A stretch of 36,815 nt of DNA from a virus (taxonomy: Duplodnaviria > Heunggongvirae > Uroviricota > Caudoviricetes), in IMG/VR virus record IMGVR_UViG_2617270943_000002, positions 1 to 36,815 of that record; one strand, 5' to 3'. The translations under genes and the position numbers were made by a program. The number at the start of each line of letters is the position of its first letter. Positions within the stretch are counted from its first letter, which is position 1. Below, one piece after another: positions 1 through 36,815 of this stretch. The notes under the pieces were generated by a model. It made no database searches and was not told where the DNA came from. It saw nothing but the letters and a program-made list of their open reading frames with translations.

Positions 1-1224
1 ATGGCGCTGTCTGATGCGTGGTTGCGTTCAGTCGTTGGAAAGGAACGTGATAAGGTTTTGGTTAAATCCGATCGTGATGGTTTGTCTGTCAGAGTATCAC
101 CGAAAGGTCGCGTAGTGTTCCAATATCGTTATCAATGGGCAGGGAAAGGTGAGCGTCTTGATATCGGAACTTACCCGGCAACTGGATTAAAAGAGGCCAG
201 AGAAGAAGTTATCCGTCTCCGTGGTGAACTCGAGTCAAACCGTAATCCACGATTGGTCAAGCAGGCTGAAAAACGAAAAGCTACTGAAGCCATGACGGTA
301 GAGTCTGTGATCCGTGCCTGGTATGAAGCATATTGTGTAAAAAATAAAAAAGGTTCTGAACAGATACTCCGCTCGTTTGAGCTGCACCTGTTCTCTAAAA
401 TCGGGAATATCCCTCACGATGCAGCTACATTGCATGATTGGTTAGAAGTCCTGGAGCCTCTTAGCACTAAGACTCCAGCAATAGCAGACCGATTGCTAAT
501 TAACGCAAAGCAGGCCCATGTCTGGGCGTATAAGAGAAAGCTCATTGAAACTCGCCCGCTGTCGGATATCACGGGTAAAGATATGGATATCCGTAAAGGT
601 CAGAAGAAACGGTTTCTGACACATGATGAAATTAAAATCCTTTATGCTGCGATCGATGGTTCTCGAATGGTTCCTAAATACCGGGCCTTCATTAAACTAT
701 TGCTTCATTTTGGTTGCCGTAGTTCAGAGCTAATTACTGCCAAGGTGGACGATTTTGATTTCATTAATAAGATATGGACTGTACCACCAGAACGACATAA
801 GACAGGGGATATAACAGGCGAACCGCTAAAGCGGCCCATTATTGAACCGGTTGAAGAGCTTATAAAATACGTTATCTCTATGAACAACGGTTCCGATATG
901 CTTTTTACTAAGGAAGGAAGCAGGGAACCAGTTGGTCGGACATCATTGCAGTCGCTGCCTTACAATTTAATGCAGTACGCATGGCGGCGTTTGGGGTATC
1001 AATTTCCTCATTGGTCTCTTCATGATTTGAGACGAACAGCACGAACAAACTTTTCTGATCTTACTGCGCCTCATATTGCAGAAATAATGCTAGGTCATAA
1101 ACTGCCAGGGGTATGGCAAGTTTATGACAAGAGCGATTATCTAGAAGAACAGCGTAAAGCCTACCAGGCATGGTGGGGGAGAGTTGAATCGATTGTTACT
1201 TGTACTAACTCAGACTCTAACTGA
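1..1224 (+). CDS. int: Tyrosine site-specific integrase, P4/IntA-like (407 aa)
   Basis: N-terminal arm-binding-type motif (GLSVRVSPKGRVVFQYRYQWAGKGERLDIGTYPATGLKEAREE), C-terminal catalytic region with HDLRRTARTN and a downstream Tyr; ORF runs 1..1224. Confidence 0.85.
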   Translation: MALSDAWLRSVVGKERDKVLVKSDRDGLSVRVSPKGRVVFQYRYQWAGKGERLDIGTYPATGLKEAREEVIRLRGELESNRNPRLVKQAEKRKATEAMTVESVIRAWYEAYCVKNKKGSEQILRSFELHLFSKIGNIPHDAATLHDWLEVLEPLSTKTPAIADRLLINAKQAHVWAYKRKLIETRPLSDITGKDMDIRKGQKKRFLTHDEIKILYAAIDGSRMVPKYRAFIKLLLHFGCRSSELITAKVDDFDFINKIWTVPPERHKTGDITGEPLKRPIIEPVEELIKYVISMNNGSDMLFTKEGSREPVGRTSLQSLPYNLMQYAWRRLGYQFPHWSLHDLRRTARTNFSDLTAPHIAEIMLGHKLPGVWQVYDKSDYLEEQRKAYQAWWGRVESIVTCTNSDSN

Positions 1225-1271
1225 TAGGATAGTTTACGTAGCTAGAACGCAATAGGATATGACGATCTGCT

Positions 1272-1300
1272 TTGAGCAAGTAGTTGATATCACGTACAAT
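1272..1300 (+). promoter_or_regulatory. Sigma70-like promoter candidate for the 870-aa cargo gene (-35 TTGAGC, 17-bp spacer, -10 TACAAT), overlapped by a short inverted repeat ATCAC-N7-GTGAT
   Basis: TTGAGC at 1272-1277 and TACAAT at 1295-1300 read directly; inverted repeat atcacgtacaatgtgat overlaps the -10. Confidence 0.35.
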
Positions 1301-1332
1301 GTGATCTTTATCGAATAATACACGAGGTGAAA

Positions 1333-3939
1333 ATGAATAAGTTATTCATAAATCATATCAACGAAAATTATATTCAGATAAGTCATCGTTCATCTTTTAA
1401 TTGCAATACTGAATTGTTTAACGCAACTGTATCAGTTGGTAAGTCGCTTGAGGATTTAATCTGCGCTTGTCGGTCTCTGAGTATAGAAGGTGCGGATGGT
1501 AACAATTTAAGCATTATAACTAGCAGCCTGAAGAAAAAACTAAGAGAGCTTGTTGTTACAAATTTTCCCTTAACAAAAGTCTACCAACAAACAGAATTTG
1601 GTCCTGGAGTAAAACAAGAAGAAATCAACTCATCTTCTATGATAATTCAAATATTTCAATTTTACCTAGGGGCGATATCTAATTGTGATATCATATTACA
1701 TCTCAAATTTTTTGTTGAAAGCCTTTCTATTACGGAGTCATTTGTTGGCAAACCCCCAAAAACTCTTTTACATGAATATTTCCAAAGACATCAACACATA
1801 ATTCCTACATACAAAACCACCTTGGCTGGTGGGACCGAGCATGCACCAATATATGAGTCTGAAATAGCACTTCCTAATGGACAGATATTTATCGGAAGTG
1901 GTGAGAGTAAAAAAAAAGCAGAGAATAATGTTGCCAGTTTAGTTTGCAATCATTTGAATTTGAAAAACAATAAAAAACAAATATTAAAATCTAATAGTAT
2001 TATTTCAGCATGGGGTGGCGTACAGAAACCGAATGTTAAAGAGTGTTACATCAACAATGAATTGAACATGGCTTTTGGTTTTTCAAATAACTTTAATTCA
2101 ATCCAGGCTTTTATACCCCCTAGAATAAAGGGTAAAAATAGATCTATAAGTTCGCACAGAGATCTCGCTACTTTAGGTTCGCATTATATTTCCTTACTAG
2201 CTTCAGTAAGCCTACTTGAGATAATAAAAAATGGACAGAATGTTATTGACAGAACTACGTTAGGGATCATGGTGTTATCTGAAAAAAACTTTATGAGATT
2301 CTATAACTCAGGTTTTATTTCAATAGATTCTCTCCCCTATAAAGGACATCCAGATTATACAACTATATCTTATTATGTAGATTGTATTCAGGCATTGTTT
2401 GGAATGTCTCTTCTAAATCTGATAACTAAAAATAGTAAAATTCAATATAATGAGTTAATTTGCTCTTCCTCTGCAACAAATTGGTTGTACAAAAGAATAA
2501 AAAACTATAATTTGGATGAAGAATCTAATAAAGATATTATACCGACACTGACTTTGCATAGAATGCAAAAATACGGATTTGTATTTAAACTTATAAAAAA
2601 TCTAGATGTATATCAGCTTGAAATAGCTCATATTCGTAATGGGGATAATTTTGTTATCTATGCAGATCCTCTAATTCAAACAAGAAAAGATGCGATGACT
2701 AGGCTTGCGGGAAGTTGCCTTAAAGCATTGGATAGACTTGAAGGTGTGTTTCTCGAACCTCCTAGGTCTGAAGATTCTAAAAAAAATCAAAAAAAATTGA
2801 TTTCATACTTACTTCGTAATATATCAGAAGACAGGCCAGTGGTCTTAAGTGAAGAGCAACTCTCCGTAATATCAAAGAAAAAAAATGAATACGTACAATA
2901 TGACTTTGATATGCTTAAAGAAAAATTCTTGTCACAAGAAATGAATTACCTTGAAGCTTCAGTTATATTATTTTTACTCCACCAAAAATTAATGTTGGTG
3001 GACGACAGCATTGATAATATTTGCTATCTATCGCTACCTATTTGGAGTGATCAAAATTCTCTTGACTACGATAATTTTAATGATTCATCTGCAGATGCAG
3101 ATGCAGATGCAGATAATCATGTAAATATAAATTTTATTCTGGATTCCATTGAAGATTCCCAAGAAAAACAGTATATAAACTATGATAGCGCCGCTAAAGC
3201 CAGCAGTTTGGGTGAGATTTTATCAAGATATGATAGGTTAAATGCAGATTGTTTATCTCAATTATGGGATAAAAGGAAAAGTAGTTTTAAATACATTGAA
3301 GAAGCTGCAATAGTGCTCTCTAAAATTCGTTATGAGCGAGGATTAGATTTTAAGTTAATGAGTTACAAAAATTTTCTATCTACCAGCATGATTAAAGAAC
3401 TTCAACTTCCATCGTTTGATGAAGAAAACTCAAAACCCTTACAAATAAAGTCAGATTTACAGCTTGCAAAAGTAAAAAAACAATCTAAAAAAATATTTAG
3501 TGCTACTGAAAAATTTGATTTTTCAACAGCAGGGAGTTTTAAAATAAATAACTCTGATGAACGAAAGGTTATAAATAGAAACGTCACGATACGTATAGGT
3601 CAAAGCGACTTCAGAAATAAACTGATAAACGTTTGGGGGCAATGTGCCTTTACTGGGTGCAAAACAATAGCAGTACTTGATGCAGCTCATATTTATCCTT
3701 ACAGAGGAGATAAGGATAATCATATAAAAAATGGCTTGTTATTGCGTACTGATATACATCGTCTCTTTGATAACTATCTAATATCTATTGACCCAGCGAC
3801 TTTAAGGATTCACGTAAGTGATATGGTGCGCGATAGGTACTATCAGGAGCTGAATGGTGTCCTATTGAGGGACAAGGTTGGGTTGTCTATGCAAGCTCTA
3901 GAATACCATTGGTTTTATTTTACATCACAGGGTGATTAG
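1333..3939 (+). CDS. Large AT-rich protein with a dsRBD-like region (approx. aa 143-212) and a C-terminal HNH nuclease domain; function unknown, candidate defense nuclease
   Basis: ORF 1327(GTG)/1333(ATG)..3939 with GAGGTG RBS just upstream; dsRBM-like motif PPKTLLHEYFQ...PTYK...GGTEHAPIYESEIALPNGQIFIGSGESKKKAENNVASLV; HNH_2-like motif CAFTGCKTIAVLDAAHIYPYRGDKDNHIKNGLLLRTDIHRLFDNYLISIDP near the C-terminus; codon composition very AT-rich relative to the flanking phage genes. Confidence 0.6.
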   Translation: MNKLFINHINENYIQISHRSSFNCNTELFNATVSVGKSLEDLICACRSLSIEGADGNNLSIITSSLKKKLRELVVTNFPLTKVYQQTEFGPGVKQEEINSSSMIIQIFQFYLGAISNCDIILHLKFFVESLSITESFVGKPPKTLLHEYFQRHQHIIPTYKTTLAGGTEHAPIYESEIALPNGQIFIGSGESKKKAENNVASLVCNHLNLKNNKKQILKSNSIISAWGGVQKPNVKECYINNELNMAFGFSNNFNSIQAFIPPRIKGKNRSISSHRDLATLGSHYISLLASVSLLEIIKNGQNVIDRTTLGIMVLSEKNFMRFYNSGFISIDSLPYKGHPDYTTISYYVDCIQALFGMSLLNLITKNSKIQYNELICSSSATNWLYKRIKNYNLDEESNKDIIPTLTLHRMQKYGFVFKLIKNLDVYQLEIAHIRNGDNFVIYADPLIQTRKDAMTRLAGSCLKALDRLEGVFLEPPRSEDSKKNQKKLISYLLRNISEDRPVVLSEEQLSVISKKKNEYVQYDFDMLKEKFLSQEMNYLEASVILFLLHQKLMLVDDSIDNICYLSLPIWSDQNSLDYDNFNDSSADADADADNHVNINFILDSIEDSQEKQYINYDSAAKASSLGEILSRYDRLNADCLSQLWDKRKSSFKYIEEAAIVLSKIRYERGLDFKLMSYKNFLSTSMIKELQLPSFDEENSKPLQIKSDLQLAKVKKQSKKIFSATEKFDFSTAGSFKINNSDERKVINRNVTIRIGQSDFRNKLINVWGQCAFTGCKTIAVLDAAHIYPYRGDKDNHIKNGLLLRTDIHRLFDNYLISIDPATLRIHVSDMVRDRYYQELNGVLLRDKVGLSMQALEYHWFYFTSQGD
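3091..3114 (+). repeat. Hexanucleotide microsatellite (GCAGAT)x4 inside the 870-aa ORF, encoding ADADADAD
   Basis: gcagatgcagatgcagatgcagat read directly. Confidence 0.9.
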
Positions 3940-3997
3940 TAATCTTGATAAGCTATCCAACCATTAAAATACCAAGAAGTAATTAACATCCACTTAT

Positions 3998-4059
3998 GGC
4001 ACAGAGTAGACAGTCAGATTAGGTTTAGCTCTGTGCCATAGATGTGTTAGCTCACATCT
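3998..4059. terminator. Two inverted repeats between the convergent 870-aa gene and xis; possible bidirectional terminator region
   Basis: ggcacagag...ctctgtgcc (3998-4037, long loop) and agatgtg-ttagct-cacatct (4040-4059); no strong T-run, so weak call. Confidence 0.3.
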
Positions 4060-4072
4060 GAACTAATACGTA

Positions 4073-4267
4073 TTACTCAATAACTCCCGCAAACCTGTAT
4101 ATCTTGTGTGATGCCCATTTATTGGGGCAGGATTTAATATCAGGATCTGGAAAGTCAGGCCTATATTTCTGGCCAGTTCTCCTGTTTACGCTGTTCCAGC
4201 GAAGAACTGTCGATACTGAAACGCCACAGAAGTCGGCGACTTGTTTAGTTGTCATTAAGTTGTTCAT
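4073..4267 (-). CDS. xis: AlpA/Xis-family excisionase-like DNA-binding protein (64 aa)
   Basis: Small HTH protein MNNLMTTKQVADFCGVSVSTVLRW... with the DFPxP...K.W motif typical of AlpA/Xis-family proteins; last gene of the leftward operon. Confidence 0.65.
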   Translation of the reverse strand: MNNLMTTKQVADFCGVSVSTVLRWNSVNRRTGQKYRPDFPDPDIKSCPNKWASHKIYRFAGVIE

Positions 4268-4887
4268 TACTTCACCTCCTGCGGTGGCTCCGGTAGCGGC
4301 ATCCAGTGGGTTACTTTCAATGCCGGTTCTTCCCCATCGTCAGTAACTGCCCACCATTTGTTTCTCGAACAATCGTAATACCCTTCGAAGGTATCGCACT
4401 CAGTCCAGCCGTAAGACTTACCCCAACACCAAACATATTGTTTATCGTTCGGCATTCGCTCACTACAGCTTATCCAACCATCCGGAGTTACCGGAGAGTT
4501 GCCAGACAGCTTGTTCAACTTGTAAGTCTGGCTTACAGGTTTGACACCGTGAAGCATGGTGGTGCGGCAGGCGTTCCAGCCTTCATCAAAACCGACTATG
4601 CCATTATTTAAAGTCGGACGAGCATCTGGCACCACCGGCACTGGCTTGGCTATATATAGCGGCTGAACATACCAGCCCTTTGATAACCAACTGTCAGCAA
4701 TGTTTTTACTCCTGGTTATTGCTGGAATACCTAAGCCATTGTCTGAATGTAGCCATGCCACCGGCTCCTCTTCCAGCGATGCCAGAGCAATTTCATAAGC
4801 ACGGCGCTCAATATCGTCTCGAACCTCCAGGCTGCTGATACGCTCTTTGATTTCTTTAATCAGTTCTTTATCGGTAAATGTGGTCAT
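4267..4887 (-). CDS. Phage early protein with C-terminal DUF551-like domain (206 aa)
   Basis: C-terminal W/C-rich motif WISCSERMPNDKQYVWCWG...THWMPLPEPP; start overlaps the stop of the upstream gene (operon coupling). Confidence 0.55.
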   Translation of the reverse strand: MTTFTDKELIKEIKERISSLEVRDDIERRAYEIALASLEEEPVAWLHSDNGLGIPAITRSKNIADSWLSKGWYVQPLYIAKPVPVVPDARPTLNNGIVGFDEGWNACRTTMLHGVKPVSQTYKLNKLSGNSPVTPDGWISCSERMPNDKQYVWCWGKSYGWTECDTFEGYYDCSRNKWWAVTDDGEEPALKVTHWMPLPEPPQEVK

Positions 4888-5249
4888 TATGCTCCAGCCT
4901 CCGGTGCTTTTGGCATTACTGCCCAGTGAGTGATATTGACGCTTTCAATGTCCCCGACCTGAAATGTCCACTGCCATTCTCCGGTTTCTTTTTGTCCCCA
5001 GGTGTACCAGAGAGAACGCCAGCCAATCAGCCAGCCTTCTCCGTTAGCATCAAATAACAGAACACTTTCATTTGCTGGTGGTAGTTCAGCTGACACTGGT
5101 ATTATTTTGTTTTCCAGTGCCGCACATTTAGCTTCAAGCGCATCGAATTTACGTACCAGGTACTCAGCATTTGTTTCGTTCACTTTCAGATCTCGCGGTA
5201 CACATTTCCCGCGAAGAAACCCTTCCATTTCGAAAACATTCATGCGCAT
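4887..5249 (-). CDS. Hypothetical phage early protein, DUF551-like C-terminus (120 aa)
   Basis: ORF with C-terminal ...NITHWAVMPKAPEA resembling the neighbouring gene's C-terminus; tightly packed in the operon. Confidence 0.5.
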   Translation of the reverse strand: MRMNVFEMEGFLRGKCVPRDLKVNETNAEYLVRKFDALEAKCAALENKIIPVSAELPPANESVLLFDANGEGWLIGWRSLWYTWGQKETGEWQWTFQVGDIESVNITHWAVMPKAPEAGA

Positions 5250-5776
5250 TTGCGTAACTCCGATAACTCGTTAAAACGTTCCATAAACATCCCGTAGGCA
5301 TGGCCTGGAGCCAGTGGAATCACTTTGAACATCTCTGTTGCCGGGATACCTTCCAATACAGGCCAGAAAGAGCCATCATCAAGTCCGAGATCGCGGCGTT
5401 CGGTTGCCAGCATGATGAGATCGGCATATTTCACTGGCGTGCTCATAACCGGGGGTAACCCGTATTTCTCACGGATTACGGCGTCTATTTTTTCTTCCAT
5501 CCGTTTATAGTCAGGAAGAAGGCGTTTCAGTGGTGCGGGAATGTCCTGGCAATACGCTTCTGTTGCATCATGCATTAACGCTTCAAAAGCAAATTCCTGC
5601 GGCACCAGCTGGCTGCAAAGAACCGCATGTTGGGCGACGCTGTAGAAGTGCGAAAGATGACCGGCAAAGCGACAGATATTTGAAAGGGAAACCGCGATAT
5701 CGTTAATATCGATGTCGTCTTTATTTATCTTGTCATAATAAAAATGCTTCCCGGAAAAAGTTTTAATAAATGACAT
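5240..5776 (-). CDS. HD-domain phosphohydrolase (5'-deoxynucleotidase-like, YfdR-type)
   Basis: HD motif (...AQHAV...LMHDATEAY...); start chosen at ATG 5776 (MSFIKTF...) preceded by GGAGA RBS; the track ORF extends to 5803. Confidence 0.65.
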   Translation of the reverse strand: MSFIKTFSGKHFYYDKINKDDIDINDIAVSLSNICRFAGHLSHFYSVAQHAVLCSQLVPQEFAFEALMHDATEAYCQDIPAPLKRLLPDYKRMEEKIDAVIREKYGLPPVMSTPVKYADLIMLATERRDLGLDDGSFWPVLEGIPATEMFKVIPLAPGHAYGMFMERFNELSELRKCA

Positions 5777-5903
5777 TTTGTTCTCCACGTATATGCACTG
5801 CACCGCGCTGAATTCTGGTAAAAGGAAGCCCTCACCATTCGGTGATTATTGAGTTAATTACGTTTCCATAAATGCCCCCGCAGGGGCATTTGCAGTAATG
5901 AAA

Positions 5904-6728
5904 TCAGGCGGTGAAAGTACCAATAAAGGTTTCTACTTTGCTGTCTTTGAATTTCTCAACAAGCAGATCACGAAATTCGTTAGCCATTTCTTCCTGCACC
6001 GCTTCCAGCTGAATAATGCGCAGAACCAGTACAGGACGATCGCCAGTGATAATGCTGAGGCGTAATTTAAACGGACGTTCTTTCAGACCTTCAAACGGAA
6101 CGCATTTAAATTCAAATGCCACTGGCATAATGTCTTTGGTCTTCGCTTCGACAGACTCCATCAGGGAGCGTTTGCCGCTGAAGTCATTATCTTCAAAATC
6201 AGCGGTCTGGTTCGCTTCAATTGTGATTTTACGGATCGCCGCAGCCGCTTTGGTTGCCTGAATGGCGTCACCATTAGCATCAAAGCCCACAAGGTAGTCG
6301 GCCCAGTCTTCAATCCATTCTGCTAGTGACTTCTGGGAGTTACGCTCGCCGTTAACAGACAACAGGGCAGAGAACGGTGCTGTCTTTTTCAGTTTGAGAG
6401 TGGCGGTGTTATCTGCGTGACCTGGTTCATCAATAGTACCCAGGTTAAGCACACTGATGGCTCGCATATTATCGGCATCGATAAAGCAGCGGGTGCCTTC
6501 ATCTGCAAGATCTTTAGAATAACGGGTAAAGTCATCAATGCTGGCAGTGGAAAGCGCACCACGGAAACGGAAGCGATTTAAATTAAATTTTTCCAGATCA
6601 TGAATGCGGAAATTCTCAGGCAATGCCACAGCATCGGCACCAATCTTACTGATAATTTCATTAACATCCTGAGCAGAAATAAGAGCATGGATTTGATTAA
6701 TTGCGGTTGCGTCTAAGTTCTGAGACAT
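5904..6728 (-). CDS. DUF2303/YfdQ-like conserved prophage protein (274 aa)
   Basis: 274-aa ORF in the early-left operon; family assignment is from recalled similarity to CPS-53-type prophage proteins, not verified. Confidence 0.5.
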
Positions 6729-6793
6729 AATAAGTCCTCACTATATAAAGATATTCAGTGATGAGATAAATAATCAGTTAATTAAGAACGATA

Positions 6794-7156
6794 TTAATGA
6801 CCTGCTGCGCGGAGTTTTCCGTCAGGTTCACCGGCAAGAGTCAGTAATTGTCCCTGGTCTTCCTGCAGAATAGTCAGGCGACCACCGCGATTGACATACA
6901 TCGGTGTTTCGGTGGTGTCTTCTTCAGAAATTTTCCCGCGGTTAGTCGGGCGAACATATGAGAGTTTGTGTTTGATTTTCACACGGTTCTCATCAAATGG
7001 TTCGATTTCCAGGTTGAGTGAGACCTTACCTTTGGTTTTCGTGTTCATCACACCGGAAGCGACTTCACTGAGAACTGCGCCGATTTTGGTTTCAAATACG
7101 CCGCCGTCCAGCTCCCCGATAAATGCCTGCACATCAGTACTGCGTTCGCTAGCCAT
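6794..7156 (-). CDS. Hypothetical early protein (120 aa); first gene of the leftward operon
   Basis: ATG at 7156 preceded by GAGGAG RBS (MASERSTDVQAFIGELDGG...); the longer track ORF (to 7342) lacks an RBS. Confidence 0.5.
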   Translation of the reverse strand: MASERSTDVQAFIGELDGGVFETKIGAVLSEVASGVMNTKTKGKVSLNLEIEPFDENRVKIKHKLSYVRPTNRGKISEEDTTETPMYVNRGGRLTILQEDQGQLLTLAGEPDGKLRAAGH

Positions 7157-7771
7157 TTTGCTGCTCCTCATCATATCGACCCTGCAAGGCCGATTAGTTT
7201 CTCCACAAAACAGAGAAGAACACCTGCGGTGGCTGCCGCCCGGATGGATTGGGTTATGAGCCCGTCGTCCGGTGATGCTCTTCTCTGTTTTGTAAAAAGA
7301 GCGGTACCAGCCGGAAGCAAGTGTACAAACTGGTACCGCCAAAGCAGTGGCTGTTGTGGTGACCGGTGCTGATCTCCGGCTTGCGGTTATTTCAGACTCT
7401 CACGGGCGTTTAATTGCCCCGCCGAACAGCTCTTTTCCGCAATAGCTGCAATGTCTTTCGCGCATCAGTCTGCGCATTCACCACAACGCTGAGAGCACTT
7501 AGCCAGTTACGGCACCACACTTTGTCGCGGTTCCATAAATGCCCTCATCGTTGCACCCTGGTCTCTTCCCAGGCGTCAAACCGAATCGCCACGCTGGTTA
7601 GGCGTCTTATCAGCATCATCATTGACTTGCACATTCCGGCTACCTGGTTTGTTTGCTCGAGCAAGGAGTGGATTGTCCCCTTTAACGTCACCAGACCGCT
7701 AACGACGCATGTGCCATACGCCGTGTTACAACCAAATTTTGTTTTAATCTTGCCTGTGTTATGTTTCTTTT

Positions 7772-7799
7772 AGATACATTATGTATCTCATGGGTACAT
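7772..7799. promoter_or_regulatory. Operator-like palindromes downstream of cI (candidate OL/early-left promoter region)
   Basis: Perfect 17-bp palindrome AGATACATTATGTATCT (7772-7788) overlapping ATGTATCTCATGGGTACAT (7781-7799), which shares ATGTAT...GGTACAT arms with a site in the cI-cro intergenic region. Confidence 0.45.
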
Positions 7800-7808
7800 T
7801 GTCAAGTA

Positions 7809-7832
7809 TAAAAAAACCTGCCGAAGCAGGTT
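7809..7832 (-). terminator. Rho-independent terminator following cI on the minus strand
   Basis: Stem AACCTGC/GCAGGTT with loop CGAA; on the minus strand it is followed by a T-run (A-run 7809-7816 on the plus strand); sits just 3' of the cI stop codon. Confidence 0.6.
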
Positions 7833-7844
7833 CATAAATATTGA

Positions 7845-8519
7845 TTAGGCCTTTATTGTGTATCTTCTTGGTTTTCCCGAGAAAATCACTGTACCAATTA
7901 TAGAGCAATTACCGTTAATCTTAATGTAAGGCTCAGGCCAGTTTGGGTTTAATGCTTTGAGATAACGCTGTGTTCCATCTTCTATCAATCGCTTGAAGGT
8001 GGTTTCGCCTGTATCGTGCATCAATGCAATAACGTCGTCACCGTGGCAGGCAGGGACTTCGGGATCAACAAAAATCATGTCTCCAGGGCGGTACTCATCA
8101 ATCATTGAATCACCAATCACCCGCAAGATATAAGTCATTTCGCCACAGGGTACAGGGCAGGGATACGTTTCTGCTGTGCTCAAATCAACCTCAGAATAGC
8201 CAACTTCTTTCCATGCTCCGGCCTGTACCCATGATATGACAGGGACTAACGTTATTTGTTTGTTAGTGATTGAAACATCAGGTTTTTTTGTGATGTTCGT
8301 TGTCTGGTGTTCTTGATCAAGCCATCCGACAGGCAGGTCGAAACATTTTTCGATGTGCCGTGCCATGCTGTCACCGATATTTTTAGTAGCGCCATCCCCC
8401 ATAAACCTGCTGGTTTGGGTTGGCTCGCGATCAATCATGGTGGCAAAGGATGAATTTCCGCCAACACCATCTCTCAGTTTTCTGGCGTTAGACCGCCGGA
8501 TGTCATGGATTGTTTTCAT
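7845..8519 (-). CDS. cI: CI-type repressor (N-terminal HTH, C-terminal S24/LexA-like autopeptidase domain)
   Basis: 224 aa; C-terminal domain contains a GDSM motif consistent with the S24 peptidase Ser; divergent from the cro-like gene across an operator-bearing intergenic region. Confidence 0.8.
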   Translation of the reverse strand: MKTIHDIRRSNARKLRDGVGGNSSFATMIDREPTQTSRFMGDGATKNIGDSMARHIEKCFDLPVGWLDQEHQTTNITKKPDVSITNKQITLVPVISWVQAGAWKEVGYSEVDLSTAETYPCPVPCGEMTYILRVIGDSMIDEYRPGDMIFVDPEVPACHGDDVIALMHDTGETTFKRLIEDGTQRYLKALNPNWPEPYIKINGNCSIIGTVIFSGKPRRYTIKA

Positions 8520-8535
8520 AACGAAATTAAAACCT

Positions 8536-8604
8536 TTGTACCGATAAGGTACAAGTATCTTGAAGGTTCATTTCAATCATGTAATATGTATACCGGAGGT
8601 ACAT
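8536..8604. promoter_or_regulatory. OR-like operator region: two 19-bp imperfect palindromes between cI and cro
   Basis: TTGTACCGATAAGGTACAA (8536-8554; 7-bp inverted arms) and ATGTATACCGGAGGTACAT (8586-8604); the GGTACA arm recurs at the site left of cI. Confidence 0.5.
8560..8587 (+). promoter_or_regulatory. PR-like promoter for cro (-35 TTGAAG, 16-bp spacer, -10 TAATAT)
   Basis: Hexamers read directly; the second operator palindrome overlaps the -10 and predicted start site. Confidence 0.45.
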
Positions 8605-8609
8605 ATTGT

Positions 8610-8810
8610 ATGAAAGCGTATTGGGACTCTTTAACCAAAGAACAGCAGGGCGAGTTGGCCGGAAAAGTTGGCTCAACACCTGGCTACTTACGGCTGGTTT
8701 TCAATGGTTATAAAAAAGCCAGTTTTGTGCTGGCGAAAAAACTTGAGCAATGCACGTCAGGTGCAATTACGAAATCTGACTTAAGACCGGATATCTATCC
8801 GAAAGATTAA
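8610..8810 (+). CDS. cro: Cro-like HTH regulator (66 aa)
   Basis: ATG 8610 preceded by GGAGG; small protein MKAYWDSLTKEQQGELAGKVGSTPGYLRLVFNGYKK... divergent from cI. Confidence 0.6.
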   Translation: MKAYWDSLTKEQQGELAGKVGSTPGYLRLVFNGYKKASFVLAKKLEQCTSGAITKSDLRPDIYPKD

Positions 8811-8841
8811 CAGAACACCTTCAATTTTTAACCACAGAACG

Positions 8842-9405
8842 ATGAGGCTAACCGTGGGTAAGTATCACTGGAAAGTAGAAAAACAGCCTGAGTGGTACGT
8901 GAAAGCTGTCAGAAAAACTATCGCAGCGTTGCCGGGTGGTTACGCTGAAGCAGCTGACTGGCTGGATGTAACAGAGAACGCATTATTTAACCGCCTTCGT
9001 GCCTATGGCGATCAGATTTTCCCGCTGGGATGGGCAATGGTTTTACAGCGCGCGGCTGGCACTCACTACATTGCGGATGCTGTCGCACAGTCTGCTGGTG
9101 GGGTGTTCGTATCGCTTCCTGAAATTGAGGAAGTAGAGAACGCCGATATAAACCAGCGCCTGCTGGAAGTCATTGAACAGATCGGCAGTTATTCAAAACA
9201 GATTCATTCAGCAATTGAAGACGGTGTAGTGGAACCGAATGAGAAGACAGCAATTAACGACGAGCTGTACCTCTCAATTTCGAAGCTGCAGGAGCATGCA
9301 GCACTGGTCTACAAAATTTTTTGCATTTCAGAAAGTAATGACGCCCGCGAGTGTGCAGCTCCGGGCGCCGTGGCGTGTCGTGACTGTGGAGAAACTAACG
9401 CATGA
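8842..9405 (+). CDS. Hypothetical protein at the cII position (187 aa); possible regulatory protein
   Basis: ORF directly downstream of cro; no motif recognised with certainty. Confidence 0.45.
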
Positions 9406-9740
9406 ACAGTTTAACAACACACTACCGTCGCTCGCAACTGATTGCGCTTCCTGTACCGGGTGGAAAAGCGAAGGTGGAGTATTGCTATGCAGTAAATGTA
9501 CCAGGTGACAGGGAAATTGTAACCCACAGCTTTGCAGAGTGGGCTGTGGGTGATTTCAACCGGCAGAAGGAGACAGTCCTTTGCGACAAGTTAACCGCTG
9601 GTTCAAAGATCACTACGGAGTGCCCGTCAGAGTCATTCGTTGGGAGCCGGAAACACAACGAGTTATCTACCTCCGCGAAGGCTATGAGCATGAGTGCTTC
9701 AGCCCGCTCGAACAGTTTCGTCGTAAATTCAGGGAAATAG
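9402..9740 (+). CDS. Hypothetical protein (112 aa)
   Basis: ORF overlapping the upstream stop by 4 nt; no recognisable motif; low confidence that it is expressed. Confidence 0.3.
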
Positions 9741-9749
9741 AGGTCGGTC

Positions 9750-10691
9750 ATGAGCACTAAATTAACCGGCTATGTATGGGATGGTTGCGCTGCATCAGGC
9801 ATGAAATTATCCAGCGTGGCAATTATGGCCCGCCTGGCTGATTTCAGTAATGACGAAGGTGTGTGCTGGCCATCAATTGAAACTATTGCCCGTCAGATTG
9901 GCGCGGGGATGAGTACCGTCAGGACGGCTATCGCACGGCTGGAAGCAGAAGGCTGGTTAACGCGTAAGGCGCGTCGCCAGGGTAACCGCAATGCGTCGAA
10001 TGTTTATCAGCTTAACGTTGCGAAGCTTCAGGCAGCGGCATTTTCTCAACTGTCAGATTCTGACCCGTCAAAATCTGACGCATCAAAATCTGACCCGTCA
10101 AAATTTGATGCGTCGAAATCTGGCAAAAAAGCGGGTTTTCACCCGTCAGAATCTGGCGGGGATCCGTCAGTAAAATCAAAACATGATCCGTTAGATAAAA
10201 AACCTTCTCGTCCGGACGCTTCGCAACCGGACACGCAGACGGATGAACAGGATTTTTTAACTCGCCATCCTGATGCGGTTGTATTCAGCCCTAAAAAGCG
10301 CCAGTGGGGAACGCAGGATGATTTGACCTGCGCACAGTGGCTCTGGAAAAAAATCATTGCCCTGTACGAGCAGGCCGCCGAATGTGACGGCGAGGTGGTT
10401 CGTCCCAAAGAACCGAACTGGACAGCATGGGCAAACGAAATTCGCCTGATGTGTGTGCAGGATGGTCGTACTCACAAACAAATCTGCGAGATGTACAGCC
10501 GCGTCAGCCGCGATCCGTTCTGGTGCCGTAACGTGCTCAGCCCGTCGAAGTTGCGGGAAAAATGGGATGAGCTTTCCCTGCGCTTATCGCCGTCCGTCAG
10601 CACGCACACAGAAAAACGTGAAGACCCGTACTTCAAAGCCAGTTACGACAACGTGGACTACAGCCAGATCCCGGCAGGATTCAGGGGGTGA
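9750..10691 (+). CDS. Replication initiation protein, O-like (N-terminal HTH, internal iteron-encoded linker, C-terminal DnaT-like region)
   Basis: 313 aa; the central region encodes the pentapeptide repeats SDPSK/SDASK/SDPSK/FDASK from 15-bp DNA iterons; position equivalent to lambda O. Confidence 0.65.
   Translation: MSTKLTGYVWDGCAASGMKLSSVAIMARLADFSNDEGVCWPSIETIARQIGAGMSTVRTAIARLEAEGWLTRKARRQGNRNASNVYQLNVAKLQAAAFSQLSDSDPSKSDASKSDPSKFDASKSGKKAGFHPSESGGDPSVKSKHDPLDKKPSRPDASQPDTQTDEQDFLTRHPDAVVFSPKKRQWGTQDDLTCAQWLWKKIIALYEQAAECDGEVVRPKEPNWTAWANEIRLMCVQDGRTHKQICEMYSRVSRDPFWCRNVLSPSKLREKWDELSLRLSPSVSTHTEKREDPYFKASYDNVDYSQIPAGFRG
10059..10118 (+). repeat. Four tandem 15-bp iterons (TCTGACCCGTCAAAA-like) inside the O-like gene; putative phage origin of replication
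   Basis: TCTGACCCGTCAAAA / TCTGACGCATCAAAA / TCTGACCCGTCAAAA / TTTGATGCGTCGAAA read directly; degenerate copies flank both sides (about 10050-10170). Confidence 0.6.
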
Positions 10692-11182
10692 TCATGAGTC
10701 TTTTGAATGACGTTCAGAAATTCATTGAAGCCCATCCGGGCTGTACTTCCGGAGACATTGCGGATGCTTTTGCAGGTTACTCACGGCAGCGCGTTCTGCA
10801 GTCAGCAAGCAAGTTACGTCAGAGTGGGCGTGTGGCTCACCGTTGTGAAGGAGATACACGCAGACATTTCCCGCGCCTGACTGAGAGAGCGCAGGAGCCG
10901 GAACCACAACCTGTTCGTGAAACCAGACCTGTGCGCAATTTCTATGTCGGCACTAACGATCCCCGGGTGATTTTGTGCCTGATCCGCCAGGCTGAAGAGC
11001 TAGAGTCCAGGGGCTTATACCGTCGTGCTGCAACCGTGTGGATGGCGGCATTCCGTGAAAGCCACTCCCAGCCAGAACGAAACAATTTTCTGGCGCATCG
11101 TGAACGGTGCTTACGGAAAAGCAGCAAGCGCGCTGCATCGGGTGAAGAGTGGTATCTGTCAGGGAATTACGTGGGGGCTTAA
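10688..11182 (+). CDS. PerC/ANR-like putative transcriptional regulator (164 aa)
   Basis: Contains ...RGLYRRAATVWMAAFRES... resembling the W/RRAA motif of PerC-type proteins; assignment tentative. Confidence 0.4.
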   Translation: MIMSLLNDVQKFIEAHPGCTSGDIADAFAGYSRQRVLQSASKLRQSGRVAHRCEGDTRRHFPRLTERAQEPEPQPVRETRPVRNFYVGTNDPRVILCLIRQAEELESRGLYRRAATVWMAAFRESHSQPERNNFLAHRERCLRKSSKRAASGEEWYLSGNYVGA

Positions 11183-11508
11183 TGACGACGTTAACTCAAT
11201 GCCAGCAGCAGGTGCTGGATATGCTGATTTCTTATCAGAAAGAACGTGGCTTCCCGCCAACCAATCAGGAGGTGGCAACCATGCTGGGATACCGTTCAGT
11301 GAATGCAGCGGTGGAGCATCTTCGCGCACTGGAGAAAAAAGGCGTCATCACGATAAAGCGTGGCGTGGCCCGGGGGATAACGCTTCATACCGCGGTGAAG
11401 GACGACGACAGCGAGGCGGTCGGGATTATCCGCTCACTGCTTGCCGGTGAGGAAAACGCAAGGCTGCGTGCAACCCACTGGTTACATGAGAGAGGCCTGA
11501 AAGCATGA
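11182..11508 (+). CDS. LexA N-terminal DNA-binding-domain-like protein lacking a peptidase domain (108 aa)
   Basis: MTTLTQCQQQVLDMLISYQKERGFPPTNQEVATMLGYRSVNAAVEHLRALEKKGVITIKRGVARGI closely parallels the LexA winged-helix domain; ATG overlaps the upstream stop (TAATG). Confidence 0.6.
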   Translation: MTTLTQCQQQVLDMLISYQKERGFPPTNQEVATMLGYRSVNAAVEHLRALEKKGVITIKRGVARGITLHTAVKDDDSEAVGIIRSLLAGEENARLRATHWLHERGLKA

Positions 11509-11894
11509 AGCTGATCCTGCCTTTTCCGCCCAGCGTGAACACGTACTGGCGACACCCCAACAAAGGGGCGTTTGCAGGTAAGAGCCTGATAAGCGCGGCG
11601 GGGCGAAAATTCCAGAGCGCGGCGTGTGCAGCAATAGTTGAGCAGTTACGTCGTCTGCCAAAACCAACGTCGGCACCTGCTTCAGTGGAGATCGTGTTGT
11701 TTCCTCCGGATAACCGGATCCGCGATCTGGACAACTATAACAAGGCGCTGTTTGACGCCCTGACCCACGCGGGTGTGTGGGAGGACGACAGTCAGGTGAA
11801 AAGAATGCTGGTTGAGTGGGGACCGGTTATCCCGAAAGGGAAGGTCGAGATCACTATCAGTAAGTATGAGAAACCGGCGGGTGCAGCCGCCTGA
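11505..11894 (+). CDS. rusA: RusA-family Holliday junction resolvase
   Basis: LPFPPSVNTYWRH... and DLDNYNKALFDALT motifs characteristic of RusA. Confidence 0.8.
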   Translation: MKLILPFPPSVNTYWRHPNKGAFAGKSLISAAGRKFQSAACAAIVEQLRRLPKPTSAPASVEIVLFPPDNRIRDLDNYNKALFDALTHAGVWEDDSQVKRMLVEWGPVIPKGKVEITISKYEKPAGAAA

Positions 11895-11913
11895 TTAAGA
11901 GGAGAAACGAAGT

Positions 11914-12723
11914 ATGAATAATCTGATGGTCATTGATGGTATTGAAGTTCGTCGTGATGCTTATGGGCGTTACAGCCTGAACGATCTGCATCGCGCAGCA
12001 GTAGCATCTGGTGCAAATGCCAGAACCAAGGAGCCGGGAAAGTTTCTTTCCAGCCAACAAACTGTTGAGCTTGTTCATGAATTGACCAACACCCAGAATT
12101 TGGGTGTTGACCCGGTGAGTGTGATTCATGGGGGAAATGAACGGGGAACGTATGTCTGCAAGGAACTGGTGTATGCCTATGCAATGTGGATCAGCCCGTC
12201 ATTCCATCTGAAGGTGATCCGTACTTTCGATATGGTAACCAGCGCACCGGAAAAATTATCCGGACAGGCTGCTGACAAGATGCAGGCTGGCGTGATCCTG
12301 CTGGACTTTATGCGCCGGGAGTTAAACCTGTCTAACTCTTCAGTGCTTGGTGCCTGTCAGAAACTCCAGGAGGCTGTTGGCTTACCGAATCTGGCACCGC
12401 GCTATGCCATTGATGCTCCTGCTGACGCGCCTGATGGCTCAAGCCGCCCCACGCTATCATTGAGTGCACTGCTGAAGCAGTATGGTATCCGCCTGACAGC
12501 TAATCAGGCATATCACCAGATGGCGAAGCTGGGGATCGTTGAACAACGTGAACGATACAGCCGCACTGCGATTAACAACATCAAAAAATTCTGGTCGCTG
12601 ACGGCGAAAGGCTGCATGTTCGGCAAGAACATCACCAGTCCCGCAAATCCGCGCGAGACGCAGCCGCATTTCTTCGAATCCCGATTCCCTGAGCTGTTAA
12701 AGCTGCTCGATACCGTTCATTGA
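11914..12723 (+). CDS. KilA-N domain protein (antirepressor-like)
   Basis: N-terminal KilA-N-like region (RYSLNDLHRA..., GTYVCKELVYAYAMWISPSFHLKV). Confidence 0.6.
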   Translation: MNNLMVIDGIEVRRDAYGRYSLNDLHRAAVASGANARTKEPGKFLSSQQTVELVHELTNTQNLGVDPVSVIHGGNERGTYVCKELVYAYAMWISPSFHLKVIRTFDMVTSAPEKLSGQAADKMQAGVILLDFMRRELNLSNSSVLGACQKLQEAVGLPNLAPRYAIDAPADAPDGSSRPTLSLSALLKQYGIRLTANQAYHQMAKLGIVEQRERYSRTAINNIKKFWSLTAKGCMFGKNITSPANPRETQPHFFESRFPELLKLLDTVH

Positions 12724-12724
12724 G

Positions 12725-13720
12725 GTGACCGTGAGAGCACTACTGACCCCTGAAATTGCCCCGCGTATGGGGATCGTATTGTTCAGACCAGGTTCAGAGC
12801 TGATGCCCTTGTTTATGCAGGGGCGTGTCTTGCTGGAGCCTGAGCCGGAACGTTATTCATCTTTCGCCAGTGGTGCCGTTCCGGCGGCATCACAACCGCT
12901 GGCGGATGATCCTGCCGTTCGGGCCGTGTTCCGCAATGAGGCAGTGATCCGTCGTGCTGGTGGCGTGGAATGTCTTGAAAGCTGGTTACTTCGTGAAAAA
13001 GGCTGCCAGTGGCCTCATTCCGACTGGCACAGCGAGAACATGACAACAATGCGACACGCTCCGGGCGCAATCCGTTTGTGCTGGCACTGCGATAACCAGC
13101 TGCGCGATCAGTTCACGGAACGGCTGGAATCAATGGCAACGGATAACAGTGCCCGCTGGGTGTTGTCTGTTGTGCGTCGGGATCTCGGTTTTGATGACAG
13201 TCATGTTGTGACAATGCCGGAACTGTGCTGGTGGCTGATTCGTAATGATCTGGCGGATGCCTTACCGGAAAGTGCAGCCCGTAAGGCACTGAGATTACCG
13301 AAGCCTGTTGTGCCGTCTGTTACCCGGGAAAGTGACCTTGTGCCTTCGGTTCCTGCCACCAGCATCATCCAGGATAAGGCGAAAAAGGTGCTGGCGCTGA
13401 AAGTGGATCCGGAGTCGCCGGAGTCTTTTATGTTACGCCCCAAACGTCGCCGCTGGGTTAATGAAAAGTACACGCGATGGGTTAAGACGCAGCCGTGCGC
13501 ATGTTGTGGAAAACCTGCTGATGATCCCCACCACCTGATAGGTCACGGTCAGGGTGGAATGGCTACAAAAGCGCATGACCTCTTTGTGTTGCCTTTGTGC
13601 AGAAAGCATCACGACGAGCTGCATGCGGATACCGTGGCATTTGAAGAGAAGTATGGCTCCCAGCTGGAGCTGATATTTCGTTTTATCGATCGTGCACTGG
13701 CAATTGGCGTGCTGGCCTGA
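12725..13720 (+). CDS. DUF968-like protein with C-terminal HNH-type zinc-finger motif (331 aa; start uncertain)
   Basis: C-terminal CACCGKPADDPHHLIGHGQGG...CRKHHDELH; possible starts at GTG 12725/12731 or ATG 12767. Confidence 0.55.
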   Translation: MTVRALLTPEIAPRMGIVLFRPGSELMPLFMQGRVLLEPEPERYSSFASGAVPAASQPLADDPAVRAVFRNEAVIRRAGGVECLESWLLREKGCQWPHSDWHSENMTTMRHAPGAIRLCWHCDNQLRDQFTERLESMATDNSARWVLSVVRRDLGFDDSHVVTMPELCWWLIRNDLADALPESAARKALRLPKPVVPSVTRESDLVPSVPATSIIQDKAKKVLALKVDPESPESFMLRPKRRRWVNEKYTRWVKTQPCACCGKPADDPHHLIGHGQGGMATKAHDLFVLPLCRKHHDELHADTVAFEEKYGSQLELIFRFIDRALAIGVLA

Positions 13721-13737
13721 TTTTGTGGAGAAAGTTG

Positions 13738-14079
13738 ATGCGTGATATGTATGAAGTATTGGACCGCTGGGGTGCATGGGCTGCAGCAGATAACAGTGGT
13801 GTGGACTGGCAGCCTGTTGCTGCAGGGTTTAAAGGTTTACTACCTCATGGAAAGAAAACACGCCAACAATGCGATGATGATGAAGGAATCATGATTGACA
13901 GCTGTGTTGCGCGATTGCGGAAATATAAGCCCGAAGAGTATGAGTTGGTTATTGCTCATTTTGTTATCGGCATCTCACTAAGAACTATTGCAAAGAAGCA
14001 GAAGTGTTCTGATGGGACAATAAGAAAAGAGTTGCAAACAGCTCTTGGTTTTCTGGATGGTGTGCTTTCAATGTTGTAA
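13738..14079 (+). CDS. Q: Late-gene antitermination protein Q-like (113 aa)
   Basis: ATG 13738 with GGAGAAAG RBS; small protein at the canonical position upstream of the lysis region. Confidence 0.6.
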   Translation: MRDMYEVLDRWGAWAAADNSGVDWQPVAAGFKGLLPHGKKTRQQCDDDEGIMIDSCVARLRKYKPEEYELVIAHFVIGISLRTIAKKQKCSDGTIRKELQTALGFLDGVLSML

Positions 14080-14084
14080 TATTA

Positions 14085-14108
14085 GGGGGAATTACCCCCC
14101 TTTTTTTC
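14085..14108 (+). terminator. Hairpin plus T-run immediately after Q (GGGGG-AATTA-CCCCCC-TTTTTTT); overlaps the 3' end of the convergent membrane-protein gene
   Basis: Perfect G5/C5-6 stem with a 7-T run read directly. Confidence 0.55.
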
Positions 14109-14640
14109 TCTGTTGCTTTAATAAAATTTTAATGTTTTGTCTGATTATGATGAGGCAATGTAATAAAAGAAATACCGTTAGTATTGCAAGCCATACGCAA
14201 AATAAGCATGCATATAAATTAGTTGAAAGTCCAATAGTGAATTGTGCAATTGCTGTTGTGATAGAACATAATATTGATGTATTAATAAATGAGGATAAAT
14301 TGTCTAAAGGTTTATAAAGTACACTATCATTGATTTTGTCAATAGGTATACCAGTGGCAATGCTATAAATTTCCTTATATTCCTGAGTTGCAAAAACCTT
14401 ATCGCGTAAATTTATTATGACAAAGGTATGCAGGCTCAATAAAAATGAGCCCACGGAAATAAAACCGGAGAAGAGATAGCCTCGTAAGTTTTTATGATAA
14501 AAATCAAAAAAGTTAACACTTACTTTAGGTGTGTTTCTGTACAATAGGTAAAGTGCAAGCAATGCCAGGATCGAGAATGCAAGCAGTGTAAGGTACTGAT
14601 ACCTCAATCTTTTATTTATTAGCCATTCATATAAAGGCAT
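14092..14640 (-). CDS. AT-rich predicted inner-membrane protein with about 4 TM helices (182 aa); function unknown
   Basis: Hydrophobic segments YLTLLAFSILALLALYLLY, LFSGFISVGSFLLSLHTFVIINL, ILCSITTAIAQFTIGL, LYACLFCVWLAILTVFLLLHCLIII; start overlaps the upstream gene by 14 nt. Confidence 0.75.
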   Translation of the reverse strand: MPLYEWLINKRLRYQYLTLLAFSILALLALYLLYRNTPKVSVNFFDFYHKNLRGYLFSGFISVGSFLLSLHTFVIINLRDKVFATQEYKEIYSIATGIPIDKINDSVLYKPLDNLSSFINTSILCSITTAIAQFTIGLSTNLYACLFCVWLAILTVFLLLHCLIIIRQNIKILLKQQRKKGG

Positions 14641-15553
14641 TTTTATTCGTCCCGTTCAGCATTTCTTCTTTTATCATATCAAAAACAGGGTTTGTTGTAT
14701 AATTATCGTTTGTCAATCCATTGACTTTATCGGCAATTATATCGAAATCGTATGTTTCAAAAAAAACAGGGCAGTTCATAAAATCAATGGTTTTTTCTAT
14801 TCCTGCATGGTTTACTGCAATAACCTGTGCTTTAGCAACTCCACTCATAGAATTATAAATATTTGAAAGATTCTGAGATAGTTGTTGCACTTTTGTTCTG
14901 TCGCTAGAATTAAAATTCATATCTATTGTGGTAGTGTTAACAAATTGTTCAAGCGCAGTCATTGGTCCACCTTTAAAATCTATATAATTAAATTTAAAGC
15001 TTGTGCTTTTAATCTCTTTGAATTGACATAAAACACTCTGAATGTTGTTTTTATTTGTCATAAGGCTGAAAGTCAGTCTTTCTTTGTATTTTTTATTTAT
15101 TGCAGTTACTTCTTTTTGTTTTGGTTTATCACCAAGTTTTTTTATTTCTTCTTTATTTTGATTTCTGATAAATTCATTACTTATTGTTTCTAAATGAGAA
15201 AAGAGAGTGTTCAGACTGCATGACCCGTGGTGATACATATAGAGACCAGAAAGATTAGATTTTTTAATTAAGAAAAAGTTGAAATTAGCAAGTTTGTCAC
15301 TTCCTTGAAGATCTTCAATTTTAAGCTGGAATTTACCATCAACAAATTGCGACTTACAGTTCTTTTTTTGGTTTCTGAATGTGACAACTAATCCATAATA
15401 GAAATCATTCACATCCGAAATGAGAATTTTACGAGTATAGTCTGTGCGACTGTGTTCTCTGTTTGATGCGTTGATAAAAGCATTCATTACGTCAACGGTA
15501 TTAATATTTTTGTTATTGTTATTTATTGTAAATCCTATGCTTCTAACTTTCAT
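14627..15553 (-). CDS. AT-rich soluble protein (308 aa), no recognisable family; upstream partner of the membrane protein
   Basis: Long uninterrupted ORF, N/K-rich, in a low-GC island embedded in a high-GC phage backbone; translationally coupled to the downstream TM gene. Confidence 0.75.
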   Translation of the reverse strand: MKVRSIGFTINNNNKNINTVDVMNAFINASNREHSRTDYTRKILISDVNDFYYGLVVTFRNQKKNCKSQFVDGKFQLKIEDLQGSDKLANFNFFLIKKSNLSGLYMYHHGSCSLNTLFSHLETISNEFIRNQNKEEIKKLGDKPKQKEVTAINKKYKERLTFSLMTNKNNIQSVLCQFKEIKSTSFKFNYIDFKGGPMTALEQFVNTTTIDMNFNSSDRTKVQQLSQNLSNIYNSMSGVAKAQVIAVNHAGIEKTIDFMNCPVFFETYDFDIIADKVNGLTNDNYTTNPVFDMIKEEMLNGTNKNAFI

Positions 15554-15817
15554 GTGTATTCCAGGACCGACTAAAGTTAGCGAGAATGGGGACGCATAGT
15601 TTATAAAAATCCTAACGCGTACGCAAAAAGTATTATATCGTGTTAAGAGTGGTTACTTCGCCACACAACTTAAACCCGCCGCTGAGCGGTTTTTTTGTAC
15701 CTGTAAACCTTGTGCAGTACAGTAAACACGCTGGTGGTCGTGAATACTGGCTTTTTATCTTGCTGGCTTTTTAGACAAGAGTTATTGGTATGTCATGTTA
15801 ACCAGAAGGGAAAAGAC

Positions 15818-16021
15818 ATGCTAAAACAGCAAGATATGACAGAAACCGCCGCCGCAGTCCTTCATTTCTTACCTGCTGACAAGTGGGTAACGCCACGCAT
15901 GATGACGAGAACTACCGGAGTAAGCGAAGCCAGGTGCCAGTTAATACTGACTCAGTTAGTTCTGGCGGGTCTGGCGAAGGATAACGGCGGGTACGGGAAT
16001 AAATTCAGACGCTGCCAGTAA
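15818..16021 (+). CDS. Small putative winged-helix DNA-binding protein (67 aa)
   Basis: ATG 15818 (MLKQQDMTETAAAVLHFLPADKWVTPRMMTRTTGVSEARCQLILTQLVLAGLAKDNG...); tentative. Confidence 0.3.
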   Translation: MLKQQDMTETAAAVLHFLPADKWVTPRMMTRTTGVSEARCQLILTQLVLAGLAKDNGGYGNKFRRCQ

Positions 16022-16171
16022 TGGCGGTTTCCTGCTGTGAAAATGGGCGGCTGGTGGGTGTTGGTAGCACCTGCCAGCCATTCGCTCATGCTTACTGGTC
16101 ACAAGCGAACCACGGCCCACTGCTTTAGCGCAAAAGCAGAGTGAGCCTACCAGAGTTACGCTTACTGATCC

Positions 16172-17224
16172 ATGAAAAATACTGTAAAAATAAACAGTGT
16201 TGATTTAATCAACGCTGATTGCCTGCATTTTATTCAGTCCCTGCCTGATGATTCCATTGACCTGATTGTTACCGATCCGCCTTACTTCAAGGTGAAACCT
16301 AACGGTTGGGACAATCAGTGGAAAGGGGACGAAGATTACCTTAAGTGGCTGGACCACTGTCTGGCCCAGTTCTGGCGGGTGTTAAAACCTGCCGGAAGCC
16401 TTTACCTGTTCTGTGGGCATCGCCTGGCATCTGATATTGAGATCATGATGCGTGAACGTTTCAACGTGCTTAACCATATCATCTGGGCGAAGCCGTCCGG
16501 ACGTTGGAATGGGTGTAATAAAGAAAGTCTGCGCGCATATTTTCCTGCCACAGAGCGCGTTCTGTTTGCTGAACATTACCAGGGGCCATATCGCGGCAAA
16601 AGTGACGGCTATGCGGCAAAAGAAAGGGAACTCAAACAGCACATAATGGCACCGCTGATATCGTATTTCAGGGATGCTCGTGCCGAACTAGGGATAACGG
16701 CAAAACAAATTGCCGAAGCCACAGGTAAGAAAAATATGGTTTCCCACTGGTTTGGTGCCAGTCAGTGGCAGTTGCCGAATGAGGCTGACTATCGGAAGTT
16801 ACAGGCACTGTTTTCCCGTATAGCGGCAGAGAAGTTTCAGGAACAACAACTGGAACAACCACACCACCAGCTGGTGGCGTCTTATGATTCACTGAATCGC
16901 AAATATTCTGAATTGCTGGATGAGTTTAAATCTCTCCGGCGCTATTTCTCCGTATCAGTCTCCGTGCCTTATACCGATGTCTGGATGCATAAACCCGTTC
17001 AGTTCTACCCGGGTAAACATCCGTGTGAGAAACCGGCGGATATGCTCAGGCAAATAATCAATGCCAGTAGTCGACCTGGTGATCTGGTTGCTGATTTTTT
17101 TATGGGATCCGGTTCCACAATAAAAGCAGCAATGGCGCTGGGGCGTCGGGCCTTAGGTGTTGAGCTTGAGTCAGAGCGGTTTAACCAGACAGTGAAAGAG
17201 ATAAACGAGCTGGTGGGGAAATAA
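16172..17224 (+). CDS. DNA methyltransferase (beta-class amino-MTase; DPPY motif precedes FxGxG SAM-binding motif); N6-adenine or N4-cytosine specific
   Basis: IVTDPPYF near the N-terminus and DFFMGSGST near the C-terminus. Confidence 0.8.
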
Positions 17225-17291
17225 TCTGGTGGCCACGTCAGGTGGCCTTTTTATTTCCATTACACAGCACCCGCATCTGCGAGGTGGGGTT

Positions 17292-17507
17292 ATGAAATCC
17301 ATGGATAAGTTAACAACGGGTGTCGCCTATGGCACCTCAGCAGGTAGTGCCGGGTACTGGTTTTTACAGTTGCTCGATAAAGTCACGCCCTCACAGTGGG
17401 CGGCAATAGGTGTGCTGGGTAGTCTGGTATTTGGCCTGCTGACGTACCTGACAAACCTTTATTTCAAGATTAAAGAAGATAAGCGCAAGGCTGCGAGAGG
17501 TGAATAA
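17292..17507 (+). CDS. S: Phage-21-type class II holin (pinholin S21-like)
   Basis: [71 protein letters not shown]; dual-start MKSM motif; RBS GAGGTGGGG. Confidence 0.8.
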
Positions 17508-18004
17508 TGCCTCCATCATTACGAAAAGCAGTTGCTGCTGCTATTGGTGGCGGAGCAATTGCTATAGCATCAGTGTTAATCACTGGCCCAAGTGGTGACG
17601 ATGGCCTGGAAGGTGTCAGCTACATACCATACAAAGATATCGTTGGCGTATGGACTGTATGTCACGGACACACCGGAAAAGACATCATACTCGGTAAAAC
17701 GTATACCGAAGCAGAATGCAAAGCCCTCCTGAATAAAGACCTTGCCACGGTTGCCAGACAAATTAACCCGTACATCAAAGTCGATATACCGGAAACAACG
17801 CGCGGCGCTCTTTACTCGTTCGTCTACAACGTGGGTGCTGGCAATTTCAGAACATCGACGCTTCTTCGCAAAATAAACCAGGGCGATATCAAAGGCGCAT
17901 GTGACCAGCTACGTCGCTGGATATACGCTGGCGGTAAGCAATGGAAAGGCCTGATGACTCGTCGTGAGATTGAGCGTGAAGTCTGTTTGTGGGGGCAGCA
18001 ATGA
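17507..18004 (+). CDS. R: SAR endolysin (T4-lysozyme-like glycosidase with N-terminal signal-anchor-release domain)
   Basis: Gly/Ala-rich weakly hydrophobic N-terminus [20 protein letters not shown] followed by an E...D...T catalytic arrangement ([20 protein letters not shown]); start overlaps the holin stop (TAATG). Confidence 0.8.
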
Positions 18005-18444
18005 GCAGAGTAACCGCGATTATCTCCGCTCTGATTATCTGCATCATCGTCTGCCTGTTATGGGCTGTTAATCATTACCGTGATAACGCCATCGCCTACA
18101 AAGAGCAGCGCGACAAAGCCGCATCCACTATCGCTGATATGCAGAAGCGTCAACGTGATGTAGCAGAACTCGACGCCAGATACACAAAGGAGCTTGCTGA
18201 TGCTAACGCGACTATCGAAAGTCTTCGTGCTGATGTTTCTGCTGGGCGTAAGTGGCTGCGCGTCAAAGCTGTCTGTCCAGACATGCATAAAATCACCGCC
18301 GCCTCCGGCGTGGATGATGGCACCAGCCCCAGACTTACTGACACCGCTCAACGGGATTATTTCACCCTTAGAAAGCGGATTGAAACCAGTGATAAAATGA
18401 TCCGAGGCTTGCAGCAATACATTCGCACGCAGTGTGTAAGATGA
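18001..18444 (+). CDS. Rz: Rz-like inner-membrane spanin
   Basis: N-terminal TM segment ([18 protein letters not shown]), coiled-coil-like remainder; ATG overlaps the endolysin stop (ATGA). Confidence 0.75.
18194..18400 (+). CDS. Rz1: Rz1-like outer-membrane lipoprotein spanin embedded in the +1 frame of Rz
   Basis: Signal peptide with lipobox (LLGVSGC) and a proline-rich mature region ([17 protein letters not shown]); lies entirely within Rz. Confidence 0.7.
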
Positions 18445-18824
18445 GCAATCTTTGCTAATTAGCCATGAAATAGATAAATATCAGGCCAACGATGATTAGT
18501 GCCAGGCATCCTAATTGGTCAGAATGGCTGGCATTTGATCGTCTTGCTCTTCTTGCAGTTGATTGGACAGCCCTCTGTCCTCGACTTCCTCTTGGCATTC
18601 CTCTCATTTATTCTCTCTCAACATTGATATTGAACTGACAGATGATAATTATTTCATGAAAGTGGTATCTCGTTGATTTGATTACGCTATATAGTCGCCG
18701 GATTTTCGCATTTATCGGCATCGGGCGGTGCAAAATTGGCATAATCGAAACGTAGAGTTTTTGGCTGACAACAGCATTAGCGGTCACCCGGAGAGTGTTG
18801 TGAACATGTTAATTACATGACGCT

Positions 18825-19145
18825 TTAGATGCATCGACATTTGATGATGCTTGTCAGACCTGTCATTTTCTTTGCTTCATTTTCAACATTGAGGAAGTTG
18901 GTTGAGCATATTTTTTGATAATCTCCAGTTGTGAATCCTGTTTTATCGATCTTGCGTTTCAAGGGATTAATCGTTTTGCAAGATGCTCTATGGATTCTGG
19001 TAAAGCGTTCGTCAGATTTATTACCTTTACCTCTGGTTCGCTTCAATGCATTGACAACATATCCGTCTGGATTATCGCCAAGCCAATTACGATAGTCTGA
19101 TTCACTCTCAGTCTGAAGGTCACTTCTGAATACCTTTATGGACAT
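18825..19145 (-). CDS. Hypothetical protein between the lysis cassette and cos (106 aa)
   Basis: ATG at 19145 preceded by AGGAG; no family recognised; opposite strand to flanking late genes, like a moron. Confidence 0.5.
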   Translation of the reverse strand: MSIKVFRSDLQTESESDYRNWLGDNPDGYVVNALKRTRGKGNKSDERFTRIHRASCKTINPLKRKIDKTGFTTGDYQKICSTNFLNVENEAKKMTGLTSIIKCRCI

Positions 19146-19289
19146 GAAGATACTCCTGTGCATTTATGGTACGAAGAAATAGCAAAAGTATTTTTACCGT
19201 AAATTGCGAATCTACAAAAGCAAAACAATGCGTAATATCAGAGTGAATATTCTGCCTTTAATGTGGGTCCTTCTGATGACCTGAGCTCT

Positions 19290-19312
19290 CACGGGGCGGG
19301 AGCGTCGCGGAA
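19290..19312. other. cos-like site (cosN candidate) upstream of terminase small subunit
   Basis: ACGGGGCGGGAGCGTCGCGG closely resembles the lambda cohesive-end sequence GGGCGGCGACCTCGCGG; a downstream TTCGTCAT also matches lambda; located about 180 bp upstream of the terminase small subunit gene. Confidence 0.5.
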
Positions 19313-19479
19313 AAAGGCTAGTTTTTGAAATTTCATTCGTCATCACCACTACTGTAATGTATTGATATTACAGTGGTTTTATTTTTGTGGTGTCGATTTT
19401 GATTGTTTTTTGTTCATCACTAACACCGTTTGCCTAAAGTTGTTCGCAAGATGCATGTTTAAAACATTCTGGAGCGGGT

Positions 19480-19974
19480 ATGGATCGAGAGTTAAAAAAT
19501 CTGACGCTGAATATCAGTCAACTGGCGGCACTGTCAGGTGTACATCGCCAGACTGCTGCGGCAAGGCTGCAAAATCTACCCGTTGCAGGGGGGCATGAAA
19601 GCAACCTCAAGCTTTATCGGGTGGTTGATATTGTGTCGGCATTTCTGGCATTACCACCGCCGGTTGCAGAAGGCGAAATGGACGCGCATGAGCGCAAAGC
19701 CTGGTATCAGTCTGAACGTGAGCGTCTTAAGTTCGAACAGGAAACGGCACAACTCATTCCGGCCAGTGATGTCAGACGGGAGTTTGCCATCTGGGCAAAA
19801 GCGGTCGTGCAGGTGCTGGAGACATTACCGGATATTCTTGAACGTGACTGCGGTCTGCAGCCTGCCGCTGTGAGCCGTGTTCAGTCCATTATTGATGATC
19901 TGCGCGATCAGATAGCCCTGCGGGTGACCGAAGCAGGTGCGGATGATGAGGAGGAATTACAGCGGGAGGAGTAA
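19480..19974 (+). CDS. Terminase small subunit (Nu1-like position, HTH N-terminus)
   Basis: 164-aa ORF immediately upstream of, and coupled to, the terminase large subunit gene (stop/start overlap TAATG). Confidence 0.7.
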   Translation: MDRELKNLTLNISQLAALSGVHRQTAAARLQNLPVAGGHESNLKLYRVVDIVSAFLALPPPVAEGEMDAHERKAWYQSERERLKFEQETAQLIPASDVRREFAIWAKAVVQVLETLPDILERDCGLQPAAVSRVQSIIDDLRDQIALRVTEAGADDEEELQREE

Positions 19975-22076
19975 TGCTGAATCAGGAAACCGCAAAGGCA
20001 GCACGAACCGATTCAGGTTATATCCTTCGCGCACCGAGACGAATGCGGGTTGCTGATGCCGTTGCTCAGTATATGCGGGTGCCCATGGGGGCAGGGAACT
20101 CAGTCCCGTGGGATCCGCTGGTGGCACCGTATGTTATTGAGCCGATGAACTGCCTGGCCTCGCGTGAATACGACGCAGTGATATTTGTTGGCCCGGCACG
20201 AACCGGCAAGACTATCGGCCTGATTGACGGCTGGGTGATTTACAACGTGATTTGCGATCCTGCTGATATGCTGATCATACAGATGACGGAGGAAAAAGCC
20301 CGCGAACACTCCAAAAAACGACTCGCCAGAACGTTTCGCGTCAGCCCGGAAGTGGTCAGTCGCCTGAGTCCGAACAAAAATGACAACAACGTTTATGACA
20401 GAACATTCCTTGCTGGTAACTACCTGAAAATCGGCTGGCCGTCAGTCAATATCATGTCCTCATCAGATTATAAATGCGTCGCGCTGACGGATTATGACCG
20501 TTTTCCGGAAGATATTGATGGCGAGGGGGATGCTTTCTCTCTTGCCTCAAAACGTACCACAACATTTATGTCCAGTGGTATGACGCTTGTGGAGAGTTCC
20601 CCCGGCAGGGATGTGAAGGATGTGAAATGGCGACGGACTTCACCGCATGAGGCTCCACCAACCACGGGGATACTGTCGCTCTATAACCGTGGCGATCGCC
20701 GTCGCTGGTACTGGCCTTGTCCACACTGTGGTGAGTATTTTCAGCCCTGCGGCGATGTGGTTGCTGGTTTCCGTGATATTGCCGATCCCGTGCTGGCAAG
20801 TGAGGCGGCTTATATTCAGTGTCCTTCCTGTTCAGGACGGATTATGCCTGAACAAAAACGTGAGCTGAACGGACGTGGGGTCTGGTTGCGGGATGGTGAA
20901 TCCATCAATGCGGATGGCAGTCGTTATGGTGATCCCCGACGCTCACGTATTGCGTCATTCTGGATGGAGGGTCCGGCAGCTGCTTACCAGACACTCTCGC
21001 AACTCGTTTACAAACTGCTTACTGCAGAACAGGAATACGAGACAACCGGAAGTGAAGAAACACTCAAGACGGTTATCAATACCGACTGGGGATTACCTTA
21101 TCTTCCCCGCGCCAGCATGGAGCAACGAAAAAGTGAACTGCTTGAGCAGCGGGCAGAGCCAGTTCCTTCCCGCAGTGTGCCGGATGGCGTTAATTTCCTT
21201 GTGGCGACAGTGGATGTGCAGGCGGGACGTCATCGCCGTTTTGTGGTTCAGGTAACGGGCTATGGCAGCCGTGGCGAACGCTGGATTATTGATCGTTACA
21301 ACATCACGCAGTCATTGCGCGGTGACAGCGACGGGGAGAGCCAGCGAATTGATCCGGCCAGCTATCCGGAAGACTGGGATGTCCTGCTGACGGATGTTTT
21401 TCATAAAAGCTGGCCGCTGGCCTCCGATCCTTCTCAACAAATGCGACTGATGGCAATGGCGGTGGACTCCGGCGGTGAAGACGGGGTCACTGATAATGCC
21501 TATAAATTCTGGCGTCGTTGCCGTCGTGATGGCCTTGGTAAACGTATTTACCTGTTTAAGGGCGACAGCATCCGGCGCGCAAAACTGATCACCCGTACAT
21601 TCCCTGATAACACCGGACGAACGGGCCGACGGGCGCAGGCCGCAGGTGATGTGCCGCTCTGGCTTCTTCAGACGGATGCACTGAAAGACCGGGTGAATAA
21701 CGCGTTATGGCGTGACTCGCCAGGTCCCGGCTATGTGCATTTCCCTGACTGGCTGGGGAGTTGGTTTTACGACGAACTGACGTATGAAGAGCGGAGCAGT
21801 GACGGGAAATGGAGTAAGCCAGGTCGCGGTGCCAACGAAGCTTTTGACCTGATGGTGTATGCCGAGGCTCTGGTCATTCTGCATGGATACGAAAAGATCC
21901 GCTGGCCGGATGCACCGGAGTGGGCGAGCCGGGAAACCTGGCTGGAGTGTGTCCCGGACAGTACCGAACCGTCACCCACACCGGAACCGGTATCCACGCC
22001 TGTTAAAAAACAAAAACGGAAGAAAACAGTAACTGACGATGTTAACCCCTGGCTGACTTCCGGAGGATGGTTATGA
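19974..22076 (+). CDS. Terminase large subunit (lambda gpA-like)
   Basis: 700 aa; Walker-A-like VGPARTGKT; WYWPCPHCGEYFQP parallels the lambda gpA CPHCGE motif. Confidence 0.85.
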   Translation: MLNQETAKAARTDSGYILRAPRRMRVADAVAQYMRVPMGAGNSVPWDPLVAPYVIEPMNCLASREYDAVIFVGPARTGKTIGLIDGWVIYNVICDPADMLIIQMTEEKAREHSKKRLARTFRVSPEVVSRLSPNKNDNNVYDRTFLAGNYLKIGWPSVNIMSSSDYKCVALTDYDRFPEDIDGEGDAFSLASKRTTTFMSSGMTLVESSPGRDVKDVKWRRTSPHEAPPTTGILSLYNRGDRRRWYWPCPHCGEYFQPCGDVVAGFRDIADPVLASEAAYIQCPSCSGRIMPEQKRELNGRGVWLRDGESINADGSRYGDPRRSRIASFWMEGPAAAYQTLSQLVYKLLTAEQEYETTGSEETLKTVINTDWGLPYLPRASMEQRKSELLEQRAEPVPSRSVPDGVNFLVATVDVQAGRHRRFVVQVTGYGSRGERWIIDRYNITQSLRGDSDGESQRIDPASYPEDWDVLLTDVFHKSWPLASDPSQQMRLMAMAVDSGGEDGVTDNAYKFWRRCRRDGLGKRIYLFKGDSIRRAKLITRTFPDNTGRTGRRAQAAGDVPLWLLQTDALKDRVNNALWRDSPGPGYVHFPDWLGSWFYDELTYEERSSDGKWSKPGRGANEAFDLMVYAEALVILHGYEKIRWPDAPEWASRETWLECVPDSTEPSPTPEPVSTPVKKQKRKKTVTDDVNPWLTSGGWL

Positions 22077-22285
22077 ACCAGAATGATATCGAAGCCATGA
22101 TTCAGCGTTATACGGAAGCTGAAATGGCGGTGCTGGACGGAAAATCCGTCACCTTTAATGGTCAGCAGATGACCATGGAAAACTTATCTGAGATCCGGCA
22201 GGGGCGGCAGGAGTGGGAGCGCCGCCTTGCGGCTCTGATTACACGACGACGGGGGCATCCCGGGTACCGGCTGGCGAGGTTCTGA
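22073..22285 (+). CDS. W: Head-tail joining protein gpW-like
   Basis: About 70 aa with C-terminal ...RRRGHPGY resembling the lambda gpW C-terminus (...RRRGPAGF); GGAGG RBS. Confidence 0.6.
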   Translation: MNQNDIEAMIQRYTEAEMAVLDGKSVTFNGQQMTMENLSEIRQGRQEWERRLAALITRRRGHPGYRLARF

Positions 22286-23760
22286 TGGTAATTCTTGATG
22301 ATGTGATTGGCGTTTTTTCACCAGGATGGAAAGCGGCAAGGCTGCGTTCCCGTGCGGTGATCCAGGCTTATGAGGCCGTAAAAACGACGCGGACACACAA
22401 AGCCCGGCGGGAAAACCGAACTGCCGACCAGTTAAGCCAGTACGGGGCCGTGTCGTTACGTGAGCAGGCCCGTTACCTTGATAACAACCACGATCTGGTC
22501 ATTGGTGTATTTGACAAGCTGGAAGAACGGGTGGTGGGGAAAAACGGGATTATTGTCGAGCCACATCCGGTATTACGCAATGGGGCCATTGCCCGTGACC
22601 TGGCTGCGGAGATTCGCACCCGATGGAGTGAATGGTCTGTCAGCCCGGAAGTCACCGGGCAGTTTACCCGTCCGATGCTGGAACGTCTGATGCTGCGTAC
22701 CTGGCTGCGCGATGGTGAGGTGTTTGCCCAGATGGTTTCCGGGCGCATAAACAGCCTGACGCCTTCTGCCGGTGTTCATTTCTGGCTGGAGGCACTCGAG
22801 CCGGACTTTATTCCCATGACCAGTGATGAGAGCAACAGGCTGAATCAGGGCGTGTTTGTTGATGACTGGGGGCGTCCCGAAAAATATCTGGTGTATAAAA
22901 GTCGTCCCGTATCCGGACGGCAGATGGAAACCAAAGAAGTGGATGCAGAGCGAATGCTGCATCTTAAATTTGTTCGCCGTCTGCACCAGATGCGCGGGAC
23001 GTCTTTGTTGTCCGGTGTGCTGATCCGCCTCAGTGCCCTGAAAGAGTATGAAGATTCTGAGCTGACTGCAGCAAGGATCGCCGCTGCTCTGGGGATGTAC
23101 ATCCGGAAAGGCGACGGGCAGAGCTATGAACCGGATGGTAATGGCAGCAAGGATAAGGAACGCGAGCTTACCATTCAGCCAGGCATTATTTACGACGATC
23201 TGAAACCCGGCGAAGAAATCGGAATGGTGAAGTCGGATCGTCCCAATCCTAACCTTGAAACTTTTCGTAATGGTCAGTTGCGTGCCGTGGCGGCGGGCAG
23301 TCGTCTGAGTTTTTCCAGTACGGCACGCAACTATAACGGCACTTACAGCGCCCAGCGTCAGGAGCTGGTTGAATCCACTGATGGCTACCTGATCCTGCAG
23401 GACTGGTTTATTGGTGCCGTCACCCGCCCGATGTATCGTGCCTGGCTGAAACAGGCTGTGGCATCCGGTGTTATCAGGCTACCCCGCGATCTTGACCGTT
23501 CTTCACTGTATACCGCGGTGTATTCCGGACCGGTGATGCCGTGGATTGACCCTGTTAAGGAGGCTGAGGCCTGGAAAATTCAGATTCGTGGTGGAGCGGC
23601 GACAGAATCAGACTGGGTACGTGCAGGTGGTCGTAATCCGGATGATGTCAAACGTCGGCGCAAGGCCGAAATTGATGAAAACCGCAAGCTGGATCTGGTA
23701 TTTGATACCGATCCGGCCAGTGATAAAGGAGGCAGCAGTGCCGCAACGAAACGACAGTAG
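22285..23760 (+). CDS. Portal protein (lambda-family)
   Basis: About 490-aa ORF following gpW; ATG overlaps the W stop (TGATG). Confidence 0.8.
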   Translation: MVILDDVIGVFSPGWKAARLRSRAVIQAYEAVKTTRTHKARRENRTADQLSQYGAVSLREQARYLDNNHDLVIGVFDKLEERVVGKNGIIVEPHPVLRNGAIARDLAAEIRTRWSEWSVSPEVTGQFTRPMLERLMLRTWLRDGEVFAQMVSGRINSLTPSAGVHFWLEALEPDFIPMTSDESNRLNQGVFVDDWGRPEKYLVYKSRPVSGRQMETKEVDAERMLHLKFVRRLHQMRGTSLLSGVLIRLSALKEYEDSELTAARIAAALGMYIRKGDGQSYEPDGNGSKDKERELTIQPGIIYDDLKPGEEIGMVKSDRPNPNLETFRNGQLRAVAAGSRLSFSSTARNYNGTYSAQRQELVESTDGYLILQDWFIGAVTRPMYRAWLKQAVASGVIRLPRDLDRSSLYTAVYSGPVMPWIDPVKEAEAWKIQIRGGAATESDWVRAGGRNPDDVKRRRKAEIDENRKLDLVFDTDPASDKGGSSAATKRQ

Positions 23761-25765
23761 CCGCAGCACACCGACGACCAGTCCGAAGAATAATTCCTGG
23801 TTCAGGATGCAGGCTGGTCACCAGAGTGACGCGGATATTTATATTTATGACGAGATTGGTTTCTGGGGTGTTACAGCGAAGCAGTTTATCAGTGATCTGA
23901 ATGCACTGGGCGATATCACCCACATTAATCTCCATATCAATTCACCGGGTGGCGATGTCTTTGAAGGCATCGCCATTTTTAATGCACTGAAAACACATGG
24001 TGCGTCCATTACCGTTTATGTCGACGGTGTGGCGGCGTCAATGGCGTCGGTCATTGCGATGGTGGGAAACCCGGTCATTATGCCGGAAAACACCTTCATG
24101 ATGATTCATAAACCATTTGGCTTTACGGGCGGTGATGCGGAGGACATGCGCACCTATGCCGACCTGCTCGATAAGGTTGAGGCGGTTCTGTTACCCGCTT
24201 ATGCACAGAAAACCGGGAAAACCACCGATGAAATTGCTGCCATGCTGGCAGATGAGACCTGGATGTCCGGTGCCGAATGTCTGGCACATGGATTTGCTGA
24301 TCAGGTGACGCCAGCCGTTAAGGCAATGGCATGTATTCAGTCAAAACGTACAGAGGAATTTAAAAAGATGCCGGAATCCATTCGAAACATGATTACTCCG
24401 CCACGCAACAGTGCTCCACGCGTACAGGATGATGAACCTGCAGCCTCCCGGACGCCAGTACAGGCAGCAGCACCCGTGGTGGATGAAAACAGTATCCGTG
24501 CGCAGGTACTGGCAGAGCAAAAAGCGCGTGTAAACGGTATTAATGATCTGTTTGCCATGTTTGGCGGGCGTTATCAGACGCTGCAGGCTCAGTGTCTTGC
24601 CGATCCTGAATGTTCGCTGGAGCAGGCCCGCGAAAAGCTGTTGAACGAGATGGGGCGCGAGTCCACGCCATCCAATAAAAATACACCGGCTCATATTTAT
24701 GCCGGTAACGGTAATTTTGTGGGGGACGGGATCCGCCAGGCGCTGATGGCGCGTGCCGGATTTGAAAAAACCGAACGTGATAATGTCTACAACGGGATGA
24801 CCCTGCGTGAATATGCCCGTATGTCACTGACTGAACGGGGTATTGGGGTTTCCAGTTATAACCCGATGCAGATGGTCGGTGCGGCGTTCACACACAGTAC
24901 GTCTGACTTCGGTAATATTCTGCTGGATGTTGCGAACAAAGCCATTCTGCAGGGCTGGGAAGATGCCCCTGAAACCTATGAACAGTGGACGCGGAAAGGT
25001 CAGTTGTCTGATTTTAAAATTGCCCATCGTGTGGGTATGGGGGGCTTCAGTGCTCTGCGTCAGGTGCGTGAAGGGGCGGAATATAAATACGTCACCACCG
25101 GAGATAAACAGGCCACTATTGCACTGGCGACCTATGGCGAGCTGTTCAGTATCACCCGTCAGGCCATTATCAATGATGATCTGAATATGCTGACCGATGT
25201 CCCGATGAAGCTGGGCCGTGCGGCGAAATCCACTATTGCCGATCTGGTTTATGCCATTCTGACGTCTAACCCGAAAATCTCCACAGATAATGTAAGTCTG
25301 TTCGATAAAGCGAAACATGCAAACGTACTGGAGAGCGCTGCAATGGACGTGGCATCGCTGGATAAAGCCCGCCAGTTGATGCGCGTTCAGAAAGAGGGGG
25401 AGCGTCATCTGAATATTCGTCCTGCGTTCGTACTGGTACCGACGGCGATGGAGTCTGTTGCTAACCAGGTCATTCGCTCCTCAAGTGTCAAGGGGGCTGA
25501 CATTAACGCCGGTATTATTAACCCGGTGAAAGATTTTGCGACCGTTATTGCAGAGCCTCGTCTTGATGATAACAGCCAGACCACCTTCTACCTGGCTGCG
25601 TCAAAAGGCTCCGATACGATTGAAGTGGCTTATCTCAACGGTGTGGATACGCCATATATTGATCAGATGGAGGGCTTCAGTGTGGATGGCGTGACAACGA
25701 AAGTGCGTATTGACGCCGGTGTCGCGCCAGTTGATCACCGCGGTCTGGTGAAATGTACGGCGTAA
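23738..25765 (+). CDS. Prohead protease (ClpP-like, S14) fused to HK97-fold major capsid protein
   Basis: N-terminal ClpP-like region (INSPGGDVFEGIAIFNAL..., VDGVAASMASVIAMVG, MMIHKP); long C-terminal capsid-like region; proposed GTG start at 23738 with AAGGAGG RBS 5 nt upstream (first in-frame ATG is at 23807). Confidence 0.75.
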   Translation: MPQRNDSSRSTPTTSPKNNSWFRMQAGHQSDADIYIYDEIGFWGVTAKQFISDLNALGDITHINLHINSPGGDVFEGIAIFNALKTHGASITVYVDGVAASMASVIAMVGNPVIMPENTFMMIHKPFGFTGGDAEDMRTYADLLDKVEAVLLPAYAQKTGKTTDEIAAMLADETWMSGAECLAHGFADQVTPAVKAMACIQSKRTEEFKKMPESIRNMITPPRNSAPRVQDDEPAASRTPVQAAAPVVDENSIRAQVLAEQKARVNGINDLFAMFGGRYQTLQAQCLADPECSLEQAREKLLNEMGRESTPSNKNTPAHIYAGNGNFVGDGIRQALMARAGFEKTERDNVYNGMTLREYARMSLTERGIGVSSYNPMQMVGAAFTHSTSDFGNILLDVANKAILQGWEDAPETYEQWTRKGQLSDFKIAHRVGMGGFSALRQVREGAEYKYVTTGDKQATIALATYGELFSITRQAIINDDLNMLTDVPMKLGRAAKSTIADLVYAILTSNPKISTDNVSLFDKAKHANVLESAAMDVASLDKARQLMRVQKEGERHLNIRPAFVLVPTAMESVANQVIRSSSVKGADINAGIINPVKDFATVIAEPRLDDNSQTTFYLAASKGSDTIEVAYLNGVDTPYIDQMEGFSVDGVTTKVRIDAGVAPVDHRGLVKCTA

Positions 25766-25788
25766 ACGTCGCAGACAACAACTCTGAT

Positions 25789-25808
25789 GGCCCGTAAGGG
25801 CTTTTTTT
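25789..25808 (+). terminator. Rho-independent terminator after the capsid gene
   Basis: GCCC-GTAA-GGGC stem-loop followed by TTTTTTT. Confidence 0.6.
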
Positions 25809-25851
25809 GTACCTGAAATCAGCCCCTGAACGGGGCTGTGCGGAGACAGTT

Positions 25852-26175
25852 ATGGCAAAGAATTTTGTAGAAGAAGGAAAAACGGTGGCGATTGTTGCCA
25901 GTGCAGCCATCAGCAGCGGAGATCTGGTGCAGGTGGGTGATGTTTTTGCGGTGGCGCTGACCGATATTCCACAGGGTGAAACAGGCGACGGCATGACCGA
26001 AGGTGTGTTTATGCTGCCTAAGCTGAAAACGGATGACATGAAAACGGGTAAGAAGGTTTATCTGAAGTCCGGAAAAGTTCAGCTGACTAACAGCGGCTCT
26101 GATCCGCTGGTCGGGGTTGTCTGGGCAGATGCCGGAACCAGTGCAGAAGAAGTGCCGGTAAAACTCAATGTCTGA
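25852..26175 (+). CDS. DUF2190-like head protein (108 aa)
   Basis: ATG 25852 with GGAGA RBS; pattern (...SGDLVQVGDVFAVAL...EGVFMLPK...G.KVYL...) typical of DUF2190 proteins found next to capsid genes. Confidence 0.55.
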   Translation: MAKNFVEEGKTVAIVASAAISSGDLVQVGDVFAVALTDIPQGETGDGMTEGVFMLPKLKTDDMKTGKKVYLKSGKVQLTNSGSDPLVGVVWADAGTSAEEVPVKLNV

Positions 26176-26511
26176 TCCCTTTTCCCGGCTGGCAGCGCGT
26201 ATGGATGCGATCACGGTTAGAAAGATGGGAAAGACAGCCTCGATTAATGATGCCGATATGACTGTGATCCCGGGAGAAACACTGGCAGAGCTGAATGCTC
26301 TGTCCGGACCTGCGGTATCTCTGGTGGTGTTTTCTTCGGGATGGCGATGTTTGCCCCGCAGTACAACATCGAGATCAATAACGATGGCACGAACGGGCAG
26401 ATAGGTCCGGCTGCCCTGAAGGTGGTTTATGACCTTGGGAAAAAAGCGGCAGCGGACTTTATGCAACAGCAGGCCCGTGATGGTGGTCGGTTAAGTGGAG
26501 CATATCGGTAA
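26168..26511 (+). pseudogene. Deletion junction: 5' portion of a small head/tail gene joined out of frame to the 3' end of the tail tape-measure gene (gpH C-terminal remnant)
   Basis: Frame A ORF 26168..26404 (MSDPFSRLAARMDAITVRKMGK...); a second frame, open from 26251 to the TAA at 26509-26511, encodes ...FAPQYNIEINNDGTNGQIGPAALKVVYDLGKKAAADFMQQQARDGGRLSGAYR, matching the lambda gpH C-terminus (...INNDGTNGQIGPAALKAVYD...); stop overlaps the gpM start exactly as H/M do in lambda. Confidence 0.55.
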
Positions 26512-26840
26512 TGGAGACGTTTCACTGGAAAGTGCGCCCGGATATGAATGTGGTATCAGAGCCGAAAGTGGTGACAGTGAAGCTGGGCGATGGTTATGAA
26601 CAGCGTCGTGCGGCGGGACTGAATAACCAGTTGTCGATTTACAGCGTGACGATACGTGTTCGTAAATGTGAACACCCATCTTTAAAAGCCTTTCTGGAAC
26701 GGCACGGTGGCGTCCGCGCATTTCAGTGGGCGCCACCTTATGACTGGAAGCCGATCAGGGTGGTTTGTCGTAAATGGTCGGCAAGCGTGGGGGCGTTGTG
26801 GGTAACCATAACGGCAGATTTTGAACAGGTCGTGGCATAG
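26511..26840 (+). CDS. M: Minor tail protein M
   Basis: 109 aa, near-colinear with lambda gpM (METFHWKVRPDMNVVSEPKVV...GDGYEQRRAAGLN...EFEQVVA). Confidence 0.9.
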   Translation: METFHWKVRPDMNVVSEPKVVTVKLGDGYEQRRAAGLNNQLSIYSVTIRVRKCEHPSLKAFLERHGGVRAFQWAPPYDWKPIRVVCRKWSASVGALWVTITADFEQVVA

Positions 26841-26849
26841 GAGTCTCTG

Positions 26850-27548
26850 ATGCAGGATATTCCACAGGAAACACATCATGAGACGACACGCCTCACTCAG
26901 TCAGCCCAGGTGGTGCTCTGGGAAATCGACCTGACAGAGGTCGGTGGAGAACGTTATTTTTTCTGTAATGAGCAGAACGAAAAAGGTGAGCCGGTTACCT
27001 GGCAGGGGCGGCAGTATCAGGCATACCCCATTCAGGGGACGGGATTTGAACTGAACGGCAAGGGCAGTGCTGCCCGTCCGACACTGACGGTTTCTAACCT
27101 GCACGGCATGGTCACGGGGATGGCGGAAGACCTGCAGAGTCTGGTCGGCGGAACGGTGGTCAGGCGTAAGGTTTACGCCCGTTTTCTGGATGCGGTGAAC
27201 TTCGTCAACGGAAACAGCGACGCCGATCCGGAGCAGGAGGTGATCAGCCGCTGGCGCATCGAGCAGTGCAGCGAACTGAGTGCGGTCAGTGCCTCCTTTG
27301 TGTTGTCCACACCGACGGAAACGGATGGTGCCGTTTTTCCGGGGCGCATCATGCTGGCTAATACCTGCACCTGGACCTATCGCGGTGATGAGTGCGGTTA
27401 TCACGGTCCGGCTGTCGCGGATGAATATGATCAGCCGACGTCCGATATCACGAAGGATAAATGCAGCAAATGCCTGAGTGGCTGTAAGTTCCGCAATAAT
27501 GTCGGCAACTTTGGCGGCTTCCTTTCCATTAACAAACTTTCGCAGTAA
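26850..27548 (+). CDS. L: Minor tail protein L
   Basis: 232 aa, lambda gpL-like, including the C-terminal Cys cluster. Confidence 0.9.
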   Translation: MQDIPQETHHETTRLTQSAQVVLWEIDLTEVGGERYFFCNEQNEKGEPVTWQGRQYQAYPIQGTGFELNGKGSAARPTLTVSNLHGMVTGMAEDLQSLVGGTVVRRKVYARFLDAVNFVNGNSDADPEQEVISRWRIEQCSELSAVSASFVLSTPTETDGAVFPGRIMLANTCTWTYRGDECGYHGPAVADEYDQPTSDITKDKCSKCLSGCKFRNNVGNFGGFLSINKLSQ

Positions 27549-27553
27549 ATCCC

Positions 27554-28297
27554 ATGACAGAGACAGAATCAGCGATTCTGGCGCACGCCCGGCGATGTGC
27601 GCCAGCGGAGTCGTGCGGCTTCGTGGTGAGAACGCCGGAAGGGGAAAGATATTTTCCCTGCGTGAATATCTCCGGTGAGCCGGAGGCGTATTTCCGGATG
27701 TCGCCGGAGGACTGGCTGCGGGCAGAGATGCAGGGTGAGATTGTGGCGCTGGTCCACAGCCACCCCGGTGGTCTGCCCTGGCTGAGTGAGGCTGACCGGC
27801 GGCTGCAGGTGCAGAGTGATTTGCCGTGGTGGCTGGTCTGCCGGGGGACGATTCATAAGTTCCGCTGTGTGCCGCATCTCACCGGGCGGCGCTTTGAACA
27901 CGGGGTGACGGACTGTTACACGCTGTTCCGGGATGCTTATCATCTGGCGGGGATTGAGATGCCGGATTTTCATCGCGAGGATGACTGGTGGCGTCACGGT
28001 CAGAATCTCTATCTGGATAATCTGGAGGCCACAGGGCTGTATCAGGTGCCGTTGTCATCAGCACAACCGGGCGATGTGCTGCTGTGCTGTTTTGGTTCAT
28101 CGGTGCCGAATCATGCCGCCATTTACTGTGGTGATGGCGAGCTGCTGCACCATATTCCTGAACAACTGAGCAAACGAGAGAGGTATACCGACAAATGGCA
28201 GCGACGCACACACTCCCTCTGGCGTCACCGGGCATGGCGCGCATCTGCCTTTACGGGGATTTACAACGATTTGGCCGCCGCATCGACCTTCGTGTGA
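27554..28297 (+). CDS. K: Tail assembly protein K (JAB/MPN plus NlpC/P60-like domains)
   Basis: HSHPGG (JAB-type) motif and a downstream Cys/His region; lambda gpK-like; 3' end as given by the ORF track overlaps gene I. Confidence 0.85.
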   Translation: MTETESAILAHARRCAPAESCGFVVRTPEGERYFPCVNISGEPEAYFRMSPEDWLRAEMQGEIVALVHSHPGGLPWLSEADRRLQVQSDLPWWLVCRGTIHKFRCVPHLTGRRFEHGVTDCYTLFRDAYHLAGIEMPDFHREDDWWRHGQNLYLDNLEATGLYQVPLSSAQPGDVLLCCFGSSVPNHAAIYCGDGELLHHIPEQLSKRERYTDKWQRRTHSLWRHRAWRASAFTGIYNDLAAASTFV

Positions 28298-28866
28298 AAA
28301 CGGGGGCTGAAGCCATTCGGGCGCTGGCCACACAGCTCCCGGCGTTTCGTCAGAAACTGAGCGACGGCTGGTATCAGGTACGGATTGCCGGGCAGGATGT
28401 CAGCACGTCCGGATTAACGGCGCAGTTACATGAGACTCTGCCTGATGGCGCTGTGATTCATATTGTTCCCAGAGTCGCCGGGGCCAAGTCAGGTGGCGTA
28501 TTCCAGATTGTCCTGGGGGCTGCCGCCATTGCCGGATCATTCTTTACCGCCGGGGCCACCCTTGCAGCATGGGGGGCAGCCATTGGGGCCGGTGGTATGA
28601 CCGGCATCCTGTTTTCTTTCGGTGCCAGTATGGTGCTCGGTGGTGTGGCGCAGATGCTGGCACCGAAAGCCAGAACTCCCCGTACACAGACAACGGATAA
28701 CGGCAAACAGAACACCTATTTCTCCTCACTGGATAACATGGTTGCCCAGGGCAATGTTCTGCCGGTTCTGTACGGTGAAATGCGCGTGGGGTCGCGGGTG
28801 GTCTCTCAGGAGATCAGCACGGCAGACGAAGGGGATGGTGGTCAGGTTGTGGTGATTGGTCGCTGA
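28195..28866 (+). CDS. I: Tail assembly protein I
   Basis: 223 aa, lambda gpI-like with a Gly/Ala-rich hydrophobic centre; start may be at a downstream ATG (e.g. 28234). Confidence 0.8.
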   Translation: MAATHTLPLASPGMARICLYGDLQRFGRRIDLRVKTGAEAIRALATQLPAFRQKLSDGWYQVRIAGQDVSTSGLTAQLHETLPDGAVIHIVPRVAGAKSGGVFQIVLGAAAIAGSFFTAGATLAAWGAAIGAGGMTGILFSFGASMVLGGVAQMLAPKARTPRTQTTDNGKQNTYFSSLDNMVAQGNVLPVLYGEMRVGSRVVSQEISTADEGDGGQVVVIGR

Positions 28867-28884
28867 TGAAAAACGTTTATGTGA

Positions 28885-28904
28885 AACCGCCTCCGGGCGG
28901 TTTT
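28885..28904 (+). terminator. Weak hairpin (AAACCGCC-TCCG-GGCGGTTT) between I and J
   Basis: Stem read directly; short T-run; may be an RNA structure rather than a terminator. Confidence 0.3.
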
Positions 28905-28925
28905 GTCGTTTATGGAGCGTGAGGA

Positions 28926-31900
28926 ATGGGTAAAGGCAGCAGTAAGGGGCATACTCCGCGCGAAGCGAAGGACAACCTGAAGTCCACGCAGTTGCTGAGT
29001 GTGATCGATGCCATCAGCGAAGGGCCGGTTGAAGGTCCGGTGGATGGATTAAAAAGCGTGCTGCTGAACAGTACGCCAGTGCTGGACAGTGAGGGGAATA
29101 CCAATATCTCCGGCGTCACGGTGGTGTTCCGGGCCGGTGAGCAGGAGCAGACACCGCCGGAGGGATTTGAATCCTCCGGCTCCGAGACGGTGCTGGGTAC
29201 GGAAGTGAAATACGACACGCCGATCACCCGGACCATCACGTCGGCAAACATTGACCGACTGCGTTTTACCTTCGGCGTGCAGGCACTGGTGGAAACCACC
29301 TCAAAGGGGGACAGGAATCCGTCGGAAGTCCGCCTGCTGGTTCAGATCCAGCGTAATGGTGGCTGGGTGACGGAAAAAGACATCACCATTAAGGGCAAAA
29401 CCACCTCGCAGTATCTGGCCTCGGTGGTGGTGGGTAACCTGCCGCCGCGCCCGTTCAATATACGGATGCGCAGGATGACACCGGACAGCACCACAGACCA
29501 GCTGCAGAACAAAACGCTCTGGTCGTCATACACCGAAATCATCGATGTGAAACAGTGCTACCCGAACACGGCACTGGTCGGCGTGCAGGTGGATTCGGAG
29601 CAGTTCGGCAGCCAGCAGGTGAACCGTAATTATCATCTGCGCGGGCGCATTCTGCAGGTGCCGTCGAACTATAACCCGCAGACGCGGCAATACAGCGGTA
29701 TCTGGGACGGAACGTTTAAGCCAGCATACAGCAACAACATGGCCTGGTGTCTGTGGGATATGCTGACCCATCCGCGCTACGGCATGGGGAAACGTCTTGG
29801 TGCGGCGGATGTGGATAAATGGGCGCTGTATGTCATCGGCCAGTACTGTGACCAGTCGGTGCCGGACGGTTTTGGCGGCACGGAGCCGCGCATCACCTGT
29901 AATGCCTGGCTGACCACACAGCGCAAGGCGTGGGATGTGCTCAGTGATTTCTGCTCGGCGATGCGCTGTATGCCGGTATGGAACGGGCAGACGCTGACGT
30001 TCGTGCAGGACCGACCATCAGATAAGGTGTGGACCTATAACCGCAGTAATGTGGTGATGCCGGATGATGGCGCGCCATTCCGCTACAGCTTCAGCGCCCT
30101 GAAGGACCGCCATAATGCCGTTGAGGTGAACTGGATTGACCCGAATAACGGCTGGGAGACGGCGACAGAGCTTGTGGAGGACACGCAGGCCATTGCCCGT
30201 TACGGTCGTAACGTCACGAAGATGGATGCCTTTGGCTGTACCAGCCGGGGGCAGGCACATCGCGCCGGGCTGTGGCTGATTAAAACAGAACTGCTGGAAA
30301 CGCAGACCGTGGACTTCAGCGTGGGCGCAGAAGGGCTTCGCCATGTGCCGGGCGATGTCATTGAAATCTGTGATGATGACTATGCCGGTATCAGCATCGG
30401 CGGGCGCGTGCTGGCGGTAAACAGCCAGACCCGGACGCTGACGCTCGACCGTGAAATCACGCTGCCATCCTCCGGTACCACGCTGATAAGCCTGGTTGAC
30501 GGAAGTGGCAATCCGGTCAGCGTGGAGGTTCAGTCCGTCACCGACGGCGTGAAGGTGAAAGTGAGCCGTGTTCCTGACGGCGTTGCTGAATACAGCGTGT
30601 GGGGGCTGAAGCTGCCGACGCTGCGCCAGCGCCTGTTCCGCTGCGTGAGTATCCGTGAGAACGACGACGGCACGTATGCCATCACCGCCGTGCAGCATGT
30701 ACCGGAAAAAGAAGCCATCGTGGATAACGGGGCGCACTTTGACGGTAACCAGAGCGGCACGGTGAATGGTGTCACGCCGCCAGCGGTGCAGCACCTGACT
30801 GCCGAAGTCACCGCAGACAGCGGGGAATATCAGGTGCTGGCGCGCTGGGACACGCCGAAGGTGGTGAAGGGCGTGAGCTTCCTGCTCCGTCTGACCGTAA
30901 CAGCGGATGACGGCAGTGAGCGGCTGGTCAGCACGGCCCGGACGACGGAAACCACTTACCGCTTCACACAACTGGCGCTGGGGAACTACAGGCTGACAGT
31001 CCGGGCAGTAAATGCGTGGGGGCAGCAGGGCGATCCGGCGTCGGTATCGTTCCGGATTGCCGCACCGGCAGCGCCGTCGCGGATTGAGCTGACGCCGGGC
31101 TATTTTCAGATAACCGCCACGCCGCATCTTGCGGTTTATGATCCGACGGTACAGTTTGAGTTCTGGTTCTCGGAAAAGCGGATTGCGGATATCAGGCAGG
31201 TTGAAACCACAGCACGCTATCTTGGCACGGCGCTGTACTGGATAGCCGCCAGTATCAATATCGAACCGGGCCATGATTATTACTTTTATATCCGCAGTGT
31301 GAACACCGTTGGCAAATCGGCATTCGTGGAGGCTGTTGGTCAGCCGAGTGATGATGCATCCGGTTATCTGGATTTTTTCAAAGGCGAGATAGGGAAAACC
31401 CATCTGGCTCAGGAGCTGTGGACGCAGATTGATAACGGTCAGCTTGCGCCTGACCTGGCTGAAATCAGGACGTCCATTACGGATGTCAGCAATGAAATCA
31501 CGCAGACCGTCAATAAGAAACTGGAAGACCAGAGTGCGGCAATTCAGCAGATACAGAAGGTTCAGGTTGATACAAATAATAACCTGAACAGCATGTGGGC
31601 TGTGAAGCTGCAGCAGATGCAGGACGGACGCCTTTATATCGCGGGTATTGGTGCCGGTATTGAGAACACCCCTGACGGCATGCAGAGTCAGGTGCTGCTG
31701 GCGGCGGACAGGATTGCGATGGTTAATCCTGCGAATGGCAACACAAAACCGATGTTTGTTGGTCAGGGCGATCAGATATTCATGAACGACGTGTTCCTGA
31801 AACGCCTGACGGCCCCCACCATTACCAGCGGTGGAAATCCACCGGCATTTTCCCTGACTCCGGACGGAAAGCTGACCGCTAAAAATGCGGATATCAGTGG

Positions 31901-32423
31901 CAGTGTGAATGCGAACGCCGGGACGCTCAACAATGTCACGGTAAATGAAAACTGTACGATTAAGGGCATGCTGGAGGCGACTCAGGTCAGAGGTGACTTC
32001 GTTAAAGCTGTATCCAAATCATTTCCGAAACAGGCTGGTACGTGGGGTAACACGGAAACACCAAACGGGACGGTTACAGTCACCATAAGCGATGATCATA
32101 ACTTTGACCGTCAAATCATTATTCCGCCCATTATCTTTAACGGAATAGCGTATAGCGATCCGGGAAGTGGTAATAACCCGGGAGGTACAAGATACACGGG
32201 TTATGGTTTTGAAGTTCGCAAAAACGGTGTATTAATCGCATCCAGAGAAACTAAAGGGGCTATTCCCGGTAGCTACAGTGCGGTTATTGATATGCCGAGT
32301 GGCAGGGGAAGCGTCACTCTGGAGTTTAAGGTTTTCCATAAAGGCAATCAGTGGGCAGGTAATATCACCGACTGTACGGTGATTGTGACCAAAAAAGCCG
32401 CTTCCGGCATCAGTATTCGTTGA
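28926..32423 (+). CDS. J: Host specificity protein J (central tail fibre)
   Basis: 1165 aa, lambda gpJ-like throughout most of its length, with fibronectin-type repeats in the distal third. Confidence 0.9.
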
Positions 32424-32444
32424 AATTGTTATAACCCATATAAG

Positions 32445-32469
32445 GGCACCAGAAATGGTGCCTTTTTTA
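32445..32469 (+). terminator. Rho-independent terminator after J
   Basis: GGCACC-AGAAAT-GGTGCC followed by TTTTTTATT. Confidence 0.7.
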
Positions 32470-32492
32470 TTGCAGAAAAGCGAGAGGTAATT

Positions 32493-33092
32493 ATGCGTAA
32501 ACTTTATGCCGCCATTTTGTCCGCAGCCATTTGTCTGGCCGTATCCGGTGCGCCTGCATGGGCATCTGAACATCAGTCCACGCTGAGCGCGGGGTATCTT
32601 CATGCCTTGACGAACGTTCCCGGCAGCGATGATCTTAACGGGATTAACGTGAAATACCGTTATGAGTTTACGGACACACTGGGGCTGGTGACGTCATTCA
32701 GCTATGCAGGAGACAAGAATCGCCAGCTTACCCGTTACAGCGATACCCGCTGGCATGAAGATTCAGTGCGTAACCGCTGGTTCAGCGTGATGGCGGGGCC
32801 GTCTGTGCGCGTGAATGAATGGTTCAGCGCGTATGCGATGGCGGGTGTGGCTTACAGCCGTGTTTCGACTTTCTCCGGGGATTATCTCCGCGTAACTGAC
32901 AACAAGGGGAAAAAGCACGATGTGCTGACCGGAAGTGATGACGGTCGCCACAGCAACACGTCTCTGGCGTGGGGGGCTGGCGTGCAGTTTAACCCGACCG
33001 AATCCGTGGCCATTGATATTGCTTATGAAGGCTCCGGCAGTGGTGACTGGCGCACTGACGGTTTCATCGTGGGTGTCGGTTATAAATTCTGA
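32493..33092 (+). CDS. lom: Lom outer-membrane protein (Ail/Lom family beta-barrel)
   Basis: 199 aa with signal peptide; essentially colinear with lambda Lom; ends in aromatic C-terminal residue (YKF). Confidence 0.9.
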
Positions 33093-33120
33093 TTAGCCAG
33101 GTAACACAGTGTTATGACAG

Positions 33121-33146
33121 CCCGCCGGTTCAGGCGGGCTTTTTTG
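33121..33146 (+). terminator. Rho-independent terminator after lom
   Basis: CCCGCC-GGTTCA-GGCGGG followed by CTTTTTTGT. Confidence 0.65.
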
Positions 33147-33156
33147 TGGGGTGAAT

Positions 33157-36100
33157 ATGGCAGTAAAGATTTCAGGTGTACTGAAAGACGGCACAGGAAA
33201 ACCGGTACAGAACTGCACAATCCAGCTGAAAGCAAAACGTAACAGCACCACGGTGGTGGTGAACACGCTGGCCTCAGAAAATCCGGATGAAGCCGGGCGT
33301 TACAGTATGGACGTTGAGTACGGTCAGTACAGCGTTATTCTGTTGGTGGAAGGATTCCCGCCGTCACATGCCGGGACCATCACAGTGTATGAAGATTCCC
33401 GACCCGGTACGCTGAATGATTTTCTCGGTGCCATGACGGAGGATGATGCCCGTCCGGAGGCACTGCGCCGTTTTGAGCTGATGGTGGAAGAGGTGGCGCG
33501 TAACGCGTCCGTGGTGGCACAGAACACGGCAGCCGCGAAGAAGTCAGCCAGTGATGCCAGCACATCAGCCCGTGAGGCGGCAACCCATGCGACTGATGCT
33601 GCAGGCTCAGCACGCGCAGCCAGCACGTCAGCCGGACAGGCCGCGTCGTCGGCTCAGTCAGCGACTTCCAGCGCAGGAACGGCATCAACAAAGGCCACTG
33701 AAGCATCAAAAAGTGCTGCCGCTGCAGAGTCCTCAAAAAGCGCGGCAGCTACCAGTGCCAGTGCCGCGAAAACGTCAGAAACGAATGCTGCAGCGTCACA
33801 ACAATCAGCAGCCACTTCTGCATCCACCGCGACCACGAAAGCGTCAGAAGCTGCCACCTCAGCCCGGGATGCGGCGGCTTCAAAAGAGGCGGCAAAATCA
33901 TCAGAAACGAACGCATCCTCGAGCGCCAGTAGCGCAGCTTCCTCGGCAACAGCGGCAGGAAATTCCGCGAAGGCGGCAAAAACGTCAGAGACGAACGCCA
34001 GGTCTTCTGAAACGGCAGCGGGACAGAGCGCCTCGGCTGCGGCAGGCTCAAAAACAGCGGCTGCGTCGTCTGCCAGTGCAGCGTCAACAAGTGCCGGGCA
34101 GGCCTCAGCCAGTGCCACCGCCGCCGGAAAATCGGCAGAAAGCGCCGCATCGTCTGCTTCAACAGCCACAACGAAGGCTGGCGAAGCCACTGAACAGGCC
34201 AGCGCAGCAGCGAGGTCTGCTTCCGCAGCGAAGACATCCGAAACGAACGCGAAAGCGTCGGAAACCAGCGCAGAATCCTCAAAAACGGCTGCCGCATCGT
34301 CCGCCAGTTCGGCGTCGTCATCGGCATCATCTGCGTCTGCTTCAAAAGATGAGGCGACCAGACAGGCGTCAGCAGCGAAGGGTAGCGCCACGACGGCATC
34401 CACGAAGGCGACAGAGGCAGCTGGCAGTGCGACGGCAGCAGCTCAGAGCAAAAGTACGGCGGAATCTGCAGCAACGCGCGCTGAGACAGCGGCAAAACGG
34501 GCAGAGGATATTGCATCCGCCGTGGCGCTTGAGGATGCGAGCACGACGAAAAAGGGGATAGTACAGCTCAGCAGTGCGACCAACAGCACTTCCGAGTCAC
34601 TGGCGGCAACGCCAAAAGCCGTTAAGGCCGCGTATGACCTGGCTAACGGGAAATACACCGCACAGGATGCAACGACAGCACAGAAAGGGATAATCCAGCT
34701 AAGCAGCGCGACCAACAGCACGTCTGAAACGCTGGCGGCAACGCCAAAGGCAGTAAAAGCAGCCAATGACAATGCTGAGAAACGTCTGCAGAAAGATCAG
34801 AACGGTGCGGATATCCCAGGCAAAGACACCTTTACGAAAAATATTGGTGCCTGCCGTGCCTTCGGTGGGTCAGTAAGCACAACAACAGGAAACTGGACGA
34901 CTGCACAGTTTATCGAGTGGCTGGATTCTCAGGGAGCATTTAACCATCCCTACTGGATGTGCAAGGGTTCCTGGTCTTATGGCAATAATAAAATCATTAC
35001 TGATACTGGCTGCGGTAATATTCATCTCGCCGGAGCTGTCATTGAAGTAATGGGGATAAAGTCAGCGATGACGATCCGCATTACCACACCGACCACCTCC
35101 ACTGGTGGTGGAACAACTAACGCCCAGTTTACCTATATTAATCACGGAACAGATTATTCACCTGGCTGGCGAAGGGACTATAACTCCAGAAATAAGCCAA
35201 CGGCATCAGAGATCGGGGCGTTACCGTCAGGTGGAACAGCAGTATCATCAGTTAATCTGTCTTCAAAAGGTCGGGTAACCGCGCTGACAGACAATACGCA
35301 GGGGGCAACAGGTCTTGAGTTATACGAGGTGTATAACAACGGATATCCAACAGCGTATGGAAATATCATTCACCTGAAAGGGATGACAGCCGTTGGCGAA
35401 GGTGAGTTACTCATCGGCTGGAGTGGTACAAGCGGTGCTCATGCTCCGGCATTTATTCGTTCACGACGGGATACGACCGACGCAAACTGGTCGCCGTGGG
35501 CGCAGCTTTACACCTCGGCTCATCCTCCTGCAGAGTTTTATCCAGTCGGTGCACCAATCCCGTGGCCATCAGATACCGTTCCGTCTGGTTATGCCCTGAT
35601 GCAGGGGCAGACTTTTGACAAATCTGCATACCCGAAACTTGCAGCCGCTTATCCGTCAGGCGTGATCCCTGATATGCGTGGCTGGACGATTAAGGGCAAA
35701 CCTGCCAGTGGTCGCGCCGTATTGTCTCAGGAACAGGACGGCATTAAATCGCACACCCACAGCGCCAGCGCATCCAGTACGGATTTGGGGACGAAAACCA
35801 CATCGTCGTTTGATTACGGAACCAAATCCACGAATAACACCGGGGCGCATACCCATAGTATTAGCGGGACCGCAAATAGTGCCGGTGCGCACCAACACAA
35901 GAGTTCCGGTGCATTTGGTGGCACGAACACGAGCATTTTTCCTAATGGTTATACTGCGATTTCAAATCTAAGCGCGGGGATTATGAGCACAACAAGCGGT
36001 ACTGGCCAGACTCGTAATGCAGGGAAGACATCATCAGATGGTGCTCATACCCACTCACTGTCCGGCACTGCTGCAAGCGCAGGTGCACACGCACATACTG

Positions 36101-36231
36101 TCGGTATTGGTGCTCATACGCACTCCGTTGCGATTGGTTCACATGGACACACCATCACCGTTAACGCTGCTGGTAACGCGGAAAACACCGTCAAAAACAT
36201 CGCATTTAACTATATTGTGAGGCTTGCATAA
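33157..36231 (+). CDS. stf: Side tail fibre protein Stf (mosaic; extended Ala/Ser-rich shaft and His-rich distal tip)
   Basis: N-terminus [80 protein letters not shown] and C-terminal ...[29 protein letters not shown] are lambda-Stf-like; ATG 33157 (GTG 33151 also possible). Confidence 0.85.
34552..34780 (+). repeat. Direct duplication of about 100 bp (129-bp period) within stf, encoding two copies of the motif KGI(V/I)[11 protein letters not shown](S/T)[11 protein letters not shown]
   Basis: Two near-identical DNA segments starting near 34552 and 34681. Confidence 0.8.
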
Positions 36232-36815
36232 TGGCATTCAGAATGAGTGAACAACCACGGACCATAAAAATTTATAATCTGCTGGCCGGAACTAATGAAT
36301 TTATTGGTGAAGGTGACGCATATATTCCGCCTCATACAGGTCTGCCAGCAAACAGTACCGATATTGCACCGCCAGATATTCCGGCTGGCTTCGTGGCTGT
36401 TTTCAACAGTGATGAGTCATCGTGGCATCTCGTTGAAGATCATCGGGGTAAAACGGTTTATGACGTGGCTTCCGGCAACGCGTTATTTATTTCTGAACTC
36501 GGTCCGTTACCGGAAAATGTTACTTGGTTATCGCCGGAAGGGGAGTTTCAGAAGTGGAACGGCACAGCCTGGGTGAAAGATGCAGAAGCAGAAAAACTAT
36601 TCCGGATCCGGGAGGCGGAAGAAACAAAAAACAGCCTGATGCAGGTAGCCAGTGAGCATATAGCGCCACTTCAGGATGCTGTAGATCTGGAGATCGCAAC
36701 GGAGGAAGAAACCTCATTGCTGGAAGCCTGGAAAAAATATCGGGTGTTGCTGAACCGTGTTAATACAACAACTGCACCGGATATTGAATGGCCAACAGTA
36801 CCCATTATCGAATAG
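36231..36815 (+). CDS. tfa: Tail fibre assembly protein Tfa
   Basis: 194 aa, lambda Tfa-like ([58 protein letters not shown]...); start overlaps the stf stop. Confidence 0.9.

What the first reader, a model, noticed from the sequence alone, without database searches (positions are those of the whole stretch)
1327..3939. Large AT-rich gene between integrase and xis encoding a dsRBD-like region fused to an HNH nuclease: candidate novel single-gene defense nuclease
The 870-aa ORF is strikingly AT-rich compared with the integrase upstream and the phage genes downstream, indicating separate acquisition. Its residues about 143-212 fit the double-stranded-RNA-binding-motif pattern (P..L.E...P.Y...G..H.P.Y...G.G.SKK.A...A) and its C-terminus carries an HNH_2-type motif (C..GC......AHI.PY......N...NGL.LR.D.H..FD). 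A dsRBD coupled to an HNH nuclease in one large protein, carried in the int-proximal cargo slot of a prophage, is not an architecture I can assign to a named defense system. It has its own predicted sigma70 promoter.
Basis: partly seen in the sequence, partly recalled or inferred. Interest (0 to 1): 0.8.

Follow-up and report, generated by a model that had tools for sequence, protein, structure and literature searches.

The report
Dead double RNase III fused to HNH nuclease
A rare prophage cargo gene encodes a protein whose front half looks like two inactivated copies of the double-stranded-RNA enzyme RNase III and whose tail is an intact DNA-cutting HNH domain; it is probably an uncharacterised anti-phage nuclease that senses RNA duplexes.

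Summary
There is a 2.6-kb AT-rich ORF (GC about 0.32; flanks 0.43-0.49) between a prophage integrase and a small HTH gene. Pfam finds dsrm (144-210) and HNH_2 (773-822), both above their gathering scores. The likely start is ATG 1333, not GTG 1327.

The C-terminal part resembles type IV restriction enzymes such as VcaM4I. Sister prophages carry a dGTPase or an AriA/OLD-like ATPase in the same slot. Distant homologs sit beside GmrSD, BrxR and Hachiman genes or integrases. No conserved partner gene or nearby methylase was found.

Best reading: a stand-alone defence nuclease with a catalytically dead RNase III pair as an RNA-duplex sensor. Function and mechanism are inferred, not tested. No PADLOC system model matches and no paper found describes it.

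The parts
1..1224 (+). Prophage tyrosine integrase (flank, not part of the gene)
   Evidence: ORF; annotated as tyrosine-type recombinase/integrase in identical E. coli loci, inserted next to yjjG
1272..1300 (+). Sigma-70-like site TTGAGC-17-TACAAT (9 of 12) upstream of the gene; weak evidence only
   Evidence: 9 promoter-like sites in the region against 13.6 +/- 3.2 in shuffles
1333..3939 (+). Coding sequence, probable true start ATG 1333 (868 aa); the maximal ORF starts at GTG 1327 (870 aa). Residue numbers in this report follow the 870-aa ORF
   Evidence: GAGG at 1324-1327 precedes the ATG by 5 nt; RefSeq uses the same start
1327..1746 (+). RNase III catalytic-type domain 1 (residues about 1-140), degenerate. 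E. coli RNase III E38/E41/D45/E100/D114/E117 correspond to N32/V35/K39/V95/Q108/Q111
   Evidence: The family profile aligns to the whole of E. coli and Aquifex RNase III; catalytic positions tabulated; fold supported by the model. This portion alone is not significant by sequence
1756..1956 (+). Canonical dsRBD 1 (residues 144-210). All three dsRNA-contact regions are conserved: KT.LQE..Q, G..H and SKK.A
   Evidence: Pfam dsrm E=2.6e-10; present in 16 of 18 members scanned; the contact motifs are conserved at 80% or more
2044..2520 (+). RNase III catalytic-type domain 2 (residues about 240-398). Nearly invariant non-catalytic motifs SHRxLAxLG[S/A] and [D/E]CIQ; R278/A281/S285/D352/Q355 stand in for E38/E41/D45/D114/E117
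   Evidence: conservation; two catalytic-type folds aligned to Dicer and Drosha; weak HMM alignment in the predicted register; G-to-D spacing of 68 residues against 70 in E. coli RNase III
2536..2742 (+). dsRBD-like domain 2 (residues 404-472). Alpha-beta-beta-beta-alpha fold without the canonical RNA-contact motifs
   Evidence: Secondary structure in both models; conservation pattern; missing in variant P0019
2767..3051 (+). Helical 'MID' domain (residues 481-575), related to the C1 repeat
   Evidence: pLDDT about 90 and helical; the MID and C1 HMMs hit the same segments in proteins of about 400 aa
3052..3201 (+). Acidic low-complexity linker (residues 576-625), including the (GCAGAT)4 = ADADADAD repeat at 3091-3114
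   Evidence: Highly variable in length across the family; the repeat sequence is shown; P0001 has one unit fewer
3202..3561 (+). Conserved helical 'C1' domain (residues 626-745; LW..R...F.Y.EEAAIVLS.IRYERGIDF), function unknown
   Evidence: conservation; shared with free-standing HNH_2 proteins of about 400 aa; no Pfam or PDB match
3562..3924 (+). HNH_2 nuclease domain (residues 746-866; Pfam core 773-822 = nt 3643-3792). H788, N802, H811, D815 and C773 are invariant in every member that has the domain
   Evidence: Pfam HNH_2 E=1.5e-13; motif table; closest solved relative is VcaM4I, PDB 6yex, E=1.4e-9
3996..4039 (.). Perfect 11-bp inverted repeat (ATGGCACAGAG ... CTCTGTGCCAT, 22-nt loop) between the convergent nuclease and HTH genes; possibly a terminator, but it has no T-run
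   Evidence: Read directly from the sequence; not reported by the terminator scan
4073..4267 (-). Small HTH (xis-like) gene that bounds the cargo slot (flank)
   Evidence: ORF; annotated as HTH or DNA-binding protein in sister loci

Best explanation
The gene encodes a stand-alone, prophage-borne conflict (anti-phage or anti-mobile-element) nuclease built from two halves.

Sensor half (residues 1-575). It consists of two tandem copies of a whole bacterial-type RNase III (catalytic-type domain plus dsRBD). In the model the two catalytic-type domains pack against each other within one chain, as the RNase IIIa and IIIb domains of Dicer and Drosha do. Almost all metal-binding carboxylates are gone, so it should bind an A-form duplex (dsRNA, or possibly an RNA:DNA hybrid) without cutting it. 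The first dsRBD keeps every canonical 2'-OH and phosphate contact.

Effector half (residues about 480-868). It is the same cassette found in free-standing HNH_2 proteins of about 400 aa (two C1-like helical repeats plus HNH_2). Its HNH domain has an intact active site and is most similar to type IV restriction enzymes such as VcaM4I.

Inferred mechanism. Binding of an infection-associated RNA duplex positions or licenses the HNH domain to cut DNA. This works like a type IV restriction enzyme whose base-modification reader has been replaced by a duplex-RNA reader.

What is shown: the domain identities, the loss of RNase III catalytic residues, the conservation of the HNH site, the single-gene organisation and the defence-type neighbourhoods. 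What is inferred: the ligand, the coupling between the halves, the DNA target, and the defence phenotype.
For: Domains: dsrm and HNH_2 score above Pfam gathering.

First RNase III unit: a 15-sequence family profile aligns to E. coli RNase III over chain residues 17-224 of 226 (E=4e-23) and to Aquifex RNase III over 18-219.

Catalytic sites: unit 1 positions are variable and mostly non-acidic. Unit 2 is nearly invariant as R/A/G/[S/A]/D/Q. HNH residues H788, N802, H811 and D815 are invariant. Q355 and S/A285 occupy the positions of the E110Q and D44N Aquifex mutants, which were crystallised bound to dsRNA or to its cleavage product (PDB titles).

RNA contacts: the dsRBD1 contact motifs are conserved at 80% or more.

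Modularity: variants P0019 and P0020 keep both catalytic-type domains plus C1-HNH while losing dsRBDs. The C1x2-HNH cassette also exists on its own.

Context: sister prophages carry a dGTPase or an AriA/OLD-like ATPase in the same slot. Homologs lie next to GmrSD genes, directly after BrxR/WYL, in a Hachiman island with an AAA_15 ATPase, beside a PIN gene and integrases, in an integrase-resolvase islet, and in a second lambdoid accessory slot. There is no conserved partner gene. The prophage's adenine methylases lie more than 8 kb away and are also present in a backbone phage record that shows no trace of the nuclease gene.
Against: There are no experimental data of any kind.

The RNase III catalytic-type portions alone are not significant by sequence (7.2 and 4.5 bits against E. 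coli RNase III). Unit 1 against unit 2 by hhalign gives P of about 0.1. The two-domain claim therefore rests on a predicted structure whose inter-domain confidence is moderate (pTM 0.59).

The C-terminal half could not be modelled (the full-length model has pLDDT 35), so any coupling between sensor and HNH is conjecture.

Variant P0020 has no detectable dsRBD, so dsRBD-mediated binding is not universal in the family.

A dsRNA-triggered DNase would need some protection against self dsRNA, and none is evident.

One homolog (P0008) lies among metabolic genes.

The family is very rare: 18 of 5,426 complete E. coli genomes, and 1 locus in 100,044 species genomes. Guilt by association therefore rests on about a dozen loci.
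Confidence: 0.55

Rival explanations
1. It is a type IV (modification- or structure-dependent) restriction enzyme whose RNase III-like module reads phage DNA, for example heavily modified or A-like DNA, and RNA plays no part.
For: The HNH_2 domain is closest to VcaM4I, a reader-HNH enzyme that recognises modified DNA. The PADLOC and NCBIfam partial hits are to restriction-type HNH proteins. One homolog lies next to GmrSD type IV genes. There is no cognate methylase.
Against: dsRBD1 keeps the residues that in canonical dsRBDs contact 2'-hydroxyls (this is established dsRBD knowledge). No PUA, SRA, EVE or other base-flipping reader was found.
Confidence: 0.15
2. It is an RNA-targeting nuclease. 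The HNH domain, or a residual site in RNase III-like domain 2, cuts dsRNA or the RNA strand of hybrids, degrading phage transcripts or replication intermediates.
For: The whole N-terminal half is built for RNA duplexes. D352 (equivalent to D114) and a strongly conserved pocket persist in unit 2. IMG annotates some members as 'dsRNA-specific ribonuclease'.
Against: Only one of the RNase III carboxylates remains in unit 2, and unit 1 has none conserved. The TIGR02191 score of 37 is far below its cut-off of 166. Characterised relatives of this HNH_2 domain are DNases.
Confidence: 0.12
3. It is not a defence gene. It could be a selfish or phage-beneficial nuclease (homing-type endonuclease, host takeover, prophage maintenance) or a cargo gene with another role.
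For: It is carried by temperate phages at two different accessory positions and in small integrative islets. HNH nucleases are common in homing elements. One homolog is not in a defence context.
Against: It does not interrupt a host gene, and it is not next to the terminase, where phage-packaging HNH proteins lie. None of the 50,697 phage records has the N-terminal half. Several homologs are embedded in defence islands outside phages, next to BrxR, Hachiman or GmrSD genes.
Confidence: 0.13
4. It is a decaying, non-functional fusion relic.
For: RNase III catalytic residues are lost. The gene is split into two CDS in at least one genome annotation (H3). Many partial proteins occur in draft assemblies.
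Against: The full-length architecture is kept at 24-30% identity across Escherichia, Aeromonas, Acinetobacter, Pseudomonas and Pseudoalteromonas, with invariant HNH residues and an invariant unit 2 motif.
Confidence: 0.03

Closest known systems
   Same: Single polypeptide with no methylase. N-terminal nucleic-acid reader plus C-terminal HNH_2 domain, with the same R.GQ..FR...C..TG...AHI.P...NGL.L...H.LFD core.
   Different: It is two RNase III-like units with dsRBDs. The protein is about three times longer, and two C1-like helical repeats lie between reader and HNH.
Bacterial class 1 RNase III (Rnc; PDB 7r97, 2ez6)
   Same: Unit 1 is collinear with the whole enzyme, catalytic domain plus dsRBD. 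dsRBD1 is a typical RNase III-type dsRBD (TIGR02191 partial hit).
   Different: The catalytic carboxylates are replaced. There are two units in one chain instead of a homodimer. It scores far below the RNase III equivalog cut-off, 37 against 166 bits.
Dicer and Drosha (eukaryotic RNase III enzymes with two RNase III domains in one chain)
   Different: The domain order here is RIIID-dsRBD-RIIID-dsRBD, not RIIIDa-RIIIDb-dsRBD, which implies an independent duplication of a bacterial rnc-like gene. No PAZ or helicase domain is present. It is catalytically dead. No Dicer ortholog is known in prokaryotes (PMC5303251).
Catalytically inactive RNase III-like proteins used as RNA-binding scaffolds (mitoribosomal mL44; trypanosome editosome MP44)
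   Different: They are eukaryotic organellar proteins, not fused to a nuclease and unrelated to defence.
Predicted HEPN-RNase III-dsRBD 'two-headed RNases' of cyanobacteria (Anantharaman et al. 2013, PMC3710099)
   Same: A bacterial conflict-system protein that fuses an RNase III/dsRBD module to a second nuclease domain.
   Different: There the RNase III was predicted to be active and the partner is a HEPN RNase. Here the RNase III is inactive and duplicated, and the partner is an HNH DNase-type domain.
Giant-virus and ascovirus RNase III proteins (Bodo saltans virus, Satyrvirus, HvAV-3g)
   Same: They are the only long matches in the viral structure library, at 528-562 aligned columns.
   Different: They belong to eukaryotic viruses, are annotated as active RNase III, and have no HNH domain.

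Membership tests
Pfam HNH_2 (PF13391) His-Me finger nucleases | Profile score above the gathering threshold | tested here: met
   50.8 bits against a cut-off of 21, residues 773-822; 17 of 18 family members match
Pfam HNH_2 (PF13391) His-Me finger nucleases | Catalytic His, structural Asn and metal-binding His retained | tested here: met
   H788, N802 and H811 (also D815 and C773) are invariant in every member that has the domain
dsRBD (Pfam dsrm, PF00035) | Profile score above the gathering threshold, and the three RNA-contact regions present | tested here: met
   41.1 bits against 23; KT.LQE..Q, G..H and SKK.A are conserved at 80% or more. RNA binding itself was not tested
Bacterial RNase III enzyme (TIGR02191 equivalog) | Equivalog score above the cut-off | tested here: not met
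   37.4 bits against a cut-off of 166.25; only the dsRBD part matches
Bacterial RNase III enzyme (TIGR02191 equivalog) | Catalytic carboxylates (E. coli E38, E41, D45, D114, E117) | tested here: not met
   Unit 1 has N32, V35, K39, Q108, Q111. Unit 2 has R278, A281, S285, D352, Q355
RNase III fold (homology at superfamily level) | All-helical RNase III catalytic-domain fold | tested here: met
Dicer/Drosha-type RNase III (two RNase III domains in one chain) | Two RNase III domains forming an intramolecular pair | tested here: met
   258-308 residues co-align with Giardia Dicer, Dicer-1 and Drosha, and 483-588 columns by Foldseek. This is model-level evidence only (pTM 0.59)
Dicer/Drosha-type RNase III (two RNase III domains in one chain) | Active catalytic sites, RIIIDa-RIIIDb-dsRBD order, PAZ or helicase accessory domains | tested here: not met
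   Catalytic residues are lost; the order is RIIID-dsRBD-RIIID-dsRBD; no PAZ or helicase in Pfam
Type IV modification-dependent restriction enzymes (reader-HNH) | HNH_2 nuclease, single gene, no cognate methylase | tested here: met
   There is no adjacent methylase. The prophage's adenine methylases lie more than 8 kb away and are also present in a backbone phage record with no trace of the nuclease gene
Type IV modification-dependent restriction enzymes (reader-HNH) | PUA-superfamily, SRA or SBD modified-base reader | tested here: not met
   No such domain in the Pfam, NCBIfam or PDB profile searches
Type IV modification-dependent restriction enzymes (reader-HNH) | Cleavage depends on DNA modification | not testable with these tools
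   Needs biochemistry
Type II restriction-modification (HNH_2 group with AlwI and HphI) | Adjacent cognate methyltransferase | tested here: not met
   The neighbours are the integrase and a small HTH gene. No methylase is adjacent in any of 12 homolog loci
Named anti-phage systems (PADLOC-DB v2.0.0) | Match to a system-specific protein model over most of its length | tested here: not met
   Only generic HNH models hit, and only residues 715-836
Phage packaging HNH (terminase-associated) | Small HNH gene next to the terminase genes | tested here: not met
   The gene is integrase-proximal and 868 aa long. In the related backbone phage the terminase genes lie about 16 kb into the record, far from this slot

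The most novel reading that the evidence does not exclude
This family is a prokaryotic pattern-recognition nuclease for double-stranded RNA. A single-chain, catalytically dead RNase III pair, which arose independently of Dicer and Drosha by duplication of a bacterial rnc-like gene, detects infection-derived RNA duplexes or R-loops and switches on an HNH DNase. That would make it a bacterial functional analogue of eukaryotic dsRNA sensing, with a DNA-cutting output.
Probability: 0.3. Interest if true: 0.85.

Novelty: new variant of a known kind. Interest (0 to 1): 0.68.

Why it matters
If the inference is right, four things follow.

(1) Bacteria would have an innate immune sensor that reads RNA duplex structure through an RNase III scaffold. 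None of the defence literature I could search describes such a trigger.

(2) The arrangement of two RNase III domains paired in one chain, regarded as a eukaryotic hallmark of Dicer and Drosha (PMC5303251 states that no prokaryotic Dicer ortholog exists), would have arisen independently in Gammaproteobacteria.

That widens what annotation pipelines should look for, because these proteins are currently labelled only 'HNH endonuclease' or 'putative dsRNA-binding protein'.

(4) A DNase gated by an RNA duplex or a hybrid could be a useful tool.

It also adds a cargo type to an integrase-proximal defence hotspot of lambdoid prophages at the yjjG site.

Tried and rejected
- **Full-length AlphaFold model.** With a 5-sequence alignment it failed (pLDDT 35.5), so only its secondary structure was used. 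The C-terminal half therefore has no usable model.
- **Sequence tests of the second RNase III unit.**
  - 4-sequence profiles of residues 1-140 and 215-480 found no RNase III in PDB.
  - hhalign of unit 1 against unit 2 was collinear but not significant.
  - HMMs of the catalytic-type portions alone scored only 7.2 and 4.5 bits against E. coli RNase III. I do not claim sequence-level proof for these portions.
- **Word-indexed homolog search.** The 15-sequence profile returned only the same 4 clusters.
- **GTDB genome scan.** It found one locus, which is probably a contaminant contig.
- **AFDB fold search.** The library was unavailable.
- **Plasmids.** There are no family members; only genuine rnc genes were hit.
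- **Phage GenBank records.** Only C-terminal HNH matches were found.
- **Candidate partner gene.** The 239-aa genes upstream of two homologs are unrelated to each other, and the other small neighbours have no shared Pfam domain. A two-gene system was rejected.
- **Cognate methylase.** Rejected.
- **Literature searches.** I searched for dsRBD or RNase III with HNH in defence, and for PF13391 fusions. They found no description of this architecture.
Full report

Yes. The window has a single ORF at 1327..3939 on the + strand, 870 aa from a GTG. GC is 0.28-0.34 through the gene. It is 0.43-0.46 in the upstream integrase and 0.45-0.49 in the genes downstream.

Pfam places a dsrm domain at residues 144-210 (E=2.6e-10, 41.1 bits, cut-off 23). 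It places an HNH_2 domain at 773-822 (E=1.5e-13, 50.8 bits, cut-off 21).

There are two corrections.
- The sequence around the start reads GAGGTGaaaATG. The ATG at 1333, with GAGG as its Shine-Dalgarno sequence, is the likely start and is the one RefSeq uses, giving 868 aa.
- The reported promoter corresponds to TTGAGC-17-TACAAT at 1272-1300. However, this AT-rich region has fewer consensus matches (9) than its shuffles (13.6 +/- 3.2), so the match carries no weight.

**2. Where does it sit?**

The window is a lambdoid siphovirus prophage. It is 98% identical over most of its length to Escherichia phage vB_EcoS-569R4, and identical E. coli loci are integrated next to yjjG.

The gene lies between the integrase (1..1224) and a small HTH gene on the opposite strand (4073..4267). 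Only 18 of 5,426 complete E. coli genomes carry it, and they annotate it as 'HNH endonuclease'.

Sister prophages at the same chromosomal site, with the same integrase and the same downstream genes, hold different genes in this slot. One holds a dGTPase (PADLOC E=9e-105). Another holds an AriA/OLD/GajA-like ATPase (E=8e-57). The slot is therefore a defence-cargo hotspot.

None of the 50,697 phage records contains the N-terminal part of the protein.

**3. What is the protein?**

An exhaustive profile search of 1.84 billion representatives found about 15 full-length relatives of 840-940 aa. Below them come thousands of short HNH_2 proteins that match only the C-terminus.

Named members come from Aeromonas, Acinetobacter albensis, Pseudomonas laurentiana and Pseudoalteromonas. 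The rest come from marine and other metagenomes. Their public names are 'HNH endonuclease', 'putative dsRNA-binding protein', 'dsRNA-specific ribonuclease' or 'hypothetical protein'.

*3a. First RNase III-like unit.* A 15-sequence profile of residues 1-575 aligns to E. coli RNase III over chain residues 17-224 of 226 (E=4e-23). It aligns to Aquifex RNase III over 18-219. The alignment includes the 'L.H.S' and '..G' signature region.

*3b. Second unit.* Residues about 240-398 conserve SHRxLAxLG[S/A] and [D/E]CIQ[A/S]LF. These line up with NERLEFLGD and D..EALIG of RNase III. The spacing from G284 to D352 is 68 residues, against 70 from G44 to D114 in E. coli RNase III and 70 from G38 to Q108 in unit 1. 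An alpha-beta-beta-beta-alpha domain follows at 404-472.

*3c. Structure.* The full-length model was useless (pLDDT 35.5). A model of residues 1-575 built on the deeper alignment is confident (pLDDT 85.0, pTM 0.59).

| Search | Target | Score | Aligned |
|---|---|---|---|
| Foldseek, PDB | Dicer, DCL, Drosha | E 1e-5 to 2e-3 | 483-588 columns |
| Foldseek, viral | Giant-virus and ascovirus RNase III | E 5e-11 to 1e-7 | 528-562 columns |

To my knowledge Giardia Dicer has no dsRBD. Its 258 aligned residues should therefore come from the two helical RNase III domains, which would mean both folds superpose on it at once.

My reading is that there are two RNase III folds paired within one chain.

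*3d. Caveat on 3b and 3c.* The catalytic-type portions alone are not significant by sequence. They score 7.2 and 4.5 bits against E. coli RNase III, although the weak alignments fall in the predicted register. Unit 1 against unit 2 by hhalign is collinear but gives P of about 0.1. The strong E-value comes largely from the dsRBD. The two-domain claim is a claim about a predicted structure.

*3e. Active sites.*

| Site | Residues here (E. coli RNase III equivalents) | Pattern across the family |
|---|---|---|
| Unit 1 | N32, V35, K39, V95, Q108, Q111 (E38, E41, D45, E100, D114, E117) | Variable; a decayed site |
| Unit 2 | R278, A281, G284, S/A285, D352, Q355 (E38, E41, G44, D45, D114, E117) | Nearly invariant, but only one carboxylate left |
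| HNH | H788, N802, H811, D815, C773 | Invariant in every member with the domain |

Q355 and S/A285 occupy the positions of the Aquifex E110Q and D44N mutants. Those mutants were crystallised bound to dsRNA or to its cleavage product (PDB titles). That these mutations abolish cleavage but not binding is established knowledge, not something tested here.

*3f. dsRBDs.* dsRBD1 keeps all three canonical RNA-contact regions at 80% conservation or more: KT.LQE..Q, G..H and SKK.A. dsRBD2 lacks them and conserves a different surface (R412, G417, L465, D469, E472-G473).

*3g. C-terminal half.* Its only solved relative is VcaM4I (6yex, E=1.4e-9), an EVE-HNH modification-dependent restriction enzyme.

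Piecewise HMMs show three things.
- The helical 'MID' (481-575) and 'C1' (618-745) segments are related repeats.
- Free-standing proteins of about 400 aa consist of two C1-like repeats plus HNH_2.
- Short variants keep both RNase III-like domains plus C1-HNH while losing dsRBD2 and MID (P0019) or any detectable dsRBD (P0020).

The constant core is therefore the pair of RNase III-like domains plus C1-HNH. An acidic linker of variable length joins the two halves. It includes an ADADADAD repeat that differs by one unit between near-identical alleles.

**4. Genomic associations of homologs**

| Homolog | Neighbourhood |
|---|---|
| P0011 | Directly after two GmrSD-type genes |
| P0015 | Directly after a BrxR/WYL regulator, near MksE-like genes |
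| P0017 | Island with HamA plus a DEAD helicase (Hachiman) and an AAA_15/21 ATPase |
| P0013 (Acinetobacter) | PIN-domain gene and recombinases |
| P0016 (Pseudomonas) | Integrase ... gene ... resolvase islet between dnaX/ybaB and ligA |
| P0002 | After a short HNH_2 gene, next to an IS3 element |
| P0004 | Next to an HTH_17 gene |
| Two IMG/VR phage contigs (54% identity) | Between the replication genes and DUF968/antiterminator Q |
| P0008 | Among metabolic genes |

No neighbour is shared among these loci. The two 239-aa upstream genes are unrelated to each other.

The prophage's two adenine methylases lie more than 8 kb from the slot. They are also present in the backbone phage record, which shows no trace of the nuclease gene. 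The gene is therefore a single-gene module carried on mobile or defence DNA.

**5. Mechanism (inferred)**

By analogy with reader-HNH type IV enzymes, the N-terminal half is the specificity or trigger module and the HNH domain is the effector. The sensor is an RNase III pair that has lost catalysis, together with a fully canonical dsRBD. Its most likely ligand is therefore an A-form duplex: dsRNA, or possibly an RNA:DNA hybrid.

Such duplexes arise from symmetric phage transcription, from RNA-phage replication, or from R-loops. Binding would position or unlock the HNH domain to cut DNA, either phage DNA or host DNA (abortive infection).

I put about 0.55 on this package. Confidence is high for the architecture, about 0.65-0.7 for a defence or conflict role, and about 0.4 for an RNA-duplex trigger with DNA cleavage as the output.

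The rivals are a DNA-reading type IV enzyme (0.15), an RNA-cutting enzyme (0.12), a non-defence or selfish role (0.13) and a relic (0.03).

**6. Comparison with what is known, and novelty**

It works like a type IV reader-HNH restriction enzyme but fails that family's reader criterion, because it has no PUA, SRA or EVE domain. It is homologous to RNase III but fails the enzyme's criteria: the equivalog score is 37 against a cut-off of 166, and the catalytic residues are lost. It resembles Dicer and Drosha in having paired RNase III domains in one chain, but the domain order differs, PAZ and helicase domains are absent, and catalysis is lost. It is therefore an independent bacterial duplication, not a Dicer relative.

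PADLOC has no system model for it. I found no paper describing an RNase III/dsRBD-HNH fusion or a dsRBD-based phage sensor. The closest published items are a predicted HEPN-RNase III-dsRBD fusion (PMC3710099) and the statement that prokaryotes have no Dicer ortholog (PMC5303251).

I rate it a new variant of a known kind: a reader-nuclease restriction-like protein with an unprecedented reader. Interest is 0.68.

Noticed in passing
window 1225-4072, compared with L002 4225-6052 and L003 4213-6706: The integrase-to-HTH slot of this prophage family at the yjjG site is a swap-in cargo hotspot. Sister prophages carry a dGTPase (PADLOC E=9e-105) or an AriA/OLD/GajA-like ATPase (E=8e-57) in place of the nuclease gene.
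   Followed up: partly
window 3091-3114: A (GCAGAT)4 repeat encodes ADADADAD in the acidic linker. The near-identical allele P0001 has one unit fewer, so the linker is length-polymorphic, probably through replication slippage.
   Followed up: partly
window 3996-4039: A perfect 11-bp inverted repeat (ATGGCACAGAG / CTCTGTGCCAT, 22-nt loop) lies between the convergent nuclease and HTH genes. It has no T-run and the terminator scan did not call it.
   Followed up: no
L006 (DYWT01000186.1, 3.2-kb contig): The only hit in 100,044 species-representative genomes is a contig 99% identical to the E. coli gene, in a MAG labelled Sporosarcina psychrophila. It is most likely a mis-binned or contaminating E. 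coli contig.
   Followed up: no
NZ_CP073936.1 (hit H3): In E. coli strain MB56 the same locus is annotated as two CDS ('putative dsRNA-binding protein' and 'HNH endonuclease'). This suggests a frameshifted or split allele. Many partial proteins in draft assemblies carry the same pair of names.
   Followed up: no
window residues 481-575 and 618-745 (nt 2767-3051 and 3178-3561); proteins P0037, P0042, P0048: The 'MID' and 'C1' helical segments hit each other's HMMs. Free-standing proteins of about 400 aa consist of two such repeats plus HNH_2. This looks like an undescribed accessory domain of HNH_2 nucleases, with no Pfam or PDB match.
   Followed up: partly
L004 2153-2872: In the genome that carries the 85%-identical homolog P0002, a separate 239-aa HNH_2 gene sits immediately upstream and an IS3 transposase immediately downstream. 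The 239-aa gene at the same relative position in Pseudomonas (L018) is unrelated to it.
   Followed up: yes
L016 7995-10751 and L017 6198-8924 (IMG/VR contigs): Homologs at 54% identity occupy a different accessory slot of lambdoid phages, between the replication genes and DUF968/antiterminator Q. The family has therefore been captured at least twice by temperate phages.
   Followed up: partly
L001 13171-13782 (strain N2512): In the best-matching complete genome the prophage is deleted internally: yfdP is followed directly by a truncated minor tail protein L. The nuclease gene thus persists in a degraded prophage as well as in the apparently intact one in this window.
   Followed up: no
L008 5528-5716 and L009 422-610: A 62-aa ORF with no convincing Pfam match lies directly upstream of homolog P0008 on two independent contigs. 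No equivalent exists in the E. coli window.
   Followed up: partly

Follow-up and report, generated by a model that had tools for sequence, protein, structure and literature searches.

The closest described relatives of the locus studied here are SfV and its kin, and SfV, SfII and SfIV were reported to have no cII, cIII or N (PMC3851460). Phage lambda supplies the general pattern, in which the left operon is followed by PL with its operators, a terminator, cI, PRM with the right operators and PR, then cro and cII. In HK022 and HK639 the N-less PL transcript begins with another kind of element, the RNA putL, upstream of terminators (PMC9378689). The window described here, a 36,815-nt stretch of DNA from a tailed phage, has the lambda order of parts, closely matches SfV across the immunity genes and has a structured RNA at the putL position. 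It very probably contains the immunity switch of an SfV/e14-type (ymfK-ymfT) lambdoid prophage, with the operators, PL, PR and N-less RNA leader as proposed below.

The immunity genes and their relatives

7845-8519, minus strand: cI repressor gene (ymfK type), 224 aa
8610-8810, plus strand: cro-like gene (ymfT type), 66 aa
8842-9405, after cro: cII-type gene

The cI product belongs to PHROG 4 (transcriptional repressor). Its match to Pfam Peptidase_S24 (1.5e-26) spans residues 93-212, and PHROG repressor families cover residues 1-92. The C-terminal domain matches that of lambda CI in the PDB, and UmuD and LexA structures also match. The cro-like product matches PHROG 35 (transcriptional repressor, 3e-15), with weak Pfam matches to YdaS/HTH_3 and a weak match to the Cro structures 8co2 and 8c7k, and the gene after it matches Phage_CP76/CII and PHROG 101. 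RefSeq names the genes of the region ymfK (LexA family protein, our cI), ymfT and ymfL. The locus has the components of a lambdoid switch: an S24/LexA-type repressor, a divergent Cro-type helix-turn-helix gene with a cII-type gene, and repeated operators on both sides.

The region is 95.8-99.5% identical in DNA to those of SfV, cdtI, 2H10 and Stx2c phages, and 98.5% to that of Ayreon. An E. coli MB56 prophage matches it at 100%, and 565 complete E. coli genomes cover 80% or more of the query. The identity to SfV is 95.8% across cI, cro and both operator regions, and SfV shares with the window its PL, its cI terminator and its yfdP-yfdS early-left genes. The part specific to this immunity type stops at about 7748, and its flanks are common to heteroimmune phages.

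The likeness to lambda extends beyond gene order to a repressor of the autocleavable S24 type and several inverted-repeat operators lying across both early promoters. However, the half-site TGTAYC is unrelated to the lambda TATCACC, and rex, N and a recognisable nut boxB are all missing from the window.

Predicted operators and early promoters on both sides of cI

7761-7779: OL2, ATGTTTCTTTTAGATACAT; one-mismatch core; extends over the PL start site and the tail of the -10
7781-7799: OL1, ATGTATCTCATGGGTACAT; exact core; occupies the PL spacer and runs into the -10; kept in SfV, Ayreon and EPP-1
7778-7805, minus strand: PL, TTGACA (7805-7800), 16 bp, CATAAT (7783-7778); predicted start near 7771
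7814-7833, minus strand: intrinsic terminator of the cI transcript, GAACCTGCTTCGGCAGGTTT then TTTTATACTT; the SfV and Ayreon records mark a terminator here
8526-8554, minus strand: inferred PRM, TTGTAC (8554-8549), 17 bp, TTTAAT (8531-8526)
8536-8554: OR3, TTGTACCGATAAGGTACAA; exact core; overlaps the inferred PRM -35 and spacer
8553-8571: probable OR2, AAGTATCTTGAAGGTTCAT; two mismatches; covers the PR -35; centre about 43 bp upstream of the cI ATG
8560-8587, plus strand: probable PR, predicted from sequence, TTGAAG (8560-8565), 16 bp, TAATAT (8582-8587)
8586-8604: OR1, ATGTATACCGGAGGTACAT; exact core; shares 2 nt with the end of the PR -10 and overlaps the predicted start

The preliminary description had picked out three palindromes sharing a GGTACA half-site, at 8536-8554, 8586-8604 and 7781-7799, and a perfect 17-bp palindrome, AGATACATTATGTATCT, at 7772-7788; all four are exact in position and sequence. 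It read the three as operators, and the S24/LexA-type cI, the HTH-type cro, the overlap with promoters and a layout conserved in the Edwardsiella phage EPP-1 support that reading. When the derived core TGTAY-N7-RTACA was searched across the 36.8-kb window, the exact matches were these three sites and no others. In 1000 dinucleotide-preserving shuffles the mean count was 0.084 and the maximum 2, with none of the 1000 reaching three.

A further site, TGTTTCTTTTAGATACA at 7762-7778, has one mismatch to the core and lies exactly 20 bp from the core site at 7782. Matches with two mismatches occur at chance level in the whole window (36 observed, 40 expected), so the site at 8554-8570 draws no support from counts alone. 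In EPP-1, which is 69% identical, both half-sites of this site are invariant and the central base alone is altered, from A to C. The equivalents of the other operators in EPP-1 keep their half-sites and the 20-bp and 50-bp spacings, with differences in the central 5 bp: OR1 (ATGTATCTAGGAGGTACAC) is at the same position, OR3 (CTGTACCAAATTGGTACAA) is at the same 50-bp distance from OR1, and OL2 is a better copy of the motif (GTGTATCTTATAAGTACAT), 20 bp from OL1 as in the window. We regard the weak third site in the cI-cro gap, 8553-8571, as the probable OR2. The set of inverted repeats comprises three exact sites, one with a single mismatch and one conserved site with two, and is confined to the two gaps that flank cI.

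The operator consensus is TGTAYC-N5-GRTACA, a 17-19-bp inverted repeat and the putative recognition sequence of CI. We take the GGTACA palindromes to be the usual sites at which the repressor binds in an immunity type well known from E. coli prophages. The set is not new: the SfV GenBank record carries a 69-bp feature, 'putative operator region', that coincides exactly with positions 8536-8604 of the window, and the Ayreon record marks a promoter at the place of PL. The pairing of each operator with a protein is our prediction from the DNA, and some of the sites might be shared or preferred by Cro.

The left operators were expected, with PL, just beyond the terminator of cI. The terminator is there, as a minus-strand stem (7833-7814) followed by a T-run, and beyond it is a strong PL with OL1 in its spacer. 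PL is near-consensus, matching 11 of 12 positions in the promoter scan, and is conserved in SfV and EPP-1. Only two clear left operators were found. Each is 19 bp long, and they abut, with centres 20 bp apart, and bracket PL. The OL2 of SfV has TGTACC where the window has TGTATC.

The 17-bp palindrome could in principle be the site of another dimeric regulator or form a DNA cruciform: its arms match perfectly (8+1+8), and it lies across the PL -10 and start. However, as the 7762-7778 site lies 20 bp from the 7782 site, OL2 contributes its right half (GATACAT) and OL1 its left half (ATGTATC), with one base between them, and this fully accounts for the palindrome. Its outer bases are altered in SfV (GGTACATTATGTATC) and EPP-1 (AGTACATTATGTACC), while the operator half-sites are kept. 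A separate function is very improbable. The palindrome is as perfect as the preliminary description held, but it is not an element of its own; it is the OL2/OL1 junction.

Both promoters in the cI-cro gap have weak hexamers, and neither was reported by the promoter scan. The PR -10 proposed earlier, TAATAT, is plausible, but together with TTGAAG it matches only 8 of 12 consensus positions, below the scan threshold, and the promoter is weaker than PL. PRM was placed by analogy with lambda PRM. The cI ATG at 8519 lies only 7 nt after the PRM -10, so the cI mRNA would be nearly leaderless, probably as in lambda. On the other side, the GGAGG Shine-Dalgarno sequence sits at the centre of OR1. OR2 and OR3 abut. 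Their centres are 17 bp apart, and the other right-operator interval is 33 bp, compared with 23-24 bp in lambda; the cooperative geometry is thus not simply transferable from lambda.

In the proposed switch, a dimer of the S24/LexA-type CI would bind the TGTAYC-N5-GRTACA inverted repeats. Bound at OL1/OL2 and OR1/OR2 it would shut PL and PR in the lysogen, and at OR3 it would autoregulate cI. RecA-stimulated self-cleavage of CI would release both early promoters.

The leftward leader

7554-7726, minus strand: module A, a 173-nt structured RNA in the PL leader, from comparative covariation
7491-7546, minus strand: hairpin H6, GAGGGCAUU (7546-7538) pairing with AGUGCUCUC (7499-7491), from alignment and by eye
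7356-7484, minus strand: module B, a cloverleaf-like RNA
7294-7340, minus strand: tL, an intrinsic terminator between the RNA modules and yfdP, GGCGGUACCAG...CUGGUACCGC then UCUUUUU
7205-7293, minus strand: I1, a long leader hairpin with 25-nt arms, upstream of the yfdP ATG at 7156

No gene for an N protein, which in lambda-type phages has about 100 aa and an arginine-rich motif, stands first in the PL operon, and the RefSeq prophage annotation has none. The preliminary description had noted that the minus strand of 7343-7770 has no ORF of at least 60 aa, and this is so: the longest encode 48 aa (7545-7691) and 36 aa (7410-7520). It had suggested that antitermination might differ from that of lambda or that the region might encode small products. 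The absence of N stands, but small proteins do not, as no ORF is conserved in 42 variants. Searches of 7343-7770 for small ORFs and for structured RNAs, as it had proposed, left the ORFs unsupported and found conserved RNAs.

Small ORFs do exist in 7343-7770, and they might be translated, either as the 48-aa ORF with ATGA-coupled follow-ons or as a 119-aa ORF on the plus strand (7414-7773). Hypothetical proteins are annotated in the equivalent region of mEp460 and Ayreon, and the 119-aa ORF appears in some records. However, the 48-aa, 36-aa and 119-aa ORFs have no PHROG or Pfam match, and in the 42 variants, which are less than 90% identical, the longest ORF varies from 19 to 58 codons, with differing frames and sequences. 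The indels in the variable segments of the leader are not multiples of three, and its conserved blocks co-vary as base pairs. We find a coding function hardly credible. The leader is better described as RNA: the roughly 610 nt transcribed from PL ahead of yfdP contain no conserved ORF and consist, in order, of module A, hairpin H6, the cloverleaf-like module B, tL and the long hairpin.

About 45 nt lie between the predicted PL start and module A. The module is built from hairpin H1, stem P2 and hairpins H4 and H5, and the H4 loop forms a pseudoknot by pairing downstream. The invariant 19-mer of module A, GGUAGCCGGAAUGUGCAAG, occurs in at least 120 IMG/VR phage contigs and 24 Enterobacterales genome contigs. 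In the alignment 91.2% of cells are paired, compared with 31-50% when the structure is slid, and 15 pairs show double changes. The covariation score is 0.256 against 0.121, and none of 500 shuffles scored as high. Folded as a single sequence, module A does not differ in energy from its shuffles in the direction of greater stability (z = +0.22); the support for its structure is wholly comparative. The module A covariance model (R1) finds one copy in the window, at 142.8 bits.

Module A has no match in Rfam. At gathering thresholds the whole window gave only IS009, at its far end, and a permissive scan of 7100-7900 gave only sub-threshold matches driven by the cI terminator. Text searches of the literature with the conserved RNA sequences returned nothing relevant.

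In about 75 loci, with at least five repressor types, module A is the first element after a repressor-controlled promoter, and in some contigs a promoter abuts its 5' end. It has two other settings. In P1-like phages it is mid-operon: it follows trnI, and the 192 nt from it to ban contain no terminator. In epsilon15-like phages it belongs to an antisense tRNA-Arg cassette that the portal and terL genes flank. No second, rightward copy of the putR kind was found in 45 lambdoid loci, where the sole repeat was one tandem duplicate (locus L027). A 406-bp segment of the leader resembles regions that adjoin tRNA genes.

The 3' strand of H6 with AGCGUU is also the leader directly before tRNA-Arg(UCU) in phiV10-like and SPN1S phages, where the tRNAs were called by ARAGORN. 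Module B, which follows, has a minimum-free-energy fold with a four-way junction (z = -2.2). It is built from a GUGGUGA/UCACCAC closing stem, a D-arm-like GCGC-8nt-GCGC hairpin, a variable central arm and a GCCGG-9nt-CCGG hairpin, and at least 107 unique variants share this frame with very different inserts.

The leader resembles the phage tRNA genes of the P1 ban operon and the phiV10/SPN1S tRNA-Arg loci in a shared upstream sequence, AGUGCUCUCAGCGUU, and in its neighbours, and module B resembles the tRNAs themselves in its acceptor-like stem and its D- and T-like hairpins round a four-way junction. In contrast to tRNA, module B has no anticodon arm, its T-like loop is 9 nt long without a GTTCRA motif, and its central arm is hypervariable, from about 20 to 150 nt. 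ARAGORN called no tRNA or tmRNA in the window and RF00005 gave no match to module B even at E <=10; the same tools recovered the true tRNAs in the P1, phiV10-like and SPN1S loci.

The stem of tL co-varies in ST64B, phiNP and mEp390, with its U-tract kept. Its tail, CGCUCUUUUUACAA, is boxA-like; this element, at 7303-7290, overlaps the end of the tL stem and the U-tract and is followed by the 89-nt hairpin I1 and not by a boxB, the 15-nt hairpin that stands within about 8 nt after boxA in a lambda-type nut site. I1 is conserved in ST64B through compensatory changes, and a 156-nt segment containing I1 and tL has a z of -7.7. The promoter scan found no promoter-like site between tL and yfdP.

Between PL and tL the window and SfV differ. 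SfV has a leader RNA that we call module C, orf33 (PHROG 3195) and its own variant of module B, and it has no module A. Termination-mediated immunity by a C4 antisense RNA, the kind of P1, P4 and SfV, was considered for the leftward region and rejected: it maps to the C4 and isrK-like RNAs of the SfV rightward operon. The C4 antisense RNA lies in SfV orf37 (82 bits) together with the isrK-like RNA, and the window has neither; C4 (RF01695) is absent from the window at the gathering threshold and from 7100-7900 at E <=10.

Possible roles of the leader RNAs

The PL transcript would run through about 610 nt of modular structured RNA and then meet tL and the long hairpin before yfdP. Any part that the leader RNAs play in passing tL is conjectural, and an antitermination role like that of put is possible.

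Modules A and B may be stable, stand-alone non-coding RNAs that act in trans, although we lean against this. RNase P, E or III would release them, as with tRNAs, from the PL transcript by cutting at the GUUGUR linkers and H6 hairpins, and tL would just close an RNA operon. Once free they could, for instance, decoy tRNA-targeting defences, work as antisense or specificity RNAs, or scaffold proteins. In the P1-like and epsilon15-like phages module A is found alongside tRNA genes, and downstream of it the 3' strand of H6 with AGCGUU is exactly the 5' leader of tRNA-Arg(UCU). One linker precedes module B, module A and tRNAs alike, module B has the cloverleaf fold with the hypervariable central arm, and tL adjoins module B directly. 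However, neither module is recognised as a tRNA, tmRNA, YrlA, C4 or any Rfam family, and an efficient tL would leave the early-left genes without an evident promoter.

In the other reading module A takes the place of N: like HK022 put, it would be an RNA that antiterminates in cis without a protein. It would fold on the nascent PL transcript and modify RNA polymerase, which would then read through tL and later terminators into yfdP and on to xis/int; put itself acts in cis through the zinc-binding domain of the polymerase beta' subunit. Module A, like putL, lies on the early transcript just downstream of PL in an N-less phage, upstream of terminators, and its leading place after repressor-controlled promoters in the roughly 75 loci fits this role. 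The phage group lacks N (PMC3851460), yet has a conserved terminator before its first gene and no promoter-like site after it. In SfV, ST64B, phiNP and mEp460_4F5 another conserved leader RNA occupies the position of module A, and the modules thus look interchangeable. Module A is single-copy and confined to the left operon, like the one putL-like RNA annotated in HK639. Short collinear motifs, ACGGCG...CAUGCGUCG and CGG(C)AAUG, are common to put and module A, and elsewhere in 4.7 Mb of phage loci the composite motif hardly occurs, although this test was defined after the similarity had been noticed.

The two RNAs differ in build. Module A is about 155-175 nt long with four helices and a pseudoknot, whereas put is about 70-75 nt with two stems. 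Against the antiterminator reading, neither family's covariance model finds the other. The put model (R2, from 36 put sequences, searched to E <=10) scored HK022 putL at 96 bits and a divergent putR at 38 bits but at module A, in the window or in 16 loci, it had no hit, and the module A model had no match in HK022 or HK639. Module A also differs from put in its presence in the tRNA cassettes of P1-like and epsilon15-like phages, mid-operon before ban with no terminator to pass in the former and between portal and terL in the latter. We think it rather unlikely that module A is an antiterminator of this kind. Direct homology to put was sought separately with blastn and nhmmer against the HK022 immunity region and was rejected, as the only hit was a chance 18-mer inside nun.

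A wider proposal is that module A represents a new class of phage leader RNA, about 160 nt long, pseudoknotted and by profile unrelated to put, that makes the polymerase or the transcript resist tL and Rho in N-less phages of the SfV/ST64B/mEp390 type. It would be exchangeable with the like-acting, uncatalogued module C and would also serve the tRNA cassettes of the P1-like and epsilon15-like phages. As a whole this is unlikely.

The operators themselves are routine, but they provide a clean, testable consensus for an immunity type present in about 10% of complete E. coli genomes, in the Shigella serotype-converting phage SfV, and in cdtI and Stx2c-converting phages. In prophages of this SfV/e14 type, induction governs genes for toxins and for O-antigen modification. 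Of more use is the map drawn here of the leftward leader, which yields two candidate new RNA families for curation. The N-less group must pass the conserved tL to express its early-left genes, including xis and int, and all that is conserved upstream of tL is a set of structured RNAs, widespread among enterobacterial phages and without an Rfam entry. The question of antitermination in SfV-type phages can now be reduced to a deletion and read-through experiment.

Immunity region and operators

The 1.8 kb around the operators is 100% identical to a prophage of E. coli MB56, and 565 of 5426 complete E. coli genomes cover at least 80% of it. Among phages, 2H10, Ayreon, cdtI and a series of Stx2c-converting phages show 98-99% identity, and Shigella phage SfV about 96%. 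RefSeq names the genes ymfK (LexA-family repressor), ymfT (HTH protein), ymfL and yfdP. The S24 repressor, the YdaS/Cro-type gene and the CII-like gene that follows it, together with the SfV and prophage matches, identify this as a lambdoid immunity region of the SfV/e14 type.

Features of the immunity region, operators and promoters as predicted
7761-7779: operator OL2, covering the rest of the PL -10 and the start near 7771
7781-7799: operator OL1, filling the PL spacer and touching the -10
7805-7800 and 7783-7778, minus: promoter PL (TTGACA, 16 bp, CATAAT), 11/12 sigma-70 consensus positions
7833-7814, minus: cI terminator, just upstream of PL
7845-8519, minus: repressor gene cI, product with an S24 autopeptidase domain, a homologue of the C-terminal domain of lambda CI
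8536-8554: operator OR3, coinciding with the inferred PRM
overlapping OR3, minus: inferred promoter PRM (TTGTAC, 17 bp, TTTAAT), read from sequence
8553-8571: probable operator OR2 (AAGTATCTTGAAGGTTCAT), weak middle site, conserved in Edwardsiella phage EPP-1
8560-8565 and 8582-8587, plus: weaker promoter PR (TTGAAG, TAATAT), read from sequence
8586-8604: operator OR1, overlapping the PR -10 TAATAT and the PR start
8610-8810, plus: cro-like gene divergent from cI, 66 aa, YdaS/Cro-type HTH protein

All four sequences named in the preliminary description, operator-like sites on both sides of cI and a perfect palindrome, lie where it placed them. A consensus search bore out the repeated motif: TGTAY-N7-RTACA is matched exactly three times in 36.8 kb, never outside those sites, while 1000 dinucleotide-preserving shuffles gave a mean of 0.084 and never reached three. 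A core copy with one mismatch lies at 7762-7778, exactly 20 bp from the site at 7782. The palindrome at 7772-7788 exists, but not as a separate element. It consists of GATACAT (the right half of the 7762-7778 site), one base and ATGTATC (the left half of the next site), and is thus a by-product of two abutting operators; as these half-sites account for it, a further element was ruled out. Its outer bases are changed in SfV and EPP-1, both of which retain valid half-sites. Inside the cI coding region, TGTACCCATGATATGAC (8224-8240) matches OL1 on the minus strand over its first 12 nt but has no second half-site, and is probably chance.

OL and PL had been expected beyond the cI terminator, and the predicted PL lies there, overlapped by both left-hand operators; the Ayreon record annotates a promoter at this position. 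The proposed overlap of the 8586-8604 site with a PR -10 is seen, although PR itself is a reading of the sequence and, like PRM, fell below threshold in the promoter scan. The cro Shine-Dalgarno sequence falls in the centre of OR1. The PRM -10 ends 7 nt before the cI ATG, so that cI mRNA would, as in lambda, have almost no leader.

At only 69% identity, EPP-1 keeps the operator half-sites, while the central five bases vary. Site spacing is the same as in the window: one pair, separated by 20 bp, adjoins TTGACA after the repressor gene, and another, separated by 50 bp, lies between the repressor gene and cro. The 8553-8571 site was at chance level in a count-based test in the window; its retention in EPP-1, except for the central base, amid diverged DNA makes it a probable OR2. 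Its centre lies 17 bp from that of the abutting OR3, so the cooperative geometry of lambda should not be assumed. The annotated EPP-1 repressor CDS (1290-2024 of locus L132) spans the OR3 and OR2 equivalents to the OR1 edge, its start codon probably having been called too far upstream.

The right-hand operators are already on record, as the 'putative operator region' of the SfV GenBank entry is precisely window 8536-8604. The left-hand pair appears to lack operator annotation in the phage records compared. The operator finding is real and its earlier interpretation essentially correct; the predicted sites are unexceptional operators of an immunity type that was already known and annotated.

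Elsewhere, MB56 RefSeq annotation (window about 1328-3939 and 11182-11508) places a putative dsRNA-binding protein and a 661-aa HNH endonuclease beside the integrase, and a second small LexA-family protein in the rightward operon. At the far end, 36574-36772 (plus) matches Rfam IS009 (RF02111) over its full length, with 224 bits.

A mosaic leftward leader without N

An ORF search confirmed that 7343-7770 holds no minus-strand ORF of at least 60 aa. SfV, SfII and SfIV were without cII, cIII and N in a published comparison (PMC3851460). Immunity-specific DNA stops near 7748, with mosaic sequence beyond. The window and SfV have 6700-7341 in common, and SfV carries 787 bp including orf33 in place of 7342-7747, pieces of which recur in mEp460, Stx2a phages, P1/P7/D6, phiV10-like phages, SPN1S and many Klebsiella phages. 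Small products or a different antitermination had been suggested for 7343-7770; no ORF is conserved across the variants of module A, but conserved structured RNAs are present. The 119-codon ORF antisense to the PL leader (7414-7773, plus), annotated in whole or part as a hypothetical protein in mEp460 and Ayreon, has no family match and overlaps an RNA supported by covariation, and is probably spurious.

Leader elements
7554-7726, minus: module A, structured RNA, from comparative alignment and covariation
7356-7484, minus: module B, structured RNA, four-way junction fold, z = -2.2
7340-7294, minus: tL, intrinsic terminator before yfdP, stem co-varying, U-tract kept in ST64B, phiNP and mEp390
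3455-3560 of the SfV locus (L001), minus: module C, just after PL, also in ST64B and phiNP

Structured RNAs of the leader

Aligned relatives of module A show invariant blocks alternating with variable stretches that bear compensatory changes. At least 120 IMG/VR contigs (103 distinct variants, 42 clusters below 90% identity) carry its invariant 19-mer, GGTAGCCGGAATGTGCAAG, as do 24 contigs representing about 20 Enterobacterales species and two MAGs that are probably mis-binned. We propose a fold with a hairpin H1, a P2 stem enclosing a variable domain, and hairpins H4 and H5, in which the H4 loop CACC would pair with GGUG further downstream as a pseudoknot. In 42 sequences, 91.2% of cells are paired under this fold, compared with 31-50% when the partners are slid, and fifteen pairs show double changes. 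The covariation score is 0.256 against 0.121 shuffled, with none of 500 shuffles as high. The pseudoknot shows one compensatory type, present in the window (AACC with GGUU). An alternative suggested by RNAalifold, in which the H1 loop pairs with the 19-mer, involves only invariant bases. Folding energy is unremarkable (z = +0.22). Rfam has no family matching module A, either in the window or in eight related loci. Searched with its covariance model, the window contains a single copy, and none of 45 lambdoid loci has one on the opposite strand.

On the 3' side, GAGGGCAUU (7546-7538) pairs with AGUGCUCUC (7499-7491). The latter strand with AGCGUU, which precedes module B, is the exact tRNA-Arg(UCU) leader of phiV10-like and SPN1S phages. 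Module B itself has an acceptor-like stem, a D-like and a T-like hairpin, and was not callable as a tRNA by ARAGORN or the Rfam tRNA model. Its family, at least 107 variants, has the common frame GUGGUGA-AU-GCGC AGGCUGAU GCGC ... GCCGG AGAUCAGCA CCGG-YCACCAC-AAC, with central inserts of about 20-150 nt. In the window and at least 120 IMG/VR contigs (L159-L260), this fixed tRNA-like frame holds a hypervariable insert, as if presenting variable RNA. Downstream, the 156-nt segment with tL and the 89-nt hairpin between it and the yfdP start has z = -7.7, and the promoter scan found no promoter-like site between tL and yfdP.

In SfV, ST64B and phiNP, the place of module A after PL is taken by another conserved leader, module C; mEp460 has module A and mEp460_4F5 module C. 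Module C comprises GGCAGGACGCCCACGAAGUAGCCGCC, a co-varying stem and GAUGAUUCG, matches neither Rfam nor the model of put, the antiterminator RNA of HK022 and HK639, and is present in 51 phage records (Salmonella, Yersinia, Pantoea, Klebsiella, Pectobacterium, Aeromonas). One locus (L255, minus strand, about 2530 of the oriented sequence) has an H1-like hairpin and UAAGCGGUC of module A followed directly by module C, which suggests that leaders are assembled from shuffled sub-domains. In one lambdoid contig (L089, about 3330-3375), a hairpin and a perfect rrn-type boxA (GCTCTTTAACAA) come after module A, which hints at boxA/Nus-dependent anti-Rho protection in some module A-type leaders.

The SfV rightward operon ('orf37: immunity region', 5544-5732 of locus L001) carries an isrK-like RNA (64 bits) and a C4 antisense RNA (82 bits), whereas the window has different genes there and neither RNA. 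The two SfV RNAs presumably correspond to the RNA-based termination immunity of Roberts et al. 2007.

Possible roles of module A

A role as a put-like, protein-free antiterminator would be consistent with the location of module A, with the conserved tL and with the lack of N, and module A and put have motifs in common that are rare elsewhere. However, the put model (36 family members) recovers HK022 putL and a divergent putR and not module A, and the module A model does not match HK022 or HK639, whose record annotates a putL-like RNA. As each model misses the other's RNAs, membership of the put family is rejected, and an antiterminator of analogous function outside that family is possible, if rather unlikely. 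A partial, stem-II-only put-model match in the late region (28522-28556, minus; 13.9 bits, E about 0.05) is probably chance.

Module A is the first element after the repressor gene in about 75 loci, with at least five immunity types. In about 45 it lies in an antisense cassette between portal and terL of epsilon15-like phages, usually followed by tRNA-Arg, and in about 17 after trnI of P1-like phages, 192 nt before ban. The tRNAs and both modules, A and B, are preceded by a short linker, (A/C)GYGUUGUR or UUGGUUGUAAC (window 7485-7490 and 7727-7739; about 2675-2687 of the P1 locus L004; a phiV10-like phage), which may be a shared processing signal. The tRNA-cassette contexts and common linkers favour a processed stable RNA, a tentative reading that we favour at least as much as antitermination.

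What the analysis adds to a known immunity type is the anatomy of an N-less leftward leader, and with it two or three widespread, uncatalogued structured RNA motifs.

Follow-up and report, generated by a model that had tools for sequence, protein, structure and literature searches.

A candidate replication origin embedded in the O-like initiator gene of an SfII/SfIV-type lambdoid prophage

The window analysed here is a stretch of 36,815 nucleotides from a Caudoviricetes virus record (IMG/VR record IMGVR_UViG_2617270943_000002), and it contains a gene for an O-like replication initiator (Table 1). Upstream of this gene lie those for a cI-like S24 repressor, a cro-like protein, a CII-like protein and a DUF4222 protein, and it is followed downstream by genes for PerC-like, LexA-DNA-binding-like, RusA, KilA-N and DUF968 products. 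The same neighbours (the PerC-like yfdN, RusA, a KilA-N protein and a DUF968 protein) are found in SfII, in SfIV and in the yfdO region of CPS-53 from K-12. Searches with Pfam and PHROG profiles detected no P-like, DnaC-like or DnaB-like gene beside the initiator gene in the window, and a scan for sigma-70 promoters in positions 8400-10800 yielded nothing above chance.

Over its full length, the protein is assigned to PHROG 391, 'replication initiation O-like' (E=1e-135). In BLASTP comparisons it shows 31% identity with lambda O over 216 residues (E=6e-26), with residues 70-277 of the window protein corresponding to residues 78-270 of lambda O; this similarity takes in the linker and the whole C-terminal domain, which in lambda is the half that interacts with P, whereas none was found by BLASTP at the N-terminus. 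There, the protein contains a Pfam HTH_36 domain (residues 23-70, E=4e-11), with weaker matches to other winged-helix families, and Pfam gives no match to PF04492 (Phage_rep_O), which lambda O itself matches with E=6e-36. A sequence search against solved structures and NCBIfam returned generic winged-helix matches only, and the N-terminal domain weakly resembles MarR-type dimeric DNA binders in Foldseek comparisons (E ~3e-3). The designation of this initiator as O-like in the earlier note is hence appropriate for the C-terminal half, which is homologous to that of lambda O, but not for the N-terminal domain, which is HTH_36 and not PF04492. An AlphaFold2 model, built from a 28-sequence alignment, predicted a winged-helix domain at residues 1-100 and a helical C-terminal domain at residues 185-282, with residues 103-166 predicted as disordered (pLDDT <50).

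Tandem Repeats Finder identified a sole array at the locus, consisting of 4.3 copies of a 15-bp unit in positions 10059-10122 (81% matches; consensus TCTGACCCGTCAAAA), for which a period of 30 scores higher (88% matches). When up to three mismatches are allowed, five copies of the 15-mer occur in the 36.8-kb window, all of them within 10059-10151, against a shuffled expectation of 0.94 and with at least five copies in 0 of 100 shuffles. Likewise, a shifted 13-mer, CCGTCARAWTCTG, occurs with up to two mismatches 16 times in the window, against 3.0 expected, and 10 of these 16 copies are in 10050-10160. Degenerate copies flank the core array on either side, at 10038-10067 and 10131-10160 according to a repeat finder, and the array is in frame in ORF 9750..10691, where it is translated as SDPSK-SDASK-SDPSK-FDASK. 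Four tandem 15-bp repeats with degenerate flanking copies, situated within the O-like gene and coding for SDPSK-type pentapeptides, had been described in the earlier note; the former were confirmed by Tandem Repeats Finder and by mismatch counts against shuffles, and the latter by the in-frame translation.

The 15-bp period is therefore real, but the unit can be better defined. The repeat finder showed an inverted repeat within each 15-bp unit, which corresponds to a 13-bp palindrome, GTCA-N5-TGAC, so that the locus contains six dyad sites instead of four direct repeats. Five of them, of the form GTCA-RAWTY-TGAC, start at positions 10052, 10067, 10082, 10097 and 10112, separated by gaps of 2 bp and in a strict register of 15 bp that spans 10052-10124. 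The recognition unit thus appears to be better read as the 13-bp palindrome than as the 15-bp direct repeat, and this is supported by codon 3, which corresponds to the 2-3 bp between palindromes and is the variable part of the unit. The sixth site is the best-conserved one in the family, with 80-99% conservation in an anchored consensus of 76 distinct segments, and also the only site retained in the shortest natural variants. The dyad sites correspond to codons 101-137 and the adjoining A/T-rich tract to codons 141-150; from the disorder predicted for residues 103-166, the six sites and the A/T-rich core would be wholly contained in the linker-coding segment.

Table 1. Location of the initiator gene and of the elements of the candidate origin in the window.
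Feature	Coordinates	Strand	Sequence	Basis or remarks
O-like replication initiator gene, 313 aa	9750..10691	+		ORF; N-terminal winged-helix, disordered linker, lambda-O-type C-terminal domain
Dyad site 1	10052..10064	.	GTCAGATTCTGAC	Sequence and inverted repeats
Dyad site 2	10067..10079	.	GTCAAAATCTGAC	Sequence, inverted repeats and 13-mer matches
Dyad site 3	10082..10094	.	ATCAAAATCTGAC	Inverted repeats and 13-mer matches
Dyad site 4	10097..10109	.	GTCAAAATTTGAT	Inverted repeats and 13-mer matches
Dyad site 5	10112..10124	.	GTCGAAATCTGGC	Most degenerate of the 15-bp register
Site 6, terminal extended palindrome	10142..10160	.	CCCGTCAGAATCTGGCGGG	33 bp after site 5
GATC-flanked A/T-rich core, candidate unwinding element	10161..10200	.	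GATCCGTCAGTAAAATCAAAACATGATCCGTTAGATAAAA	Stability, GATC and conservation
Right-hand element	10204..10232	.	CGTCCGGACG palindrome (10209-10218)	CCGGAC direct repeat 15 bp apart; repeat finder

The least stable 30-mer of the gene, at 10171-10200, starts 11 bp to the right of the last dyad site, and has a stability of -33.0 kcal/mol (77% A+T; 96.7th percentile of the window). GATC sequences are located at positions 10161 and 10185; the first of these is invariant among the loci compared (74 of 74), and two or more GATC within 50 nt occur in 67 of them. Conservation of third codon positions among 15 full-length homologues from three subgroups reaches 0.78-0.81 at 10140-10230, compared with ~0.55 in the rest of the gene, and is 0.81 in the right-hand element, which is conserved across groups of relatives and with which the conserved module ends on its right side. 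The exchange of C-terminal domains takes place at ~10232, immediately after the codons for 'QPD'. The segment from the GATC at 10161 to ~10232 is also common to groups A, B and C (see below) and to phiP27, despite their differing repeats. The element had been ended at position 10170 in the earlier note, which is too short, because the conserved DNA continues to ~10232, resulting in a candidate origin of ~180 bp (10052-10232). There is no switch in GC skew at the site, and the DnaA box consensus TTWTNCACA is absent from 8000-12500.

For comparison, 80 related loci were taken from genomes, together with a few obtained through protein look-ups, and around 75 loci were compared. The 15-bp (pentapeptide) array is situated directly after the winged-helix domain in all full-length relatives, with 0 to ~10 units, and its copy number differs between close relatives by multiples of five codons. 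Codon usage was analysed in 324 repeat units from 51 loci, de-duplicated at 95% nucleotide identity, using the rest of the same genes as background. Serine codons in these 324 units were TCT or TCA in 92% of the cases (background 12-20%), with TCT in 184 of 201 codons at unit position 1 (background 12%) and TCA in 269 of 292 at position 4 (background 20%). At position 5, all 172 lysine codons were AAA (172/172; background 66%) and all 93 glutamate codons were GAA (93/93; background 57%), while aspartate at position 2 was encoded by GAC in 185 of 223 units (background 47%). The residue at position 5 varies (K, E, N, D), yet the bases stay R-A-W. Likewise, codon identity at shared degenerate residues in diverged pairs was 0.847 in the 13 codons of the terminal palindrome and the GxDPSV block, versus 0.386 in the winged-helix domain, and third positions at 10140-10230 are conserved as much as first and second positions. 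This pattern of third positions and codon identity is not one that a peptide linker can produce, which argues for selection on the DNA. Selection thus acts on the nucleotides and not on the peptide, and the SDPSK pentapeptide repeat would be a by-product of 15-bp DNA sites that are placed in frame.

Comparison of the relatives also indicated that the sequence of the sites changes with the DNA-binding domain. Group A, which includes the window, has the recognition helix STVRTAI and GTCA-RAWTY-TGAC sites, and a Providencia/Proteus subgroup has the helix STVRTAIK and sites ending in TGTY. The helix of group B is TV[SK]AAI, associated to TTGA-SSSS-YYAA sites and the terminal palindrome GGGGTCAATGGTTGACCCC, and that of group C is STVI, with GTTCA-N5-TGAAC sites and the terminal palindrome GTCCAGAATCTGGAC. 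The helix of phiP27 is also STVRTAI, but its sites are TTCA-N5-TGAA, with spacings of 15, 15, 33 and 32 bp. Two more distant relatives contain other palindromes at the same place in the gene: Min27, where GGGGCAGGAGCTGCCC is found three times, with spacings of 21 and 24 bp, and a Vibrio phage, with GGTCAAATTCCGACC at 17 and 22 bp and no peptide repeat. Linkers contain two to three copies each of the motif of their own group and practically none of those of the other groups; for the group A motif, there are 2.35 copies per linker, compared with 0 in 466 kb of flanking DNA. No further motif copies were found in the 4 kb that flank the related loci on each side, and the rest of the window contains only chance-level matches. 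Group A arrays occur with both lambda-O-type and Phg_2220_C C-termini, and a swap of the C-terminal domain for Phg_2220_C leaves the array and the core together with the N-terminal domain. Site sequence therefore seems to co-vary with the winged-helix subtype and not with the C-terminal domain, a co-variation that is supportive rather than conclusive because it derives from few independent groups.

The gene is 97-99% identical to that of Shigella phages SfII and SfIV and of several induced E. coli phages; for SfII, SfIV and the yfdO region of CPS-53, nucleotide identity is 98-99%, array included. It is present at a coverage of at least 80% in 1576 of 5426 complete E. coli genomes (~29%), as well as in prophages across Enterobacterales, and the three groups A, B and C all occur in E. 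coli. It is annotated as 'helix-turn-helix protein', 'primosomal protein' or 'O-like', with no origin marked. Copies in the yfdO region of K-12-type CPS-53 (KpLE1) prophages are without the first 233 nt of the gene and keep the array. Additionally, some rare variants from E. coli and one from Salmonella that is common, being listed in 151 index blocks, show deletions of 78 and 93 nt that leave one or two sites and the core, most of the array having been lost by recombination between sites. Either a long array is not obligatory or the prophages with these short variants are defective in replication. Two iterons and the A/T-rich tract are reported to be sufficient for unwinding and in vitro replication in lambda (PMC7466680), so that the short variants do not contradict the existence of an origin.

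Relatives also differ in the genes that follow the initiator. Lambda-P-like genes (PF06992, E=3e-58 and 7e-62) are directly downstream in some relatives, an IstB/DnaC-like gene occupies this place in one, and DnaC-like and DnaB-like genes come after the initiator gene of phiP27. In all, a loader gene was found within 2.5 kb in only 10 of the 75 related loci, and a gene for a Dam-like methylase up to 2.5 kb downstream in 37 of them.

Together, our results suggest that positions 10052-10232 are the replication origin of an SfII/SfIV-type lambdoid prophage, and that this origin lies within the gene for its initiator, like ori-lambda within O; from the sequence features described, we estimate the probability of this at about 0.78. 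In many gut bacteria it is the DNA of the array, and not the peptide it encodes, that is conserved, which makes the array very probably the replication origin of the phage. The lambda-type features found comprise dyad sites in the linker-coding part, an O-homologous C-terminus, an adjoining A/T-rich tract, constrained synonymous sites and the co-variation of sites and domain, and the presence of the gene in viable phages SfII and SfIV and in induced E. coli phages also counts in favour of an origin. A lambda-like ori had been proposed for this locus in the earlier note, and all of its features that can be tested at the sequence level were found, although the domain family, the unit and the length had to be corrected.

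From this anatomy, the selection on DNA and the linkage with the winged-helix subtype, we infer how initiator binding, unwinding and helicase loading might take place. Dimers of the winged-helix N-terminal domain would bind the six sites; at a spacing of 15 bp (~1.4 helical turns), adjacent sites would be exposed on nearly opposite faces of the helix. An O-some-like complex formed in this way on supercoiled DNA would melt the adjoining GATC-flanked A/T-rich tract, and the lambda-O-like C-terminal domain could then recruit the host DnaB helicase, probably through host DnaC, or directly, since there is no P-like or DnaC-like loader beside the gene. Rightward transcription from the cro/cII operon would pass through the site, as in lambda.

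The GATC sites of this candidate origin recall those of P1 oriR and oriC. The invariance of the first GATC and the presence of Dam-like genes near approximately half of the loci suggest that methylation may matter at the core element. A bolder version of this idea, possible but rather doubtful, is that the ~70-90-bp core (10161-10232) is an initiator-independent element for unwinding and helicase entry gated by Dam methylation, which would provide the family with a loader-less, methylation-controlled start distinct from the lambda O-P-DnaB route. Its basis is the arrangement of two GATC at a distance of ~24 bp, TCAAAACATGATCC, followed by a GC-rich palindrome, as well as a core common to subfamilies with differing repeats and the lack of a P-like or DnaC-like loader in most modules.

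The sites might bind the initiator for regulation only, by means of autorepression, titration, handcuffing or a roadblock to rightward transcription, with initiation occurring elsewhere in the phage. This would account equally well for the conservation of the six sites at the DNA level, iteron arrays of plasmids also serve for copy control, and the A/T-rich tract is only moderately unstable. However, the array is contiguous with a conserved A/T-rich/GATC core and a palindrome that are common to groups with different sites, which fits an element for unwinding and loading better than an operator. Moreover, the C-terminal half of the encoded protein is homologous to that of O, and the arrangement of the elements and their place in the gene resemble those of ori-lambda. 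The motif has no further copies in the 4-kb flanks of the related loci and only chance-level matches elsewhere in the window, so we consider an exclusively regulatory role improbable.

A further possibility is that the DNA is the target of something other than the initiator, such as an mRNA structure controlling translation, a host site (e.g. for SeqA/Dam at the GATCs) or a recombination hotspot for module exchange. The region does fold much better than shuffled sequences (z=-4.6 as RNA and z=-4.0 as single-stranded DNA), and these significant values are due to the DNA palindromes themselves; their half-sites are conserved in sequence and not through compensatory change, as expected of protein recognition but not of RNA pairing. 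As for a host site, the GATC is invariant and a phage Dam-like gene is close in about half of the loci, but the site of a host factor would not differ between groups living in one host, and E. coli has A, B and C; besides, control by Dam/SeqA is compatible with the origin and is not a rival to it. C-terminal modules are exchanged just right of the element, as a hotspot would have it, yet the sequence of the sites tracks the recognition helix of the initiator itself. We therefore regard these other targets as very unlikely. Finally, that the repeats matter only in the protein, as a flexible pentapeptide linker rich in Ser, Asp and Lys that grew through replication slippage and whose DNA similarity reflects recent duplication, would agree with in-frame repeats in a predicted disordered region and with copy numbers changing in multiples of five codons, but it is hardly credible in view of the near-fixed codon choice across genera whose synonymous sites are otherwise randomised, the R-A-W bases kept through residue changes at position 5, the third positions at 10140-10230 that are as conserved as first and second ones, and the palindromes of the Vibrio relative, which at 17/22 bp yield no peptide repeat.

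We found no earlier description of these repeats in the literature, and a search with the exact sequence was also empty. Likewise, no experimental report of initiator binding or origin activity was found for the family in the reachable literature, and the genome papers of SfIV and SfI name the replication module but refer to neither an origin nor repeats. In group B relatives, the gene has Rac-like ydaS-ydaT surroundings. We considered oriJ of the Rac prophage as experimental support, but YdaU from K-12 belongs to DUF1376 and lies outside this family, and the published 'oriJ' primers (PMC3945230) fall inside ydaV, so the link to oriJ was dropped. Gene 15 of phi80 was also discarded as a relative; one source names a relative 'Replication protein 15', but phi80 was absent from the results of tblastn against a phage collection at E<=1e-8. 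RepR from pIGRK is unrelated.

A probable origin that is common and unannotated is useful, even if it would not surprise a specialist in phage replication. The candidate at 10052-10232 offers a testable minimal replicon for a large group of prophages, including serotype-converting Shigella phages, and in-frame DNA sites explain the odd pentapeptide repeat. Furthermore, initiator specificity and replicon incompatibility could be studied with these sets of winged-helix domains and their matching sites.

Theta plasmids such as pSC101, R6K, RK2 and P1 oriR resemble this locus in having repeated initiator sites by an A/T-rich element and a winged-helix initiator. Their iterons, however, are direct repeats of ~17-22 bp, approximately two helical turns apart, which lie outside the rep gene, in most cases together with DnaA boxes, whereas here the sites are palindromes at 15 bp, intragenic, and with no DnaA box consensus in 8000-12500.

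Intragenic, iteron-type phage origins are of a known kind, for which lambda provides the reference (origin anatomy as in PMC7466680), and the DNA-binding domain of this family differs from that of lambda O, being HTH_36 instead of Phage_rep_O (PF04492). A global DNA alignment with ori-lambda is not meaningful beyond one palindrome. Lambda has four iterons of 18-19 bp spaced 20-24 bp, in contrast to the six 13-bp sites in a strict, in-frame 15-bp register described here, which additionally show a palindromic site between the array and the A/T-rich tract, conserved GATC sites in the core and no P gene following. The A/T-rich tract is also shorter and less extreme than that of lambda (-33.0 versus -30.3 kcal/mol per 30-mer). 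Despite these differences, both loci contain repeats with internal dyad symmetry that are placed centrally in the initiator gene, where they separate the sequences for the DNA-binding and C-terminal domains; in lambda, the annotated iterons are at codons ~117-145 of O and precede the A/T-rich tract, very much as the sites at codons 101-137 precede the tract at codons 141-150 here. In both cases an A/T-rich tract and then a palindrome come after the sites, and the gene comes after cro and cII in a rightward early operon. [quoted passage not shown]

The copy of the initiator gene carried by CPS-53/KpLE1 in E. coli K-12-type genomes, yfdO, matched only bases 234–942 of the query, so that the greater part of the winged-helix domain is missing from it. 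The entire repeat array and the core are kept in this copy, and laboratory strains thereby carry a candidate origin that is orphaned. The small-protein gene that follows the initiator in the window is the counterpart of yfdN, and the N-terminus of its product weakly matches a MarR-family PHROG. Genes resembling yfdN occupy the position after the initiator in 19 of the 75 related loci, and most of the modules concerned lack a helicase-loader gene of the P-like or DnaC-like kind.

GATC sites are invariant in the origin core of related loci, alongside frequent genes for a Dam-like methylase (PF05869), which in 37 of these 75 loci stand downstream of the initiator gene at a distance of at most 2.5 kb (see examples in the table, from the relatives L088 and L089). 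The window lacks a Dam-like methylase gene of this family, and it contains an N6_N4 DNA methylase. Two ORFs that run across the array in other frames, each with its own repetitive peptide, were rejected as genes and considered by-products of the repeat.

Coordinates of genes and ORFs in the window and in two related loci
Feature	Locus	Position	Strand	Remark
870-aa ORF	window	1327–3939	+	directly after integrase gene (1–1224)
ORF in other frame across array, 55–60 aa	window	9991–10173	+	
ORF in other frame across array, 55–60 aa	window	10012–10179	−	
Small-protein gene, PerC-like C-terminus	window	10688–11182	+	overlaps initiator stop codon
N6_N4 DNA methylase	window	16172–17224		
Dam-like methylase gene	L088	4351–5004		
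Dam-like methylase gene	L089	3944–4597		

At the integrase end of the window, the 870-aa ORF combines a double-stranded-RNA-binding motif (residues 144–210) with an HNH_2 nuclease domain (residues 773–822), an architecture that is unusual at the end of a prophage. The ORF may have a defence or accessory function.

The window initiator ends in the tail IPxGFRG, immediately before the stop codon (10650–10688), and this ending is common to its relatives of subfamilies B and C. Relatives with the alternative C-terminal domain Phg_2220_C show the same tail, in the terminal forms VPQGFRGHE and IPDGFRGATS, and YdaU of the K-12 Rac prophage, an unrelated DUF1376 protein, terminates in IPPGFRG (L086 5950–5977). 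A host partner common to these proteins may dock on the tail as a short motif.

Comparison with lambda also involves the terminal palindrome, which in the window is CCCGTCAGAATCTGGCGGGGATCC (10142–10164). The lambda palindrome situated to the right of the A/T-rich tract, TTCGTCAGAGAATTCTGGCGAATCC (lambda 39162–39186, corresponding to 1163–1187 of our lambda locus, L087), has identical 7-bp arms, CGTCAGA and TCTGGCG, although these are separated by a 4-bp centre in lambda and by a single base pair in the window. As read from the sequences, the common arms may reflect either shared ancestry or chance. On the right-hand side of the core in a Providencia relative lies a lambda-like version of the palindrome, CGTCGCAGAATTCTGACG.

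Follow-up and report, generated by a model that had tools for sequence, protein, structure and literature searches.

LexA DNA-Binding Domains without a Peptidase

The direct precedent for a phage-encoded LexA DNA-binding domain that lacks a protease is gp6 of GIL01, a tectivirus of Bacillus thuringiensis, a truncated homologue of LexA whose binding site overlaps the −35 element of the late promoter P3, which it activates (PMC6182141). Encoded in an early operon, gp6 comprises 66 aa without a tail, and its binding site is GaCACAnnTGTGaC, not the box of host LexA. In the host protein, the free N-terminal domain of LexA keeps some SOS-box binding and repression, and SOS induction requires degradation of the LexA N-terminal fragment by ClpXP (PMC10584840). 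Both the LexA(1-84) fragment and the non-cleavable LexA(Ind-) resemble the protein described here in being DNA-binding LexA moieties that RecA* would be unable to inactivate. The host fragment reportedly terminates in a ClpX degron (VAA) and undergoes degradation.

Here, we analyze a stretch of 36,815 nucleotides (hereafter the window), an E. coli lambdoid prophage that encodes, at 11182..11508 on the + strand, an S24-less LexA-family protein of 108 aa (hereafter short LexA), as delimited by ORF calling and domain searches. Short LexA has the same winged-helix fold as the N-terminal domain of E. coli LexA (residues 1-69; 1lea, 3jso), followed as in LexA by a flexible hinge, and it keeps S39, N41, A42, E45, K53 and R64-G65-I66; however, it is phage-encoded, lies in a delayed-early operon and has a 30-residue alpha-hairpin in place of the C-terminal domain. 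Unlike the LexA(1-84) fragment, it runs on into this folded hairpin and ends in GLKA. The BFVD holds many other viral proteins that consist of a LexA domain only, and two further kinds of S24-less protein can be set beside short LexA: bare LexA-domain proteins of 65-82 aa from phages and metagenomes, which carry no extra module, and tandem double LexA_DNA_bind proteins, in which the domain is duplicated where short LexA has a linker and hairpin.

Short LexA belongs to a known, catalogued class of phage-borne LexA-domain proteins without an S24 domain. It matches PHROG 362 ("transcriptional repressor") over its full length with an E-value of 1.5e-59 (its residues 1-107 aligned to positions 1-105 of the 106-position profile) and is of the same family as proteins of mEp460, SfV, SfII, cdtI and Stx2a/Stx2c phages that NCBI names "LexA family protein" or "LexA family transcriptional regulator." A purely comparative study of Stx phages (PMC8136144) records the protein in 15 phages, under the entry "pham 237, LexA family transcriptional regulator, pfam01726," and our full-text literature search found no functional study of the short LexA of E. 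coli or Shigella phages. Short LexA is thus already annotated and nothing about it is categorically new; the features that are the family's own are the linker and hairpin tail, the retained LexA reading head and a near-obligate RusA neighbor.

A Cistron of the Rightward Delayed-Early Operon

The ORF of short LexA begins with an ATG at 11182 and ends with a TGA at 11506-11508. The gene is identical to that of WP_000210169.1 ("LexA family protein") in E. coli MB56, whose chromosome has the same neighborhood, adjoining integrase and leucine tRNA genes. At its 5' end, the stop of a PerC-family ORF (10688..11182, +) overlaps the start codon in the sequence TAATG, with one base common to TAA and ATG; at its 3' end, the stop codon overlaps the start of the RusA Holliday-junction resolvase gene (11505..11894, +) in the sequence ATGA; and a Shine-Dalgarno-like GGGGG run lies 6 nt 5' of the start codon. 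Because of these overlapping codons, and because the + strand around the gene showed neither a promoter-like nor a terminator-like site, short LexA is one cistron of a rightward delayed-early (replication/nin) operon, which also contains a replication protein (9750-10691, +), a KilA-N domain protein (11914..12723, +), a DUF968/HNHc_6 protein (12725..13720, +) and, as its last gene, the Q antiterminator (13723..14079, +). The PerC-like, RusA and KilA-N neighbors named in the first-pass annotation, which had been made from the sequence alone, were all confirmed by domain matches, and DUF968 and Q were assigned in the same way. Given this operon position and the lack of a promoter of its own, production of short LexA is probably confined to the time after induction or infection.

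The prophage has its own S24-peptidase repressor, a ymfK-like protein encoded at 7845..8519 on the − strand, and the short LexA gene lies ∼2.7 kb downstream of it, within the rightward operon. Because this separate gene carries the Peptidase_S24 domain, short LexA is not the immunity repressor of the prophage; it has neither the S24 domain nor the cro-divergent location at the immunity region that mark CI/S24-type immunity repressors. The presence of a dedicated S24 repressor, together with the delayed-early position of the short LexA gene, also makes it unlikely that short LexA uncouples prophage induction from DNA damage, as had been suggested at first. A search for defense-system membership (PADLOC) returned a single weak, generic match only.

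A LexA Winged Helix without the S24 Domain

Residues 1-68 of short LexA (11182..11385, +) form a LexA-type winged helix-turn-helix according to Pfam, AlphaFold2 models and Foldseek, with helices at residues 6-22, 28-35 and 40-52 and strands at 56-58 and 66-68. The Pfam family LexA_DNA_bind (PF01726) matches residues 1-65 along its full length (model positions 1-65 of 65) with an E-value of 2.9e-19 and 69 bits, so that short LexA passes the gathering cut-off of 23.7 bits across the whole domain. In a sequence search of the PDB, the LexA DNA-binding domain 1lea ranks first (E = 6.9e-16), and the closest solved relatives are the DNA-binding domain of E. coli LexA and full-length LexA, with E-values of about 1e-15. 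Short LexA is ∼50% identical to the N-terminal domain of E. coli LexA; two AlphaFold models (pLDDT 78 and 84) share the same layout, and the first of them superposes on the LexA-DNA complex 3jso with an rmsd of 0.9 Å over 68 residues at 50% identity (Foldseek). The by-eye assignment of the 108-aa protein to the LexA N-terminal winged helix in the first-pass annotation is borne out by these results.

So is its statement that the autopeptidase is missing. No match to the S24 peptidase family (PF00717) was found in short LexA, which ends at residue 108; the lexA equivalog model TIGR00498 is matched only over positions 1-91 of 203, scoring 70.8 bits against a cut-off of 110.95; and the catalytic Ser119 and Lys156 of LexA have no counterpart. 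Short LexA is truly without S24, and because the next ORF is RusA, it is not the front part of a frameshifted lexA gene with a protease remnant behind it. A protein without an autopeptidase would not cleave itself in response to RecA*, and the absence of the Ser/Lys protease and of a conserved Ala-Gly site (see below) thus supports the initial proposal that short LexA escapes RecA*-dependent cleavage. Judged from its sequence, short LexA is almost certainly a sequence-specific LexA-type DNA binder that RecA* cannot inactivate.

Recognition Helix and Wing

Since residue numbering is common to LexA and short LexA up to residue 69, the residues with which LexA reads DNA can be compared directly. 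The residues of LexA helix III that contact DNA are Ser39, Asn41, Ala42, Glu44 and Glu45 (PMC3091678, a secondary source), and four of these five (S39, which lies just before the recognition helix, N41, A42 and E45) are kept in short LexA. The recognition helix itself (residues 40-52; 11299..11337, +; defined from alignments) reads VNAAVEHLRALEK in short LexA and PNAAEEHLKALAR in LexA, E44 and P40 of LexA both being V in short LexA. The alignment of contact residues on which the initial assignment was to be judged is therefore mostly favorable, with S39, N41, A42 and E45 LexA-like and positions 44 and 40 departing from LexA.

To place these differences in the context of the family, distant full-length relatives were gathered by a profile search of 1.8 billion representatives (P0122, P0124, P0125, P0128, P0132, P0133, P0139, P0148, P0150 and P0162; 38-50% identity). 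Among these, S39, K53 and the wing residues R64-G65-I66 are invariant and N41 nearly so, the recognition helix is variable, and E45 is present in most members and lost in some. Position 44 is never acidic in the short LexA family, being V, A, T, F, L or Y. By alignment, short LexA is LexA-like in its fold and in most of its reading head, with a systematic difference at one contact position. Because position 44 is V here and never acidic in the family, P40 is V and E45 is lost in some distant members, the specificity of the family may depart from the canonical SOS box; nevertheless, because the recognition helix and wing remain LexA-like, boxes of the CTGT type would most likely be the target, on the strength of the residues retained.

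The comparison with gp6 points the same way. In a MAFFT alignment, the key Lys38 of gp6 falls at the position of N41, which is Asn in short LexA, and gp6 has an Arg at the position of E45; short LexA keeps both N41 and E45, and its recognition helix is, by alignment, far closer to that of LexA than is the helix of gp6. BLASTP of short LexA against gp6 found no similarity. A common origin with gp6 was therefore rejected, given this lack of similarity and the difference between the recognition helices, and comparison of the two sequences indicates that short LexA and gp6 are independent truncations in unrelated phage lineages.

Linker and Hairpin Tail

Beyond the winged helix, short LexA continues with a flexible acidic linker (residues 69-75; 11386..11406, +; disordered over residues 71-75, with pLDDT below 50) that aligns with the LexA hinge, and then with a conserved alpha-hairpin (residues 73-103; 11398..11490, +) recognized in the AlphaFold models and the family alignment. 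The two tail helices (residues 73-88 and 93-103) are predicted with pLDDT of about 88-90. Sequence change is faster in the tail (23-50% identity) than in the DNA-binding domain (44-56%), and the hydrophobic pattern of the tail is conserved at positions 80, 82, 83, 86, 87, 93, 97, 100 and 101, with A97 and L101 invariant in the family and position 100 usually aromatic.

Residues 70-90 can be aligned with the hinge and cleavage region of LexA (EAVGIIRSLLAGEE versus EGLPLVGRVAAGEP), and the HMMER alignment to LexA reaches residue 90, equivalent to LexA residue 86, thereby including the Ala-Gly site, with A88-G89 of short LexA opposite A84-G85 of LexA. This alignment suggests that short LexA arose from LexA when the S24 domain was lost, a full-length lexA gene having been cut off just beyond the cleavage site. 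The Ala-Gly pair itself is not conserved: AG occurs in just 3 of the 12 divergent members, and close relatives carry VG or AN instead. We therefore rejected it as a functional cleavage site, the segment also being predicted as helical.

A hairpin of 30 residues behind a flexible linker is unlikely, on the predicted structure, to be stable alone, from which we infer that it probably dimerizes or binds a partner, standing in for the S24 domain as the dimerization module. LexA needs dimerization for tight DNA binding. Other S24-less LexA-domain proteins in the databases have two LexA domains in tandem in one chain, suggesting that two DNA-binding domains are a functional requirement. By analogy with host LexA, a stable dimeric form of its N-terminal domain would be a potent repressor.

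Distribution and Linkage to RusA

Short LexA genes occur in 2233 of 5426 complete E. coli genomes (∼40%), with up to four per genome, and nearly all of these copies are 95-100% identical. Even members with only 38% identity retain the length, tail pattern and genomic position of the family. Among phages, we found short LexA in 61 records, including mEp460 (gp46), SfV (orf42), SfII, SfIV and cdtI, the Stx2a phages 1447 and WGPS2, seventeen Stx2c phages and one Stx2k phage; more distant copies are carried by mEp390 and by phages of Klebsiella, Edwardsiella, Hafnia and Proteus. The immunity region and the type of Q differ among carriers, and still the protein is 95-100% identical. Phages of this group also carry other SOS modulators, such as dinI in mEp460.

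The most striking new fact about the family is its linkage to RusA. When 59 full-length E. coli copies were drawn at even intervals from the ranked matches, 58 of them had RusA overlapping the 3' end of the short LexA gene; the upstream neighbor is a phage N6-adenine methyltransferase or a PerC-like gene. The linkage extends to five divergent loci (L007-L009, L010/L011, L012, L014 and L015; 38-45% identity), in which RusA follows directly or after at most one small inserted gene, and in which the order is a methyltransferase or replication gene, short LexA, RusA, in some cases KilA-N or Rha/ANT, DUF968 and Q. In all loci, short LexA lies just upstream of the Q module. The linkage may reflect merely the conserved gene order of lambdoid nin regions.

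Candidate SOS Boxes in the Prophage

Candidate targets were sought with a position weight matrix (PWM) built from an informally compiled set of 26 SOS boxes of E. coli. The only strong SOS box in the window is TACTGTAAAAATAAACAGTG (16180..16199), a candidate target of host LexA and short LexA, whose score of 22.5 compares with a median of 20.4 among known sites. It lies within codons 3-9 of an N6/N4 DNA methyltransferase ORF (16172-17224) in the late operon, after a PR'-like promoter and terminator and before the lysis genes; the PR'-like region itself (15553-15818) contains no SOS-like box at a PWM score of 12 or higher. The box is kept in phages of Citrobacter, Klebsiella, Morganella and Providencia while its spacer changes, and as the box is coding, this conservation may reflect constraint on the DNA, on the protein or on both.

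The distribution of the box does not follow that of the gene. In the Citrobacter phage phiNP and the Morganella and Providencia phages with the box, no PF01726 protein and no ORF of the right size was found in the region where short LexA would lie, about half of the short LexA phages are without the box-bearing methyltransferase, and no SOS box was found by the PWM near the 44%-identical member at loci L007-L009. The 16180 box was therefore rejected as a dedicated target of short LexA. An apparent excess of near-SOS boxes in the window (22 one-mismatch CTGT-N8-ACAG sites versus 11.9 expected) was likewise rejected as compositional, reflecting CTG/CAG bias: the same half-sites with spacers of 2-15 give similar counts (9-26 matches).

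A Possible RecA-Insensitive Repressor of SOS Promoters

We hypothesize, tentatively and with slightly less than even confidence, that short LexA is a RecA-insensitive binder of SOS-type boxes, dimeric through its hairpin, that represses LexA promoters anew during lytic growth. Such a protein would consist of three parts: the LexA winged helix, the flexible hinge and the alpha-hairpin of ∼30 residues that would replace S24 as a dimerization module. Transcribed and translationally coupled within the delayed-early operon after induction or infection, it would occupy SOS boxes once host LexA is cleaved, so that repression would return to LexA-controlled promoters, among which may be those of host SOS genes, colicins and LexA-dependent antirepressor prophages as well as the phage's own box at 16180. 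The ruvAB genes belong to the SOS regulon; a possible rationale for the RusA linkage is hence that a phage silencing the regulon would bring its own resolvase, the linked RusA supplying junction resolution while SOS-controlled ruvAB is held down. The hypothesis rationalizes the linkage rather than predicting it. In its most far-reaching form, in which a hairpin-dimerized, RecA-proof super-repressor silences the LexA regulon again during lytic growth (recA, ruvAB, umuDC, dinB, colicins and LexA-gated competitor prophages) and RusA replaces the silenced RuvABC, the joint claim appears unlikely to us.

Several observations argue for the reading of SOS boxes. The residues that gp6, with its new specificity, has changed are exactly N41 and E45, and short LexA has changed neither; the N-terminal domain of LexA, when free, can still bind SOS boxes and repress (PMC10584840); K53 and R64-G65-I66 do not vary among relatives down to 38% identity; the models show the conserved tail as a hairpin folded apart from the winged helix, beyond a disordered linker; the late operon contains one strong SOS box that is conserved across genera; and the phages of the group carry other SOS modulators (dinI). 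Against it stand position 44, V here and never acidic, the change of P40 to V and the loss of E45 in some members, and the fact that no phage target is tied to the short LexA gene, because loci L007-L009 are without a box and the box occurs in phages without the gene.

The same residues lend some weight to a phage-specific transcription factor in the manner of gp6, which would re-use the LexA fold to bind a phage operator and, as activator or repressor, time for instance Q, late or moron genes with little effect on host SOS, and which we consider possible but on balance doubtful. It has in gp6, acting on P3 from a site overlapping the −35 element, a direct precedent, and the systematically non-acidic position 44, the changed P40 and the variable recognition helix of distant members are what a shifted specificity might look like, as is the location just upstream of the Q module in all loci. 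However, the recognition helix is far nearer to that of LexA than to that of gp6, with N41 and E45 kept; the lack of BLASTP similarity makes the two truncations independent, so that the precedent is not one of shared descent; no conserved non-SOS palindrome was identified; and the protein is 95-100% identical among phages whose immunity region and Q type differ. The linkage of RusA downstream, in 58 of 59 E. coli copies and five divergent loci, could instead be taken to mean that short LexA is not a transcription factor but a DNA-binding accessory of a recombination or replication module with RusA, perhaps together with the DUF968/HNH nuclease or the DNA methyltransferase that is often found upstream, and that it would direct or adjust the resolution of junctions. 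In the nin region of lambda, the junction resolvase Rap is paired with a small DNA-binding protein, NinH, which would be a parallel. Nevertheless, this seems improbable to us: a fixed gene order is normal in lambdoid nin regions and does not imply physical cooperation, RusA is presumably present without short LexA in phage 82 and DLP12, and the conserved base-contact residues favor the recognition of a sequence-specific operator.

Two further explanations turn on the resemblance of the protein to a LexA cut near its cleavage site. Short LexA might be a protein decoy or pseudo-substrate whose hinge-like segment engages host LexA, UmuD, a phage S24 repressor or RecA*, being cleaved in trans or competing for cleavage. 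The alignment of LLA88-G89-EE with VAA84-G85-EP of LexA, across the Ala-Gly site in HMMER, is consistent with this, and the C-terminal domains of LexA and CI are said to cleave intermolecularly; however, the Ala-Gly pair varies (close relatives carry VG or AN, and AG occurs in only 3 of the 12 divergent members), and the models make the segment a helix, at a pLDDT of about 88-90, rather than an extended cleavage loop, making such a role very improbable. Lower still in our estimation, and scarcely credible, is a decaying, functionless remnant of a captured lexA gene: the protein does resemble a LexA cut just after the cleavage site, and frameshifted and fused variants are present in the databases, but intact copies that are 95-100% identical are found in 2233 of 5426 complete E. 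coli genomes, and the family persists to 38% identity with conserved length, tail pattern and genomic position.

Implications of Possible SOS-Box Occupancy and Database Annotation

[quoted passage not shown] Such a role would matter for SOS mutagenesis, for the induction of prophages and toxins by antibiotics and for the competition of co-resident mobile elements, in that short LexA would modulate mutagenesis, the induction of co-resident elements and possibly the output of toxin phages. The carriage of the gene by Shiga-toxin, CDT and Shigella O-antigen/serotype-converting phages gives it medical relevance. Short LexA would also be a natural example of a swap of the dimerization module on the LexA DNA-binding domain. 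If it is a phage-specific regulator instead, it would be an unremarkable small transcription factor whose family has already been catalogued.

The annotation of the family in public records is uneven: some entries label its members "SOS-response repressor and protease LexA" or "RecA-mediated autopeptidases," and those records that name short LexA a protease or a RecA-mediated autopeptidase are wrong.

SOS Boxes in the Methyltransferase Gene and in Related Phages

A strong predicted SOS box (TACTGTAAAAATAAACAGTG, 16180–16199) spans codons 3–9 of the N6/N4 DNA methyltransferase ORF (16172–17224) in the late operon, and the methyltransferase and lysis portion of this operon may be gated by host LexA via this candidate box. 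The CTGT and ACAG cores of the box are kept, with a variable spacer, in phages of Citrobacter, Morganella, and Providencia, a conservation in which coding and DNA-level constraint are not separable; the counterpart in a Klebsiella phage has a CCAG variant core. Strong predicted SOS boxes also occur in phage mEp460 (6831–6878 and 15546–15565), in Citrobacter phage phiNP (4150–4169) and in L010, a locus encoding a divergent relative of the 108-aa LexA-family protein (5560–5579 and 10164–10183). Across these three, the boxes are located 5′ of dinI, within the 5′ part of cI-like repressor genes or beside moron genes, and LexA input from the host into related phages seems to be common and varied in form.

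The methyltransferase ORF is preceded by a 150-nt non-coding leader (16022–16171) that is 77–99% conserved over five enterobacterial genera, with one 24-nt block (AAATGGGCGGCTGGTGGGTGTTGG) invariant throughout. Two stem-loops are predicted in this leader by RNAalifold, with only 2 compensatory pairs, and the leader has no match in Rfam. One copy of Chi (GCTGGTGG) falls within the invariant block. Chi is present in 12 copies in the window (among them 15730–15737, 16050–16057, 16870–16877, and 17209–17216) versus 1.5 expected from shuffles, and 10 of the 12 lie on the plus strand, a bias that fits a phage genome protected against RecBCD entry from the cos side.

Apparent Displacement of the Late Promoter

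An AT-rich, PR′-like promoter region followed by an intrinsic terminator (15600–15705; stem 15678–15690 plus a T run) is found 3′ of a reverse-strand gene pair rather than immediately after the antiterminator gene Q. Because this pair intervenes between Q and the promoter, the late promoter appears to have been displaced by ~1.5 kb from Q through insertion of a moron. The pair comprises two overlapping minus-strand ORFs of 182 and 308 aa (14092–15553), both labeled hypothetical protein in RefSeq and neither matched by PADLOC, and is likely to be moron or defence cargo.

LexA-Domain Proteins Lacking the S24 Peptidase

Several GenBank phage records (LR595868, KF030445, and AB285204) mislabel the 108-aa protein, which has no peptidase domain; the names given are "SOS-response repressor and protease LexA" and "RecA-mediated autopeptidases." Among other S24-less database proteins, seven metagenomic sequences (P0136, P0138, P0147, P0158, P0127, P0129, and P0135) carry two tandem LexA_DNA_bind domains and are in effect single-chain pseudo-dimers, and three (P0131, P0163, and P0177) are bare LexA domains of 69–82 aa. 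Together, the tandem and bare forms indicate that RecA-insensitive LexA-type DNA binders have been reached by several independent routes.

Other Features of the Window

Adjoining the integrase, a plus-strand ORF of 870 aa (1327–3939) contains an HNH nuclease region matched by PADLOC HNH models (E = 7e-12) and is possibly a prophage-borne defence gene; the annotation of E. coli strain MB56 divides the same region into two genes, one labeled "putative dsRNA-binding protein" and the other "HNH endonuclease." In the tail-fibre region, an ORF beginning at 36231 contains a full-length plus-strand match to Rfam RF02111 (IS009; 36574–36772), which scores 223.8 bits where the gathering threshold is 117.

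Follow-up and report, generated by a model that had tools for sequence, protein, structure and literature searches.

Results

A lambdoid prophage carries an adenine methyltransferase gene directly before its lysis genes

The stretch of DNA analyzed here (36,815 nucleotides, hereafter the window) is a lambdoid E. coli prophage, a near-identical copy of which is integrated beside yjjG in strain MB56. From left to right, the prophage encodes an integrase, early and lysogeny genes, a nin region, a Q antiterminator and two genes on the minus strand, followed by a small ORF, the methyltransferase, the lysis genes (S21-type holin, lysozyme and Rz), and a lambda-type terminase with the structural genes (Table 1). 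The window Q shares 44–46% identity with its counterparts in 933W-like Stx2a phages. Neither of the minus-strand neighbors, a RexA-like/membrane-protein pair, had a match in Pfam, NCBIfam or PADLOC.

Table 1. Features of the window that are discussed in the text
Feature	Position	Strand	Remarks
870-aa dsRBD+HNH_2 protein	1327–3939		dsRNA-binding motif and HNH_2 domain; beside the integrase
DUF968/HNHc_6 protein	12725–13720		HNH motif; standard lambdoid nin-region gene
Q antiterminator, short Q933W-related type	13723–14079	+	PF06530, E 2.5e-45; PGAP start 13738
RexA-like/membrane-protein pair	14092–15553	-	Two genes between Q and the small ORF; low GC
Putative pR′ region	15602–15700	+	Homology-based; tR′-like hairpin at 15678–15696
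67-aa predicted stand-alone winged-helix protein	15818–16021	+	phrog_331; opens the late operon
Structured 5′ leader of the methyltransferase mRNA	16038–16177 (130-nt core 16043–16171)	+	Covariance model
Leader helix P1	16043–16047/16085–16089		
Leader helix P2	16049–16062/16066–16079		
Leader helix P3	16096–16100/16167–16171		Abuts the AUG at 16172
Leader helix P4	16103–16105/16161–16163		
Leader helix P5	16114–16116/16145–16147		
Leader helix P6	16121–16125/16134–16138		
Beta-class N6-adenine methyltransferase, M.EcoGII family	16172–17224	+	ATG start, 350 aa
Intrinsic-terminator-like hairpin and U-tract	17231–17255	+	GGCCACGUCAGGUGGCC then UUUUUAUUU
Holin, S21-type (phage-21-type)	17292–17507	+	PF04971, E 2e-35
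Lysozyme	17507–18004	+	PF00959
Rz	17989–18444	+	PF03245

The original prediction placed the methyltransferase in the late region, directly upstream of the holin, and our analysis agrees on both points. The holin gene begins 67 nt downstream of the methyltransferase, and the lysis cassette that it opens (17292–18444) provides a late-operon context. On the upstream side, the gene appears to lie beyond an element resembling pR′/tR′. In lambdoid phages, pR′ and tR′ sit directly after Q. As a sigma-70 promoter scan detected no consensus at the presumed pR′ of the window, its assignment rests on homology to the region that follows Q in 933W-like phages: positions 15635–15701 are 82% identical to the 67 nt that begin right behind the stop codon of Q in 933W-like phage PA2, with the hairpin and its U-tract (U7 in the window) included. 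Positions 15602–15700 are conserved in 363 phage records, a number similar to that of records with a Q of the window type (402). In phage Ayreon, which has an unrelated Q, homology to the window extends from 15673, at the hairpin, across the methyltransferase and into Rz, which places the cassette downstream of pR′/tR′ and upstream of the lysis genes. Homologues with 50–64% identity also directly precede lysis genes in the Serratia phage OS31, the N15-like phage YDC107_1 and the VHML-like Vibrio phage MAR. Judged by position, Q-dependent expression of the window gene late in infection, just before packaging and lysis, is a well-supported prediction.

Downstream of the methyltransferase stop codon, the gap before the holin gene contains a terminator-like hairpin (17231–17247; -12.2 kcal/mol, z -2.6), and the Ayreon record annotates a terminator at the site that corresponds to this hairpin and its U-tract. 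Such an element is unusual inside an operon, and the methyltransferase and the lysis genes could be partly separately regulated.

The methyltransferase belongs to the M.EcoGII family

The methyltransferase matches PF01555 (N6_N4_Mtase) over positions 1–220 of the 221 in the profile, with an E-value of 2.2e-42 and a score of 145.9 bits (cutoff 26.7). Its DPPY motif (residues 35–38; 16274–16285) precedes FMGSG, an FxGxG motif (residues 310–314; 17099–17113), which is the beta-class order that the original prediction had recognized, and its best relatives of solved structure, M.RsrI, M1.MboII, CcrM and DpnA, are all of the beta class. When compared with the sequences of M.EcoGII and its resurrected ancestors in the OCR'd Supplementary Table S1 of the SUPREM paper (PMC11551740), a source that makes the identities approximate to about 1%, the window protein proved identical to M.EcoGII at 281 of 348 residues (80.7%, full length, E 0.0), 89.6% identical to the ancestor Anc291 and 71% identical to Anc284/SUPREM. 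The window protein is thus closer to Anc291 than is M.EcoGII itself (84.3%). Its central insert aligns with the target-recognition region of M.EcoGII (residues 160–237), within which the two proteins are 77% identical. The p25 protein of Serratia phage OS31 is 64% identical to the window protein and equally far from M.EcoGII.

The gene is also common. The methyltransferase of phage Ayreon is the same protein (100% identity), and the copies in phages cdtI, mEp460, vB_EcoS-569R4 and SfV are 97–99% identical to the window gene at the nucleotide level. Of 5426 complete E. coli genomes, 1635 contain a 1.7-kb module (15554–17300) that includes the methyltransferase, and in 1057 of these the match spans 80% or more of the module. 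We conclude that the enzyme is almost certainly a member of the M.EcoGII family and thus of a known family. The original description of the enzyme as an orphan is apt if it means solitary; with ~81% identity to M.EcoGII, the enzyme is not an uncharacterized orphan.

A conserved, structured leader RNA precedes the methyltransferase

The 150 nt that separate the small upstream ORF from the methyltransferase are conserved at the nucleotide level, even between loci whose proteins are 49–64% identical. RNAalifold, applied to 12 of these sequences, yielded the six helices P1–P6 (Table 1), from which a covariance model was built. The model has a single match in the window, with a score of 141.8 bits and an E-value of 3e-30. 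Across 47 sources, it gave 37 matches, all of them on the sense strand and at the start of a methyltransferase gene, and it had no match in PA2 or in an Stx1 phage, neither of which contains the methyltransferase gene. In an alignment of 35 distinct leader sequences, 89.5% of cells are paired, compared with 32–45% when the partners are slid and 74% in shuffled alignments. Compensatory double changes occur in 24 of the 35 base pairs, and the observed values were reached in none of 500 shuffles.

Since the structural alignment was guided by the covariance model and leans toward it, the structure was checked in two independent ways. First, P2 was folded on its own: each of the 34 leaders gave a hairpin, from 33 distinct sequences (mean z -4.6). 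Second, a scan of 185,579 species genomes with a pattern made up of the invariant single-stranded islands only returned 50 matches; in 48 of these, a methyltransferase of the family starts 18–21 nt downstream on the same strand (20 nt in 46). The choice of method affects what is recovered: RNAalifold recovered only 15 pairs when 28 diverse leaders were aligned simply with MAFFT, because the variable P2 stem was misaligned, and an nhmmer nucleotide profile missed the N15-like loci that the covariance model found. Together, these analyses establish the leader at 16043–16171 as a structured RNA supported by covariation.

The leader appears to be undescribed. Rfam 15 had no match in the window at the gathering threshold; with the limit relaxed to an E-value of 10 over 15950–16260, it gave two chance-level matches, both on the opposite strand. 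No description of the leader was found in the literature searched, the coverage of which was incomplete.

How might such an RNA act? In every leader, the AUG lies either next to the 3′ strand of P3 or, as in OS31-type leaders, within it, and P4 covers the expected position of the ribosome-binding site; no good Shine-Dalgarno sequence precedes the methyltransferase start. Compensatory changes are found in four of the five P3 pairs. P3 and P4 are also the least supported of the six helices, with 79% and 72% of cells paired, respectively. Most economically, the leader would gate the translation of a toxic enzyme, and we put the chance that it does so at only a little short of even. On a wider and tentative reading, which we do not quite favor, the leader would represent an undescribed class of cis-regulatory RNA that is dedicated to genes of the M.EcoGII family, holds translation of a toxic and promiscuous methyltransferase off until a late signal, and is conserved from E. 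coli lambdoid phages to N15-like and Vibrio VHML-like phages.

It is also possible, though we consider it unlikely, that the leader is not a translational gate and serves instead as an RNase III processing or stability element, as a site to which the methyltransferase or a host factor binds, or as an element that acts at the level of DNA. P1 and P2 stack into a near-perfect helix of ~20 bp that is present in every leader and could equally be a site for RNase III; both strands of P3 contain a GATC tetramer that is almost invariant, and the preference for pairing on the sense strand over the antisense strand is modest (89.5% versus 84.6% of cells). However, P2 keeps its pairing across 33 distinct sequences, varying freely in sequence, and P1 varies through G-U wobble only, which argues for an RNA rather than a protein-binding DNA palindrome, and the constant location of the P3 3′ strand at the AUG favors a role in translation. 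On the wider reading given above, the leader could also be a sensor, either of a small molecule (SAM or SAH) or of the methyltransferase itself. A two-state switch in which the 3′ strand of P1 pairs with the 5′ strand of P4 was considered and set aside, as 68.6% of cells are paired and two of the pairs are often broken. A possible pseudoknot (UGGGC with GCCUA) is invariant and hence uninformative as to pairing.

The small upstream ORF is a predicted winged-helix protein

The original prediction had described the 67-aa ORF upstream of the leader as a putative winged-helix gene. Although the ORF had no match in Pfam, NCBIfam or PADLOC, and an alignment of its homologues, used as a profile against the PDB, gave only chance-level matches, structure prediction points to the same fold. 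An AlphaFold (AF2) model made from 27 homologues (pLDDT 87) has the topology H-S-H-H-S-S, with helices at residues 4–17, 26–33 and 37–49 and a beta wing at 53–65. Foldseek searches with this model returned only winged-helix domains, including those of TrmBL2, Zalpha (TM 0.82–0.84), IclR, MarR and the SelB RNA-binding domain. The invariant residues C40–T45 fall within predicted helix 3, the recognition helix. On this model, the ORF encodes a winged helix.

In many loci, this gene accompanies the methyltransferase. It lies ~150 nt upstream of the methyltransferase in 78 of 79 near-identical IMG/VR loci, where two alleles occur that are ~50% identical, and upstream in 21 of 40 diverged methyltransferase clusters (54–74% identity). 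Among the 50 genome matches to the leader pattern, it is present upstream in 29 and absent from 21, and the protein therefore cannot be an obligatory activator. The N15-like YDC107_1 has a distant homologue at the same position (hhalign probability 86%), and no winged-helix ORF was detected upstream of the methyltransferase in OS31 or Vibrio MAR. As with the leader, we found no description of this linkage in the incompletely covered literature that was searched. By analogy, the winged-helix protein could be a trans-acting partner of the leader in a circuit like that of Com and mom.

The window enzyme probably methylates adenine without a target motif

Members of this family have been studied in some depth. 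M.EcoGII, from a prophage of O104:H4, is a non-specific adenine methyltransferase that can modify as much as 99% of dA, whatever the sequence context. In its lysogen the enzyme is silent, and its constitutive expression slows growth (PMC5778455). M.EcoGI and M.EcoGII are both described as silent in lysogens and harmful once expressed (PMC5778455; PMC6602927). Of the more distant relatives, OS31 p25 has relaxed specificity: its expression renders plasmid DNA partly resistant to HinfI, PfeI, SchI, Hin1II, Tru1I and TasI, six m6A-sensitive restriction enzymes with different sites, and the same DNA resists MboI and is cut by DpnI (PMC7556043). The p56 protein of Aeromonas ARM81ld has likewise been found experimentally to have relaxed specificity (PMC7556043). 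The homologues from O111 Shiga-toxin-producing E. coli carry the label "nonspecific," and the methylomes of the lysogens contain no detectable motif (PMC6602927). The published view is that enzymes of this family protect progeny DNA and stay off in lysogens (PMC5778455; PMC12707154).

By pairwise identities, which serve in place of a tree as the basis for its placement, the window allele is bracketed by enzymes shown to be non-specific. We infer from this that it, too, methylates adenine with little or no sequence specificity, and a target motif is probably absent. The nearest relative with confirmed site specificity, M.PflMI, falls into the same sequence cluster of the SUPREM study (PMC11551740), which indicates that specificity can change within the wider family. 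A non-specific, late-acting anti-restriction function is very likely for the window enzyme, judging from its sequence and setting.

Could DNA be the wrong substrate? M.EcoGII acts on single-stranded DNA, RNA and RNA:DNA hybrids, as do its ancestors (PMC5778455; PMC11551740), and the resurrected ancestors were all active on both DNA and RNA, with no sequence motif on RNA for Anc291 and SUPREM (PMC11551740). Together with the elaborate RNA leader of the gene, these activities might suggest that the true substrate is RNA or single-stranded DNA, for example that late transcripts are methylated so as to alter their translation or evade RNA-sensing defenses. We regard this as very unlikely: the activity of M.EcoGII on RNA is ~100-fold lower than that on DNA (V0 0.12 versus 11.1; PMC11551740), and the conserved place of the gene just before lysis and packaging fits modification of DNA.

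The original prediction offered two roles for the enzyme, anti-restriction or epigenetic. Anti-restriction is probable for a member of the M.EcoGII family. There is precedent for the second role in Dam and CcrM, solitary methyltransferases that mark defined motifs epigenetically, and M.PflMI is a site-specific relative in the wider cluster. Nevertheless, we consider it highly improbable that the window enzyme is a sequence-specific methyltransferase that marks a defined motif in the lysogen chromosome, since M.EcoGI and M.EcoGII are silent in lysogens and harmful and the window gene sits behind a tR′-like terminator in the late operon with a leader that pairs at its start. The 81% identity to M.EcoGII, the bracketing by non-specific enzymes and the absence of an associated motif in lysogens of homologues also speak against such a role.

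No endonuclease is paired with the methyltransferase

The statement that no cognate endonuclease lies beside the methyltransferase also holds: its neighbors are the winged-helix ORF, the RexA-like/membrane pair, Q and the holin, and none is a restriction gene. An adjacent and co-inherited endonuclease, by which a Type II restriction-modification system is recognized, is lacking.

The original prediction had allowed for a paired endonuclease elsewhere, and two proteins of the window do contain HNH nuclease motifs. The first, an 870-aa protein, has an HNH_2 domain that matches a Type II HNH model in PADLOC and resembles PDB 6yex and thus domains of restriction enzymes. However, its gene is 12 kb from the methyltransferase, has a foreign GC content (32–35%), is frame-shifted in the MB56 prophage and occurs in 18 of 5426 genomes, as against 1057–1635 for the methyltransferase module; on this distribution, it was rejected as a partner. 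The second, the DUF968/HNHc_6 protein, is also found in phages with other cargo. It is scarcely credible that either protein forms a split restriction-modification or self-protection pair in which the methyltransferase supplies the modification, all the more as a non-specific methyltransferase cannot define a cognate site. The window methyltransferase is outside any restriction-modification system.

Discussion

We think it likely that the locus, taken as a whole, is a late-expressed cassette in which a non-specific adenine methyltransferase serves anti-restriction and is preceded by a leader that may gate its translation. In this model, the cassette is cargo at the head of the late operon, in the order pR′/tR′, winged-helix ORF, leader, methyltransferase, terminator and holin-endolysin-Rz. 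In the lysogen, without Q protein and with a terminator upstream, the cassette would be silent, sparing the host a toxic, genome-wide methylation. Upon induction, Q-modified RNA polymerase would pass the terminators, and the enzyme would be made late, during replication and packaging of phage DNA. Using SAM, it would add N6-methyl groups to adenines with little or no regard to sequence, such that progeny genomes would exit partly adenine-methylated in all contexts. When such a genome enters its next host, its partial methylation may blunt restriction by adenine-sensitive systems of Types I, II and III.

The leader may add a second layer of control, in which P3 would sequester bases next to or within the start codon and P4 the region where a ribosome-binding site is expected. 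If so, what opens the gate? Possible candidates are the co-transcribed winged-helix protein, processing by an RNase and the enzyme itself.

The methyltransferase by itself adds little, as it is a very common prophage anti-restriction enzyme whose family has already been characterized. Family membership does shift the interest from the methylome of the lysogen to virion DNA after induction, in which no motif is expected. The novelty appears to lie in the conserved leader RNA and the winged-helix gene that accompanies it, both apparently undescribed. The leader precedes essentially every family member that we examined, often together with the winged-helix gene. If the leader does gate translation, this would explain how phages carry an enzyme that harms the cell, and would add a new class of regulatory RNA. 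Gating could also matter in practice when M.EcoGII-type enzymes are expressed from their native sequence. An enzyme of this family is sold as a reagent for chromatin footprinting.

The closest known system is M.EcoGII (PMC5778455), which resembles the window enzyme in length (349 versus 350 aa), in the order of the DPPY and FxGxG motifs and in its location on a lambdoid prophage; unlike M.EcoGII, the window allele, ~19% diverged, has an activity that is predicted from its sequence. A relative of M.EcoGII in phage Stx2a_WGPS2 (93% identical) has the same winged-helix ORF and leader upstream. In the Stx phage locus, however, tRNA genes and stx follow the methyltransferase, whereas in the window the holin follows directly. 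The p25 gene of Serratia phage vB_SspS_OS31 is of the same family, lies directly upstream of a holin and has the leader RNA, detected there at 53 bits, but it has no detectable winged-helix ORF, and its start codon is inside P3 rather than just after it as in the window.

In its logic only, the window locus also recalls com-mom of phage Mu. Mom is a DNA-modifying enzyme of the late operon that is toxic and silent in the lysogen, and a small ORF and an occluding mRNA structure lie upstream. Mom is not known to be a SAM methyltransferase, and Com is a zinc-finger protein. The window likewise combines a modifier of DNA that is predicted to be late and toxic with a small upstream ORF and, in P3 of the leader, an mRNA structure that occludes the start region. 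Mom has been grouped with M.EcoGII (PMC12707154). However, the two systems are without homology, and the small protein of the window is a predicted winged helix rather than a Com-like zinc finger and is dispensed with at 21 of 50 loci.

Other phage-borne solitary adenine methyltransferases thought to counter restriction include the Dam-type enzymes P1 Dmt, T4 Dam and VT2/933W Dam. These are specific for GATC and most are in other classes, whereas the window family is non-specific. Finally, alpha-class promiscuous adenine methyltransferases, reportedly described by Drozdz et al. in 2012, are said to have relaxed specificity as well. In these enzymes, FxGxG precedes DPPY, the opposite of the order in the window enzyme, and their origin is independent.

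Cassettes upstream of stx2 and after Q

The methyltransferase cassette (winged-helix ORF, leader RNA and methyltransferase gene) has counterparts in Stx2a phages. In 933W-like Stx2a phages such as PA2, the methyltransferase is reduced to a 50-amino-acid C-terminal remnant, which lies between pR′/tR′ and the tRNA-stx2 genes. Phage Stx2a_WGPS2 retains the entire cassette, followed by the tRNAs and stx2. The position immediately downstream of the methyltransferase cassette is thus the one occupied by the stx cargo.

The interval that separates the short Q gene from the pR′-like element appears to be a defence-cargo hot-spot. Examples of its contents are genes for proteins of 179 and 343 amino acids, a set of three genes (220, 130 and 350 amino acids) and a gene encoding a 483-amino-acid AAA_15/21/23 ATPase. 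A strong G6/C6 hairpin with a U-tract lies 5 nt past the end of Q, right against the stop codon of the minus-strand gene that converges on it. This hairpin may serve as a terminator, ending the early operon before the inserted cassette. The minus-strand cassettes in this interval vary from phage to phage.

Other features of the prophage

The low-GC gene adjoining the integrase encodes an 870-amino-acid protein with a dsRNA-binding motif (residues 144–210) and a C-terminal HNH_2 nuclease domain; the central 500 amino acids carry no annotation. The HNH_2 domain resembles those of restriction enzymes, as it matches a PADLOC Type II HNH model and, weakly, the NCBIfam phosphorothioated-DNA restriction endonuclease family, and is similar to PDB 6yex. 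Only 18 of the 5426 complete E. coli genomes carry this gene, and in the near-identical prophage of strain MB56 a frameshift splits it.

An AT-richer gap separates Rz from the small terminase gene and holds a 112-amino-acid ORF that had no match in Pfam, PHROGs, NCBIfam or PADLOC. IS009, in the tail-fibre region, is the sole Rfam match in the window at the gathering threshold.

Coordinates of the features discussed
Feature	Sequence	Position	Strand	Detail
870-amino-acid protein gene	window	1327-3939	+	
Q/pR′-like gap	window	14080-15600		minus-strand cassettes
Q/pR′-like gap	phage locus L004	1084-2647		minus-strand cassettes
Q/pR′-like gap	phage locus L005	840-2947		minus-strand cassettes
Q/pR′-like gap	phage locus L006	2136-3587		minus-strand cassettes
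Hairpin and U-tract	window	14084-14101		
Leader helix P3	window	16096-16100 and 16167-16171		
Methyltransferase remnant	L015 (phage PA2)	1131-1283		corresponds to window 17123-17193
112-amino-acid ORF	window	18825-19163	−	
IS009 (RF02111)	window	36574-36772	+	223.8 bits

Dam sites around the leader

Each strand of leader helix P3 contains a nearly invariant GATC; in the RNA, GAUC is self-complementary and pairs with GAUC. Because the motif is present in both strands of P3, two Dam sites flank the leader in the DNA. These sites may have a role here, as Dam sites do at the Mu mom promoter.

Follow-up and report, generated by a model that had tools for sequence, protein, structure and literature searches.

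The window, by which we mean the whole stretch of 36,815 nucleotides analysed here, contains the head, packaging and tail-tip genes of a lambdoid prophage, with a deletion junction lying between the genes for the head and those for the tail tip. The features that bear on this junction are as follows, the first five genes having been identified from gene calls and Pfam.

19480-19974, plus strand: small terminase
19974-22076, plus strand: large terminase
22073-22285, plus strand: gpW-like gene
22285-23760, plus strand: portal
23738-25765, plus strand: ClpP-protease/major-capsid fusion
25852-26175, plus strand: head cement/decoration gene (DUF2190, PF09956; Pfam 9e-21), intact, 107 aa
26168-26404, plus strand: chimeric ORF of 78 codons, of which codons 1-58 belong to the gene at the FII position and the last 20 are out-of-frame tape-measure DNA
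26341-26342, no strand: deletion junction with a 2-bp microhomology, AT; 5,506 bp missing relative to E. coli MB56
26343-26511, plus strand: tape-measure remnant, last 56 codons and stop (residues 969-1024 of 1024)
26511-26840, plus strand: M (PF05939)
26850-27548, plus strand: L
27554-28297, plus strand: K
28294-28866, plus strand: I
28926-32423, plus strand: J
32493-33092, plus strand: lom
33157-36231, plus strand: stf
36231-36815, plus strand: tfa, full length, of the att-lambda/bio-side type

The frames of the head and packaging module (19480-25765) are all open and specify proteins that are 98.6-99.7% identical to those of phage phi458, and the cement protein is 100% identical to its MB56 counterpart. 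On the far side of the junction M, L, K, I and J follow each other in the lambda order with full-length frames (PF05939, PF05100, PF00877/PF14464, PF06805 and the J domains). The original prediction had described M, L, K, I, J, lom, stf, tfa, terminase, portal and capsid as intact, and all of these reading frames are indeed of full length. An integrase, a repressor/cro region, replication genes, Q and a lysis cassette, together with the terminase, portal and capsid genes, were found in the gene calls and in the annotation of the MB56 prophage. A pair of GC-rich hairpins occupies the space between the capsid and cement genes (25785-25848; GGCCCGTAAGGGC followed by a T run, then CAGCCCCTGAACGGGGCTG), and these resemble terminators within a late operon.

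The end of the cement gene (26175) and the start of M (26511) are separated by 335 bp, in good agreement with the ~350 bp estimated previously for the interval between the capsid/DUF2190 genes and gpM. The same interval had been read as the start of a small structural gene followed, in a different frame, by the C-terminus of a lambda gpH-like tape measure, and we find 58 codons of the former and 56-57 of the latter. The ORF at 26168-26404 begins at its native ATG, which overlaps the cement gene stop, and its residues 1-58 correspond to profile positions 1-60 of 91 in the head-tail protein family PF13856 ("Gifsy-2") / phrog_153; in its undeleted form this FII-position head-tail gene has 91 codons, of which the last 33 have been lost. 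The AT at the junction sits within an imperfect match between TTCGGGAT and TTCAGGTAT (8/9, with one gap), and the frame changes there because 5506 = 3 x 1835 + 1. The second called ORF (26341-26511, 56 aa) starts at a native in-frame ATG of the tape-measure gene, in a frame that differs from that of the first; it aligns with residues 801-853 of lambda H at 60% identity (E 7e-19) and matches the tape-measure family phrog_6747 at 1.9e-33. Its stop overlaps the M start by one base as TAATG, and in this detail the earlier description, which equated the overlap with that of lambda, has to be corrected, since lambda uses the four bases ATGA. Both ORFs are better annotated as junction debris than as genes, with the qualification that translation of the chimeric 78-aa peptide is probable, since its start is still coupled to the cement gene in the native way.

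When window positions 25700-27000 were compared by megablast with 5,426 complete E. coli genomes and with phage records, the matches split cleanly into a left part ending at query base 643 and a right part starting at base 636, and no record in these collections joins the two parts as they are joined in the window. A near-identical prophage occurs in E. coli MB56 at the same chromosomal site beside yjjG. There are 13 differences between the two prophages over window 1-20083 and three mismatches in the 8,343 bases of window 18000-26342 (99.96% identity), and the identity over window 26335-36793 is 98.3%. Between the bases that correspond to window 26342 and 26343, MB56 has 5,506 additional bases that contain the final 33 codons of the FII-position gene, the genes Z, U, V, G and T, and tape-measure codons 1-967, so that 94% of the 1024-codon H gene is missing from the window. 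Each of the MB56 proteins Z, U, V, G, T and H has its homologue in lambda (E 1e-15 to 1e-99).

Phage phi458 is viable, gives plaques and produces particles with long tails. It shares the head module of the window (99% nucleotide identity) and has a full Z-U-V-G-T-H set; it is 99.15% identical to window 19290-26342, and relative to its genome the window is short of ~5,504 bp. The gene order cement, FII-position, Z, U, V, G, T, H, M, L, K, I, J, lom is shared with phi458 and with the mEp460 / cdtI / PhiR47-type phages, and in mEp460-type phages the H end plus M is 98-99% identical to the window. All of these phages are complete, whereas the window is without the 5.5 kb that begin midway through the FII-position gene and end at H codon 967. 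In phage lambda the tail genes Z-U-V-G-T-H-M-L-K-I-J have the same order and encode homologous proteins (25-54% identity), but the head is of another type, with C/Nu3/D/E in place of a protease-capsid fusion and a cement protein, and lambda H has 853 aa as against 1024 aa in the type represented by the window.

These comparisons place the junction at 26341-26342 against both MB56 and phi458, as the original prediction had proposed that alignment to relatives should do, and its central claim, that an internal deletion took the tail-shaft module, is upheld base by base against the twin at the same chromosomal site and again against a viable phage. As a further check, seven MB56 proteins were used as tblastn queries against the whole 36.8-kb window, where a shaft gene at some other position within it would have been seen. 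H matched just its last 57 residues (E 6e-31); Z, U, G and T had no tblastn match anywhere in the 36.8 kb, and V had one 42-residue, 29%-identical chance match (E 0.09) and nothing else there, leaving two remnants as the whole yield of the search. Both lines of comparison thus agree that U, V, G, T and, save for its C-terminus, H are absent between the head genes and M, and that the window has neither Z nor any G/GT at that position; the loss of Z, and that of the final third of the FII-position gene, are additions to the earlier list.

We consider it very probable that the locus records a single recent 5.5-kb deletion in a lambdoid prophage beside yjjG, that is, ordinary decay rather than a selected architecture. 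One event of illegitimate recombination at the 2-bp microhomology would have fused the FII-position gene, at codon 58, to the tape measure at codon 968/969, and would thereby have taken out the end of the former gene, Z, U, V, G, T and nearly all of H.

The tip complex of lambda (J, I, L, K) becomes an initiator only with H, G/GT and M, V polymerises on the initiator, and U and Z complete the tail; without H and V there is no tail. By analogy, a J-I-L-K-M tip complex that has neither H, G/GT and V nor U and Z could not be extended into a tail, and judged in this way the prophage is unable to make a tail shaft by itself. Compared with complete relatives it has lost an essential particle function, the shortfall being 5,506 bp when measured against MB56 and ~5,504 bp against phi458. 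The element had been called probably defective, and with lambda tail assembly as the guide this holds for autonomous particle production, though it does not extend to particles made with help. If lambda is a valid model, excision, replication, cell lysis and the filling of heads are the most that could follow induction, and Lom and other cargo genes would be expected to stay expressible. In E. coli O157 Sakai, defective prophages can obtain tails from lambdoid prophages in the same cell (PMC2669165), so that "defective" does not equal "immobile", and by the same analogy a co-resident may rescue the present prophage through the provision of tails or through recombinational repair. For annotation, the prophage should be flagged as incapable of making its own tail.

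The MB56 twin has a lesion of its own, an amber codon in the V gene (L003 9444-10187; TGG to TAG, W86*), and this prophage is probably itself defective by virtue of that change. The lineage may accordingly have been tail-defective before the deletion took place, in which case the deletion may be a consequence rather than the cause of defectiveness. A separate observation concerns the prophage of E. coli MS10495 (L001 6744-6800; 94% identity), in which an independent shaft deletion of ~4.5 kb runs from Z codon 12 to the middle of the tape measure with a TGAAC microhomology and the FII-position gene is intact.

The contig that contains the window, JNPK01000019.1 of assembly GCA_000703725.1, has features at its flanks that call for separate comment. 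To the left of the window (L020, L030) lie rsmC, holD, rimI and yjjG, and to the right of tfa a GGDEF gene, ybhB, bioA, bioBFCD and uvrB; both flanks run clockwise on the K-12 map, from which it follows that a genuine join would delete ~840 kb. The switch from MB56-like to att-lambda-type sequence falls within ~36,100-36,560, a stretch of ~460 bp in stf/tfa that is common to both types. The tfa gene and what lies downstream of it belong to an att-lambda/bio-side element, so that the "element" may be hybrid at its right end or chimeric there through assembly; probably the contig is a chimera, or else the chromosome has been rearranged between two prophages. The switch is ~10 kb to the right of the deletion, which it leaves unaffected.

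A join of this kind, between loci ~840 kb apart by way of a short shared stretch, looks like an error of repeat resolution, and it means that the assembly is not above suspicion. The deletion junction, moreover, is known from this one draft assembly only, and one could suppose that it is an artefact of assembly or library preparation and that the strain actually has an intact tail module. We regard this as quite improbable. The two sides of the junction share 2 bp (8/9 when a gap is allowed), so that repeat collapse during assembly cannot explain it, and a k-mer or overlap assembler would have needed reads that span the junction; independent assemblies, furthermore, have equivalent junctions at the same right-hand base. 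The reading to which we give even less credence is that the deletion produced a functional, selected derivative, whether as a head-only or tip-only element that borrows the tails of a helper or as a domesticated cassette of tail-tip genes and lom. In its favour are the head, lysis, regulatory, tail-tip, lom and fibre genes that are still open, the loss of the shaft genes with retention of M through J in other prophages as well, and the packaging and transfer of defective lambdoid prophages with help from others (PMC2669165). Against it, a private deletion with 99.96%-identical flanks leaves too little time for selection, the head-tail joining gene, on which the use of borrowed tails would depend, is itself truncated, and two junk ORFs have been left behind. 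The left ends of the related deletions are also scattered and hit terminase, portal or capsid genes too, which is a pattern of decay.

The distribution of the junction points to recent decay. The protein of the fused ORF has an exact match in that single contig only, and searches for the junction 27-mer in the 5,426 complete E. coli genomes, and in collections of genomes, viruses and metagenomes, gave no hit. On this sequence evidence the deletion is best taken as recent and private, since the junction is found in a single assembly and its flanks are almost identical to those of an undeleted twin. Of the two words in the earlier characterisation, "domesticated or decaying", the second therefore fits the recent, single-assembly event and the first finds no support: a domesticated element would be expected to show the same truncation conserved across strains under purifying selection, and the related deletions have other left ends.

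The type of event is already known as ordinary prophage decay, and it can be compared with other elements that are lacking in tails. Capsid-forming phage-inducible chromosomal islands are tail-less and hijack the tails of helper phages. Like them the window encodes heads and cannot make tails, but in contrast to these islands, which measure ~10-15 kb and lack tail and lysis genes by design, it belongs to a lambdoid prophage of full size, 36.8 kb or more, in which lysis genes, Q and a repressor region are present along with the complete set of tail-tip and fibre genes; its loss is a private deletion, whereas theirs is a conserved design. A closer likeness exists to the cryptic prophages of Sakai and K-12, in which morphogenesis genes have been hit by deletions, frameshifts or IS elements and cargo genes have been kept, as in the window. 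Some of the defective prophages of E. coli O157 Sakai (Sp4, Sp6, Sp9 and others) are still mobilised with help (PMC2669165). The difference is one of age, in that the Sakai and K-12 elements are long-degraded remnants and the window has a single, clean and very recent deletion. It thus provides a clean and datable case of how prophage decay begins, and one that can be compared with an undeleted twin.

Related deletions were sought with the 56-aa remnant and short homologues as queries for exact matches, whereby the same remnant was found to abut different left partners. The right end in the window (GGTAT/GGCG, with the slash marking the break) is reused, within one base, in unrelated deletions of related prophages. 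Those that end at (T)AT/GGCG have the following left partners.

L035: large terminase
L036/L039: mid tape measure
L037: a 68-bp capsid fragment
L164: Z codon 45, in frame
L162: early region

A second right site, GGATA/TTGG, lies 16 bases upstream and was found in five loci, namely L033 (left partner portal gene), L007 (T), L165 (lysis genes), L058 and L068, the last two of which came from a position-unbiased pattern scan; the break in L166 is ~3 bases upstream of this site. A third, GGGTAT/GGG, is common to L148 and L156. Relative to the remnant ATG the right-hand break points thus lie at -1, -16 and -686 (window 26325-26345 for the nearest), and of the three GGTATGG sites that the tape-measure gene contains, two are the recurrent ends. 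Several loci have undergone two to four serial deletions and contain short filler fragments of 68 and 97 bp. Small intragenic deletions (591, 348, 615 and 1332 bp; L033, L098, L156) are exact multiples of three in length, and this may reflect the occurrence of TA in codon-phased Gly-Tyr contexts.

The junctions show a preference for TA microhomology in a GG-N-TA-YCC / GG-TA-NGG context (P 1e-4 to 1e-8 overall, with loci that include L098). TA is present within the microhomology at 11 of 23 junctions as against 0.96 expected (P < ~5e-6; 0 of 200,000 simulations reached 11), and at 5 of 15 versus 0.53 expected when each right site is counted once (P 6e-5). The TA of the left sites is followed by CC (TACC) in 10 of 19 cases, compared with 7% of all phage TA (P 2e-7); GG stands just 5' of TA in 16 of 29 (background 14%, P 2e-7) and, at right sites, just 3' in 7 of 10 (background 13%, P 5e-5).

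Such regularities raise the question of whether the deletion in the window, instead of being a generic accident, came about by a site-preferring break and rejoining at GG-N-TA followed by YCC on the left or NGG on the right, in which case break points would be expected to pile up at GGTATGG or GGATATTGG and at TA-YCC left sites. The agents that might be imagined are a TA-cohesive recombinase or nuclease, template switching at a stall site, and end joining after a site-preferring break. The pairing of the same right ends with different left partners speaks for this idea, as do the enrichments of TA, TACC and the GG context (P 6e-5 or lower in the TA/TACC/GG-rich tests). The exact-protein look-ups, on the other hand, detect only breaks within ~24 bases of the remnant ATG, so that the apparent hot spot is inflated; pattern scans of the viral and metagenome collections gave none that was new at the site used in the window and two (L058, L068) at -16. 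The junction in the window, furthermore, uses AT and is one base out of the TA register, no IS element is present at the sites in 160 loci, and the sites do not match a known enzyme specificity. We therefore treat site preference as a tentative possibility, and as doubtful for the event in the window; it would leave the consequence for the prophage unchanged. The wider proposition, that one sequence-preferring activity makes most of the inactivating deletions in this group, the present one included and often with several cuts per prophage, seems to us unlikely. If it were true it would imply a specific or dedicated route of prophage disarmament, encoded by the host or by phages, in place of generic replication slippage, and recurrent TA-centred break points that were upheld in an unbiased census would point to a specific mechanism of prophage inactivation.

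Several more familiar sources of recurrent ends were considered and rejected. We know of no TA-centred motif at the fixed ends of IEE/IS-associated elements. Deletions associated with IEE and transposases occur beside members of the IS629, IS1 and IS30 families and have short microhomology and a far end that varies while the other is fixed (PMC9943667), a pattern that would explain the recurrent right ends; they differ from the present group in that no IS was found near the break points in any of the 160 related loci, the sole insertion being in the HNH gene of L028. Protection of ends by Chi does not apply, as the Chi-like TGGTGG is wrongly oriented to protect the retained side, nor does a mosaic boundary between tape-measure alleles, since homology to lambda H begins 32 bases downstream of the break and prophages of the att-lambda type align from gene L onward only. 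The gyrase rule YRT/GNYNNY fits TAT/GGCGAT at the site in the window and fails at the other sites. Common descent of the junctions is contradicted by left flanks that differ up to the break itself. Short database proteins annotated as "tape measure, partial" (P0001, P0004-P0006; L008-L014) were not accepted as deletions, many of them being products of contig edges or frameshifts, and contigs frequently break within the tape-measure gene.

Two other regions of the window contain ORFs of some interest. Beside the integrase, an ORF on the plus strand (1327-3939) combines a dsRNA-binding motif (PF00035) with an HNH_2 nuclease domain (PF13391). It specifies 868-880 aa among strains and in PADLOC matches HNH models only; a 1-base indel splits it in MB56, as does an IS element in L028. 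Between the Q antiterminator and a DNA methyltransferase, two ORFs of 308 and 182 aa lie on the opposite strand (14092-15553, minus strand); searches of Pfam and PADLOC gave nothing for either, the larger matches phrog_2802 (function unknown), and their location is a typical moron position.

Follow-up and report, generated by a model that had tools for sequence, protein, structure and literature searches.

The window, by which we mean the whole stretch of 36,815 nucleotides from a Caudoviricetes record (IMGVR_UViG_2617270943_000002), carries at its right-hand end J, lom, stf and tfa in the order of a lambdoid late operon, with a Tfa gene (PF02413) following the fibre gene as in lambda-type Stf loci (Table 1). 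The stf gene is a single open reading frame on the plus strand, which could start at GTG 33151 or ATG 33157 and ends at 36231. We placed its start at the ATG because this gives a protein beginning with MAVKISG, like lambda Stf, and because GGGGTG lies just upstream; counted from there the protein has 1,024 aa, and not about 1,026 as had been given before. The start of tfa overlaps the stf stop by 1 nt, and the window ends with the tfa stop codon. The hairpin between lom and stf has an 8-bp stem with 7 G-C pairs and is followed by TTTTTTG. Pfam matches in Stf were PF08400 (aa 1–134, E 1.4e-71), two copies of PF03406, and PF07484 (aa 798–845, E 6.5e-12), while an NCBIfam search with the whole protein and with its central module gave no match. 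The Pfam domains, the gene order and colinearity with Ur-lambda Stf bear out the side tail fibre identity proposed in the first-pass annotation. Genes for the tail tube, G/T and the tape measure are absent from the prophage in the window.

Table 1. Genes and modules at the stf locus of the window.
Feature	Position (nt)	Strand	Residues (aa)	Basis
J, central tail fibre / host specificity gene	28926–32423	+		1,165-aa ORF; annotated gpJ in near-identical loci
lom, Ail/Lom outer-membrane protein gene	32493–33092	+		PF06316, E 1.8e-120
Terminator-like hairpin and T-run between lom and stf	33119–33150	+		consensus match only
stf, side tail fibre gene	33157–36231	+	1,024 + stop	PF08400, PF03406 (two), PF07484; exact protein in NCBI; J-lom-stf-tfa order
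N-terminal tail-attachment (collar) domain and linker	33157–33558	+	1–134	PF08400; 91% to lambda Stf 1–134
Ala/Ser-rich shaft, ~46 heptads	33559–34521	+	135–455	unbroken, alanine core; corresponds to lambda proximal coiled coil 102–393 (PMC12617516)
Shaft extension, 105 residues (exactly 15 heptads)	34066–34380	+	304–408	gap in alignment with lambda Stf
First PF03406 tail-fibre repeat	34522–34665	+	456–503	Pfam; colinear with lambda's only copy
Second PF03406 repeat	34666–34800	+	504–548	start of P2 H / Mu S-like block
Central cassette A, beta-rich fibre domain	34801–35232	+	549–692	P2 H / P1 Sv' / Mu S' type
Central cassette B, second fibre domain	35233–35535	+	693–793	74% to P1 Sv' 67–153
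gp37-type collar domain	35536–35796	+	794–880	PF07484; 91% to lambda, 85% to T4 gp37
His-rich needle (stem) including tip	35797–36228	+	881–1024	HxH motifs; stem 76–79% to lambda, 68–76% to T4
Tip cassette, presumed receptor-contact region (56 aa)	35866–36033	+	904–959	aligns with T4 gp37 tip subdomain 932–959
tfa, tail fibre assembly chaperone, complete	36231–36815	+	194	PF02413, E 1.1e-43

Homology, architecture, periodicity, cassette boundaries and population frequency were read directly from the sequences. Aligned globally with Ur-lambda Stf (774 aa, from LC730321), the protein resolves into colinear blocks and breakpoints. Residues 1–303 are colinear with the reference at 83–91% identity by segment, as are 409–495 and, with indels, 796–1024; residues 304–408 are 105 extra shaft residues, and 496–795 have no Ur-lambda equivalent and stand in place of lambda aa 391–530. 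It is right to call the fibre a mosaic relative to lambda, with a lambda-Stf-like N-terminus and His-rich C-terminal tip. The two loci are alike in the N-terminal collar domain (91%), heptad shaft (81–83%), first PF03406 repeat (80%), gp37-type collar (91%), needle (76–79%), Tfa (93%) and the lom-stf-tfa arrangement. They differ in that only the window has the 15 additional heptads, the second PF03406 repeat and cassettes A and B, these cassettes replacing the lambda distal coiled coil (aa ~391–530). They also differ in the number of HxH motifs, 7 in the window and 8 in Ur-lambda Stf, in one SFDYGTK repeat that the window lacks, and in the tip cassette. The module layout agrees with the published Ur-lambda fibre model of a collar (1–91), a coiled coil (102–393), a hinge (394–422) and a distal domain (423–525) (PMC12617516).

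At the N-terminus, aa 1–94 match the Ur-lambda side-fibre collar domain in PDB 9E7M/9MGH (E 1.3e-51). The shaft was described earlier as a long low-complexity A/S/T-rich stretch. Its composition is as described (A 37%, S 25%, T 13%), but it is not merely of low complexity: autocorrelation showed a strict heptad repeat, in which all lags with z > 3 are multiples of 7 (mean z 8.5, against −1.3 elsewhere). Alanine fills one register in 45 of 45 heptads and the register three positions earlier in 33 of 46, and the 46 heptads run without interruption, which fits the long proximal coiled-coil shaft of a lambda-type Stf. The extension at aa 304–408 is 98–99% identical in phages PhiR34_1 and mEp460_ev081, and its best lambda match is 54% (lambda 192–295). 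Its identity to the rest of the shaft is 39–56%, with the top six matches at offsets that are multiples of 14 aa. The shaft is thus expanded when set against that of lambda; however, since both relatives carry the same 15 heptads, lambda is the short one in this comparison, and the extension is probably present in many other E. coli prophage Stfs.

The shaft leads into two PF03406 repeats. The first is 80% identical to lambda 351–394 and 87% to residues 211–255 of a P2 H homologue, and the second is 84% identical to residues 300–344 of that homologue. Residues 490–565 can be aligned with 97–172 of the 8JU3 chain, which belong to Mu S. An 11-residue motif had been reported here as tandemly duplicated. 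Two copies indeed exist (aa 464–500 and 508–544, spaced 44 aa), but they are not a fresh tandem duplication, which we rejected: they have 27 of 37 aa in common, their nucleotides are 68–77% identical, and Tandem Repeats Finder returned nothing between 33000 and 36400. Rather, they are two diverged Pfam repeats. The second copy in the window belongs with the P2 H-like block; in the P2 H homologue, too, the repeat is present twice, and its second copy leads straight into cassette A.

Cassette A has 80–81% identity with P2 H and with P1 Sv', and ~70% with 8JU3, the Mu(−) fibre of known structure. The match of Stf aa 539–695 covers 8JU3 residues 178–334, that is, the middle beta-domain of the P2 H / Mu S' / P1 S' fibre module. 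Cassette B is 61% identical to Gifsy-1 Stf and 77% to phage Goslar. In P1 Sv' cassette B comes before A according to blastp, the reverse of the window, and a common A-B order was thereby ruled out. An AF2 monomer model of aa 533–805 reached a pLDDT of 30.7 from the single sequence and 71.6 with an alignment of 45 sequences, the confidence for cassette B being moderate (pLDDT 38–74). The linkers flanking the central cassette lie at aa ~495–565 and ~766–795. The first-pass annotation regarded this segment as an inserted module not expected in lambda Stf. It does have no lambda counterpart; still, it is a replacement and not an insertion, as ~245 aa (549–793) take the place of the lambda distal coiled coil, and it consists of two known cassettes, one of the P2 H / P1 Sv' / Mu S' kind and one resembling P1 Sv' and Gifsy-1 Stf.

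P2 H, Mu G(−) S' (8JU3) and P1 C(−) S' are myovirus baseplate fibres, whose N-termini and distal receptor-binding ends differ from those of the window protein. The Mu and P1 fibre genes sit in invertible segments, and the homologous PF03406/cassette A junction in these phages carries gix/cix. In contrast, no gix/cix/pix-type crossover site (AAACC-NN-GGTTT core) was found in or near the window stf, including at that junction, and a scan for the core gave only two 1-mismatch matches (14682 and 31746), which is chance level. No adjacent Gin/Cin/Pin invertase was found; past tfa, an identical contig has a host GGDEF gene.

The distal end, aa 794–1024, matches PDB 2XGF (E 7.4e-83) and is 66% identical to T4 gp37 812–1026. 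It has the PF07484 collar, the HxH needle and the conserved C-terminal strand of a T4 gp37-type tip, the strand being identical to that of T4. Seven HxH motifs are present in both proteins, in the window at aa 866, 898, 912, 964, 978, 987 and 996, the first lying within the collar segment. The T4 gp37 needle holds seven histidine-coordinated irons along its length (PMC6957217), and by analogy the seven motifs of the window Stf would match these and may bind iron. T4 assembly needs gp38/gp57, whereas the window stf has a lambda-type Tfa gene downstream. The tip cassette is flanked by HxH stem segments, and the T4 subdomain at its place has an unrelated sequence, shorter by about 15 aa. Its DNA has no detectable similarity to that of mEp460_ev081 or PhiR34_1, while the flanks are 93–98% identical; likewise, aa 915–960 gave no significant match to lambda, T4, mEp460_ev081 or PhiR34_1, so the tip is not one shared with these phages. 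The same tip allele was found in mEp332 (98%), ev099 (96%) and 995 of 5,426 E. coli genomes. The central module had been put forward as the cause of a possibly altered host range. Judging from sequence variation, receptor specificity is most likely set instead by the tip cassette, which differs from lambda, T4, mEp460_ev081 and PhiR34_1. The Ur-lambda fibre is a trimer that quickens adsorption through OmpC, to which its gp37-like receptor-binding domain binds (PMC12617516), and by analogy the receptor would most likely be a porin such as OmpC and/or LPS. Binding of OmpC itself is not assured, because the tip cassette differs from those of lambda and T4, on which this suggestion is based.

The Stf of the window is already known. 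Its exact protein is deposited in NCBI within a 90% cluster of 4,246 members, identical or near-identical entries being named E. coli 'phage tail protein' (e.g. EFA4826072.1), and closely related variants occur widely in E. coli. The exact protein lies in complete tail modules in five other assemblies, and near-full-length copies of stf were found in phage mEp460_ev081 and in 636 of 5,426 complete E. coli genomes. The mEp460_ev081 Stf (LR597641.1) is colinear over its full length (1,023 vs 1,024 aa, 94% aa identity) in the same gene order; the DNA is 97.6% identical over aa 1–903 and 95.8% from aa 960 into tfa, and only the tip cassette is a different allele. The first-pass annotation would take full-length colinearity with a single known tail-fibre type as refuting its proposal, and mEp460_ev081 Stf is such an already sequenced type, besides the identical deposited protein.

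A second, longer type is represented by PhiR34_1 (1,132 aa) and ev099. It shares with the window the N-terminal domain and the whole expanded shaft (98–100% protein identity; DNA ~96% over aa 1–494), as well as a conserved collar and needle, but its central cassette is different and longer (~355 aa), and PhiR34_1 has a single PF03406 repeat. The window and mEp460_ev081 have the same central cassette with different tips, the window and ev099 have the same tip with different central cassettes, and PhiR34_1 differs from the window in both. All four combinations are thus present among these four phages. In sequenced phages, then, central and tip cassettes are exchanged independently of each other, and the recombinational shuffling suggested earlier is directly visible. 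In the laboratory, lambda recombines with Rac and Qin across stf/tfa (PMC3945230). A literature search on the mEp460, mEp332 and PhiR phages found no functional work on their fibres.

Taken together, stf is in all likelihood an intact side-tail-fibre gene of a lambda-like E. coli prophage, ordinary in kind and built from known modules. By likeness to the fibres above, we infer a homotrimer which would speed reversible adsorption to the cell surface before J engages its receptor. The lambda-type domain at aa 1–134 would clamp the fibre to the tail as part of the collar, and the 46-heptad alanine-core coiled coil would form a rigid proximal shaft, longer than that of lambda by an estimated ~15 nm owing to the 15 additional heptads. 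The two PF03406 repeats may act as a hinge or transition, beyond which the distal coiled coil of lambda would be replaced by a pair of beta-rich cassettes resembling P2 H, Mu S' and P1 S'. A T4 gp37-type collar would follow, and then a putative iron-binding HxH needle and tip, with the 56-aa variable cassette presumably facing the receptor. Folding of the trimer would be chaperoned by the co-translated Tfa. The gene was probably assembled, and may still be reassorted, by homologous recombination in the conserved linkers flanking each cassette.

Two other readings concern the repetitive DNA of the shaft. That the expanded shaft or the duplicated motif arose as an assembly artefact might be suspected from the repetitive composition of the region, but the best internal DNA pair is 107 nt at 77% identity, and there are no high-identity repeats able to collapse or expand. 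Moreover, the identical 1,024-aa protein is present on at least 24 independent contigs, complete genomes match the 3,075 nt gap-free in a single piece, and the same 105 aa occur in PhiR34_1 and mEp460_ev081. We consider this origin hardly conceivable, and shaft length as an artefact is effectively refuted. Several long ORFs on both strands overlap the shaft, and one of them, above all an antisense frame open for 256 codons, might be a real gene comparable to lambda orf206b. Its openness was reached by none of 1,000 synonymous-codon shuffles, and lambda and the other relatives examined likewise keep this frame open. However, the openness traces to avoidance of the NCT|A codon pair (1 observed, 9.5 expected), and the other late genes avoid it as well, J, terL, portal, MCP, L, K, lom and the remainder of stf giving 14 in total against ~44 expected, while low-GC genes do not. 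Divergence from lambda at four-fold sites is 0.30 in the shaft and 0.27 in the N-terminal domain, and so is not reduced in the shaft; the remaining alternative frames agree with the shuffles, and three frames cannot all code. On the general NCT|A avoidance and the unreduced synonymous divergence, we rejected an antisense gene as the cause of the open −2 frame; its probability is extremely small. These results support the view that the overlapping ORFs are compositional by-products, and they had rightly been called spurious.

The other alternatives accept the gene and its modules and concern what the fibre does. The central module (aa 549–793) could itself bind a receptor at a second site, for instance LPS core like the P2 and Mu fibres it resembles, making the fibre bivalent and the module a driver of host range. 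The phages whose fibres supplied cassette A (P2 H, Mu S', P1 S') bind LPS, and the central cassette is swapped between otherwise near-identical fibres, as diversifying selection could give. But the resemblance to the Mu(−) fibre stops after 8JU3 residue 334, which leaves the distal end of the Mu chain without a counterpart in the window Stf, and beyond the module the fibre has a full gp37-type tip that brings a variable cassette of its own. P1 Sv' and the P2 H homologue also have the cassettes in an internal position, P1 Sv' in opposite order, and the cassettes therefore look like interchangeable shaft beads. A second site is accordingly improbable, and it is just as doubtful that the fibre is bivalent or length-tuned, with central cassettes making a secondary, lateral LPS contact and the 15-heptad extension selected to reach the outer membrane past O-antigen or capsule. 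On that reading the length of the shaft, the central cassette and the tip cassette would each reassort independently as a determinant of host range, and the lambda fibre would be a shortened form belonging to a laboratory host. More evenly balanced is whether stf is here an inert relic in a tail-defective hybrid prophage, never deployed on a virion and at most a recombination reservoir for superinfecting lambdoid phages; we give this about an even chance. With tube, G/T and tape-measure genes missing, the fibre cannot mount on a tail made by the window element alone. Compared with strain MB56, the window is missing ~5.5 kb, a stretch which there carries head-tail, tube (V), G, T and tape-measure genes. 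Across the junction, identity to MB56 drops from 99.94% to 98.26%; draft assembly GCA_000703725.1 has this junction too, at 100% identity, and lambda picks up stf/tfa DNA from defective prophages (PMC3945230). On the other side, both stf and tfa are intact, and copies with the same stf sequence lie in complete tail modules. The junction is known from draft contigs and was found in 0 of 5,426 complete genomes, so that a mis-join is possible.

That tail fibres are mosaic among lambda, P2, Mu, P1 and T4 has stood in textbooks since about 1990, and the discovery value of the window stf is small. The practical value lies in a clean module map with breakpoints, which comprises the heptad-quantised shaft, the central-cassette linkers and the HxH stem segments around the tip cassette. 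The map also cautions annotators against long ORFs that overlap the shaft. Its natural joints fall where fusions have been made in engineering lambda particles for new host ranges. A functional lambda-P2 Stf chimera joined lambda R393 to P2 H residue 251 (PMC11338833), which is essentially the natural junction in the window stf.

Judged from its sequence, the side tail fibre gene (stf) of the window is an intact and ordinary lambdoid side-tail-fibre gene made of catalogued modules, and its type has already been sequenced and is widespread. The exact 1024-aa protein was found in NCBI (e.g. EFA4826072.1) and on at least 24 contigs, with a 90% cluster of 4246 members. Of 5426 complete E. coli genomes, 636 had a match covering at least 80% of stf; the top match was 99.4% identical, without gaps and of the same length, 3075 nt. 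Seven phage records also covered at least 80% of stf, including mEp460_ev081, PhiR26_1, PhiR68_2 and Salmonella phage SPF_0923. Therefore, the protein was known before, and the worry that its repeat length is an assembly artefact can be dismissed, given the exact copies and the gap-free matches of the same length.

ORF calling gave a single stf ORF in the gene order J-lom-stf-tfa, the same as in lambda (J, central tail fibre; tfa, tail fibre assembly chaperone), and the start of tfa overlaps the stop of stf by 1 base. The ATG at 33157 yields MAVKISG..., the same start as lambda Stf, and follows GGGGTG, so the protein has 1024 aa. The length of about 1026 aa in the first-pass annotation came from a GTG 6 bases upstream of this ATG. 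A strong terminator-like hairpin was also observed at 33119-33150 (+), with an 8-bp stem (7 G-C pairs) and a T-run after it, ending 6-16 nt before the start codon; expression of stf and tfa would thus presumably depend on Q-antiterminated late transcription passing this hairpin.

Features of the window and of the side tail fibre protein (Stf), with the basis or relationship of each
Feature	Position	Strand	Basis or relationship
DNA methyltransferase	16172-17224		PF01555
J, upstream of stf	28926-32423	+	ORF calling
lom	32493-33092	+	PF06316, E 1.8e-120
stf, single ORF	33157-36231	+	ORF calling
tfa, complete, 194 aa	36231-36815	+	PF02413, E 1.1e-43
N-terminal tail-attachment domain	Stf aa 1-134		Pfam, PF08400
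Tail-fibre repeats (two)	Stf		Pfam, PF03406
Collar domain	Stf aa 798-845		Pfam, PF07484
Cassette A	Stf aa 549-692		P2 H homologue 80%, P1 Sv' 81%, Mu and D108 S' 71-72%
Cassette B	Stf aa 693-793		P1 Sv' 74%, Gifsy-1 Stf 61%, phage Goslar 77%
Lambda alignment	Stf aa 1-303		Colinear, 83-91% identity by segment
Lambda alignment	Stf aa 304-408		105 additional shaft residues
Lambda alignment	Stf aa 409-495		Colinear
Lambda alignment	Stf aa 496-795		Without lambda counterpart
Lambda alignment	Stf aa 796-1024		Colinear with lambda 531-774; His-rich part with indels

Stf was aligned globally with the intact 774-aa Stf of an Ur-lambda-type record (LC730321), and identities were taken per segment. Because of this alignment, the earlier description of a fibre mosaic with respect to lambda can be called accurate. 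The central segment is indeed absent from lambda, but it is not an insertion, as it stands in place of lambda aa ~391-530.

The shaft (aa 135-455) consists of Ala (37%), Ser (25%) and Thr (13%), in agreement with the A/S/T-rich stretch first described, but it is not merely of low complexity. In its autocorrelation over lags 1 to 126, all lags with z > 3 were multiples of 7, and the mean z was 8.5 for multiples of 7 versus -1.3 for other lags. Ala occupies 45 of 45 heptads in one register, and 33 of 46 in the register three positions earlier. The shaft is an unbroken alanine-core heptad repeat of about 46 heptads. The 105 additional residues make exactly 15 heptads. Standard coiled-coil geometry is about 0.15 nm per residue, by which these heptads would lengthen the fibre by roughly 15 nm. 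PhiR34_1 and mEp460_ev081 carry the same 105 residues with 98-99% identity, and lambda is the short variant among the relatives compared (the window, PhiR34_1 and mEp460_ev081). This piece showed 39-56% identity to the remaining shaft, and its six best matches were each offset by a multiple of 14 residues, suggesting an old internal duplication. The window shaft corresponds to the proximal coiled coil of the Ur-lambda fibre model, lambda residues 102-393 (PMC12617516).

The two [11 protein letters not shown] segments (aa 464-500 and aa 508-544) are the two PF03406 repeats. They share 27 of 37 residues, so two copies are present as claimed; however, their nucleotides are only 68-77% identical, and Tandem Repeats Finder reported no repeat for the stf region, which does not fit a fresh tandem duplication. 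Lambda Stf has a single copy, colinear with copy 1 of the window, and PhiR34_1 also has just one. The second copy of a P2 H homologue (OU784750.1) is 84% identical to window copy 2, and in both proteins copy 2 runs directly into cassette A. The end of the constant part of Mu S also aligns with window copy 2.

In a search against the sequences of solved structures, aa 539-695 aligned with residues 178-334 of PDB 8JU3, the tail fibre of phage Mu G(-) (PMC11821841), at 70% identity over 155 residues (77% for the core). By tblastn and blastp, the central module divides into two cassettes, A and B. Cassette A also showed ~47-50% identity to the gp37 fibres of KVP40-type Vibrio phages. P1 Sv' has cassette B upstream of cassette A, whereas the window has A and then B, so the cassettes behave as independent beads. 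The homologous junction of Mu and P1 holds an invertase crossover site; none was found in the window stf.

The C-terminal part (aa 794-1024) showed 66% identity to the T4 gp37 tip structure 2XGF (E 7.4e-83) and 69% to lambda. Seven HxH motifs were found in the window Stf, as in mEp460_ev081 and PhiR34_1, while lambda has eight; seven is also the number of histidine-coordinated irons along the T4 needle (PMC6957217). The tip subdomain of T4 (residues 932-959) is believed to contain the binding sites for LPS and OmpC (PMC6957217). Its counterpart at about aa 915-957 of Stf was not significantly similar to T4, lambda, mEp460_ev081 or PhiR34_1. At the DNA level, mEp460_ev081 was 97.6% identical to the window over aa 1-903 and 95.8% from aa 960 into tfa, with no detectable similarity over aa 904-959, the presumed receptor-contact region. 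Phages mEp332 (98%) and ev099 (96%) share the window tip allele, as do 995 of 5426 complete E. coli genomes.

Two forms of the central cassettes (type 1, shared by the window with mEp460_ev081; type 2, shared by ev099 with PhiR34_1) and two tip alleles (X, shared by the window with ev099; Y, shared by mEp460_ev081 with PhiR34_1) occur in all four combinations, a pattern that requires exchange between the central and tip cassettes. This upholds the proposed recombinational shuffling and mosaicism, but the central module, to which a possible change of host range had been linked, is unlikely to be what determines host range. The breakpoints fall within conserved linkers (aa ~495-565, aa ~766-795 and segments of the HxH stem). 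Published work fits this picture: Rac and Qin prophages recombine with lambda across stf/tfa, and stf exchange among unrelated phages is ancient and well documented (PMC3945230). A functional lambda-P2 fibre has been engineered by joining lambda R393 to residue 251 of P2 H (PMC11338833), and the natural joint of the window is essentially at this fusion point.

In four of the five alternative shaft frames, shuffling of codon order or of synonymous codons gave open stretches like those observed. One antisense frame stayed open for 256 codons, a length that 0 of 1000 shuffles reached (mean 93), and the same frame is open in lambda and the other relatives too. This opening is explained by a general avoidance of NCT|A codon pairs, which read CTA across the codon boundary. 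Only 1 was observed versus 9.5 expected, and in the late genes J, terL, portal, MCP, L, K, lom and the rest of stf (19974-36228) there were 14 versus ~44 expected, about three-fold rarer. No such avoidance was seen in int or the 870-aa ORF, both of low GC. Divergence from lambda at four-fold sites was 0.30 in the shaft, no lower than in the N-terminal domain (0.27). An overlapping antisense gene was thus rejected, and the overlapping ORFs are spurious, as first supposed.

Window 23157-36815 was 100% identical to a 447-kb contig of draft assembly GCA_000703725.1, where a GGDEF gene comes after tfa, with bioA-bioD and uvrB beyond it. Compared with E. coli MB56 (NZ_CP073936.1), the nearest complete genome, window 1-26342 was 99.94% identical and 26335-36793 98.26%. 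About 5.5 kb is absent between these blocks, whose flanks overlap by 8 nt (26335-26342); in MB56 this stretch comprises two tail genes, the tail tube, G and T, plus the 3' part of a head-tail gene and almost the entire tape-measure gene. With these genes missing, the prophage as written would be unable to build a tail, unless the draft contig is mis-joined. The junction was contiguous in 0 of 5426 complete E. coli genomes and was found with 100% identity in the same draft assembly. An identical stf lies in complete tail modules of five other assemblies. The MB56 prophage is sited between yjjG and prfC, while the right end of the window in the draft contig abuts the GGDEF gene, the bio operon and uvrB, a side taken to be that of lambda attB. 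The identity step and the differing flanks suggest that two prophages may have formed a hybrid or undergone rearrangement with each other.

An 870-aa ORF of low GC (0.32-0.35) adjoins the integrase gene at 1327-3939 (+). It has a PF00035 dsRNA-binding motif (aa 144-210), an HNH_2 nuclease domain (aa 773-822) and weak PADLOC HNH matches. It is annotated as two CDSs in MB56, and in other strains the genes annotated under the matching region include the defence gene dsr1. A role in defence, or as cargo at a hotspot, is possible for this ORF. Two adjacent ORFs of 308 and 182 aa (14092-15553, -; GC ~0.32) lie between the Q antiterminator and DNA methyltransferase genes. They had no Pfam or PADLOC match, are hypothetical in the MB56 annotation, and look like a putative moron.
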